A DNA stretch of 64,000 nucleotides from Phoronis australis (lineage: Eukaryota > Animalia > Phoronida), in NCBI GenBank assembly GCA_002633005.1, contig NMRA01000008.1, forward strand, positions 1,328,584-1,392,583, in the 5' to 3' direction. The notes beneath the pieces are model-generated. The model was given only the letters and a program-made list of their open reading frames with translations. It did no database searches and was not told the origin of the DNA. Made by a program: the position numbers and the translations under genes. Position 1 is the stretch's first letter, and each line of letters begins with the position of its first letter. Positions 1-64,000 of this stretch are shown piece after piece.

Positions 1-2161
1 TTTATAATTCTGAAACTACATCATTTTTGGCCAAAGTACGATTAGAAAACGGACAATTGCCGCACAAATAAAGAAGTTCATGGTAACTCAACGTTTCGTC
101 TTATTCAACAAGACATCATCAGGATATGTACAGAGGGACAACAAGTGTCGATTACCCTTAAAGTCATATCCATGAAGTGAAATGAGAGTGAGAGATACAG
201 GGAAAGTAATGTGCGGCAATTGTCCGTTTTCTAGTTCTGAAACGTGAGCAGATGACGCCATCCCTGTCAGGCTCTACGGTGTATGTTGATACCTTTGATA
301 AAAATACTCTTCTACAAACACGTTGAAACCATCGTGAATGACATTCTTGCTTAATTCGCCAATAAAAACTCTCATAGATGAAAACTGAATCATTTATTGA
401 TCTGGCACATAGTGAAATATTAATATCTAAATTATCTTTAAAATCAAATGATGGGCACCAAAAATATAGGATACATGTACATCCATAGAAACAATATTTG
501 TGATATACATGCAAAAAGAGTTTCATCCTGCGCAACATACGAATCTTAGCAGGCTCCAACCATCTTAGTGACAATTGCGACTACAAATATAATTAAAGAA
601 AATGTTATAGTTTTAGATTAAATCGTGTTTGCTTTCTTCATACAAAATGCTGATACATAGCGATTACCATTCTCAATAACTGAAAGCAGTAATTTTTAAT
701 AATGTTTAAACTGCAAAAACTGCAGTGCCATTTGACGTCTGTATTGTCTAATTAACAAAACTCTGAAAGGCTGTTGTTGAAGTGATGATGGTGACAATGA
801 AGACCTTAGGGAACTGAGGTGGCACTATGTAGCTTAAGACACAAAAAACATAATTATGATATTCATTGCTACTCTCATTATCAAAGGCAGATCCTCTTAA
901 CTTTGCTACACCCTTATTAAATGTTCTGTGATCATCACTTTTAGCATCACTAACACATCCGGATGACTCTTTTCCCACCTCCATGGAGACTGTCGTATTG
1001 TCATCACCACTTTCAGCATCACTGCATAGTTTGGTCAATTTTCTTTAACCTAGAAGTTTCCAGACTTCATACTAGTGACATTTATTTAGTGTATCACCTG
1101 AAAATAAAACTGAAATTTTAAACAATACATTTTGCTATGATAAAAAAGAAGGTTGGACAGGATGTTGTTTTTCATAATACATGCATTGTGAAAGCAGTCA
1201 TAAAATAGTTTTTGTCAATTTTAGGGATTTACAGGAATTTTCTGTATATTTTACTATATTTAGGCCGGAGAGGTATCTACTTAGTTTCAAGATTTTTTTA
1301 CACTTCTTAAAATTTTCTTAGTGTAGAACTTTAACCATTTGACAGGTATCCTTGCACACATTGCAAACGCTGTCATTCCTGTGATGTATATATCTAGTAA
1401 TGGAATCTTTAGTTATACTTTACGCGTAACTCTCTTTAATATGGTGAAATACTTGACACCATGGCGTATGTATTTAGCTATGAAGCTTGTACATTAGAGC
1501 GACCGATTTTTGTTGTCGGACTAAGGATTGGAGCTAACACTGGAGCTTCGGACCATAGACATGGATCCTACATTCTTACTAAAATATACTATCTTACACA
1601 AACAATAATATAACATTAATAATTATGATAACAATAATACTTTTGTGATTTCTTTGTAGTTCAAATCTGTTACGTGTGTCCCCTTTTAGCATTCCTGCAG
1701 GTCGATAGTCCAACGGGAAGTTAGTCGGAAAGACGTTTAAGGAGAAGTGGCCTTTTGGGCTTCTGAATTAAGTTGTGTTTTTCTTATTACTACTTTCATT
1801 TGCATAGGTTTGTGGTCTCAAAACCAAAGGACCTTTATTCTAAAGAGTATTAACCCGAAAAATGTGTGCTTTGTTTGTTTGTGAAAAATTGACTTCACAA
1901 ATAAGGAAACTAAACCATGTTTTGATGAATTCAACCAATTCTGGTCCTAGCATTTGATAATGCATCATTGGCGTCAATCTTTGAAAGAGCTGGAATTAAT
2001 TAAAAACTCATGCCCCTATCTCGCATTTTGGTCCTTGGTGGGCTGTCTTTACCCACAGTTGCCGTGTAATTCTCCAAGGCGTAGGTCGTGCTTAGCCTAT
2101 TAGGAGACTTTCAAAATAGTTTCAAAATTTTCCGAACTTTTCAGAGTAGTTGAGAGTTACA

Positions 2162-2302
2162 CATGGGCAGCGCAGCACTGAAAAAAATGGGGGGTTATAG
2201 CCCCCCGCCCCTGTTGTGCACCGCCAATAGACCATGGGCGTCGGACCACTGAAAAAAGTGCGGGCTATAGCCCCCCCAGCCCCCTATGGTGCGCCGCCCA
2301 TG
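2162..2302. mobile_element. Tandem pair of ~70-bp mini-MITEs
   Basis: Two similar units (2162-2230 and 2233-2302), CATGGGC..CACTGAAAAAA..TATAGCCCCCC..CGCCCATG, with inverted ends; TTACA flanks both sides of the pair. Confidence 0.6.
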
Positions 2303-3596
2303 TTACACGCCATTATTTTGTTCCAGAAAACTGGAGAGTTAAAGTCGTTTTTGTATCTTTTTATAAGTCAAAACCGGGTTTGGCATCCTTTTGATTTTCT
2401 GAAGTGTCTTTAGTCGGATGAGCTATTGGTCTGATTGGTCCACTAAGCATTACACTTTGAAATAAATCTGATTAGCAGGCATGAAAAAGTGTAAGGTAAC
2501 TATATCGCCGATTGGTGGGTTACAGGGCTAGGATGGCAAGAAAAAATTACTGAAAGAATCCTGCATTTTCAAGACACAGTCTTTAACATTTGCATTCATA
2601 ATAATTATTAATTGTGCTCAAATGTGCAGTCTTCTATAAGCTCTGATGCAATGTTATCACCCTAATCAATTTCAGACTTGCAATCCTTTGAACTAAAGTT
2701 CCTTTGCACTAGAGACTATCAAAGGTCCTTCGGAATACAGGATCGACCAACCCATCTCAGCAAATCTCGTATAGACATCATAAAACAATAAAGAAACAAT
2801 AGCTGAAAAGGTATTGCCATATCCTTGGCATCAGCAAGAAGTAAATTTTGAATTAAAAACGAAATTGTATGGTAAAATTTGAAAAACAAGTAATTTTAGT
2901 TGCAAGAAATACCTTTCAGATGATCTATCAGAGTAAATTCATGGTTATTTTTGCAGAACTGAACACCTTGTGACGAAAACGGCACTCCCTCATTTCTTCA
3001 TCTGAAACAAATTATAAATGCAGTGATCTCTCCAGCACCTTTACATTTGCAATCATTTGTTTAGCTTATTTGAAGCTGTCTTCTAAATTTCCATTAACAT
3101 GAGTTTGAAAGTTTTTAAGTTGTTCTGCTACATTAAATGGTTCACCTAGTTAACAATAAATATGTTAGGAAGCCAACTGCTGCAAATAACGAAATGTGCA
3201 ATGTTTTACAGTGCTAGCTGATTAAGTCTGAAAAACAGGCTCTACGCTAGCGGAACAAGAATCAAAATGACTCTGTAGTTACCTTATGAAAGTAATAAAT
3301 CAAAGTAGTGATTCATTATGACCTCGCACTCACTAGTTTAAAAAAATAAAATTACAGAAACTTTGCGAAAATTTGTAGAATCTGCGAAAATGTATATGTA
3401 TATTTCACATAATACTTTATTTATTTGAAACTCACACCACCTTCATAACTCACCCATGTGAACTTGCATGTTTCCATACTCGGAGAAAACAAGCACCAAA
3501 TTCTACCTTCATCTGTATCATTGTCACTTGAACTGAATGGAGTGACAACATTCTCATCTGAAAAACAAATCAAAACTGTCAATAGAAATGAAATGC

Positions 3597-3960
3597 TGCC
3601 TATAGTCCAACGGGTCTATAGTTCGAAAACAATGGGATCTATAGTCCGAAAAGTCAATAGTCGGAACAGAAAACTAGCTAATAGTTTTTTCACTTTATTC
3701 CTTAATCTACAGAATTAAATGTCTTCAGGATTTCAGATAATTTTACATCATATTCTCCATCTTTCAAAATTCCGTAAAGCTCTATAAAGCAGGCAAAGCT
3801 CTCTTTCTTGAAATTGTGGTCATTCAACGAACAATAACCTGAACAAGCTAAGAACACTTACATGTATTCTTGGTAACTACCGAGTTCGTAACGCAAGATA
3901 TAATTTCCCTTACTTCTTCGGACTATTGACCAGTCGAGCCACAGAACCTTTAGACCAACC
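3597..3960. mobile_element. Degenerate MITE with CTATAGTCCGAA-type subterminal repeats
   Basis: Repeated (c)tatagtcc/ttcgaa units at 3600-3666 and an inverted ttcggactattgac at about 3917-3931; related fragments at about 1490-1570 and 1700-1730. Confidence 0.4.
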
Positions 3961-5466
3961 ATCCATTAATTATTGAGTCTTTTAAGCAGACGTCAAAGTT
4001 ACTAAGAGAATTCAAAGATATTTTAGGTATTTTTCACGTGGTCTGGTCTGGTGTTTGTGCCGTCCTTTTAATGACAACAGAAAATATATTCAGTGAATAC
4101 ACATTCTAGGCACATAGTTAGTAAAGATTTGAGAACCTGTATAATTTGGCAACTCACACAAAATAACTTCAGGAAATTATTTTACCCTGGAATTTCCCAT
4201 TTCAAGTTTGAGATTTGGTTTTCAGTCACTGATTTCAAAGGCTTCATTTAAGGGTTGAAAAAGATCTAAGGTTGATACTAGACCCCTCACATTGAATCAA
4301 TGTGAAAACATGAACTGTTTCATGCTTCATTAAGAAGATACTCACATTTAAAGAACTGGGCCAACATCACAGCATATCTATACCTTTGGTCGCTAATTTT
4401 TCACGCTTGTTTGAAGTGTAAAATATTCTTTAAGGAAAAGTTTGTGCTTGACATTTAGGATTGAACCAGACAAAACGGTAAAAGTTTTATGAGTGATTTG
4501 ACTCAATGCCTCACGATATGCTTTAGTGTAAATGCTTCTTATTAAAATTTGTTATATGTATAGTTATTGCTTATCCATTTGATACAGGGATTCTGTCTTA
4601 GAGAGCCTTTTGTAGCGTTCCAGTCCACAAAATGGACGAATTTCGTAGGAAAATTGCTATTGAAAGGGCAACCATTTAATTGTAAGGAATTCTCTTAGAG
4701 AAGGTACCATATCGCAGTGAATCTGAAAAATCTTACGAAGTGCAATTATTATCAGCGATACAAAGCAAAGAAATCTACAACTCTCTGGAATTTTTATAGT
4801 AAACGAGATTCTTCAGCTCATAATAAAGGGGTGTTTAGATTTTGAAATGTTTTTAGGAGGGACAGATGCGAGTATTTGACCGCATCTTCTGCATTAGAAA
4901 TAGTTTCTAGGACCCTGCCAAATAGATGTTAGCCATGATTATGCCAGTGTAATAAATGAATTTGCAATAACTTAAATAATCAAAATATTAAGAAATTTGA
5001 AAGACTTACCATAGACTTGGATCTTGAATGTACCATCTTCTACTCAAACATACTCATTTCAGATAAAACGAAGCAAAAACTTGTCTCAACTCAAACTCTG
5101 AAACTGATGTTCAACTCCAACTCTATAACACTAAAATCAAAACCTCAGAGGCTTGTTACAGTGGAAGGTCAACTAAGTTAATGGGCATTACATAACACTG
5201 CTCCAATGTAGGTCACATATGGCTGTCTGAAGCAGGGCACTCATTAACAGTGACATCTTTTGGGAGGGCCTGATCAGAGTTATATATAGGATGTCCTTAT
5301 GAAACCAAGTTGTTGAGAGAATACACGTGGAGGCACTGTGCATACCAAGTAACAGTTTCTGATAGGTCTTAAATTGTGGGGCATTATATATACCCCACAA
5401 TTTTTTGCAACCCCACAGTAAAGGTCTCATATATAAAAATGCCCCGGATCTGTATAGTTCTCTTAG

Positions 5467-5492
5467 TATATATATATATATATATATATATA
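5467..5492. repeat. (TA)n microsatellite
   Basis: About 13 TA units. Confidence 0.9.
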
Positions 5493-8400
5493 GAATCGCT
5501 TTGGATCAGTTCCGTGCGCAATATTTTCACATGCCAACACTATGATATGAGTTCTGAAAACTAAACAAAAAAGTGAAATAAAAATATTGTTGACAACGTT
5601 TCTTAACATACCGTGAATTTTTGCACCTGACCAGAACACTTAAATCACAAAAATGGTCACCTATTGCACTACACTAGTTGATGTTCTTTATGGTCAAATG
5701 TGAGCCAATTTTTAAATTTGTTCTCAAAACAATCAAAATACGTTGAGCCCAAAACCAAAACTGCAACTTCTGTAAACACTGTATTTTTGTCAATTTTACG
5801 ATACATTTCGGAATACTTTCTACCTAAAAATGATAAGAAACGCGCGCAAGGAAAATTTTTAAGAAGCGTCTGAACGTGCATCAGCCACAACGTCTGGGTG
5901 TCCTGCACAGATATTACTCAACGAAGTCAAGAAAAAACGTCAGAAATGTAAGCAAACTTTAACTTAGAAATAGATTTAGCTCAATACAAACTCTGACGAA
6001 AATACTGAAAATAGCAGATATGCAACCCAAGCCTGTAGCTGCTGTAATATATACAACTTGGCTGCCGTGTCATGCAGGCTGCAAAAAATCATTCATAAAA
6101 AATTGCGTGCACGTATACGTGTCACGCGATCTGCGATCATCATTGATAAAAGATGACAAACGACACCAAAACAAGCTGAGCACTCTGTGTAAACCCGCTT
6201 CTTTAAAGAATCCTCAATGGGGCTCATAGGACGCCCGAGTTCAAATACTTTTGCATATCACGAATCGAGACATAATAGCACACTGGTACAAACACGTACG
6301 TTGTATAACTTATATATATATATTAAATGTCACATTTTTTGCAATTAATTACCAGAGCAGACAATTTCATACACAAAAATGAGTGAAGAATCGTTTCAAC
6401 TCTTATGCGCGATCTTCATTCATAAAACTAGCCAGAGGCACTGTTTACTTACTAGTGTTATCTTGAGTGCTATGGTGCTATAATTGGCTCAGTGAATATT
6501 TGGGCACTAATTCGAATTCATTATTTAATCGGTGAGAGTGAACATAGAATCACAAACTGGCGTAGACCCCAATGTTAAAGAAAATACAGTAGCCAGATAT
6601 TCCGCAATTTCGTGGAAATTCTTCCATCCGGAAGCAAAGTTAGCGTTTAAATACATTTGCAAAGAAGACTCTGGACTATGAAGAAGATTCTGAGCTGGCT
6701 TATATGGACTTACTGGACCTGTGGGAATGCTGATTCAAAACTTTCCGGCAAAAACCCGCATTCCCGCCAAAACATGCCTTAATTTTCGAACTTTCAATGA
6801 TAATTTCGGAAAAGTCCGTGGGTTATCCTATCCCCGGATTACGGTGGCGTAGGCCAGCGACATATTGTCCAACGTTGCAAATTAATTCACCGAACTCCGT
6901 TACGAAGAAAAAATATGATGATAACAAATTTCGAACTATGTTGTAGTCGCTAAGTAACTTTGTTAATGTATAATATTTAATTTATAAAATGTGTCAACAG
7001 TAAAGGTCAACAAATAGTAGTTGACTACCATTCCGTGTTTCTCCATTATAGGTCATTTGAAATGCATTCAACAGAACTAGTCAGTCGGGTCTATCATGTT
7101 AATGGTGGTATGATCGGTTTCCTTGATTTTCTGCCTCGTGCATTCACGGTTGCTGACAACTTTGTTCGACGCAAAACAAGTAATCTCTTATCTACCACAC
7201 AATATGTCCGAAAAGTGAAACTATACTTGTCAAATTTGTCCACATAAATAAAAGTTAATCTAAATTTAGTCTATTGCTTGCATAGTTTGCACTGCGTAAC
7301 TATCATAAAACAATTTTTGATAAATTTTCCAATTTTCCATTACTCATAGTGAAGTAATCAGCTTTTTGAAAAAAAATCTAAAATATAATTTGGCAATTGC
7401 TTTTGTGCGAAATAAGAAGAGAATTACCGTAGTCTCCAGTGACGTGCTTGTCGTAGCACATCGTATTTTCGTTGCGTGGAATCAATCTGCGACTCGAACT
7501 GCCACTTTGCTTGTTCTCGTACCGTTCTTGTACAAATATGACATGGCCAACAGGTGGCGTGCAGACCGGAATTAGAGATGTTTGTGATACCATCGTTACA
7601 AGTCATTTGCAGTTCACAAATCTGTTAACGATTGGTCACCATCTAATAAACCAAGAGATTCTGCACACTGACTAAGAATCGGTGAGCGAACCATGTTTTG
7701 ATAAAATCATTTCCAACGTTGTCAAAATTGGTTCTGAGTATGCCCACCCAATTCACGTACCTTTCGCCACTCGTCGTAACTACATGCTACTACAAGCGTC
7801 TGCTTTAAATGTAAATAATATTCTGCAAGTGCATCTAAAGAAACATTTTCTTAGAGGCGCAATCTCTACGAGAAAAGTAATTTTACAAAAACTAGAAGAA
7901 GAGCGGAATCCAACTCTAGCTGCAACCGCGGTCGGCCGGTAGCAGCCAAACGTCCTGTCGCTGTGCCAAATTCCATGCGTTAGTTGCAGAATGTAGAGCA
8001 AAGTGACCTGCAATTAGTCATAAAATCACTAAAACATAATAAATTTTGTTGTTTTATAGGTCTGGCTAAAGCTAATAGCTTAATAACTTGAAGAAGTCTA
8101 GTTCGTTTAACAATAAATTCTGAACACCCGTTCGACCGTAGACAGTAATGTCTTATTATTAAATTAGGGCTTTACAGAGTTTCTGAACCATTTTGAAAAT
8201 AAGATTCTAATCTTATGCCAATGCAATACTGTTCTATGTAACAATACCAAATTTTATAGACATATTTTGATTATGTAAAATATTTGGAAAAACAATTTAA
8301 TGTGAGCGTTCAGGAGTGTATTTCGGGCGGCACCATTGAATGGGAGCATTCACAGGTCGAGGTCATTTCACTGTCGAGTCAAAATAACGGACAATGATTG

Positions 8401-9206
8401 GCCAACGATCCCTTAAACTGAACGACAGTCCGCCGGAGTATAATCGACTATGCCCTACCGTACTTTAATCTAGCAGTCGTATGCAACTTCAAGCTTAAAA
8501 AGTAGAATTGGAACCCATAAAGAGAGTCAATAATTGCAAACAATTGCATCTGTTTATGACGCCCACTATATACTAATAAAGATTATCATTAATAGAGATA
8601 TAAAAATGTGCCATTCCTGATTATGCCGGCAAGAAGCCCTGGCTCGGCTTTCTTAAACTGGAAATTCCCGTTGATAAGAGTATCAGCAAAATCAACGGGA
8701 ATGGCAGCACGTATCTAGCACAGCAAGCTAGAAACTTTTCTATCTTGGCCCGGGGACTCTTCCATTGAAGAATTATTAGAATCGTGCTGATAACTAGTGA
8801 GAGTTAAGTCTTGTTTTGCCCTCCTAGCTATGATTCAGATTTTGGCGTTAAACGGAAGTGGTGACGCGAGGGTGGCTCAAGCTTTGTGTATTTTCTAACG
8901 TAGGGTCTTGATATAGTGGTCTAGGTCTGCATTAGAGGAAGTGACGCCCCTTAACTGTGATATGAGAACCCCCTAAAGGCCTCGGGTAAACATAAGAGTC
9001 CAGGTTAAATACAGGCCTATGGAAATCGCTATCTATCGTACTAGCAGAGACCCCTAGCGGACCATCAGTTGATCGAAGCTTTGTTGGTGTCGCTTGTAAA
9101 AACACTGGATGAACCCAAGACCATAGACAGGCCCGTAGCCAGTGTCAATGGTGCACAGCCTCGCAGGCTTCATACGAGCAACAAACTTCATTGAGAATGT
9201 TTCCAA

Positions 9207-10088
9207 GGTTACGTGCCACTATTCAAAGGGTTCAGTACTCCGAAGGTTCACTACTCTGAAGTTTCACTGCTCGGAAGGTTCGCTACCTTCGAAAGCTCCT
9301 TACTTCGAATATTCGCAATTCCGAAACCAGAATTCCGACAGTTCATTACTCTGATTGTCTGCTAATGAGTCGGGACTGACATGGATAAAGCTTTATATTT
9401 GTGTCTATTTAGTAACCATTTAAAGGGTGTGCAAGAGTTGAATAGTTATTAAAACATTGATTACATTGTTTACAAATTACTGCCAATCGTGATTCTCCAA
9501 TCCAAGTAACGACTCATTCTGAAGCAGGGACAACATCTAGGGCGCGGGTCAGGGCTGCGGCGACTAACGGTGGTTTTAAATTTTATAAGACTGAATGAGA
9601 CTCTCTGACTTTGTGAAGACTGGCAGAGACAAGGTAGCCTACTTACTACACTTAGTTTCGGTAAGGCCATGCGCGTGGCTCCGGTGGGTAAGGTTGAGGC
9701 GCAGCGGCCCTAAACCTTTCAGTCACGCTGTGAAGTGATGAGACCTTGACATGAATTTGATAAATGTATCGTGGTTGATGATTCATCAATATTCCTACTT
9801 CATTGTCTTTTAGAAATGCAAGTACGAACTCATTTTCCCGTATTCTTAAGGCATGTGGCAATTTCGCATGCGCATGAAATCCAAATAAAGTGTTTTATTA
9901 CCCGGGCGTTGTTTCCGGTATAGGTACAACACTGAGTGCATCTAATAACCGGAGTGTAGTTTATTTTTGCATGCAAAAGTATAAAAATTACACCTGGGTC
10001 CAAAATTTTAGATATTTTAGGAGTGAGAGAACCTTCGTAGTAGTGAACCAGTTCGAAGTAGTGAATCTTCAGAATAGTGGGCTGTTCC
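9207..10088. mobile_element. Foldback-type MITE with subterminal ~16-17-bp tandem repeats
   Basis: Left arm CCACTATT followed by CCGAAGGTTCACTACT-like units (9216-9355); right arm is the reverse complement, GAACCTTCGTAGTAGTGAA...AATAGTGG (10010-10080). Confidence 0.6.
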
Positions 10089-10234
10089 CAACTCCAGCTA
10101 TGAAAGCATCTAAGTAACACGCAAGTATACTATAACGTCAAGTTATTCTCCGACTAAATATTTCCGTCCGAGTATGTAACGATGTGTAAGCACTCATTTA
10201 AGAGCACGCCTGATTTGAAAATTTGGCAAGAGGT

Positions 10235-11227
10235 GGGCCGTTCAGGTAAAAGTGTCGCGCGTAATCACGCTCGTAATCACGACCAAGATTTCCCTCGTGT
10301 TTTACGACCGAAATTGTTCGCCCGTAATTACGCTCGTGATCACGGCCGAGACTTCGCTCGTGTTTTAACATCGAAATCGTTCGTCCATAATTATGCTCGT
10401 GATTACGACCAACATTTCGCTCGTGTTTTAAGAGCGCAATCGTTCACCCGTAATTACGAGCGTAATTACGACCGAGAGTTCGCTCGTGTTTTACGACCGA
10501 AATCGCTATATCCAATAACAAATTGGTTTGAAAGTCACGTGAGCAGTCTAAAGAAGTTTTACGCTCGTATTTTTCACTCGTATTTTTCGCTCGTAATTTC
10601 AGCAAGTATAGTCAATATATTTAAGTACGAGTCCACGAGACTACCAGCCATTAAATTAATACGCAGTTGACATTGTTTTTGTTATGCAAATGGTTTGTTA
10701 TTCAAATGTCTTGAATAAAGAGTGAGTGATTTACCACCAACATTTAGAAATTCTACTACATAACCCCCTAAAAACATTTTGAAGCAATTTTTGCGATGTC
10801 ATAAGTCATCTGCACGCATTGTTAAGAGTAAAAGAACGAAACTTTGCCTAAATAAATGAAAAAGCATGGTTATTTTAACAAATAATATAAAAGCATTGTC
10901 AGACAACCTGCTAGATATACATTTTGGCGATGTGCTAAAACCGAACCAATGGATAGGGCAGCAAGTGAAAACATTTCAATAAGTCTTTGATATTTTCAAC
11001 CTTTTGCACTTATGTACTTTGCACCTGAGATTTTGCTTTCTGAATACTTCATAACATGTGAAAAATACGAGCGTAAATTAGCGAAAGTAAAACTACAAGC
11101 GAAAAATATGATTGTAGAATAACGAGCGCACAACTGTTTCAGAGCTTACGTAACCAACAAACCAATTTCTCATTGGATATAACGATTTCGGCCGTAATTA
11201 CGCGCGACACTTTCACCCGTACGGCCC
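10235..11227. mobile_element. Foldback/MITE with long degenerate inverted arms and an internal 60-bp tandem array
   Basis: ~35-bp TIR GGGCCGTTCAGGTAAAAGTGTCGCGCGTAATCACG versus CGTAATTACGCGCGACACTTTCACCCGTACGGCCC; 10500-10600 is inversely similar to 11060-11190; about four 60-bp units at 10255-10505. Confidence 0.75.
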
Positions 11228-14200
11228 GCGATACTTTCTGGGCCACATTACATCCGAATTTGAGCTGCGTTCTTTGCGAGTAACCGTTACGGCATCCTGA
11301 TTTCTGGTATTACAAATTTCGTCTTATCTCAGGAACGTAGAGCTGAGAGCCCCCTAATTAAGCTGCGTCATGGTCCTTATCGAGAACTCTACAGTGTCGA
11401 CGTTTGCAAAATATCAAAGGTCCACCGTCCTATAAATTCGAACCACCCCCCCGAGCAATGTTGGCTACGGGCCTGAATTAGACATCTTAATACTGTGATG
11501 TCTATGCCTAAGACTTTCTTTTAATTTTGTCCACAAGGTAATACATCGTGTATTAGCCGTCAAGGCTAGCTTGTGTTGTAAGTGCACGAAAAAAGTCGAA
11601 GGTCTGACTAACTTGGGAAGATTGTTTCTAAGAAACGGCTGATCGGTTCAAACGAAAGTTTCGTTTTGTACCACTGTTCCCCACGACATTGCTTTTGAAA
11701 CTGTTTCATACTTGATTCAGAAAGGAATTTTCAACCTGTAAACAATCAAAACTGTATTTCGAAAGTTGCTTATTGCAGAGCGAGGGTTAAGAGTGAATCA
11801 GGGGACGCAATCTTTTCCTTAATTCTCTCGTTTTATATCAACTGAAGACTGGCAGAAAAAAATACTCGCACCTTCTTAAAAGGTTTTGGTGAATAAGACG
11901 GTTTGAAATTAAAACTAATTGATTTTTGGACAACATACGTCGAAATGTATCATGATCCTCGTTTCGAATACAACGAAATCTTCCCGTGCTCTTGGATTCT
12001 TTAACAATTAACGTGGACATTTTTATCCGTCTCCCCACTGAAGCCGTGGTCGTAATACAGCCTACTTTTGTCAAATATTTAGTTTGTCGATTAATTAATT
12101 AAATGAGTTAAAACTTATATATTTCTGAAAATTCCTAAATCTTGTCAGTTTTAATTTCAAACTGTAAAAAACAATAAAAATGTGAAAAACAAGGACGCAG
12201 CAACCGGGATAATTTGTGTGCAAAGCATGTATATGTCTGTGGGATGTGAGTCATCTAAGCCAGGAGCAAAGAATAGTCATGTAAGCGATGATCTGCATGA
12301 TATTGCGAACGTGTGATAAACTGAAGTTGTGTCTGCTTGAAATGCTACCAAAATGAATTCTAACGGCAGTGAATGACCGTCCTAGCAACTTGAATTCATT
12401 GTGTATGCGATCGTCTAGTACTGTATATTTTTAAATATAAAACAAGACACCTTAAAATAACTTTTGAGATTGAACTATAATTTTTACCTGGGGTCAAGGC
12501 CACCCTAAGCCGTGCCCCATTCACTTATACGGAGAGCGAAAACCAATGCGTGTGCAGATTTCACTCCGTGAGGATGCCGGACGCGTTCCGTAGATGCAAA
12601 ACACTCGCGAGTAAAGTTAGTGTGATTACGCACTTCTTATAATTTCGATAGTGTGGCTCTATATGGCAACAGCTTCAGTGAAATATAATCAAAGCACATA
12701 GTACAGATTCAGTCCAAGTGTAGTATTGGCTTTGCGCTTGTCGCAACAACTACACGGTCGGCGTGACTTGAGTGCTTATGTTAGAAACTAGCCAAGTGTC
12801 TCCAGTGCTTTTTGATGAGGGTGCTATGGTAAGAAGTCGTGTGCGACAGATGGAGCTCGGCAAGGAACATTTGGAAAAATGAAATCTCACGAATTGAAAT
12901 GTATCAACTAAATTATTTATCATTGATGAGAAAGTTGTAACAGAAATACCATACGCAACCTACACCAGAAAGTTACATATAGAAAGAGATTACTTTTTGT
13001 AGGAAATCAGTTTTTAAAAATTCAGGACAACACTGTTCAAAGATTATGAGTAACGCATTCATTACCTTAGTGTTATCATTAAGACATTTTCACTAATAAA
13101 AATATGAAACACAACAAGTCACTTAGCCCCGACGGCTTCTCTTCGTGAAGCTCTTTTTCGGATGATAAATTGACACCAGTTTTGTTGCCTCCTAGTCAAA
13201 TAAAGGGGTGGCATGTTTTGCCCAAGGGCAAAAATGAAGAGAGTATTTTACTATAACGGTGCCTCATTTAACTCCTGAATAATGCCTATTCATTACATAG
13301 TATCCATTAGCTCTGCAAATCGCTTTAAACAGAAATATAGTTTACGAAAATGAAAAAAGTGTCAAAGGTAGGTACATCAGTCATTTGATATGTTGACGAT
13401 GTTGCAGTGTGTTGAACAACCATCCAATGAGACTGGCCCTCTTGTTCTATTAGACTTTGAAAGGCATTTGAGCATTATCATACGCGTATAACGCAGGATC
13501 GTCCTAATAATATCATAGACCCCCCTACGAGTATAGCAATAAAAACGTAAATTGTGTTTCAACAAGTTCTCATGTATCGGCTCAGTCATCAGCGTTAAGA
13601 ATGTCATGAGTTGCGAAGCTGGTCTTACGCGAGTTCAGCCTTGAAAATGAAGGCTCTACTGCATACCACCAAGCATAAAAACACGTGAAGTGCAATTTAA
13701 AAATTTGGTATCAGTGATTTTAAGTTGGACGATGTTACTTTTGTACAACCTACATTGAGTATCGCATTTGACATCAGTGCTTGACATACTTGCATTTGTG
13801 ATAAGACAGGTCACCGTGACCAAGGTCCTCATTATACACACAAGGTGTCTGCACTTCTTATCCAGCTCTTCGGATGGAACACAAACTTTTTATCAATAGA
13901 AGACTTCTTCGAGTTTTAGTGTCAGCTCCGAAATTCAGAGCAAAGTCCAGAATAGGAATGGATGTTTCTGTCTTACGTTTCGCTTTTTACAAACAAAATT
14001 CACTGTGTGTATATTCAACTTAGCCCAAGCTCATGATCAAAAACGCTTCGATTCAAAACAAAGGCTATCACTGATATCGGCTTAGTTTTCAGACATTATT
14101 ACAACTTCTCACGAAACCGAAATTTTTAAAACATTCAAACAACGAAACACGAAAATGTTCAAAGCATCGTTGTAAAATATTTTGTTTCCCAGACCAAAAA

Positions 14201-16393
14201 TTGAGTGAAAATGTATCTGTGGAAAAGATGTGTTACACGTACCTTCAGCAGTACTAAATTCTTTTGAGCACACGTTTTCGAAGAGTTGATCTCTCGAAGA
14301 CTTTTCTGTCGACGCAACTCGGCAAAAATAACGGTCACTGCGGTAAAGTTGTGCGGGACCTTGTAACAGCAGGGTGGTGCCTTACCCTGTTTTGTGTGCG
14401 GGCGTTCCTAGTTTGCTCAAATCCGGCACTGAACCCACGTATGCATCATTAGATGATTTGCTTTGACTTCAAATCCTAACTCCTTAGTGGCCGTGAAACC
14501 CCGGGGCAAGTGCAGTTAAGACGACCCTGTAGTTTAATGTTCACAGTTTCTAACTTAGGAGAAAACTGTCAAATCTGGGTTCGTCCCTTAAATGAGAAAT
14601 GGCGTCTTATTGCGATCCATCGATCATAACTTTACGTCTGAATATTTTGAAATTGGTCGCGGGTGACCACTCAATCTTTTCATAAAGTTTTGTGTCGAAA
14701 TTACGACTTTAAAATTTATGAACGTAGCCGGAAATTCAGGTAGAACAGGTCTCACAAAATACTGCAATATGCTGACCACACTGTATTAAGTCTAGATGAA
14801 TCTAATGACTCTCTGGATCTTCTGTCTGGTTGAAACCAAAGATGTAAAAAATTTATCTGAGTGGATATTCTACGAAACCTAATGACACATGATTGGTGAA
14901 AGGAAAGAAAACTGACCAAAAAGTTACATTTCTCTAGTCTTGGTTTAACTCGACTCACGAGGAGAACAAATTGACGGAAGTTGAGCTAACTTTTTGTTCA
15001 TGGTCCAAGCGGTCTTTAACCACGTAGAGGGCAAATCAACAATAGTTCATGCATGCTAGCTAATTTAATTCATCTCTTAGAAGGATTGCTTATGTCCATC
15101 ACAGTCAATGACTCAAAACTTAGAAGAAATGTTCTGCAAATTAAGTTTTTAATGAAAGGCTCGGGTTCACACCAGGCGAATCCCAAGATATCCATTTGTG
15201 CAAGCTTTAGGCTAGGGAATACTAAGAATTCGACCATCGTCATGCAGCAAACACCGAGTTAAAATGAAAACTCATCTCCTATCTCAAAGACGTTATTTTC
15301 ACAGAGAGGGCGAAGAAATTTCTAGCTGGCGATCATCAAATCCTGTTCCAATATTGGATTTCAAAATTTTGTAATATCAAGTCACGTGAGTCTGTCGTCG
15401 CGAGGGACATCCGCACTCCCACACAAGTTAACGATAGAAATAAACAAACAGGTGCGTTAACACGGACACGTTTAATGATGGTGATAATCAAATTTACGAC
15501 TTTCAAATCGGAACAATTCCTCGACCCCGATGAACAGCCATGCTGATAAAATATGTCAACGAACGATGCGGAAATTACAAGAATGAAACCATGTCCAGTT
15601 TTAGTAGTCACCGCACACAAATAATTCAATGGCTTACAGTACGACTATTTAACCATTCAATACGCTATTATTATTGTTTGGCTGACAGTATCACTGTCGT
15701 TGCCTGTCTTATATTTCTTTTCAGACTTCTTCGCAATGTACATGGGATATGACGTCACTAGAAACAACAGTACCAATGGCGCAACGTTAAATCAGTTTAC
15801 TGTTGATATTACGGATGCATTAGATCAATTATTTGTTTAAACTGCCAAATGATCATTATACCACAGTCAAAAGATAATGATATTGGCGGCTACAGTGGCA
15901 ACGCCAACCCTAAACCTTGAGTGACTGAATTTACAGTTCTGTCGGGAAATGATCCGCAAACCCCCCTACCTCTTTCCATCTGAATTGAGTGAGGGTAAGG
16001 GAAAATGTTACTCGTAGCAAAAACATTTGGGTGTGGTTATCAAAAGTTAAATCTGAAATTTCCTATTTGTCTTTATACAAAGAATTTGCGATCCCCCAAC
16101 TTAGAATAAGAACAAATCATCCAACTACAAGAGAAGTCAAGGCAATTTCAACAGTGAGTTCCGTTGCATGTATGTATTACTTCCTAACCCAAACCGCAGA
16201 GCGTTGCCTCAATACAAGGACAAGACGAACCAGTCAGAGAGTCATTAACAGGCTTCTTGTGGCGGGGAAAACTTAAGCGTCCACGGAACTATGCTATTCT
16301 CGGTGCTCAGTTGTAACAGATTCAACAAGAGAAGTGTAATTCCAGAAGTAGTGTAGAGAATAAACGTCTGGAAACGAAGCCTAAAAACAATCA

Positions 16394-16701
16394 CAGGGGC
16401 GGTAGGCGCCTGTGCCGTGCATGTGCCCCGTGGGTACTTGATCATACGGTATTTTGATGAGGCGAACGTGCCGCTGCCAAACCGACCAGAATACCCAATA
16501 CTTTTGAGAGACTGCACCTTCCACATTTCATAGAGAGTAAGCACTGAGGTACCTAATTTGTGAGCTCATTCGGGAGCGGTAGGAGCGGGTGGCGGGCACG
16601 TGCCCCCTGTGTATAGTTGACCTCACGGTATTTGGAAACGGCGCGCGTGCCGCTGGATAGCCAAGATGCCCAACATTTTTGACAGACTGCACCCCCCACT
16701 G
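16394..16701. repeat. Two diverged direct copies of a ~130-bp GC-rich MITE-like unit
   Basis: 16394-16524 and 16571-16701 share GCGGTAGG..GCA(T/C)GTGCCCC..ACGGTATTT..CGTGCCGCTG..CCCAA..TTTTGA.AGACTGCACC. Confidence 0.6.
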
Positions 16702-18171
16702 AGGGTAATATCGGGGAATGACGAATAGTCCTTTCATAGCTTTTATGCCAACACCTTTTGGGGCCGGTGTTTAAGTTGAATAAACGACCCTCCTTCAACT
16801 GATTCGTTTTAGTACAGCCAAAAGATGACCAAGGCAAACGTGAAACCGCCCTCTGCTGTACATGCACGCAGGTCTGTGGCAAAGTGAATGGAGCAAGATG
16901 CAAATCAAGAGGAAAACCTTTTCATGAGAGACTTCATCAGCAAGGGGCACACTTTCGTTGGAATATGAGACCGCTAACATTTGCCTCTCCCCCCCCCTCT
17001 CCTCGTGGCCGTAACAATTCGCACCGTCAGGAGCGAAATCGTGGTCACCTGGGCAGTGTGCGAAATGAATTTAGTTAAACGCGGTGGCTTGGCGGCATGA
17101 GAGAATTGGAAAGTTCACAAAGTTTGTCGATGAAAAACTCTCTTGCGCAGACTGATTTTAAATCATCACTCCAGTGACACTCAATAATGTCAAATGTGGC
17201 GGAGGGGTAATAATTATAGAGACTTCTTAGTTCAGACACTGACGGTTAGTTCTTATGTAATAAATTATCTTTAGCTTGCTTGATATTTCGACGACAAGCC
17301 ATATGAACCCAGCTGTACAATTAGTTCACTATCTTGTGATCGAGTTACACAGTTCGCCTTATCAAAATACATTCTATCGTGGGCAAAGCACGCTATAGTC
17401 AGGCCCGGTATTTCATGATTAAAGATTATTATTCCCGTGAGATGGGGCGGTCTTGCTTAGTAGTTATGCCCTATAATTAGGCTCACGTTCTTCTACTTAC
17501 AAATGTGCCCGGCAGAACGTTGAAAAGGAATCTTATTCAACAGACAAAAACAAACTGGAATATGCTCAAAGTAATTATAGCCATTGAGGATAACTAGAAC
17601 AGGAACTAACGTTTTTATTGTTTTGAACTCTCACTAATGTAAAATAAGAATATAATACTGAACTGAGACTACGAACAAGACAGGCTACAGTTCATCATGT
17701 CTAGTGAAACAAAATACGCATTAGTAGTATATGCGTACAGAGTACTAATATATAAAATGTACCGTTGTGTAGATCTTTTCGTGACCTCTTATTATAATCG
17801 ACTGGCGGGAAATGACAATTAGGGCACGCAAGGTCTCCTTTATTGCTTAAACTTTGACCCCCTTGAACTTTGCAACCACGTGGATAATGAAGATATTTCT
17901 AAGGACAGACTTTCGATTGCCCAATTGAATTCTGGTTTCAATCATTCAGATCAAATATCCCGACCATCGCCGATGATAGGCTGAGGTATCTTGAGCGACG
18001 AAAGAACAAAGGAAATTTTAGGCTGACGAATGACTTATAGAATACGAAGAGCATGGGACCCGTCGGGAAATTGAGCACAACTATGAGGCTAACTTTGAAA
18101 TCTATGGAAATTCTAAATTCCCTAGGCTGCAAATATATGTAACTAAAAATGTTGATTTGCAAGACAAAGTG

Positions 18172-18177
18172 TATAAA
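18172..18177 (+). promoter_or_regulatory. TATA box of the secreted cytokine-like gene
   Basis: gTATAAATa about 95 bp upstream of the ATG at 18267 (context gaaccATGc). Confidence 0.6.
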
Positions 18178-18266
18178 TACTGAAACAGACCTGCAGTTTT
18201 CATATTGTAACTCACAACAGAGAATTTTTCATAAACACAACACTGAGGAGATCGACTTCGAGAACC

Positions 18267-21200
18267 ATGCATATCGCTCGTAAGTACTGATGCCTATTTT
18301 TTCTAGTCCACGGCTTAAGGAGAGCAATTTGAAATGATTTCAAACTTATCTGAAACGATTGACAGTGGTTTCGCAATTACAAAAATCTACGAGTTTTGTT
18401 AAAAAAATGAGTCGGCTTTATTGTTGTTTTATAATTTATCAAGGGAATCGAAAATGTGAAGTCGTCAACTTCAAATTGTACAGTGTAGAGGACACTGAAA
18501 CCTCAAAAGCAATTAACGAAGGAACTCCACTCGGTCGACGTTGCTATCTTGTGCAACGCCGTCTTAGAAAATCATTTTGCTCGCGTTTTTGGGGCAGTGA
18601 ACCCATTGTTTTTTTGAATTTTTAATAATGCGAGTTGACGTTTCTAAATACACGATGAGTGCTCCTATTTTTTTTTGCTTGAACTGTTCACGATGTGAAC
18701 ACTTTACTTGGGCACTTTCATATGATCTTACCTACGTACTTACTTTAAGTTCAATAGTAAGGTCTGCCTCCGCATATTTAATTTACTTCGGTTTGAACGA
18801 GGATTTCGTGACGTTTATTGTAATTAACATTGTGTGATTTCGACGTTTGCAAGGCATTTTTCAAGTTATTCCTTAATAGCAATAATCAGTGCCGGCAGTC
18901 ATTTAGGGGTCCCGAGGCAACAACCCTTCAATAGATTTTACGGTCCGGCACTAATTATGTGAAATTTAAATGCCATCGGGTTCGGACTCAGCAAACCTTT
19001 GTGCCCCCAATGCTTTTTACCGTCCCGAGTTCTGAGAACAGTTATTATATTTCAGTGCTAGTAACCGTCTCATGTCTGAGTGCGATGTGTAGATCGCTGC
19101 CATTGACAGCTCACGGTACGGGAAACATCGCAACAACGCTAAACGTTATCACCAATACTACGGCATTCACAAAAATGACACCTCCGTCAACAGTCGCAAC
19201 GAACGACAAAGTTACTGCCAGTATTGCCGCTATCACACGGGCTACATTAACGACCCAGCCAAGCGAAGCCAACGGTGCTCAAAACGATCCCCTGCCTGAC
19301 AGTCAAAATAGCGTAGACACAGCTGGTACCATTGAAACGTTGCATGGTATCAAAAGGCAAGCCGACGCATTGTTAACACTTACCAGGGACATGCTGAACG
19401 AATACGTAAGTTACGTCATTATTATTACTCTAATTAAAACAGATAGTACTTCATGCTCGTGAACAAGGTTTTGTTCAGGCATACTGTTACAGCACTGATA
19501 TAGGAAAACTGCTAGAAAACGTCATGGACCTTGCGCTCCTACCGTACAAAAATCCGTTTGTCACTGATTTATAAAAAGAAGAGAGAAACAATACGCTCGT
19601 GTATTACCAAACCACTAACTGAAAAAGATCACAAAGGTGTACATTAACTTGAAGAAAATGGCCTTTAGGTGCCGACTTTCTCATGGAGAAGAAAACTGGT
19701 TTTGCAAAGGTCATCGGCTTTCAAGGAAAATACAGATTATTTCTTCTATTTCTCGGAATTTTGAGTTAACTGACATGCCGTTCTTTGCAGGCCTACTAGT
19801 CGCCATTTTGCATGCACTTTTTTCTACGTGAAAGATGAAAAAATTAAATTTTACCCGAGTCGTTTTTTGAGTTTGTCTCCATCGTTCGCAAAAATTAAAA
19901 CTAAATACAAACGATCTTAATTTATTACTAGCAAGTAGCAGTTAACAACTCACAAGAACGCAGACGATAGATTTCTTCGAAATATAAAAGCAAGCCAAAA
20001 AACTTCCCCGACCTTTTTCATTCCGGATGTCAAGTGATCTCGTGCTTTTGAAAAATTGGAGAGCGAAAATTCTCTCCAGATTTTATGAAATTAGTGCATG
20101 TTGCGACTAAATGTTTACTCACGCCTATAAGAACCAAATTATAAATTATAAAAATGATCAGGAAGTTGCTGCGTCAATCATGAGCGGGTTACTTTGACCC
20201 CTATCTGTCGAAATATCTCTTCACCAAGATACATCCTAGGCTAAGTCACGCCTTGCATTTACTTACTTCAGTATCAAAATAAGACGATCCACCTATACTA
20301 TCCACGTATTTCCTCACATAATGTACCCATCTGCGTACTGAGCTGAGATTATGGTCGCATAGGATCGAGAACAAACGAAACGTTTGCATCGAAGCTATTG
20401 GCGGCTACAAGAATGTAGGTCGCAAAACGTCAAGTTTTGCCAACTGACGTCATTTCGTTATAAACATAACTAGCTGGTAGAGGTACGACAAACGTTGTAA
20501 CACTCTGTACGATTTTCAGAGTGAAGAAATTTATGGTGACGACTTGAGCAATATAATGGACTACCATTGTCCCTCACATTGTACCGACGGCTGTTCAGGG
20601 GGTTGTCAAACCTGCATTATGCTAATCTGCCTCGACTTTTCTGAGGAGGTAAGTAAACCGTTATTTGTACATCCGTTCTCTTGATTTTTTTAGTGTTTCC
20701 ATTTCGTAGCAAAAATATTTATTTATAAAGTGTTGAGTTGTTGCGTTTTTTAGATAGATGGATAGATAGATTATTTATTTGTAATTGAAATGTATATCGT
20801 TTGTACACATTACAATACTTCGTAACAATACATTACGTAATAGCTTTACACAGTCGCAATTTTCTGTCTTTAGTAAGACCACATAAAAGGATTGTCTCTT
20901 GGTAAGGGTAATTATTTAATGCCTTTAAAAACTGGCGGACATTCCCAGTGTCTGTAAAGTCCCGGATATTCCTGGCAAAACACTAAACCCTACATCGTTC
21001 AAAACTTATCAATGGAGTACAAAGTTGTGTTTATATCTGTGAAATACCTAAGTGGGTCGTGCAGTCAAATCTTTGAAGTAAAAATTATCTTGTTGATTTG
21101 TTTGGGTTTAATCATAAAAATTCTTTGAATCGTATTTTTGGACAAGGTTTTGAATTATCGAAATCTGAAATCCGAATCTGACATTTCTGAGATATGATGT

Positions 21201-23066
21201 TCCAACATTAGCAATAACGTGGTGTAGATGCATAATTGATGTGAAATGCTGTCTCAGATTTTGCTTTAAAAAGCTACATTACGTAGAATACATCTTTCGC
21301 TATCCTTCTTGCTAAAAAGAACAATTACAAATTAAAAATAATTCCATTTCTCTCATTTTATGTCATTTTAAAACATAGAAGTAACAAGGTTGATCGAGAA
21401 ACATTGAAACATGATGTACGTTTCGCAAATTACACTCAGCCCTGCTTTTAAAGGGACATTGTCCTTTTACGTCCGAAAAACGCACCTTCGAGACTATTGT
21501 TGCATGGAATAGACATTTTGGAGTTGTTAGCTTTGACCAGAGGTATAAAGCAATGAAACCCATAAATCCGTTGTTTCTTGTGATTGTATTACAAGCGCCA
21601 ATTTTCAGATTTGATTCGTTTTTTCAAAAAATCTTATGCATAACTAAGTCGGATTTATTTAAATAAGAGTGGGAGTGATAAGTGAATTGTGATTTTATTA
21701 CAAATCGCCAACTCTCTACGTTGCCTGCCAGGCATTCGTTGATATTTCTCTGACTTTACCAGATAATACAATTAGAATTCGCCGCCATTTGCTGAGCGCG
21801 ATTCAGATCAGCAAGCAGAGCGTTTCGATGCGACGCGAGAGTTTCAAGTTGGATTTCGCTTTGGGATTGACTGAGATAGGCAGCAATGATTGATCTCGCC
21901 GGGTCAATAGGCTATTAATACGTCTTATTGGTTCGGCGGAACCAGCGAAGTGCAGCCATGCTTTGCCAAAAAGCCGCAAAACAGTCGCTGGATAGGACAT
22001 TACTAACTGCATTTGAATATTTTTTTCATTTCAAATAACAAGTAACGTAATTTGAAAAAAATAATTTTGTGTTGAGTACTCGCCATTTTTGCGTTCTTAG
22101 AACAGTAGAAGCACGGTAGTTAAATGCAGGGGAGGTAATCGTGATCTTTCAAATTGGCGCGCTTTCGAGAAGGTCAATTTTTAAAATGATGCTGTTTGAA
22201 CTAAAATAACTTTTTTCTCTTATTTCATAGAAAACCCCATAGGCATCAAATTAAAACATGAATGAAATGTGAACTGTGTAACTTTTTGTGTAGAAATTAA
22301 AGCGCTAAAATTTGAAATAATCAAAATGTAGAAACAAATAATTACGCCGCGGCGTAAGAAAATCAGTAAACCGGTGAATTGGCGACAGAACTAAGTTTAG
22401 CAACCCATCAAAGACAATAAATATCGTTGCCTGCTAACATTTGCGAGTTCAAGGTTGCAATACCCAGTTCCAATTTGTACGAGTAGGTTAATTTTCTTTC
22501 GGCGTTTTGAGCCGCATCAAAAACTGTGGTTGTGGATATTTGTCACTCCCGAGGCGATGGCATGTGGACACGATATCTGCGAATTTAAATCGAGAATATA
22601 CTATTACAGGACATTGCTTCGACCACCAATAAATTTATTATAAGAGAAACATTAAGCACAAAGCTGGAACACTGATCATAAGGGGTTTCTCAACTAGTCT
22701 ATTTCTTGTTTTTAGTATGGCACCATGGTAATCCAAGCAAGCACGTACCTTGAGTCGCTACTCCCTCTGGTGGGAGAGTTGACAAGAATTGACATCATCA
22801 GAAGTAGAATGCCGAACCTCCGCACATACGCCATTTTTCTAGAGGACTTTCTGTGGACCATTAATAGTATTGTCAAACAACCTGTCTCCTCAGGTTGGAT
22901 TATCAGCGCTAAGGACTCGGTTCAGAGGCTACAAAGCATACTTCCTGTGACGAAACCTCACAGATTTGTTGGGTTGTTGAAGTCGGTTTCCAGAGTGTCA
23001 CAAGTAGTAAGCGACCAGACGAGTCGTCAGATGAGTAATAATCTTTTCCCACAGCCTTCCAATTAA
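18267..23066 (+). CDS. Secreted ~280-aa orphan protein, putative long-chain four-helix-bundle cytokine (IL-6/LIF/CNTF-like); 4 exons
   Basis: Exons 18267-18279, 19056-19405, 20520-20648 and 22716-23066, all GT-AG (three GTAAGT donors), intron phases 1,0,0. They join into an uninterrupted 843-nt ORF. Order of parts: signal peptide MHIALLVTVSCLSAMCRS|LP, Thr-rich spacer, amphipathic segment TIETLHGIKRQADALLTLTRDMLNEY, Cys-rich loop, three further Leu-rich amphipathic segments. TATAAA at 18172. The gene model is well supported; the cytokine identity is inferred. Confidence 0.8.
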
Positions 23067-23103
23067 CAAGACGTTTAAGATCAACGGTTATGCATAATAT
23101 TGA

Positions 23104-23186
23104 ATTTATAGTTATCTATTTTTACACGCAAGTTTACTTATTTATTGTCACCATCTTTTTCTGTAATCAGCATTTCTGATTAAGAA
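23104..23186 (+). promoter_or_regulatory. AU-rich element and hairpin in 3'UTR of the cytokine-like gene
   Basis: ATTTA at 23104, nonamer TTATTTATT at 23138-23146, and hairpin TAATCAG-cattt-CTGATTA at 23164-23182, starting about 40 nt after the stop codon. Confidence 0.45.
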
Positions 23187-24749
23187 TATCTATTATCGTT
23201 GATTCATACATGCATGCATATAACGCCGAATTCAAACGAGTTGGATTACCGATCCTCTGCCACGAATTTTGACTTTCTTGAAACAAAAATCACTTGCAGT
23301 GCCTTAACCAACTTCGTCCAAAGACTCAAACGAGACAGTCAGTGGCGTTGTCTAAAATGGTTTTGAACAATTCCCAATCCTCTAGAGGTCCCCCTTGGTA
23401 TAAACGTTTCAAAATTTTCCATCCAAAATTTCTAAATTTTATTTCCTTTTTTTATTCCTCATCAGGTAATTGAAACTAATGTTTGTTCTGCACTGAATTA
23501 GGTAACGAAATTGACCAATCGTAAAGTTGCTGAGTGGTTCTGTCAAGTGTCAGTTCGACCCTGGGCCTGTGGTCTGCCTCGTTGAATAAAAACTCGCTAA
23601 TCCCATTACTGTAAATGGTGGCCTTATGAATGTTGTGCAGTTTAAATGGGTGATCGATAGTTCCCAGTGAAGCATAATACGTTCAAGTGCATTGCTGAAA
23701 AGTATCAATATTTTATTTTTGTTTTCATATTGTTTAAACATATACTTATGTATTTTTACTGCGTTTTTATAGTTAATGTAAACTGAGGTATCATTGTCAC
23801 AATGCAACAGTTTCTTACTAAAAAGAAAACCCAGCCATGTCACTATGGTTTTGCCAAAATCATTCACAAAGTTTGTGAAGAAAGAGTAACTATTATATAG
23901 TTCCGTATCGTTAGTGATCCCACGAATCGTGCATGTATTAACTAGAATATAGATTTTGTATTGCAGAGTAGCTAATAGTTTGTATTTTATGGTATAGAAA
24001 TGTGTATCACTGCTTACTTTACAAAATAAAAACAACATCGTTTTGATCAGAACGACTTATTGCTTTTGTCCAGTCTCTGAGATGCGAATCGTGTGTGAGC
24101 AAGGGGCTTGACTAGGGGTCAAACCTTATGCGCTGTCGGGAGTTCATTCTCACCGATAGATGGCTACCTGGTCGACTTATTTTCTCGAACGTCTCTTCGT
24201 CGGCGTCACGGTAGTCAGCACCAATAAAGACAAATTTTTATTCTGGTTAAGCCTGTGACTCTAAACGTCCTTAGCGCGGCAGTATCGCCGGGCTTTAACA
24301 TTTTTCGTTAACTAAAACTTCAAAATTGAGCCTATAAAATGTGCTCGTGGTAACTAAAACCAAACATCTGTACTCTTCAGCACGAGTTATTTGATACAAG
24401 TGCCGTGTATCCCGAGAGCAATGCACAGGAGCGAAGCTTAGGCGCACTCGCCTATCGAAACAGTTTCGGAACAATTTTCTTTGACTCATCATATAGTGGA
24501 GTCGTATACAGGCGCATGGGGGCCAGACCTTGCCAAGGTTGAGCGGCTGTTTAAAAATGCCCATGCCCAAAAAAGAACACTTCACGTGTTGTGCTGGTGT
24601 ATTGGCTGACCCAGGCCACAGTAAATGCGTATCGCCGACTCCCGTTTACTACCGTAAGCCAACACTCAGTGCGTGTACCAGTCGCCACCCGACTAGAGCG
24701 ACGTCTTTCGGGAAAACCAAATTTCTTTGGTGTTGGAGGTAACCGGTAG

Positions 24750-24782
24750 TGACGTCATTGCGTGGCGCTTGTGCGCATATGC
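24750..24782 (+). promoter_or_regulatory. WDR54 proximal promoter motifs (palindromic CRE; NRF1-like TGCGCAT)
   Basis: TGACGTCA at 24750-24757 and gtgcgcatatg about 60-90 bp upstream of the ATG. Confidence 0.35.
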
Positions 24783-24840
24783 CGATTATTGACATTGGTT
24801 TCCTTGGGCGCTTTGCTTTTGGGAGAAGCACACAATTACG

Positions 24841-27800
24841 ATGTTTCACAAAAAGAAATCTATTACCATGAAGTCTAGCGCTTCGGCGTTATGCAACAAT
24901 CTGAGTATTCTGCAGAATAGAGATAAAACGATAACTCATTTCGCAGTAGTGCACAAGTCAGTTGTGAATCTCATCAGTACTGATTCGGAAGGGATTGCCA
25001 ACCAGAAACAAGTCAGCTCCAAGGAGCCCTCAATCGGCCACCACAGTTCGTCGATCATCTTACAGGTGATTTTCAGATCGTGCCTTAAAATTAAAACAAA
25101 TATGTCGACCAGAATGGTCTGTCGACCAGGATGGTCTGTCGACCAGAATGGTCTGTCGACCAGAATGGTCTGTCGACCAGAATGGTTTTGAGAGTTTGCT
25201 TCAATTACAAGCGTGCCAAACATTCGCGTCTTTGGTAGTCAGTAAGCCGTGGTGCAAAGCTACAAGAGCTAGGCTAAGTAGCCTAACACTGTTTCAAACT
25301 GGCCCCAATAGAGATGGAGCCATCCCACAGGCTCTCCATACACTGGAAGCTTTTTGCCGAATTATGCGTCACTGTGGTTAAACCATCAAAGTCGTGTTGC
25401 TTTATTAAAATATCAGTTACAAAGACACCGTAAAGGAGGCCATTGATATTTCTTTAACTCTTCCTAGCTTGAACAAATATTCCCGCAATCGGACGAATCC
25501 TTCGTTCAATTGCCCTAATCGACAACTGGCTATTTTTACACTGCTCGCGTCAGAGGATGTGACTTCACATCACTCGTCACCAAAATCATGATTGTTAACG
25601 TAGCCATTTTGCTTTGAAAAGGTATTGGATAGAATGAAGACTTACGGGATAGTATCCTAGAAGTCTATTTTGGAAAATAGCTAATGGTTAATGAAGGAAT
25701 GCAAGGGAAATGAGCCAGACTTTTTCTCAGAGTTGGAAACATTTAAAGACAATGATAGTCTTCAAAGGTACACTTTCCTTGTATGCTCAAAGCGTACTTA
25801 ATGGTGACTTTTGGCTAGTTATTCCAAGTTGAGCTGTAATTTGCCGAAAAGCTTCTGGTGTACAAAATCATTGAGATAATGCCACAAGGCTTAGAGAATA
25901 ACTTTATACAGTAGAACTGACTAGACTTCCTTCATCTTCTGATGGACATTGACTATACTCCTACCAGAGAAGTTGACAGCTACTGATTTCTGGCCCCAAA
26001 CTTATAAACACAGTTTGAAGCACATAACGGGCCCACAAAACACAGGTTACGCTCCCATGGACACAGCTCCCAAATCGCAAACATGACTTACTGGCTACCT
26101 AACATGGACATGAACTCTGGGTGTGTCACCTTGAACACAATTTTTGACGAGTTGGTTATCTGTGTAAAAATTCCACCAGCATTCGCCTCATTTAGCCTGG
26201 CCTCATTTTTCACTTTGTAAAATTTTTTCTCGGCTCTGTACTGATAAATTCTCGACTTTTTTCTTGCACCCCAAAACATTGAAACTGGTGACCTTAGAAT
26301 TTTGAAAGGTGGGTTGACTAGAGATCCCAGTTTTTGGAAGTGTAGGGCAAACACTAAGTCTTTGGTTGATGTTTTAGCCTGTATTTTGAGAAAGCTGTTT
26401 TTCCATATGGTAATTAGGACCTAAAACTTTTAATTGTGTTGCAGGCTAAGTTTGTTGAATTATCGCAACGATCGATTCTGGTGATCACTTCACAGAAGGG
26501 GATTCAGGTGAGAAACACTGTGTTGCCTGGTTGTCAAAGAATGACTTAGCTTTTTGTTGTTTCATAGGGAAAGCAAAGGTTTTCGGCATTACCGAAATGC
26601 TAAGAATAAAAGTCTTAGGGGACACTGGATTTCTCAACCTTAATTACTTACAATCTGGACTTTCATGATGAAAGTGACTTTAAGGAGAATGCCACCCAAA
26701 AAACAACCTATTTTGTATCAATTTAGATCGAGTAGTTCTACTCGATAACGGCACGTTCGGTTGCGTTACCTGACACCTGACGGCAGACGGAGTTGTTGAA
26801 ATTATCCAATGACGTCATTGGTTTCACACGCAGTCTGTGCAGCAGTTCACAGCACGGGTTACTGGTGTCAGCGTATCGCTTGAATTCATCGTTTCACAAC
26901 AATAAATCATCCAACTTCGATGTAAAACCCTTAGAAGTACACCGAGTACTTATAAAAACGTGTTGTTTTATTTCGCTGTAGTTACGGATTTATTGGTATT
27001 TGGACACACTGTAGCCTACAAAGTTTGGTAGGCCAATTTACCAAGGTCTGTAGCAGGAGTTTGGGGTCTGTTCGGAGATAAATTCGAAGTATTCTTCCGT
27101 GAAATACAGACAGGAGAACCTAGATCTGTGTTGTTTAGACTTGTGATTTTTTGAGTTCTAAACACACAAATTGCTTGTTATCCCGGCCAGTGGCTCGGAA
27201 CCTGATCAGGCCCGTCTCGGCCGCCAGGACTGGCACGAACATAAATCAGCTCGAGTTGGAAACTAAACCTCCAGTCACAAAAAGTCTATAATAGTGAGCC
27301 AAAGAAATAATGTGCACGTAATTATTTATGTGAATTAGCCACGAAACTGAAAATCTACTTACTTGTCGGGGGCTGCGAAGTCGGGTTCCCCTTCCACAGA
27401 CCATCATGGCAAAGGTTGTACAATAACAATGATTTGAATAAATGTATTTGTATTTCTAAATAAAGTTTCCCCTAACATGTGACCGTAGCATATAAAATCG
27501 AGTTATTGTTTCGCAACAGCTTTCTGTCAGCAAACACTGAATTAGCATGTGCTCACACGGCCTCGGTGCCTGGTCAATTACCTTTATTGCTGGCATCAAA
27601 AGCCGGTAATGCAGTGGTTTATTCATTGCTGGTTTCTCAACATTCACGAATACTGCAAAGGCATTACAAATGGTAGCAACTCGCCCGGCGCCAATCCCGA
27701 CTTAGTCAAGAGCTCATCCGACGAAGACTTCACAGGTCTGATCGTAAGGTTTCACCATCTATCAGTTCGAACCAGAATACTCTGATCAAGAAATACTAGA

Positions 27801-30800
27801 GAGGCGCCGTGAACATGCGCAGGCAATGGAACGTATAGATAGTTCTTTGGTAAGCCGGAATTCGTCAGAGAAATCAGTCGACGAAATGCCGGCCACAGAC
27901 ACGGAGATGTGTCACGACCTCATACTTGCTATTAACAGCATACCTTTCATTCTTCACTACCGCGAGCCACTTCCTAAGCATTTCGGGCTCTCGAGGAAGT
28001 CGAAAAAACGATATACCCACTTTCTTCGCAGCTTCATAGTTCGGACAAGCGGGAACGATGCACCACGATATAGCCACATTCACTCTGCAGACGAACCACT
28101 GGCGGCGCTGTGTCGTTTCTCACCTTCCCTTAGGTTAACGTAACACCTCTCGCCAAGGTGAGGTTGACTGTTTAAGAGGTAATGTGTATATAGACTGATT
28201 AAGACGGTAAAAAGACTAATTAAATCGGGTGGCATTCTCCTTTAAGACTGACTTGATACAGAAATTTTGTCTTAAACTCCCACTTCGCAAATAAAGGTTT
28301 AGCCCAGTAATGATGAGTGTATTCTCAGAGAATTTGGACCTCTATTCTTTATGGTCCATATGGGTAACTGTAACTTAAGTCCGAAAATGTCTCTTTTAAA
28401 CAACCAGAAGCTCTAAATGTCTAAGCATAGGTGCCACCAAAACCAGTTTGCTGTCTCCTTTAAGGGTCTACTACACATGTGGTGACAATCTGAACACATT
28501 AGAGACTCGTCCGTTTCATGGCAGCTTGTACTTAGTCAATTCATACGTGTACAAGTTCCGCTGACATCAAGAGGCCTGTTTATCAGGAAATCTGATCTAA
28601 GGTCCTATTGTGTGGAGTAGAGAAATTATCACATTAGTGGTGCCAGTGTCATCATGGCAATAAAACACTGGCCGAAATAAGTTTATACATCTTGAACTGA
28701 AACTGGTGATCTTTATCTGTTGAATTCCTCATGAAAAGTTATGTTCATTTGCACCGGAAGAAATGATTGTATTAAAAATAGTCAAAATAGAGGCGATAGG
28801 TATCCGTTCTGTGGTGCCTGTTGATGGATGGTTTTGGTAATTCTTTCAACTGCTTGCGATTCGTGATGCTGAACAAAAGATTGTAGGAATACTGGAATAC
28901 TAAACAATGGACTTGGTTGACATTTGGACTTAGCCACGATTTGGAAACCGCTGTCATCTGGAGTTGAAGCCAAACAAGAGGTTACAGGAAATGGCAGGAG
29001 GTGCAGAAACATTGGTCTGCTTAAATGGAATTAAAGCTAGTGTGTTGTTGTCCATCAAAGATTAGTTCCTTTTGTTTCATCGATGTGTCATACGTTGAAA
29101 AGTAGCAAATCACATTGTTGTGGTTATCTACCAATCAATGCTTAGTTTTTCGGTTTCAGGTCAGTGTCACTGATAAACTTGAGAAATGGAAATTGTTTTC
29201 TACTTACTCCTTTTAGGGAATATGTTTGATGCCATGAGCTACTTGGTTGTATGCCTCGAAGCATGGCACAGTGTTCTCCTTACATGAACTATGTTTTTCA
29301 CCACGTTTGGAAATCTTGAATCTTGTTTGAAAATCTTGATTTTTTCTTTTAAGTCAAATGAAATCATGTTCCTAATATTGCACTTTTTATTGTTTATAGG
29401 ATTAGCAGTAAAATGCTAGTGATGTGCCCAACAAGTAGAAATAATGCATAATCTGTACTTACTAGTAGTTGTTTTTTGTGAATTATTTGATAGGAAGATT
29501 CCTATGGGAGAAGGTGATATGCAGTTTGCACCTTGTTCGAATTTTTGTCCTGGGAGAACCCTGAAATTGACATGTCCATTTGCATGGCACTTGCCTTGCT
29601 TACTCTATAAACAGGATTTAGTTTGAGTTTTGATTTTTTGTTTAAAAATATTGCTATTGCTTAATCTCTCCAAAAACCCCAAAATAAACTGATGACTGAG
29701 TGACTTTGGTGTTCTGATGTGTTAACCATTACAAATACCCCCTCCCCTCTGTACAGTTTCAACTCCAGACGAAAGTGGTTTCCACGATGAGATAACAACC
29801 TAGCCTACTGTGAAGCATTCTTGAGGTCTTTTGTTAGAGCTCAGCTCACTAATCATAAAATAGTTGTCACTTCCCTTGGTCAACAAAACAGAAACGATGA
29901 CATCATTTTGGGCTTGTTATGCACCCACATATTTATATGTGGACGCATTATATTGTATTTCTTCTGAAAAAAAATGGCGCTACCTTAACTTTTCATGGGG
30001 AATCCAATTTCAGAAGTCAAACAGGTCGAAAAATCACCAATTTTAATCCGTGATAGTTAAATGTATTTCAGCCAGTATTCTGTAGCTCCGAAGTCGTCGC
30101 TAATGCGGTAATTGCCCTGTTCCAAAACTAAGATAGATCACTGTCCCTGATGTCAAAGGATTTTGGCTACTGCAATCTGTGTACAAATCTATTGCCCAAT
30201 ATATATACCCATGGCCGCGGTATGGGCCAAGTTTCTAATGGGCATGGATACCAAACCAAGAAATTTCTTGCAGTCTCATTGATTTTACCTAATGTTAAAA
30301 TTACTGTTTTGTTACCCTAAAGTGGTTTACTTTTGTTTGTTTAAGATGTTTGAGTCTGATGGGGCTACAATCTTGTACTGGCACTCTTTGGCCGATTCTA
30401 ACAGCGCTGGAGGTGAGTGGGTGAAAAAACCATCAAGATTTTGTGACAAAAGAAACAAAAAAGGTGGATTTTGCCCCACTTCTGTTGGCATCACATGATG
30501 CTAACCTGTTACAGCACAGCAAGAATCCACCTGATATTTGTAAGACATAATGGCGGTTTTCTACGTATGGGGCTGGTTATGACACGAGACAGCAATTTCG
30601 TCACTCTTCCTGTGATCAGATTGAAAAGTTGCGAATGAGCTATTTTGTGGTCAGTCTGCTGAAAACTAAATGTACTGAAGGTTTCTTTGTTTACAAGTCG
30701 CAGCATTTTGACTTTTGAGAAGCTATATCTTGTTACGCAGTGGTTATGAGATTTTTGACATGCACCTTGGGAGTGCCACTGAATCAAGTTGGACATTGTG

Positions 30801-33800
30801 CTGCACAGGACACTTGCACTTTGAGTAGTAATGAGTTTGGTGAAACATTTTCTGTGTTAAATGGGACCTAGGTCACCTAGTAGAAACATAAAGTTTGACA
30901 TGATAGCGCTCATTTTATTCTATGGAGCAGAAATAAGGGGTACTAGCTACAGAAAGGAAATTGAAAATGCTCCAATAAATTTTGTGAATTTTTACTGTCT
31001 ACTGCTATTAGACGGACCCACGTCATTGCAAAGGTGTGGCCGTCAGGATTTATCATGTGTAGATCAATAAAATATTTTTCAAAAATATTGAATGTGCAAA
31101 CTGACTCCCAAAACAATGTTTTTCGGTCTTTCATTATTCTTATTATTAAACTTGTTGATAAATGTGAGGAGCTATTAGTAATGCACAATCCTAGAGTTCT
31201 CATGAGGTGCACATTTACATTGGCGTAGTTTTAGCCGAGTTTTAGTCAACCTGAGCAAGTCTTGGGGTTATTCGAAAACGAGGATTTATTTATCCATGAA
31301 AATCATTCACCTTTCTCCTTGTTACATAATCGTGGACATTCAAATGTCAGTTCGTATTAGAATCAAATGTCTGTTTCAGTGCAAGCTTCCTTTGCCAGAG
31401 GTATATGTGGAATCCAAGGAGATATGGTTTGTGTTGGCACTCATCAAGGTGAAATCTTTGTTTTTCACGTTCCCCCGAAGGGCACGAATGTAACTACGGT
31501 CCAAGTTCTTAAAGGTAAGGAAATTGTTTGTAAGCTCTGTATACTGAATACTGTCTTAAAGCTGCATATCCACTTGTGTAGCTGGTTGAAAAACAAAAAT
31601 TGAATTAGGCCTTTTACTCTTGTAAAATGTTCTTGTCATGTTCCGTACAGTGATAGGATTTTATTTCCACTACTAATAAACTCTGAAGCATGTTATTGTC
31701 GTTGATACTGATTTCGATGTTTTTGTTGGTAACGGAAATAGAATCCTTTCAAAGTAAGGAATATTTCAAGGCCGACTTTATGAGAGTAAAAAGCCTAATT
31801 CGATTTTCGTTCTTAGTCAGCTTAACGGACGAATTGCAACTTTAACGAAGTGTAACCCTCCAGCAGCCAATCACGATCATTTAATAAAGTTGCTAGTGGA
31901 GCTTGGCACATATAATATAATATAATATAATATAATATAATGCACAAGAGTCAATTCATCTTCTGTTGAACCTGATCTCGAGCAATAACGAACTGCAGAG
32001 AAATCACTTCTAATTTGAAGTAGGGGACAATTTAATACCAATCTCTTTAAGTTATGTAGGACCTTATTGACCTGTCTGTGTATTTATGCAAATATCTGCA
32101 AAACTATATATTTTAACGCAGTAAACAATATTTTCTGAAAGTTGATTGAGAAACCAATCTCACTGGTAAAAGTTGGCTAAAACAAATGATTGATTGATAC
32201 CAAAACAACCGTATTAATAATATATTGAAATTTCAATTGATAAAATATTCTAGATGAAATCTCATGCTGTCACAGTTTTCTATAATTATATCATTTGTTC
32301 ACGAAAACAACTACGGATTTAAAACTTGACATGTTTCGGCGTCATTTATTAAACACCATCTTCAGAAGTCATAATACAGTGGCCACCTAGCTAGGCCCAG
32401 CAACAAGTAATGAAGCACAGATACAGTCAGTTACAGGGAGTGACAATGAACTATACCAACAATGACAACCTGTGGTGTGTCAGTTGCCTATTGAGATTGG
32501 GCTTGCACCAACTGATATGTAAAGCCTCACTAATTTTAAGCTCCTTTGTTGTTACTGCCTGGTCTATTATTGCAAAGTCATTGAAAGAGCACTGCTGATA
32601 ACAATGATTGGAGCTCTGCAGGTGAATATTTACATGTGAATTACTGTCAGAATTTAGATGTTCCTTGGTCCTGGTTTTCAAATGGNNNNNNNNNNNNNNN
32701 NNNNNNNNNNNNNNNNNNNNNNNNNNNNNNNNNNNNNNNNNNNNNNNNNNNNNNNNNNNNNNNNNNNNNNNNNNNNNNNNNNNNNNNNNNNNNNNNNNNN
32801 NNNNNNNNNNNNNNNNNNNNNNNNNNNNNNNNNNNNNNNNNNNNNNNNNNNNNNNNNNNNNNNNNNNNNNNNNNNNNNNNNNNNNNNNNNNNNNNNNNNN
32901 NNNNNNNNNNNNNNNNNNNNNNNNNNNNNNNNNNNNNNNNNNNNNNNNNNNNNNNNNNNNNNNNNNNNNNNNNNNNNNNNNNNNNNNNNNNNNNNNNNNN
33001 NNNNNNNNNNNNNNNNNNNNNNNNNNNNNNNNNNNNNNNNNNNNNNNNNNNNNNNNNNNNNNNNNNNNNNNNNNNNNNNNNNNNNNNNNNNNNNNNNNNN
33101 NNNNNNNNNNNNNNNNNNNNNNNNNNNNNNNNNNNNNNNNNNNNNNNNNNNNNNNNNNNNNNNNNNNNNNNNNNNNNNNNNNNNNNNNNNNNNNNNNNNN
33201 NNNNNNNNNNNNNNNNNNNNNNNNNNNNNNNNNNNNNNNNNNNNNNNNNNNNNNNNNNNNNNNNNNNNNNNNNNNGTGAAACATGTGGAAACAACTCCTA
33301 ATACTGTTAAATGAAGGACAGTGTGTAAAGTTTAGTGTCGTAAAGCTTCACATGAATCCAAGCAGCCATTCCTGAAATATGAGGCTCAGAAGTCAACCAA
33401 ATTTGGACATTTTTGTGGGGTCCTACATAACATTTCAACATATAAGCAAAGCAAGGTTGTGAAGTTTGTATTTTGTCAAGAGTAGTGCTTGATTTTCCTA
33501 GGTCACAGCAGTTCAGTGTGTGATTTGGCTACAGACGGGGAACATTTAACTAGTAGCGACGATGAAGGCAACATCATTGTGTGGTCCGTTTCTAACGGTA
33601 ACCTCCAGCTGAAGACGAAGATTAATGGATTTGGAGGGTGAGAATGATGTGTTTTGATTGGTTTACCACAAGCATGACATGTTTTTGTGTACGGGTCTTC
33701 AAACAAGGTGGTGATTTTATGTGGGGAAAAATCTTAAGTTCTAATGCCATCGTTTCAATCTGTTGTAAGTACATCACTGATTTAAAATGTTATATTTTGT

Positions 33801-36800
33801 TTGTTTGTTTTTTTAAAAATTACCCTGCAAATGCACTTAGTAACCTTGACCCTGCAAATGCACTTAGTAACCTTAAGTTTCTAAGAAGATAGTTTATGTT
33901 GCCTAATATGTGACACAAAACATCCCTAACTTGTACAATACCGTGCACACATATTTAAGCCCCCCTTTTTTCTAATTATACCCATTTTTTTCAAAAGTGT
34001 ATTTTTACCCATTCCAATAGTTTGCACCCGAGCACAAGTTCCCTAACTTCAGCTATAAGCTCATGTGCGCACTCCTTGCTTCATGTTTTTACATGCTGTT
34101 ATACCGTCTGTTTTTTTCATGTTGTTTCTTTCATTTTGCGATATCAGTTTTTGAGCGTTGCTTAAATGAATTGCCAAATAAACGACTATAATATTTAATC
34201 ATGAGTTGAAAACATATCAACCTCTCCAGTTCTGCTCCTTGGTTTCACAAAAATAAGTGTAATTTATGTTTCACATATTACAGACATGTGTGCCCTAATT
34301 CGGATGCAGGCTATTGCTGTGTGCGGCCGCTAAATCCCGAATGTGTACATATGCTATACCACTGATTCAGTGTTGAATAGAAAGAAATCACGTAGAATAT
34401 AACAATTACATTTGTTCGTAATTTTGCATGTATACATCATCGGACATTACAATTAAAGGAATGAAAATTTTAAGACATTTACCTGTCGAGATAACAAAAT
34501 ACAGAAAAAATAAGTCAAATACTGGAATTTGCTTTCTTAATTAGTTATCAGTGTTGCCCTCGTCTCTCACGGACTTCAGCTAGTGGTGCTTTTATCGTTC
34601 TGGCCAATAGGTGGCATTTTAACTAGACGACGCTGCATCGAGGTCAGGGCACTGTCCCTTAAGTGTGACAGTTGGAACCTTAATTCACCTTGTTTATTCT
34701 GAGGGGGGCGCTCGTGGAGAGCTTTTTGACACCCCATCCTTTTTACATTTCAGGTAACTTATTAACTTCAGCAAAGCATCGCACTAGTAGTTGTGAATTG
34801 GGTGTGTCTGCTAATGGAGATTCTTGTTAATCACTTGATAGTTGAAATCACTGATGCTTTAGTCAACTAAGTGTAATGTCCAACATTGTACATATTATAA
34901 TGCAAGACATAAAGTTTATTTCAGTAAACTTGGCCATCGGACCTTTTTACAAATATATTACAAAATAAAAGTAAGGTAGCATGAAAGTAAACCTATGTGG
35001 AAATTGAACACTGTTCCCGTCTCCTTTTGAATACACAGTAAATAAATTTACAAATACGTCACACTTCAGTTTGGTTTTCCATTGGCATCATGTAGGTGCT
35101 GGTACTGCGTTATTATCTTACATGTGTTTGTCCAAGCAAAAGTGAATATGTGAATATTCAGACTCAATGTTAGACAGAACACAAACAGAATAAGCAAAGC
35201 CTCTCATGGCGAGGGTAACCTGAATGTTCCAGTTATGAATGTGTGAACATGAATGTGATTATTACGGGTTCACATTTGTTGTTTCATTTCTGATGTTATG
35301 CAATGACTAATTCAGGTGTTTGCATTTAGGTACCCGTGCAGCTCGTTAGCCATGTGGAATGGCCACATTATTGGTGGGTATGGATCTGGTCACCTGAGGG
35401 TGTTCACGTTGTCGTCTGGTGAGCTCACTGCGGAGGTAGCGGCCCATGCACGCTGGGTAACGGCGGTGGACATTGCAAAGGACAGCGGTGTGGTAGGAGT
35501 CTTTGTATTGTGTTTTTGTTCAACAAAGTTCTGCTTTTTGCTTTTGACTCAGTTTCTTCATGGATTTCATCTCCCTGTCTTGCGTAGCGGAGATGGGCAT
35601 TATTTCATGTCTGAGATATTTGGTAGGATTGCAGGTATCCACAGCTTTTCAATTGAGTGAAATTTTAGTTGAGATAGCCGTGGATGGATTATTACGAACA
35701 TGATGTTAGTTTTTATAAATATGAATTTACAACTGAAGTGAATTCATCGTTCAATCTGTGTTTACGCTTAACTGTGTGGACTTGAGCCACTCAGAGGCAC
35801 GTTTACCAACAAGAAATTAACATGTCTGAGATGATTTTTACTACGACTGGTCGTTGAACCTTATTGAAAAGAACCACAGGCACGTAAAATTGTGCTCATA
35901 ACCCATTTATTGTCTTTACAGTGTATATCTGTTGGTGAGGATTCTTTTGCCCGTGTCTGGCAGTTGAAGCAAGGCTCTCCCCAGGTATTTCCATCATACA
36001 GTCAATAGTATTGATATACACTGCATGAGGTAGATAACATTGAAGTAAAATCGTGCCTGGATTGTAACAGACCACCTTTCTTCCAGTAGGGTTGTTTTAT
36101 GTCAGCTCCTGCAAAACATGAAGGAAATGACACACAGTTTCACCCTAATTTACTCGTATTCAACCGTGACCCTGGGACGTGTTTGTTCTATTTCATTCCT
36201 GCCCAAACAAATAAACCTGAGTCACTCTCATCTTAGAGAAAAACAGTCATTGTGTACCACCTTTCAACTGATGTGAAATTTTCATACAAATTATTTAGGG
36301 ATACAAATGCAGATTGGTTAAAGAGTATTTGCGCGCTACTAAGGAACTAAACGACAATGCTATTTGAATATAATCTAAAGAAAGTGCAGTTGTAAACATG
36401 AAAACAAACAAGTTCTGTAAATAGGTGACCTTTGGGGCTCACATAACCCGCATCATGCAGTGTTATTCCCCAACACCACATCACGATACTTACTGGACAC
36501 GGTTAAGTGACTTGCGGCAAATCATTTTTGACACAAAACTCGTTCTTAAAAATGCTGGCAATTTTCAACCTACTCCATATTCACAATGTCACTATATGTT
36601 TTATTTCTAACTAATTTGACCGAGAAATCATAGAGATAAGGAATTAGCATGCAAGTTCTACTTAAGGACTTTACATTGTGAATACAGCAGTACTTCAGCA
36701 ACAGGTGCCCCACCATACTATGGAACTACCACATCAGAGCAGTGAGGATTAGGCGAGAGGAAACGAGGAATATTTTAAGGGTGGCCTAACCAAGGGCATT

Positions 36801-37023
36801 TATTTTGGTTCGAAATAACTGCGAGTTTAATTATTTATCTTTGACAAACTCTCAGACAAGCGGTTACTTTATGTACGATGCTTGTTCCTTTCAGATATCT
36901 CACGTCCAGTCAGAACATGTGGCGGACATGCAATTAGTTGGATGCTGTTTATCAAAAGATGGCAGTGGGTTCCATGTGGTTGGTTACGACAGCAGCGAAA
37001 TCGTTCACTTTGGAAGAAGATAA
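24841..37023 (+). CDS. WDR54: WD repeat-containing protein 54, 8 coding exons, ~326 aa
   Basis: Exons 24841-25065, 26445-26507, 30346-30412, 31380-31514, 33502-33637, 35330-35492, 35922-35984 and 36895-37023; all GT-AG and frame-consistent (981 nt). Recognisable WDR54 motifs: SASALCNNLSIL, ITSQKGIQMFESDG..LYWHSL, FARGI, PPKGTN, GYGSGHL, AHARW, GEDSFARVW, VVGYDSSEI. Confidence 0.93.
25103..25187. repeat. 17-bp minisatellite (TGTCGACCAGAATGGTC) x5
   Basis: Five nearly perfect units starting 38 bp into WDR54 intron 1. Confidence 0.9.
26683..28241. mobile_element. Non-autonomous Kolobok-like DNA transposon in WDR54 intron 2
   Basis: Terminal inverted repeats AGGAGAATGCCACCC (26683) and GGGTGGCATTCTCCT (ending 28241), flanked by TTTA/TTAA; internal THAP remnant. 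TTAA target plus AGG..CCT ends plus THAP is the Kolobok pattern. Confidence 0.75.
27874..28083 (-). pseudogene. THAP zinc-finger fragment (transposase N-terminus), truncated
   Basis: WCIVPACPN...ISFFRLPREPEMLRKWL.VVK...LRVCGRHF matches the THAP C2CH consensus; a stop follows shortly after HF. Confidence 0.8.
31725..31835 (+). repeat. Dispersed repeat, second copy at ~37567-37665
   Basis: Both copies begin TAACGGAAATAGAATC and share TTTATG...AAAGGCC/AAAAGCC...ATTTTCGTT..AG.CAGCT.A. Confidence 0.5.
31911..31941. repeat. (TATAA)6 microsatellite
   Basis: Read directly from the sequence. Confidence 0.9.
32323..32370 (-). ncRNA. Minimal type I hammerhead ribozyme (Penelope-type)
   Basis: Minus strand reads GACTT-CTGAAGA-T-GGTGTT-taataaat-GACGCC-GAAA-CATG-TC-AAGTT: stem I GACTT/AAGTT, core CUGANGA, stem II GGUGUU/GACGCC, GAAA, palindromic CAUG loop with a 1-bp stem III, and a GUC cleavage triplet. 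Confidence 0.8.
32323..32685 (-). mobile_element. Penelope-like retroelement 3' remnant (GIY-YIG endonuclease C-terminus plus pLTR) in WDR54 intron 4; continues into the N gap
   Basis: HLKTRTKEHLNSDSNSHVNIHL...FAIIDQA...LKISEALHISWCKPNLNRQ is the typical PLE GIY-YIG tail (RxxEH...EALHI...PxLN); a hammerhead motif follows. Confidence 0.85.
32686..33275. other. Assembly gap (N run)
   Basis: 590 N. Confidence 1.
33822..33874. repeat. Local 27-bp tandem duplication
   Basis: ACCCTGCAAATGCACTTAGTAACCTT occurs twice. Confidence 0.9.
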
Positions 37024-37735
37024 GGGGACGCAATCATTATGTACGCTTTTATCCAATGTGACGTGTTTCTGTAATGTTTATCGCACATCCGTCCAATTTC
37101 AAATGGTTGTACAGCAGTTTTCAAACAAACTCGACGTTTTGTCATGCATTGCGGAAGTTAAAATCTAGGAGGATATCGGGTGAAAATTAAATGCAAGCTG
37201 GTTGAAATGTGTTTCTGCAAAATTTTGCCGATTTTCAATACGAAGAGGCTTCATGAACTTTTTTCATTACTACTGTGCTTAGAATACTCCAGTCTCCACA
37301 GTTGATAAACGATCTGCCTCTGGGAGTGTTTTCTCTTGCAAAATTGTGAGGTAACTAAGGCATTGGGACATCGTAACTCATTAAACTTGCATTTTGCCCA
37401 TTTAGTTGTCAATAGTGAATTCTTAGCAGAGGGACTTTGGGGTTTAAAAACATTTAGCACACTTGTCTGATCTTAAATTATTAACAAATGAGTTGGCCTA
37501 CAAGCGCAATTTAAGGTTTGGCCAACACTAATAAATTCTGAAGCCTCATGGTTTCAATGTTCTGGTTGTTAACGGAAATAGAATCGAATCATAGAAAGGA
37601 GACCAGTTTTATGGTTATAAAGGCCCAGATTTATTTTCGTTTTTCAGCCAGCTAAAGACAGGTAGGTGCGGCTTTAAAATGCCACAATGTAAAAATTTGC
37701 TTTGATCTTAATAAACGAAATTTTGGTTGGGGGGG

Positions 37736-38371
37736 NNNNNNNNNNNNNNNNNNNNNNNNNNNNNNNNNNNNNNNNNNNNNNNNNNNNNNNNNNNNNNNNN
37801 NNNNNNNNNNNNNNNNNNNNNNNNNNNNNNNNNNNNNNNNNNNNNNNNNNNNNNNNNNNNNNNNNNNNNNNNNNNNNNNNNNNNNNNNNNNNNNNNNNNN
37901 NNNNNNNNNNNNNNNNNNNNNNNNNNNNNNNNNNNNNNNNNNNNNNNNNNNNNNNNNNNNNNNNNNNNNNNNNNNNNNNNNNNNNNNNNNNNNNNNNNNN
38001 NNNNNNNNNNNNNNNNNNNNNNNNNNNNNNNNNNNNNNNNNNNNNNNNNNNNNNNNNNNNNNNNNNNNNNNNNNNNNNNNNNNNNNNNNNNNNNNNNNNN
38101 NNNNNNNNNNNNNNNNNNNNNNNNNNNNNNNNNNNNNNNNNNNNNNNNNNNNNNNNNNNNNNNNNNNNNNNNNNNNNNNNNNNNNNNNNNNNNNNNNNNN
38201 NNNNNNNNNNNNNNNNNNNNNNNNNNNNNNNNNNNNNNNNNNNNNNNNNNNNNNNNNNNNNNNNNNNNNNNNNNNNNNNNNNNNNNNNNNNNNNNNNNNN
38301 NNNNNNNNNNNNNNNNNNNNNNNNNNNNNNNNNNNNNNNNNNNNNNNNNNNNNNNNNNNNNNNNNNNNNNN
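37736..38371. other. Assembly gap (N run) flanked by poly-G and poly-C
   Basis: 636 N. Confidence 1.
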
Positions 38372-40684
38372 NCCCCCCCCCCCCGCCTTAAGCCTGAAAT
38401 GCGTGTTGCACATAGTGATGTATTGTGCTCATTAAAGCGACCCTTGGGTAAATATACTCTGATTATTATTCCTTGTTTATTGCAAATGGTCATCAGATCT
38501 GAATTCTTAATTAGTAACTTACATGTTTTTTGTGCAATAGTGACTTTCTAAGCTTTCCGTTTAGTATTGAAATCCTGTGCAATTATTGTGCAAGCCATCT
38601 GTTAGTCCGTCCACTGCAAGCCAATCAACTGACTGTGCTGTGTGGTAATAAGTCTATGTGCAGTGTAGTTATTCAGAGTGTGTGCTTTGTGTAGTCAATT
38701 ACTGTGATCTCTTGAGTTTGAAGACTTAGAGAACAAAATTGCTGTAACCAGCCGTACCAGTAAAGGGCTGAATCGTTAAACTGTAAAATGGCAAATGAAA
38801 TTTATTGATGTGTTATTCATTTTGTTCTGTGAGTAGAATCCATGAAATGATTTAAATCGAATTGACTGGTGCCGCAAATAATCTGGCATTCAGCGCTGAC
38901 TGTCATTGAGAAGCTCGGAAGTTCCTAGGTGGCTCCGATGAAACAGAAGTACTCACTGTATAAATGGATAGTAAAGTGCGACCCGCATTCTGTGAGCATG
39001 ACTAGCTATCAGTCTTTGCAGATAATAAGATGTGAAGCTTTCTTCATCAGCGCGTCACCTGGAGAATACTGAGCTTCCCACTAGCAAAGTGTCAGACCTC
39101 TTATGTTTTAGGGTTCGCTCAGTCTTAACGAGTGTTTTTCCGTCCTGTATGGAGTGTTGCCAACTTCTTACATCGTGGAGTGTCGATAAAAATGAATTCG
39201 GTTGTATAAAAACATTCCATTGTAGCATTACGCTCTCTTGTTGTGAAGTAACGTATAGTTACCTCGAAGACGTGTGATGCTTTCATATACTGTAAATGTG
39301 TAGTGTGGTTCAACAGAGTGAATACTGATTGTAATTTATGAATGTTGCTCAAAACTTCACATTCAGTTTTCTGTAAGTACTTTCCAAACATCTTTAACTG
39401 CCATGGGTAGGTCCTGGGTGCAGATTTAGAGTGCTTGAAGTGAAAGAGTGTAATGTGCCCCCTATGGGGAAATTGTGTGTACATGTCTATACTTACAGAA
39501 CTGATGTAGTATTTTTTCAGTGCATGTTGAACACTTAACACAAACCTAGGGGGCTATCTTAGTCAGTTTAGTCTTAAAAATGAAATGAGTTATTTGTTTC
39601 CAAGTACTTGTCGAGAATTCTTTTTTGGGTGGGGGCGAATTGTCCCTGTTTATATTTTCCAGCTACCAAGTTTTCATTGTCAAAAGCACTCGGAAATGAA
39701 ACGTATATTGGGTTGGTGTAACCTGTTGCATACGCAACACAAACCTAATGTTGTCAAGTACATGTACATTTCTATATAGCACATTTCTTAGTGAGACTGA
39801 AACTGTGTTCTTCTCTGTTGTTTGAATAAAAATTTTATCCACAAAATAGTGTGTTCAGTTCACGTAAGATATGATGCGTCCAGGTGGACTCTGGAGGCCT
39901 TCCCGTGTACTGCCAGCTAAAACTACTGTGCCTATAGTTAGTCTGTTGTATTAGGTTTAGGTTGAGGTAAACAAATCATGTTCAGCAGCTGTGGGATGCA
40001 CCGATGATCATCCAGCCCATGAGAAATAATGCGGTCAATTCGGCACCAAGCTGGTCCAGACATTGATTCAAAGTAGGTTTAGTAAATACCCCCACCTTTA
40101 ATAAAAATATCACATCAAGTACGTGAGTGACTTAAGCAGTTGTCCTCTCAAGGCCCATTTGACAAAATACATGCTTCTCCATGCATTCAAGCCCCCTACA
40201 GAATACAAAATGTCTGGGCATTCATTCAAGAAAATATGACATGCAAGATTGTCATGTGGTAGTTGAACTGCAGGAATGACTGGTAATGGCTCGGCTGCTT
40301 TTGGGTTGTTCAGACAAATGCACAGGCCACGCCCTCCATACTTCCATTGCGAAGTCCCACTAGCGCAAAGTAAATATGGCGTAAGTCCATAACAGTAACA
40401 GTTGCAATGCGTAATCGTTGAAACTGTTACCATGGAGAGCCGCGTTATCAAAACAGGACCTGGGGAACAAACGATTATTGCGCATAGCTGTATATCCAGG
40501 ACTCGGAGACTTTGAGCCCATTCGTGTGATTATGCCTCACCACTGACATACCAAGCTTCACTATGCGAGTAACCATTCTATTCAAACTGACACCAAATGC
40601 TGTGGTAGTTATTCACATTGTACACTTGTGTTTGCCAACGAGATTAAGTGCTCCGGCAAGCTATTTCATAGCACATCTAAAAAC

Positions 40685-40720
40685 AGAAAAACTACTTCCC
40701 TGAGAAAAACTACTTCCCTG
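40685..40720. repeat. Local 18-bp tandem duplication
   Basis: AGAAAAACTACTTCCCTG occurs twice. Confidence 0.9.
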
Positions 40721-42305
40721 TAATTCAGCATATGTCTGTTTTTGTGTTCACTGGTGGTCTGGTCCACATTCATAGTTCCACGTCTAATTGTTAATTTACA
40801 CGAGTTACTAATATAGAAAAGAAGGTTTATGTTTGCGAAATGTCAGTCATACACACTGCATTATGAATAGAAATGAAACGTGAAAATTTCAGCAGAATTC
40901 AAATGAAAAACAAAATCCGATCTTGTGTAATGTTTTTGATTAAAAACATTAATTTTCTGCATTTTACAAAAGATAAAAAACTATCACCATTTCATTTGCT
41001 CTAATGTTCAGTATCAATTTGCTATAATCTTAGTCCTGAATACCTTGTAACATGCTCTTGTTGTAAATCACTAGAGATGGATATTGTGTGCCAAATCAAA
41101 AATGATTTCCAGCACAAATGATAAGATCATATAATAAGAAGAAAAGAGCTGCTCAACTTGTTGCCTCTAACTACTACGATTTGAAAACACGATTATATGG
41201 AATGATATATATGCAAATTATCCGTTGTTCAGATCACAACAATACTTTACACTAGGTGACTTTTGTATAAGTGAGGCATCTGTATGTATCACTGTGCCAA
41301 TATCCTAGTTGAGGTACACATGGCTATTTGTGAAACATTCGTGTTAAAGTGGGGACTGAGACAAGAAAACGCACAGACAAGAGCATATCGTGTATTGTGC
41401 TTGACAATGTACAGCATTTTATACATAGAGTAGCTCAGTGATTTGAGTTCAGGACTCCCTGTTGTACAATTGGTCTTATTTTGTTTCTTATCATGTCAAG
41501 AATTGTACAATGAAACTTGCCTTAACTCAAAATCCAACTTTGCTGGTGGTTTTGTAATTGGCCCAGTTGTGTTGCACACCCAGCAGAATTAATGAAGAAC
41601 ATAATATTAAAACGTTAAAAGTCACATTTCTTGTCCAATTTTCAAAATTATCAAACCTAATCACGTTTTTTGCTTTTCCCAAACTATTCAAATATGCCAC
41701 TTACAAACTTTCAAAACAAAAATTTAAGAATACCATTATCGCCGCCATGTTTACGGTGGTCTCATTATCTAGAGAACGATAACATCAGCAACCTGAGGCG
41801 CTTTAATTAACCACAACAGCATTGGCAGATTCTGTGGGGTGCAAACCGGTCAAGTTGTCCAGTCTTGACCGGTTAGGGTGTCAAAGTGGGATTCTTTTCA
41901 TGCTCAAATTAGAACTGATTTCTGGGTTTGGCAAATTCTGATAGTTCAATTTTTCTTCCAACCAGGCATGTCAAATTTCAGTTCACAGCGTAACCTGAAA
42001 CTTTATGAACTTGTCTCAAGAAATAACCGACTCAGTTCTTTCCAAGACCGAAATCACCTCCAGTTTGACTTAGAAACAATTTGACAACAGTTTTATAATG
42101 ATTAGTGGCCTCATTCAAACTTGTTGTTTTGACAGAAAGCACGGGTTCATTGCCGCTTTAAGAAAAATATTTACAAACGCATTATTTTGAATATATTTGC
42201 GCATAGAGACTAAGTGAAACATGTGGCACATTGTAAATAAATTACCAGGTACTCCACTATCAAAAACAATAAAAACATAAAATAAACTACTATTTACATC
42301 AAGCA

Positions 42306-45300
42306 CTAAAGTTCTTGTTTTTCTAACACTTTTTTAACTATTCCCCTGGCTTTATTTGCCATAGAATCAAAGTAATCGTCACCATCTTCGTCTGTCAGAG
42401 ACAGCTCATCGTATTCACTTTCTAAATGCCTCAGCCACCCTACACTTTGCTGGAAGTCCTTTTGACACGGTGACGCCACGAGATCCATTGCATTTAGCAC
42501 CTTCTCACGACTATCGTGTACTGTAATTTCTAACAGGGGAGGTAATATCCTACACCATCCATGCTCCAGAAGGGCATCCAACAACGGTACTCTGAAAGAA
42601 ATCATTTGGTTCAACTCAATAAATGCATTTCAATCGACTTAGACAAACTTTTACATCAGACTAGCACAGACATAGCTAGAAAGTCTTCTTGCCTCACAAA
42701 CCGCATGGGAATTCTCACTAAATAAGGTTCCGTGTCCTAAACTCAATTCTTTACTCATTCACGCACTTGTTTGCAACACAAGAAATGCCGTTTGTAAGAA
42801 CCGTGGTTTATAAAAAAGAAATCTGATCCGAAGAAAATAATTGTACTGGCAGATTAAGAAAGTAACATTCATGACCTAAGAACACTTGACAAAGAGAATG
42901 TCTGTGCTGCTCGAGAGTGAAAACTGACTACCAATGTAGCAAAAATATTGTCAATTTCTATTCAATTACTATAACAAAAACTCGTCTCCAGTGCCTGGTT
43001 GCATGAAACAGTTCTAAATTCCCTACATCTTTGCATATCTGTGTCTTTCTTTACTCACAGATGTAATCTTTTTTCAACTATTTCGTCTTTATTACGCCTC
43101 CTTTTTAACTAAATAAAAGACATTTTCAATCAAATAATAATTAAAAACTGACCCCTGAGATCAATGAAAAAATAGGGACTTAGTCCTTAAATTAGGGACT
43201 TTGCTCAAAAAGATCCCAATATATTTTCCATAACATGAAGCGTTCAATGCAGTTTACTCTCCATTTGTATCAAAGCCAAACGTCTACTTAGTAAAGAAAC
43301 TAACATTAGAAATGACGATCGGCGTTTTCACCAGTCCACAAATATGCAGTAAATTTAGAGAACTTAGTTGAGTCCCTATTTGAGACTGTTTCATGCAACT
43401 GGGCACAGTTATCAAAAAGCGCTTTCTAAAACGCATCTGTTTAACCCATAGAACAGTGTCGTCTACATAAACAAGCTAGTATGTAAAGAAGAGTCTGAAT
43501 AAAGTCGCAGGACCAGCAAATCATGAAACTTACTTTTTATATTGCTTGAATTTCTCCACTTCCACTGAGTTATTCTCATCTAGATGCTTTTCTGTCAAAC
43601 GCTGAAAATACATCCAATTACCAATTATTCACATCTCATTTAGCAATGAGTAAATTACTTTCCGACAGGAGTTAGGACAAGCCTCTTTGCACACTGGAGA
43701 CAACCATCCAAACACAATCAATGCAAACCCATCCATTGGACTTGCAAGGCAGTCCATGTTATGAAGAGTCTTTTAAAAATAACAATATGGACAAACCCAG
43801 AACTCACGAGACATTATATTTGGAATGGAAACGACACAAAGGAAATTCAAACTAAGCATTAAAAAAAATTGTATAAAAATGACTAACTATACTACTCCAA
43901 ATACACGTACGATGACAACTTTAGAGTGCATCCCTTGAATTTTCCCTCTACAGTGTATACCCTATTTCCCTTACCTGTTCATTAAGGAGATCGTTCATGA
44001 GAGACACCACCTTGATATGGAGCGCCTCGGCACCAGGAATGCTAAAGAGAGATAGTAGAGAGGAGACCCCGCCCAACTGTAGGAACCTGTACTGTGCGTG
44101 CGGGAAGTGACGGATAGTGGAAGAGATTGCGTAGATGACTCGGCTCCGCAGTTTGATGGATTTCTCTGTGTTCACCATGTGAATGAGCTGTTGCAGTAAA
44201 CCTGCCTCCAACGCTTTGATTTGCACTTTAGGATTGCTGTAAACGGAAACAACGCAACAGTGTTGTGGCGATTCTTTGATTATTTCTAATGAACAAATGC
44301 TCACACCGGACTCGTCTCCTTCAATCACAGATCTAGACATTTTCTGCATCCAGACCACCACTACTCAATCACATCGCACACTGTTGAGAAAGTGTTGCGG
44401 CAATTTTCGGAGCACACCTTGCAGCATTGGCTGGTAAAAATTTTCATTGAAACATTGTTGTTACTCAATTCGGAACAACTGACATGTTGAAATTGTGTTG
44501 GCAGTCACACCCTGTTTTGTCTTGCAACGGGAATAATATTCAGATTCTAACTGACAGCAACGCACACCAATTTTTACAATGTCTGTGATTAAAACAACAA
44601 ACTCCATGTCAGTGAAACTACCATACCAAGCTCAGAGGAAAGTAAAAATTATTAGAGAACACAAATTCAGACATGCCGCACAAATTTCAAATCAAAATTG
44701 AAACAAAAGTGCGACTTACAGGTCCTTTAAATCTACTTAAAATATGTGAGCCAATTGAAACACAGTAATTATGTTTTTAAATGATCGATGAAAATAGAAT
44801 CACAAATGCTGTTTGTTGTAGAAAACAAATTAAGAACCTTAATCATGTCTGTCACCAGTAAACAAAAGCGAAATTCTTCAGCTTTACAACAAGAGTCAAA
44901 AGTTTGATTTATACCTGACAAAACTTAACAGTTACAGTTTTTCCTTAGACTTAAAACAAAGTTTCAATAAAAGCTGAACTCGAGACAAAAACAAAATGTG
45001 AGCGATACACTGGCTCGACGTTACATTTTGGAGTAACTTAAAAAGTACAAGATCGCAGCCACCAGTAACAACCAGCTAGTCTCCAGGCTCCAGTAGTTTC
45101 AAGTAGTCTTTAAAACATTGAGACTATCCTCAATTTTCATCCTACCTCTGAGTAGCTGCTCCCAAAACAAACGCAGCTCCACTCCGTATCTCCTCATGGC
45201 TGGTGTCATTGAGACTCTTCGACATTTCAACCAGTCCACCCAGGTCAGCAAAATAAACACCATTATCAACCTGGTAACAAAATAGCCACGTAGTGAGTAA

Positions 45301-48300
45301 AGAACTAGTCACAAAATCCCTAAACACACTCGTTTATGGTTTGGAAAATTATGAGACCAATGCTGACAATTGTGTATGACCTTAAGAAAAAATATAATTG
45401 TGGCCAGGATTAGTGTTGAATGGAACAGACATTTTGAAGTTGTTAGAGCTACAAAACAGTAACACCTGCTGTTTTTGCAACTTTGTTACAAATTGCCAAT
45501 TCACGCCACTGTCTGTCAGACATTCACTGAAATCAAAGCTTGGACCAGTTAAATATGCTAAAATACTCAGTTATCTACTGGGTAGGATTTAGCTCAGACA
45601 GTAGAGCATTTGGATGCAACGTGAGCGTTTCGGGTTTGATTATGCGGTGATGTTGATCTCAGAAAAAAAGATTTTCTTCTCAATAATGTCACATTAATCC
45701 GCTAAGTACCAATTATTACACAACCACTGAAACTTCTAATCTCTGACTGACTAAAACAGGGTACGATAACTTCTGATATACTGTAATATTGACCAAGGTG
45801 GCTATGAAATATCACTTTTCATTTATGCTACCCAAACATCAGATGTCAGATCTGACCAATCAGAGTACTACAGGAAAGCAGCAAAAAAACAAGCAATATC
45901 TCATAACACACAAAATATCTGAGGATTGAAAAACCAGTGCTCGTGCAATAAAACAAATGTATACCAGCCTCTTGGCTATATCAGATCATATGGACCTCAG
46001 GACATCGAACATTTCTCCCCATTGGTCCAAATGAAAAGATATCACTCACGATTGGTCGATACTTGAAAACTACATCAATCTGAAGACAGATGCTATTTCA
46101 CATATTAACTAATCTCTGAAATAACTGGTGTTGGCATTGATCATATTAAACAAAGTTAAAGCTTGTGAATATTGGAAAGAAGTCCAACAAATTTACACAT
46201 TCTAGCTTTTACCAACATGTAAACCCAGACAGATCTTGCATCAGGTAAGACACCTGTAGTTGTACCTTCCCAAACAAGCACCTGAGCTTACACGCTGACA
46301 CACAGAACACACCAAAAGTAATCACAAAAACTGATCTGCTATTCCGTCACGACTGCCGGACACAAGTGCAAATCATAATATTAGTAGTGATTCGGCATGA
46401 CTAAAAGTGATAGAGAATTTACTAGAAAGTGAACATATTAAAAAAAAATAGTTCCATAATTGCAGAGTGGCAACACACTGCCAGACATTTTAACAACAAA
46501 CAGAATTAGCTGCCACTAAGTTGCAACAGCATTTTTCTAATGAGGCCAGAAGGTGCTAATTATCAAGGCTCCTCGCCTGAATAGACTGATGGTAGGAAGC
46601 AGTTCAGCACTATCGACATGTCAGTGATCTAACAGTAACATGTGACTACCTGAATACATACATTTCTACAGGTAGGACTGTTAGCCCACTGACGCAGCAT
46701 GGTAAATCTAAAATTACATATTACTTTTGCCCCGTACTGTCTACGGTTGTCAGTAACCCCATCTAGTATTTATGTTACCTGGTGAACAAGAAATTCTATG
46801 TCATCAAGTAGTTCGACTCTGGTTGCCACGGTTGCATTAACGGACTTGAACTTGTCAACCAGCTCGGTGAGAATTTCGGCATCAGTTTTTATGTCAGCCT
46901 CCATTTTTCGCATGTCTTCCTTAAGTTCTTCGTATGAGCGGAACTTCTTCTTCAGAGCTTCAGCCTTCACCTGAAAACAGTCAGGATATCATGACTACCA
47001 GCAGAATACTACCCTGCTAAACCAACACGTGAGCTTATTAAAGTGCCTATCAGTAGAAAAAGTCTCCTGTATTAAACTGCCTAGCAGTAGGCGATTCTCA
47101 TGGGAGGCTATTTTCAGATGGAACAGTTCATCATTTCAAATATATCACAAAAGCACTCACAGCCCTGGGGGGAATTTTACAGTCAAAGTTAAGTTTGGTG
47201 TTGTCTACTTCGGTGTCTTTTTGTTGATGCACTGCCAGGAACAAAGGAATTAACTTAAGAAGTGTTCAATACTAACTTCTTATTAACATAAAAATTTGTT
47301 TTACTGAATGTGCATCATTTGATGATGAGTTTTGGTTACACATGCTTGTGCTGAAATTATAAAAGTTTTAACGAAAACGAAACAACAAATGGTTTCAACA
47401 ATAATTTCATTGTACGATTATTACAATTTTAAACCCTAATAGTTTATTAATTAATTAATTAAATAGCATTGAATGACATACAATACACCTCAAATATAAT
47501 AGTACAAAATTCCGCTCGCACTCAGCCACCACGGCAGGAATTTTGCTAGCGATCAATAGCCATGAAGAGGGAATTCCTAGTAATTCTGTCCAATTGCTTT
47601 TTTTAAATAGCGCAGTGGGGCCCAGTGCGATTTAAACCCACGGCCTTGAGAACAGGAGGCAGAAAGTCAACCCAATATGGCACACTGTTTCCTCCCAATT
47701 ATTTTTGATGTGAATTGCGTTCAACTAGAAATAGTATACAAAGTACAAACCTCTTCATCCTGGACATCGTCTTTGTTGGCTTTGAAATTCTTTAAAGCTT
47801 CCTTCAACTGATTGACCGTGAAATCTTTCCTGTCAGCATTAACCATGCCTATACAAGACAAGGGTGTGGGATACAGTCAATACCAATAACTACACAGTAC
47901 ATCAATATGAGACCTGCTGCAGGCCAGGCAAAAAGCCCTTGAAAAACTGCAGGCAATTTTGCCTTATAAATTTGTCGATTTTTGGCAAGAAGAATTTTCG
48001 TCAACTTTCTAGATATTTCTTATCAAGTTAATGTAATTTCACAACTGTCTCATCAAAAGTGAATCTCAAAGAAAATGCTGTATGAATACATTAACATTCT
48101 TTAAAGTGAAATGCAATCTGTTTTTGATGTAACGCTTAGTAAAAATACAGATCCCCTGTTATCTAGGAGATGCTATCATTTAATTACCGTTCTTCTGGTG
48201 AGTATTTACCACCCATGGAACAATAGAATGTAGCACGGATGGCTTAGTAAAAGACGTTCGTCTTGGTTCTACATTCACGTCCGTTGAGCAAACACAGTGT

Positions 48301-51300
48301 CCAGTTACTCACTGAACACGGTCGTTTTTGTTCACTGGAGGTGAATGCAGAACCAAAATGCAAGGCTTTTATAGGGATATTTAAGTCACTTTTTTGTTCC
48401 ATGGAATAATAACATAACACTGATTGTGAAGCCATTTCAGGGGCTTCAAGGGGTATACGCTGGATGCGCAATTATCACTGCCTCTGTTTCCGTCCACAAA
48501 AAGGGCGGAAAGTGAAATCAAGTGTCTTAATTCTTCAGGCAACTCTCATCCTAACGCTGTCAGATTAAAGAACAATAAAGAGTAACTGAGCAGAGGGACT
48601 TGTGGTTTTATGACCCTCCAGAGTAGGCTGCCTGCCAACTCCAGATGGTCTATCAGGACAAAATATTGTTATGAATGCACGTCATAAGAACAACAATTAA
48701 CATAAAAAACATCTCTCCAAGACAACTGGAGATTTATATTTTTCCCAAGTGGTAATATGAGAAATGACTGCTTTCCCTTACATGTTCATAGAACATCTTG
48801 AGCTACAAACCTTCTTTGTCGCCTTTTTTCCAATACTTTGTCCCATCATCTCCCTCCATCAGTTTGGCTTCCTTCAAGCCTGTCTCCAGATTGATACGCA
48901 CATGCAGACCTATAATGGCAGTCAATTGTCACCAGCAAGTATCACTTTAAAAAGGACAATGTTATGATTTAATCTTCAATTACATATTAACGAGTTGCTT
49001 TATTCAGTCTGCGACTGCAAGACTGTGACAATGTCAAGACACAAGAAACACAATGGTTGATACTTGATTTAACATAGAGTCGAAGAGAAAAAATAGAAGA
49101 AAAATGAAACCACAAATCAATGGAGAACAGACAGATTTTCAACATAAATTCGGCAGAGTTTCAAAAACAAAAAAATGCAACTAAAATCCTGACCACATCT
49201 TCAGAGTAGAACACTTTTCAATTCCAGCAAATTCTCCACAAAATCTTAACAGGAGTGGCTCCAAGCACTTTGTCAAAATCATGACAACTTGCCTTGCAAG
49301 ACCATTTATAAACAAAAAGGTGCAGCAACAAGACATTAAACTCTCATACCACAAGTTTGACAAAAATGCCATTTTACGTTGACAGATGTTTGACTAAATT
49401 GCCAGCAAGGATATAGCTACATCACTAAAAAAATACAAACACATGCCATAGTTTTATAATTGCAAATCAACAACTACACAGCTTTGGCCTTCACGATCTT
49501 GACATTTAGTGTCAAAGTTAAAATTGTATATGTCCAAACACTTCATGGTGAAAAATGCGTTCAAATGTGACCAATAACACAGGACCCACTTGTGGCAAAT
49601 GAGGTTACAGTGCCTAAAATCATACTGACCTTTTGGAATAGCTTGCCCCGACTTCACCACTTGCCATTCATGAGTAGGAATGAACACCTCAGAACTCAGT
49701 ACTTCCTTTTCGGTCTCGACCACACCATCTACAACAACAAAAGATGTTTTTATTTGACTTGGACTGTCTGTAGAGTTATAAACTCAAGATTTCGGAGTTA
49801 GCAACTTTTTCACAAGACTGCTCATATGTTCATGTTGATTGCTGCTGTGGTAATGCCATTTTGATTCCTTTCAAAAATTTTTTAGGGATGTAATGGCGAT
49901 CTCATCGTGAATCAATCCCGGGATCCCTCCAACAGCGAGCCACTACTTTACCACAGCACCATGAACATGTCCTCAAACGTGAAAGTCTTTTATGCATTTT
50001 ACGTCATCTGGATTCAAATTTATTTGTAAATATTTACCGCAAAACATAAACCTACATCAAGACATTGCATTTCCATCCATCATGCTGCTGCTTGAAAGGT
50101 GTGTATTCAAATGCTAAAATGTTCAATAAGTGCCATCTGTGTGGACTTAAGCGTGCGCACGCTGACATGCTGACATGTAGCTTGTAATCACACTGATATA
50201 GCCCAATCACGTTTGTCAATTGTTTCGCATTAAAAAACAAACGTTGCGTGACTGCAAAACATGGCATCTTTCCCAAAATGTAATATGATCCAACCTCTAC
50301 CTCAATAATTGTCACATTCTTGGAGTCCGAAAACTGACCACGCTGAAAGTCAGGGAACCTGCCTAGTGTTTCCATCTAGTGTCAGGCATGGAATCACCCT
50401 ATTCCCCATCCACATGGATGGATCAGGGAGACAATGGGAAAGGATGAAACAGGTGTCAACTGAGGTGTGTACAGGAGAGAAAGGTTATACCACCTCATGA
50501 TCATTTGTAAACATGAAACCCCTCCCTACCTTGCAGCAACTCCATGTCAGAGGAAACCAAAGTAAGAGACAGTAAACGAATCTGGCTATAACACTGCCAC
50601 TCAAAAAAAATGCTCTGATAATCAAGTGGTTGAAATTAATTTAAGTAGATCATGGCAAAAAATATCTCCAAAGACCCTTCGTAATGGGTAACTCAAACAT
50701 CGATCAATTTTGACATTAATTNTAGGCTGCCTGCCAACTCCAGATGGTCCATCAGGACAAAATATTGTTATGAATGCACGTCATAAGAACAACAATTAAC
50801 ATAAAAAACATCTCTCCAAGACAACTGGAGATTTATATTTTTCCCAAGTGGTAATATGAGAAATGACTGCTTTCCCTTACATGTTCATAGAACATCTTGA
50901 GCTACAAACCTTCTTTGTCGCCTTTTTTCCAATACTTTGTCCCATCATCTCCCTCCATCAGTTTGGCTTCCTTCAAGCCTGTCTCCAGATTGATACGCAC
51001 ATGCAGACCTATAATGGCAGTCAATTGTCACCAGCAAGTATCACTTTAAAAAGGACAATGTTATGATTTAATCTTCAATTACATATTAACGAGTTGCTTT
51101 ATTCAGTCTGCGACTGCAAGACTGTGACAATGTCAAGACACAAGAAACACAATGGTTGATACTTGATTTAACATAGAGTCGAAGAGAAAAAATAGAAGAA
51201 AAATGAAACCACAAATCAATGGAGAACAGACAGATTTTCAACATAAATTCGGCAGAGTTTCAAAAACAAAAAAATGCAACTAAAATCCTGACCACATCTT

Positions 51301-53789
51301 CAGAGTAGAACACTTTTCAATTCCAGCAAATTCTCCACAAAATCTTAACAGGAGTGGCTCCAAGCACTTTGTCAAAATCATGACAACTTGCCTTGCAAGA
51401 CCATTTATAAACAAAAAGGTGCAGCAACAAGACATTAAACTCTCATACCACAAGTTTGACAAAAATGCCATTTTACGTTGACAGATGTTTGACTAAATTG
51501 CCAGCAAGGATATAGCTACATCACTAAAAAAATACAAACACATGCCATAGTTTTATAATTGCAAATCAACAACTACACAGCTTTGGCCTTCACGATCTTG
51601 ACATTTAGTGACAAAGTTAAAATTTTATATGTCCAAACACTTCACGGTGAAAAAAGTGTTCAAATGTGACCAATAACACAGGACCCACTTGTGGCAAATG
51701 AGGTTACAGTGCCTAAAATCATACTGACCTTTTGGAATAGCTTGTCCCGACTTCACCACTTGCCATTCATGAGTAGGAATGAACACCTCAGAACTCAGTA
51801 CTTCCTCTTCGGTCTCGACCACACCATCTATAACAACAACAGATGTTTTCATTTGTCTTGGACTGTGTATAGAGTTATATACTCAAGATTTCGGAGTAGG
51901 CAACTTTTTCACAAGACTGCTCATATGTTCATGTTGATTGCTGCCGTGGTAATGCCATTTTGATTCCTTTCAAAAACTTTTTAGGGATGTAATGGCGATC
52001 TCATCGTGAATCAGTCCCGGGATCCCTCCAACAGCGAGCCACTACTTTACCACAGCACCATGAACACATCCTCAAACGTGGAAGTCTTTTACGCGATTTA
52101 CCTCATCTGGATTCACATTTATTTGCAAATATTTACCGCAAAACATACACCTACATCAAGACATTGCATTTCCATCCATCATGCTGCTGCTTGAAAGGTG
52201 TGTATTCAAATGCTAAAATGTTCAATACGTGCCATCTGTGCGGAATTAAGTGTGCGCACACTGACATGCTGACATGTAGCTTGTAATCACACTGATACAG
52301 CCCAATGACGTTTGTCAATTGTTTCGCATTAAAAAACAAACACTGCGTGACTGCAAAACATGGCATCTTTCCCAAAATATAATTTGATTGTTCCTTTGTC
52401 CATTCCGAACATCTCCTGGAAGTATCAATTTATTAAAGTCTCTCTGCAACATTCTGGGTTAAAACCTTATAGCTGACTCACCGAACAATTGACAAATGAA
52501 AACCCGAACATACTGTCTTTCCATGAATTACTTACTAGCCAATGTAAAAACATAACAAAAACAAAAAAATACAGACTTTCATTCCCAGGCAATTATGAAT
52601 ATGCTGGTTTTCAGGCCCCAAAATGTAATATGATCCAACCTCTACCTCAATAATTGTCACATTCTTGGAATCCGAAAACTGACCACGCTGAAAGTCAGGG
52701 AACCTGCCTAGTGTTTCCATCTAGTGTCAGGCATGGAATCACCCTATTCCCCATCCACATGGATGGATCAGGGAGACAATGGGAAAGGATGAAACAGGTG
52801 TCAACTGAGGTGTGTACAGGAGAGAAAGGTTATACCAGCTCATGATCATTCGTAAACATGAAACCCCTCACTACCCTGCAGCAACTCCATGTCAGAGGAA
52901 ACCAAAGTAAGAGACTATAACACTGCCACTCAAAAGAAATGCTCTGATAATCAAGTGGTTGAAATTAATTTAAGTATATCAGGGCAAAAAATATCTCCAA
53001 AGACCATTCGTAATGGGTAACTCAAACATCGATCAATTTCGACATTCATTTTTTTCATTGTTCTAACACAAATTTGTAATAGAATTAACTCCTTAGGTGG
53101 TATCCTGTAATAACACTAGTAGGCTCACACTTAACAGTTTCTTACCCAAATTTTCCCATCCGTCATCTTTGCCTGTTTAGGATTTCTGCAGTTCACATTA
53201 GGCAAACCTTATGCTAATAGGTTTTGCATGTAAGTGAATAAAAAAATGTGCACCGTTTACCCCCAGAGTATCCAGCGAAGTCCTCGGCACATAAAAGGCT
53301 TCGTGGTGCCGGCACGGATTGAAGCGAGCAAGTCGCTATTGGTGGCTGAACGTGTTAGATGAGATTTTTCCAGTCATAAACCAACATGCCTGTTTAGCAT
53401 ACAAGTTTCAAAGTCAAAAATAATAAGTAAGGCAAACGACCAGCAAGATGGTTTATAGTAATTTAAAAGCAAATACTTTGAATTTTTAAAATCGATGCAT
53501 CGTGGCTAAGCCACGAGCATTAATTTGTGAATCGATTAGGATGGGTTAGTCACAGTCTGGCTTAGGCTCGCTTGGGTGTCGGGGTAACAAAACCCCAATG
53601 TTAGCGTAGGAGTTGTACAGAAACAGATGCAGACTCACCTTCATCCATGCTGTCATCAGTGTTAGTCACGGTCAGCGCCCCCATGTGGGTGTCTTCAGAA
53701 CCAAGACAAGAGCTCCAGTAACAGGTGGTGACAAAGAGCAGTGAACTGACCACACAGGCCAACTTGATGACAGTAACACTGGTTCCCAT
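42306..53789 (-). CDS. SIL1: Nucleotide exchange factor SIL1 (BiP co-chaperone), 9 coding exons, ~459 aa
   Basis: Minus-strand exons 53789-53639, 49728-49630 (duplicate 51827-51729), 48909-48811 (duplicate 51008-50910), 47848-47751, 46970-46779, 45270-45146, 44236-43975, 43601-43534 and 42591-42306; 1380 nt in frame using one copy of the duplicated pair. Signal peptide; motifs FIPTHEWQ..GQAIPKGLHVRINLETG..EAKL, KFRSYEELK, EFLVHQVDNG, SNPKVQI, IRHFPHAQ..FLQLGG, GWC, HDSREKVL; C-terminal ER-retention-like KQEL. Confidence 0.95.
42992..43405. mobile_element. PIF/Harbinger-like MITE in the last SIL1 intron
   Basis: TIRs TGCCTGGTTGCATGAAACAGT and ACTGTTTCATGCAACTGGGCA with the 3-bp duplication CAG on both sides. 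Confidence 0.7.
47505..47690 (-). mobile_element. Degenerate tRNA-derived SINE-like fragment
   Basis: The minus strand has A-box-like TGCCATATTGG and B-box-like GGGTTTAAATCGC at tRNA-like spacing, followed by a non-tRNA body. Confidence 0.35.
48624..53050. repeat. ~2.1-kb tandem duplication (48624-50721 / 50723-53050) containing SIL1 coding exons 2-3
   Basis: Offset 2099 bp, giving duplicated ORF pairs in the track; the copies are joined by a single N at 50722; the second copy has an extra 246 bp. Confidence 0.92.
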
Positions 53790-54494
53790 CTCACACTCAG
53801 CTGCAGTAAAGGCTAAAATATCTGAAAAGGAAATGAAATGAGATTGGTGCCAAATCAGTGAGGGTAATTCCAGGCTACATAGTGCAGACCACATTCTGTA
53901 GGTATTCTGTCCTACGATAGCTTCTGAATTCCATTTCACTGCCTGCTTCAAGCTTCATCTCATATTTCTTGCAGGACACTTCAGCTATGTTTGGATTCAG
54001 AGCTGATGTTTCAGTTAATTTAAGACACACGAAAACCAGCGTTCCGTGGCATTTCTAGTGCAGTGGGCAACCATGCTCAAATTTTGAACCCTATGCTTAA
54101 TTTCTCAATTTTTGATTGGTTGTCAGGTCAGTCATGACAGTATGGTGTCTAAAACTATGAGTCAAGTGGTATCAAACTGTAAAAAGTCATTATTATGACT
54201 TTATTCAATTTACTGGCAGTGCTAACCCCACTGACTGCAGTTTGAATTAAATTTTACCATTTTATGGACATTATTGCCTAAATATTAGTTAATTATATAC
54301 AACAAATCTAAGAAAACACAGAGCATGGTGGTCTTCACTATCGGATTTAGCTGAACATTGCAAATGACACCATGACAGCATTCTGTCACTTCTTGGTAAA
54401 ACAACCCTGTACTGCACTGCATTAAACTTATCCTGTAGACAGTGTCATCGCCTCTACTTAGCAGTGAAGATGGTGGAGCTCCCATAGGCCATTC

Positions 54495-54860
54495 ATACGC
54501 CAGCAGCTTTTATGTGAATTATACCTTACACTGACTAAACCACCAAAGTCACATTGCTATAAGTACCTTTTGCGTATTGAAGGTCACCTCAGGAGGCTGT
54601 CAATGTATTTAATTCCTTCCAACTCCGATAAACACTCCCGCAATTAAACTTTTTTAGAGCAGTCCGCTATTCAGTTTCCTAAATCAGCCACTGGTCACTT
54701 TTACACTGCATGACATATGGAAGTAATTGTTTGAAAGTAATTAAAGACATCAATGGCCTAGCTCTGGAGTCCCTCTATGCGCACAAGGTACTTATAGCAA
54801 CATGATTTTGATGGCTTAATCAGCGTGAGACATAAATTCGTCGAAAAGCTTCCGGCGTAC
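54495..54860. mobile_element. MITE with long degenerate inverted arms in SIL1 intron 1
   Basis: TACGCC..AGCTTTT..GAATT..CTGACTAAACCACCAAAGTCACATTGCTATAAGTACCTT versus AAGGTACTTATAGCAACATGATTTTGATGGCTTAATCAG..AATTC..AAAAGCT..GGCGTA. Confidence 0.6.
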
Positions 54861-55653
54861 AGGCTACATTAGGTTGTGCCGTTCACCTATACTTAGCTTA
54901 TCCTGGTGATATTACTGAGGTTCTATCTCCCGTACTGTCACATGATATCAGACTACACAAGTAAATGATGCTGTTGTGTGAGACCTTGGAGTCTTGCTGA
55001 ATCTCAAGATTGCATACGCGTGAACTTGGAACACACGAGGAAACTTGACACGTTCACTCAAATAATCATGTCCACCATGTCCATGATAAACATTTGCTCT
55101 GTACTAAATCAAATTACAAGTTAATTTTAACCAATCTTTTTTCAACTATTGGCTATATTATTCACCGAACAATAATTGCTTTAACCCGACATTCACATAC
55201 TTCTCTGATTCTTTGACACAAGTTACCGTAAAGGGGAAAACAGGTGATCATGACATCATGAGGGCAATAATTACAAACATTCTTTACACTACCTGATTGC
55301 CAAAATGAATATTCAATTCCAAGTTGACGCATACACGATCTTTAAATTAAGCAATTTCACACTATCCCTTGTCAAGAAGAGTATTTAGCTTAATACCAAC
55401 TGCTCACATTGACAGAATAATTGACACTCTCAATCAACATTCACAAACCAGAGTCAGAGACGGAGTGACCAAGTCGGCGACAGGCGAGGAACACAGCGAT
55501 TTAATTTCTCGGAGTACACGTACAGGTTCCGGTTTAATATTATGGACGCTCTATAAACGATTTAAGAGACGCCAGGTACCATGTGAGTGGATGGCCATTA
55601 CGAGTGGTTTATATATACCATTCATTGGTCTCTCCTTCACAAACAAACCTTAC

Positions 55654-55720
55654 CTGGCGCTCCAGAATAGCGACACGTCAACCATGTTGAAAAGAGCGCA
55701 CCCTGTTGTGAATGGCAAAC
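55654..55720 (-). other. SIL1: Probable 5' leader exon of SIL1 containing the start of a uORF
   Basis: Strong donor CCAG|GTAAGG at 55654/55653 on the minus strand; matching acceptor TTCCTTTTCAG| at 53821, 32 nt upstream of the SIL1 ATG; caacATGg at 55685. The 5' end is approximate. Confidence 0.6.
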
Positions 55721-55920
55721 ATTTTTGACAACAAAGAATATTCCAAAAATATTACAGACTGGAAGTGACATTTAAAACAGGCACTGTAATCAAATGAAAA
55801 ACTGTTACACCATTCAAATATGAAAAGAATGGACCAAAAATGTTTAATTATCGGAACCGAACATGACGTCATATGGCGCGAGATTCTTGTATAAAAACAT
55901 CATGCGTGCTGTTGGCGATC
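55721..55920. promoter_or_regulatory. Short bidirectional promoter between SIL1 (-) and the NPL-domain gene (+)
   Basis: Only about 290 bp separate the SIL1 uATG (55685) and the NPL ATG (55976). Contains TGACGTCA (55864-55871), TGGCGCG (55874) and TATAAAA (55890). Confidence 0.6.
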
Positions 55921-55975
55921 TTTTTGGGTGTGTCGTCTTCGTTTGGTAACTCTTCAATTCTTACTAAAGTTGAAA

Positions 55976-58900
55976 ATGCCTGTCCGTGTGCTAAGAACAA
56001 CGACTGTGGGTTCCGAAAGTTCTTGCCATGCACCTGGGTTCGGTGAACTGGACAGCTTTAAGTCGTTTTTGTGGGGTAAGTTTTTAACCTACATGTGTTA
56101 GACAAGCACTGGGAATACCCCAGAGTTGTTCAACTGCTGTTCTGAGCAGACTGACTGTCTGTGTGAATGAAAGTCCATTAAATAGCAAAAATGCGGTCAT
56201 TTTTGCTTGTGTGCACTAGATGTAAATGTAGCGTAGTGTAAATAAGTATTTACAGACACACTGAAGAAGGTTGGTAGAGGCACTGGAGGCACTGGTCAGA
56301 TATTAATACCATTATTATTAACCATAATAACTTGTTTGAGGAGTGGTTACAATATTTGTATATAGATTTCTTTGTATTTATTTAACCCAGATACAATGCC
56401 TCTTGGCACTTTCTGTGTCTGTATATTTATTGTACTGAATATTTCACTAATAAACATTAAAAAAACAGTGGTTATAGTATAGTGTTGTTAGTTTTCTGGT
56501 TTTGTGGAACAATAAATGTGTAGCAAGTTATTAGTAAATCAAGGCTGTAGCATAATTCAGTGGAAAAGTAAGGCAATTCCCCCCAAGCATTATTGTGTCA
56601 TCCATCACTTTGAAATAGTAAAACAAATATTGTCCCAATTTACAAATTGGAAATAAACTGATTTTTTTTGACTATTAAAGTGGATTTCTCTGGTTTTTGA
56701 AAACGTTTCGAAAGTACTCTGTGCGTAAGGTCAAAAAACTTCATCTAGTTTGTTCTGGTCTGTTTTTTTTTTTAATCTAGTCTGTTGAGTGCCGTATTTT
56801 TCATTTAAGAATTGCTTGCCTTTTCAAAAAAGAAAATCCCCCCGAGACCAGCAAAAATGATAGATTTTTTTACACAGTTTGTCAAATCCTGCCTCCCGTT
56901 CAGTAGGACCTCGCTAAAAGGCAAGACTTCGCGAGATTACGTGAGATATTGCCGTGCATTTTGAATGAGAACACGTGACTTTGACTAGCTTTTAGCTAGG
57001 TCCTAGCGTAGGTCCTAGCGTCTACTGAACGCACGCCTGGTGTTTCAATCTTTGCTGACACATCTTCAGACAACAAATTTTCCAAAAAAATCCAGACCTT
57101 TGCTGAATTATGAATGTGAACGGGCATTTAGTTAGTGAGGGCAGGTCTCAAAATGAGTCTGGGTACAGACCAGAACCAAGTATGTTTTTTCAACCTAATT
57201 TTATAACTTTTATTAGGATGTAAGCTTGATGAGGATCATAGAGAAACAGAATTCAAGTTTTTTCGACCCGACTTAGAGGATGAAGAGGACTCTGACTACA
57301 TTGTGCATTCTCTTGCATTGAAACAGGTTTGGATAATTTACCTTAAATCCCATTTCAAAGTAACTGATAAGATATCACCAATTTTGGGCAAAAACTGCAT
57401 AGCTAAATTAGTCACTTGAGTTTTAGTATGGAAATTGGGTCTCGTTCCCTTCTGACTAGCAAAATTTTTCTCACCAGACCCAAAATTACTCTTGAATGAT
57501 AAAAAATGTTAAGCTTAGAATGAGATTCAACTGTCACAGGCTCTGCATATGTATGGTTTTGGTAGACATTTTGAAATTTGGCAATTAGTATGTTTTGTGC
57601 GAGAAAACTGGGAAAATGGATATTAGCTCTGTGACACAATGTGCAGTAAAATGACTGAAAAAAGTAGTCTCGGTGAAATAGTGAGCCCATAAAAGATTTC
57701 TCAGATCCTTACCTCGCTGTTGTGTGAAAAAATATTTCTAGTTACAATTTTTGATAAAAGTTATTAACGAACATTCTGCTAAGCGCTACGCAACATAGTT
57801 AGGCTGCTGCAGACTGTTTTTTGTCTTTTGTCGAAGCCCATTCCAACAAGTTCAGGGCTCAATGCTTAGCATAGCGTAAAATTGCCAAATTGACTTGATG
57901 AAATTCCCAGGTCACCAAATCTCATTGGTAAGGGTCGAAAATGAAATAAACTAGATTCACCTGAAGTACAAAAAAAGCTGAACTCGGCAACTGTCTACTG
58001 CAGGTGCACCAGAGATTAGATAGCATTTTTCTTTTGCTGCAAAAGAAAATTGGGAGTGCCTCGGTGACAGCCAGTTTCCCAATGATGTTGTCTCCCAAAG
58101 GCTCACCTCATCTGTCAGAGAAGCAGGGTCAGCACTTGTTACCTGTGTAAGACTCATAAATGGGCCTTTCTCCAATTGTTGCCAAATACGACTTCCTGTA
58201 GTATTTTGATTGGGTGCTCTCAGTGATGTGTGCGTCTGAGGTGGCTTTGTACGTAGTGACCTGGGATTTTTACAAGGTCGCCAAACAAAATTCAGTGTCT
58301 GCAGTTTCTCATGTTTGCAGTGTCCACTCAAGTCTTAAGTCTTTCCATGTTCATCATCATCAATATTGAATTCTTTAAAATCTCATTTCCTTTATAGGCC
58401 TGTTTACTGGGTGACGTTAAGGAGGTCTGTGTTGTTGAAATTGAAACTAATAATTTCGATGAGGAGGTCATCAAACAGCCAATCTTTAGTCTAGGTGGAC
58501 ACCAGAAAAACGTAAGAATTTTGCAAAACGTCTAGCCAGTAAGGCCATCTAGTGTTCAAGCTGGACACAATCCATTCAGGAACATCCACAATTAGAAATG
58601 AGATCAGTGAAAAATTATTATTCGGTTGTGCTGTGTATCAAGTATCAGGTATCAAGTACATGTGCATCACATTTGAATTTTACTTTAATTTTAATTAAAA
58701 TATTAATTTGAAATATCGCGGATTGTGTTTGTGTATTTAATTGAGTCATTCTGTCACAACCTCATCATTTCCGTTTGCTCTGTTGGCCCACCTCTATAGA
58801 GGTCCTGTATTTTCCGAAAGCATTTTGGTGCTGTATTACTATCAAGAACAGTTAGAAACAAGGTTGTGTGTTATAGCTCTGTTGTAGCAACCGAGCCATA

Positions 58901-61900
58901 GAACATGAGCCAAGGCTGAGTAAAACTAAATCTTAATCTGTAACAATAATGAAACATAAAAGGCAAGAAGATAATAACAGTCAGCAATTGAATCTGTCTG
59001 GTGATACAAACAAGATAACAGTCAATGGAATCTGTCTGGCAGGTACAAATAAGGTTATCACGACAACAACAACAGTTCTGGGAACCGGAAGTCACCAATC
59101 ATTGTCCGAGATGAACTGAACTGAAGTGAACTGAACTGAACTATATCTTAGTTATGCAATAGAATGACTAATTTAAGTGGTATTACTACACAAACACAAT
59201 CTTTTTGACAGAAATTTTCCAGATCCCCTAGTGCCTTGATTTTGAGCCAAATATTAACTTCATTTTGCTCTCAGAAATATTTCAAAATCCTAATACCCTT
59301 CATCATACCCAAAAATTACCTCTGTGTTTAGAACCCACAGTTCCTCGAATTGGTGGCAACTGGGGTTGACTCGCCCAAAAGTCTTTACCAGCAGGCACAG
59401 GCACCTTTACCCTAAGGTGAACTAGGGTGTTATTCCCTGACATTGTGGCCTTTGTGTGTGAATTGTGGCAGCTTAAAGCTAAATTGTTAATGACCATTTT
59501 GCCATGCAAGTCGCTGGTACTTTGCTTTCCTCTGAGTATTTGCTCTTACTCTTTGTTGCAGTGCCTCCTAGATTTGCACTTCTGCCAGACTGCACCTCTC
59601 ATTCTACGCCTCATCGAAGGCAAGGGGCCAGTCTACATCTCTGGCCTGCATCAGACAGGTGAGCATTCTCACAAAGATACAATTGCATTTGAGTAATGTG
59701 TGTTTATTGAACTGAATACAAACGCGCCTTTGTTGTTGTCCTCCGTAATATTGTTTGTTTTCAAACAATCTCGCATTTGTGTCCACATCCCTGAATGCGT
59801 TGTCAATACCAGCTGTATGCAAGACTGAGGTGATACGTACTACCCATCATTTTATTCAGTCTCATATTTGTATACCACAGCCCTGTATACACTTTTTGTA
59901 AGAGTAACTCCCCAAGATGGTAGCACAGCAGTCTTTGTTCATTAACCTCAGTTTATACTACAAGTATTGAAGGCCACCAGAACCAAAAGTACAATTGCAA
60001 CAATTATAATACTAAAGATACACTTACATTTCTTTATGTACCAATGATCTCTTACAAAATGAGTGGTAAGGGAAACTAATAACACCTTTGTCAGTGTTTT
60101 TCGTTAAACCACCAGTAATATATTTGTTGACCCTGCTCCACTATTTTCCTGCATAAATCTAACCCTTAAATCGTGGAATGCTGGGCATACAAGAAGAAAA
60201 TTATATTCATCTTGATGTTATTTGGACAGAAAAGACACACACGGTCAGAATAAGTTACAGAATTATGCCTGTCAGTTTCGACAACTAAATGATTCGCTAA
60301 ACGAAATTGCGTCAAGCATTGTGTGAATTTTATTGACCAATCCAATAACAAGTAATGTTCAAATATCTAATTTAAATTTAGGAAAGTATCTTAACTTAGA
60401 ATTATTATCATTAACCTTATATTCTTATTATACCTACTCCTTTAGCAAAACTTTTGTACAAATTAGACTGCACGTCAGTGTTGTAGGAAATATGTCGTGT
60501 TATTCTTTAACTTTGCACACTAATGTTGTATTTGTATAGGAAAGGCCATTAGCTGTTGATTTTTGAAGGATGAATTCTCAGTTGTTATTTTAGACTAAGT
60601 GATTTCTTGCGCAAAGTTTTGAAAATTAAGAGAAACTATTATTACTTTGCATTGGTTGAGTTAATATGATGAGGCTATTGCAAGAGGTCAAGTTTAGCCT
60701 GAAAATTGCTTTTGCCATTAAAAATAGCAAAAATTACCTACTGTTCGGAATTTCCTATTATCGTCCAGAAATCCCTCAACTTGATGAGGATGACTATGGA
60801 AAGTACAATGATACAGAGACAGATCTAACCGAAGAAGACAGCCCAGCCAAAGTTGTGAAGAAAGGAACAAAAAGAAAGGCAAGGGCCGCTCCTTCGAAAC
60901 GCAAGGTAAAGAAGGTATGCAGTACTCCGTTCTGCAAAAATACAGCAAAACAATAGACTAGTGCAAAACAAGAACAAAAATGTACGTTTTGTAAACTTTC
61001 CTGCGGTATGTGCATCTTTAATCCGAGGAGTTTGTACGAAAACAAGTCTACATTGGAATGTAAAATAATGAAAACCAATGCTTTCCTTTCGTTGTTTGAA
61101 GTCTGATTATTGTGCTCTATTCATTCTTATTTGGAAAAGGTTATCCTCTGAATACATTTGTGGTTGACAAGGCACTCGTTTCTACGTTTTTGCGGCTAAA
61201 ATGTCCTGTCCACATTTACGCACAGTACATATTGTACATTTACTGGTATTAACTCGCAGTGTGTTGCTGGCTTGGTTTACTGTAGCATTTTCTATATTTA
61301 TTTTTAAAAAGGCAAAACTTGGTGTAGCTTGTTTCTTAGAATGTACAATGTGCGGCAATGTCTCTTTTTGAAACACAGATTGCCAGAAAGTTTGACATCA
61401 GGCAATTCTCAGGCTAGTATTTGGGATTTTGTAAGCCCAACGCCTAAGCGAGATCAAGCCAGACTGAAGAAATTTAACCTGTTCGCTAATTTTTCTTATA
61501 ATACATGGATTTTAAAAATTGGAAGGCTGCTTTTCAATTTTAACAACAGTCATGTTGGTCGTCTGCCTTCCTTATGGTCCTTTTTGACTTTGAAACTAAT
61601 ACGCTAAACAGGTTTACGACTGCAGTTATGTCATTCAAAACGTATTCGGCCAAACTCATAAAGAGTGACTAAACACTTCAGTCCGTAACGGCGCTATCAA
61701 GCGTTTGATGTGACGAGGAATTCCTTGGATACTCGAGGGTGAACAGTGCATGCTTTCTCATGCACTAGCATGCAAATCCTGTTTAGAGTAATGATTAACA
61801 TTTGAGATCTATTTTACAACACTACAATAAGTGGTCTAAATCGGATTGTTTGTGATTGGAGATGGGCTTACCGTATAGACATTTTAAGTCATGCAAACTT

Positions 61901-63821
61901 GTCATGTAAAAACATTGCAATGTTTTTGCCAAAAAAAGTTTGAAGTAATTACTACTGAGTTTGGATTGAGGTTATGTGGTCTACGCAAACTATAAGTTTG
62001 TAACTCTGTAAAAGTATATATTCTCAACTAAAAGTAGACAGCCTTGATATTTGACTTTTCATCGATCTGCCATTATTGGGTCACATGACCATATTTTTTA
62101 GTGAAAATTAGCAAAAATAGATATGTAATTCTGAGATATGATGTTCTGAAGTTGGCCAAATTTGGATATTTGAGTCCAACATAACCTTATTGATGTATAT
62201 CTCACTTGTAGCAAGCACGATCAGAAGAGGATGAAGAGGAGGATGAAGAAGATGAAGAAGAAGACGAAGAAGAAGAGAGTATGGAGGAAGGGGGGAGCGT
62301 AGAGGAGGAGGTAGACCTCATTTTCCTGTGTTTTCTTTATTCTGAGAATTTAAAGAATCTTGGCAAAAATTCATGTGGATTACATATTTTGTGGTCGCTT
62401 CATAATTGCCAATAACAGAAGTAAACACGCCACACAAATTAACAACTAGCGAAAAATTGCTGTCAAGGTAATCGACCGGTTTGCTTCCGAGTGCTGGTCA
62501 ATGTTCCTCTCTTGGCTATTACCTTACTGGACCTTATGCATGTTGTTGGTGGTATTGAATTTGATGTTTGCGAGATGTTATTTCAGACTGAGGAGACGGA
62601 AGAAAGCCAAGAAGACGAAGAAGAGGAGGAGGAAGAGGAAGAAGAGGTCAAGCTTCCTGCCAAAGGTGTCAAGTATGTACAATGAGGACATCGCTTCTGT
62701 TACCCTGGAGACAATTTTCTTTGAAGAACTTTTTTGTCTAAAGCCTTGTTTGTACCTGTGCTAGCTCAGTAGATTGATTTTAAAGGGGAGAAAACTCTCC
62801 CAGGTATTACTTCAGTGAAATGTTTACTTTAATTTTTAGTTAGTGCTGAAAAACCACCATTTGCCTTATTAGGGACTACATTGTCAGCAGTAAACCTTCC
62901 TCTGCAGTTTGATGCATATCACAATCGTGAATTCAATATCCCAAAAATGAGAAAATATGAGAAAAGCGACTTCGATTGAAAGTTTCTTAGCTCCATGGAC
63001 ATGAATGTGACGTAGGAACGTACCCAGCGCCAGTGTGTCGTGTCCATGTGCCATATCTGCACTTCTTCAATGTCTCATGGGAAGCTAGAGCCACATCATG
63101 TAGTGGTCAAATACTAAGATGTCACAACCACCACAAATGCAATGCCTCGCCATTCCTTATACCACAAACCACTGGAAACTAACAGGAATGTCTGACAACT
63201 GAATTTTCACACTCAACACAATGTAGGATGACTTGTGCTGCAATTGGTTGTCCCCGATTTTGCGTAATATATGTTTTAGACCAATAAATGCTCATATTTC
63301 TGCATCGGCTAACTCACATATCGTCAGATAGTGTTCTAATTCAACAGCTGATTGTTTTTTGTGCTTTTGTTATGAAATTGGTGCTTTCAGGCACTAAGAC
63401 AACATTTCTATACTGAATCGGGGCCCCTAGTTTGACCCTGGGGAACAGAAAGCTGTACAGGGAAGTGCATACATACCAATAACAATTTTAAGTTACTGTG
63501 CTGATATCTGCAGTATGCAATATTTGCATTGATTCACAAAAATCTGGGAGAGGTACTTGAGGCAACCTGAGATTTGAATCCAAAATTTGTATTATTCAGA
63601 CTGGCTTCAAAGGCAACAAGTGTCGTTGAATTTCTATTATTTTCCAAACAAAGTAATGTTCCGCTTGTGAATCTTGAAAAGTTGCTAATTAGGAAATTGA
63701 AGCTTGTAACTAGTGTCGTTTGGTTACAAGGTGCATGACCCGTATTTCTTTTGTTTGTTCTTTTGATAATATGGTGTCATATTTTGGCAGGTCAAAGAAA
63801 GGTCAGGCTAAGATCACCAAG
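55976..63821 (+). CDS. Nucleoplasmin (NPL)-domain histone-chaperone-like protein with acidic and basic tracts; 3' part lies beyond the window
   Basis: Exons 55976-56075, 57217-57326, 58398-58511, 59562-59658, 60769-60914, 62212-62310, 62587-62672 and 63791-63821, all GT-AG and in frame. NPL core motifs FLWGCKL, HSLALKQACL, VVEIET, QPIFSL, LRLIEGKGPVYISGLH; then KKGTKRKAR..KRKVKK (NLS-like) and poly-E/D tracts. Confidence 0.88.
60040..60430 (-). mobile_element. Degenerate non-LTR retrotransposon 3' end (C-terminal Cys/His region) in an NPL-gene intron
   Basis: LTQFRLANHLVVETDRHN...DRVCLFC, then after a frameshift QDEYNFLLVCPAFHDLR; this matches the RxxxHxLxIExGR..RxCxxC..EDExHFLxxCP tail of LINE ORF2 proteins. 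Boundaries approximate. Confidence 0.7.
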
Positions 63822-64000
63822 GTAATTACCAGCATAGTATTAAGAATTCTGATAGAAAATAAAATGTTTACAAGGACGACTATCTGTTCCAAATCATTAT
63901 TGAAATTCCCCTTGATTCAAACAATGAGATTGTTCTTTTGATCTCTCAAAAACCGCTGGTTGTATATACTGTTTTATTGAAATTTATCACAAGGATGTAG

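Follow-up and report, generated by a model that had tools for sequence, protein, structure and literature searches.

A candidate four-exon gene in Phoronis australis that might encode a class I helical cytokine

The window analysed here, that is, the whole 64-kb stretch of Phoronis australis DNA, contains a candidate gene on the plus strand (Table 1) along with the genes for WDR54, the nucleotide exchange factor SIL1, and a nucleoplasmin-like protein. The WDR54 gene extends from 24841 to about 37020 on the plus strand, with its ATG (24841) located ~0.8 kb past the likely poly(A) signal of the candidate and its exon 1 sharing 54% identity with a protein of Capitella. About five copies of a 17-nt tandem repeat (25103-25187) lie at the beginning of its intron 1. 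A 1.57-kb element in a WDR54 intron (26678-28246) is consistent with a degraded Kolobok-type DNA transposon: its terminal inverted repeats are 20 nt long and 95% complementary, its ends read AGG...CCT, its flanks read TTTA/TTAA, and its minus strand encodes a THAP domain (27877-28107; Pfam E 1.7e-12). Upstream of WDR54, a GC-rich segment (24295-24750, minus strand) carries a 116-codon stop-free minus-strand frame that matches nothing in Pfam or Rfam and is, possibly, a divergent transcript from a shared promoter. The SIL1 gene (42300-53900, minus strand; 52% to Pecten) includes two small exons in two copies, at 48806-49729 and at 50905-51828; the copies are offset by 2099 nt, a single N sits at 50722, and the cause is either a tandem duplication or an assembly artefact. 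Head to head with SIL1 lies the nucleoplasmin-like gene, with acidic tracts (57207-62700, plus strand), two exons of which match Pfam PF03066 at E 0.06-0.09.

An earlier note on this DNA proposed that a 13-nt exon 1 and a 129-nt exon 3 link two longer reading frames into one gene. This four-exon model was reproduced with all its coordinates: the introns, of 776, 1114, and 2067 nt, are all GT-AG, with phases 1,0,0, and the spliced frame encodes 280 amino acids. All three donors read GTAAGT, a sequence that occurs nowhere else on the plus strand within 18000-23100, and all three acceptors read TTT(C/T)AG, out of 6 such sites; the GC content is 45-49% in the exons and 35-38% in the introns. The ATG of exon 1 has an A at -3, and the TATA box reported upstream was found as well (TATAAATA, 95 nt before the ATG). 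The AU-rich 3'UTR that had also been reported did not hold up, with two ATTTA motifs in 23067-24030 against 2.4 expected, that is, no enrichment. A consensus scan for promoter motifs found none for NF-kB, IRF, or AP-1 (over 16800-19055), nor for CRE or C/EBP, and a STAT-like site is present once, against 1.15 expected. Rfam yielded no matches in 15000-30000, and tblastn detected no paralogue of the candidate gene within the 64-kb window. The frame stays open when exon 1 is replaced by the ATG at 19010 (291 amino acids, with a poorer start context) and also when exon 3 is skipped, so that the reading frame by itself requires neither of the two small exons.

To compare the gene model with chance, the longest spliced frame was sought in third-order Markov sequences under strict or relaxed splice signals. 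In the real stretch, this frame is the one of 280 amino acids with three introns, a length reached by none of the 1000 simulated sequences under strict signals (maximum 179) and by none of 300 under relaxed signals (maximum 202). Across 33 N-free tiles of 5.2 kb taken from the window, the longest frame away from this locus, of 213 amino acids, lies within the SIL1 gene. The gene model is far beyond chance.

Table 1 Features of the candidate gene and of its predicted product (positions in the window)
Feature	Position	Strand	Description
TATA box candidate	18172..18179	+	TATAAATA; starts 95 nt upstream of ATG; putative
Coding exon 1	18267..18279	+	13 nt; begins predicted signal peptide; followed by phase 1 intron; GTAAGT donor
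Alternative in-frame ATG	19010..19012	+	inside intron 1; C at -3; without exon 1 gives 291 aa
Exon 2	19056..19405	+	350 nt; remainder of signal peptide (to ~residue 18), Ser/Thr-rich, probably disordered linker, then helix A
Predicted helix A	19328..19405	+	residues 96-121; AlphaFold2 single-sequence helix at 93-120; moment p 0.018
Possible 5' extension of exon 3	20481..20519	+	13 in-frame codons; weak upstream acceptor, adds seventh Cys; alternatively, unspliced 3' end of intron 2
Exon 3	20520..20648	+	129 nt, 43 aa; acidic, six-cysteine; predicted AB loop
Exon 4	22716..23066	+	351 nt including stop, 116 aa; predicted helices B, C, short CD-loop helix, D
Predicted helix B	22716..22781	+	residues 165-186; weakest hydrophobic moment; one Pro
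Predicted helix C	22815..22880	+	residues 198-219
Predicted short CD-loop helix	22905..22940	+	residues 228-239; moment p 0.11
Predicted helix D	22956..23039	+	residues 245-272; Phe at start, no FXXK
Probable 3'UTR	23067..24030	+	AATAAA at 23585 and 24025

Four RNA runs under the same species label were searched, with ~5.1 billion letters read from three raw runs. Reads on the exons came from a single run, in which two reads of at least 99% identity cover ~150 letters at ~20494-20644 (exon 3) and ~143 at 22714-22856 (exon 4). One of these covers most of exon 3, and the other lies on the first 141 nt of exon 4; for both, the first mate maps to the minus strand, as would be expected of plus-strand RNA under most stranded protocols. 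By bin arithmetic, a fragment bounded by the two reads measures 296 nt with intron 3 removed versus 2363 nt unspliced, and the reads, when paired on the basis of the read tables, probably represent one fragment that joins exon 3 to exon 4. This is the only one of the junctions proposed in the earlier note with RNA support, thin as it is, from two reads that are probably one fragment, whereas exons 1 and 2 and the junctions 1-2 and 2-3 drew no reads in the same runs, where no splice joint was backed by the three reads required. The read on exon 3 begins ~26 nt before the proposed acceptor of this exon, which implies that either intron 2 was still present in the RNA or a weak in-frame acceptor at 20480 was used, adding 13 residues and a seventh cysteine. 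Within the introns, the segments 20267-20403, 21176-21209, and 21516-21739 partly match RNA reads and contigs from elsewhere and are, probably, dispersed repeats.

The most hydrophobic stretch of the predicted protein is formed by residues 1-19 (hydropathy 1.56); every other 19-residue window stays at or below 0.91. The claim of a secreted protein is supported by this profile, with a hydrophobic N-terminus and no transmembrane segment after it. The candidate apparently combines an N-terminal signal peptide with the lack of a transmembrane segment, as class I cytokines do, and we strongly infer from the sequence that it is secreted. Residues 20-92 (29% Ser and Thr) have pLDDT below 50 and contain one N-glycosylation sequon, at residue 38. 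After this predicted disordered linker, helix A is modelled by AlphaFold2 from the single sequence with pLDDT 73-83 over most of residues 93-120. All six cysteines of the mature chain belong to exon 3, at residues 138-158, and exon 4 has none. Folded alone, exon 4 gives an all-helical model (exon-residues 8-23, 25-31, 35-54, 65-75, and 81-110) with a mean pLDDT of 45.5; at this low confidence, its helices fall where B, C, the CD minihelix, and D are expected. Helices A, B, C, and D are amphipathic, with hydrophobic moments that exceed those of shuffled sequences at p 0.014-0.033 and a best angle of 100-104 degrees, and they are separated by 43 (A-B), about 6-11 (B-C), and 25 (C-D) residues.

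The earlier note had also read the protein as four amphipathic helices arranged up-up-down-down. The up-up-down-down topology requires long loops, and the CD loop of IL-6 holds a short helix (PMC7378365). On a four-helix spacing score, the ranges and helix limits of which were set after seeing the sequence, the candidate reached 1.80 for the long-short-long arrangement, compared to 1.35 for short-long-short (ferritin-like) and 1.39 for all short loops, and none of 1000 shuffles attained 1.80. The score is not specific, however: among 31 windows cut from two SIL1 proteins as controls, the highest-scoring one, from the unrelated helical-repeat SIL1 of Acanthaster, came to 1.71. Co-folding of helix A and exon 4 as two separate chains gave a score of 0.02, which speaks neither for nor against the fold. 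The cytokine-like spacing part of the claim stood, whereas the up-up-down-down fold, the family, and the receptor gained neither a homologue nor a confident model. The prediction contains four amphipathic helices, with AB and CD loops that are long and a BC loop that is short, in a pattern that is non-specific and with B-D modelled at pLDDT 45; a mostly helical secreted protein with long-short-long helix spacing is supported.

Homologues were sought with single exons as queries, exon 4 for the large protein sets and exons 2 and 3 against Pfam and PDB. None of the 278 candidates among longer proteins was accepted as a match to exon 4. The single match among 1.84 billion representatives turned out to be a 53-residue tandem repeat with no passing stretch and was dismissed as a repeat artefact. 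An atlas search with exon 4 returned Translin, at 0.78-0.81, and nothing after Translin was skipped, and none of 13 viral contigs matched this exon. One of 153 pattern matches in metagenome contigs, of 28 residues, lay outside the listed ORFs of its contig on that strand and was attributed to chance. Pfam, the IL-6 entry of which we take to be PF00489, gave no family for exons 2 and 4, and the PDB sequence search found no cytokine, so that, with these single-exon queries, profile and sequence comparison yielded no cytokine family match. Nor could the reported likeness of helix D to the C-terminus of human IL-6 be recovered, with no PDB sequences at E up to 10. BLAST searches, however, miss lamprey IL-6 too (PMC13081863). 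In a literature search that mostly covered sources other than subscription papers and bioRxiv supplements, no description of a class I helical cytokine came up for any invertebrate outside the arthropods.

On balance, we lean towards the interpretation that residues 93-272 form a long-chain up-up-down-down four-helix bundle, that is, a class I cytokine for a gp130/Domeless-type receptor, as suggested by the predicted helices. Such a protein would be secreted after signal cleavage near residue 18, with a linker that could be O-glycosylated and so hold the protein in place or delay its clearance. The AB loop might contain three disulfides, given that exon 4 has no cysteine, and helix A would pack on B, C, and D. 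Like the class I cytokines of vertebrates, the bundle would then dimerise the receptor via its A/C and A/D faces, and JAK/STAT would likely be switched on, with a possible role in immunity, injury, or development. A broader proposition, under which the candidate represents a lineage of long-chain class I cytokines new to invertebrates, its six-cysteine AB loop knotted by disulfides and its N-terminal arm mucin-like, is the natural ligand of the gp130/Domeless-like receptor of this animal, and has introns that share an ancestral gene with those of vertebrate IL-6 and G-CSF, is more tentative and, in our estimate, falls somewhat short of probable.

The main competing explanation, rather unlikely but far from negligible, is a lineage-specific secreted helical protein with another fold, in which exon 4 would make its own small bundle, and the linker and the Cys-rich exon would serve matrix, mucus, or metal binding. 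The exon 4 model, at pLDDT 45 and without helix A, had no Foldseek matches at E 0.001, and VIA-align with this low-confidence fragment retrieved generic bundles and no cytokine among the 50 matches listed; yet, because of that pLDDT (mean 45.5) and the missing helix, the matches of the fragment carry little weight. Moreover, helix A, amphipathic and 26-28 residues long, needs a partner, and the long-short-long spacing fits better than the two alternatives. Appreciably less probable is a cytokine fold that engages another receptor, namely, a receptor tyrosine kinase, CRLF3, or a class II receptor, or else a hormone like growth hormone, prolactin, or leptin. SCF, M-CSF, Flt3L, and IL-34 act through receptor tyrosine kinases, and the ligands of the class III kinases share the topology in question, which counts for this possibility; against it, the predicted helices are 22-28 residues long and together span 177 residues, closer to the ranges of long-chain than of short-chain cytokines. 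The same topology is also common to class I and class II cytokines (PMC7378365), and the candidate lacks the FXXK site III motif (PMC9601804), but its phases 1,0,0 contrast with the 0-0-0-0 of interferons (10.64898/2026.05.30.728932), and the class I receptor known from invertebrates is of the Domeless/gp130-like kind (10.64898/2026.10.26.761873).

That the locus is silent or decaying, or that its exons are joined differently, we consider quite improbable. Only two exon reads in ~5.1 billion letters from three RNA runs, the in-frame dispensability of exon 1 and of exon 3, and the lack of an orthologue that would reveal purifying selection all speak for this explanation; however, the intact frame, the three perfect donors, the TATA box, and the raised exon GC argue against it, and inducible cytokines are usually low in resting expression. 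Altogether, the gene is a real, unannotated-looking orphan; that its product is a new class I helical cytokine is plausible but unproven.

Tiny exons combined with fast divergence let genes of this kind escape annotation. According to a 2026 survey, IL-6 is detected only in vertebrates, and in most invertebrates no IL-6-like ligand is found although the receptor, JAK, and STAT are present (PMC13203501). As ligands of Domeless, Unpaired 1-3 are known, together with two shrimp proteins, a C-type lectin and Vago4 (PMC13203501; 10.64898/2026.10.26.761873). The gene described here is a candidate, as yet unproven, for a JAK/STAT ligand of the kind reported missing in most invertebrates, and its exact exon limits make the missing-ligand question testable in one more lineage.

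The candidate resembles IL-6 and G-CSF in the early intron that splits the signal peptide, the predicted long AB and CD loops with a short CD-loop helix, and the restriction of cysteines to the AB region. IL-6 and G-CSF have intron phases 1,0,0,0, and their introns, presumably, lie just past helix A and just ahead of helix B, as do those of the candidate relative to its predicted helices. The differences include the 75-residue Ser/Thr linker and the lack of a sequence match to either protein. Furthermore, the candidate has six cysteines at residues 138-158 with another spacing, whereas IL-6 has four conserved ones (two in some fish and hagfish). The vertebrate IL-6 block includes TOMM7; the neighbours of the candidate in the 64-kb window are WDR54, SIL1, and the nucleoplasmin-like gene, and a span of this size speaks neither for nor against such synteny. 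We know of no vertebrate IL-6-family cytokine with a six-cysteine AB loop or a 75-residue linker. In contrast to the five-exon layout of IL-6 (PMC3271213; PMC13081863), the candidate consists of four exons, with two introns in the domain and none between C and D. Its exon count and its six cysteines keep it from being classed as IL-6.

The cytokines LIF, OSM, CNTF, and CT-1 share with the candidate an aromatic residue at the start of helix D, with no sequence match. In the LIF group, helices B, C, and D are encoded in one last exon, as in the candidate, and LIF and OSM have one exon fewer. The candidate differs from these proteins in having no cysteine in its C-terminal half and in carrying FVGL at residues 249-252 in place of FXXK, a motif found at the start of helix D in >95% of LIF, OSM, and CT-1 sequences (PMC9601804). 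Because of FVGL at this position, it is not placed with the LIFR-binding cytokines (LIF, OSM, CNTF, and CT-1) either. The number of exons, the arrangement of cysteines, and the missing FXXK motif all contradict the specific IL-6 or LIF/CNTF labels of the earlier note.

Phases 1,0,0 also separate the candidate from the class II interferons, with their phases 0-0-0-0 (10.64898/2026.05.30.728932). The phase pattern, which had been read as a sign of a cytokine, is indeed as claimed, but the evidence it provides is weak because introns near signal peptides are enriched in phase 1 and about half of all introns have phase 0 (phases ~5:3:2; PMC7259759). Compared to the insect Unpaired 1-3, the candidate matches none of the Pfam families, nor the Unpaired model if the library has one, and the proteins most similar to those of its neighbour genes come from annelids, molluscs, and echinoderms, not from insects. 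Like the candidate, a predicted secreted protein and possible JAK/STAT ligand, Drosophila Unpaired 1-3, the ligands of Domeless, are secreted and have a low-complexity N-terminal extension. Lamprey and hagfish IL-6 and the lancelet interferon-like proteins have confident models, synteny, and functional tests, whereas the candidate is known from its gene and predicted helices. These proteins are likewise invisible to BLAST and were found by gene structure and predicted fold (PMC13081863; 10.64898/2026.05.30.728932); for lamprey IL-6, where BLAST found nothing either, a filter of length and signal peptide was applied, and the candidate fits this filter (PMC13081863).
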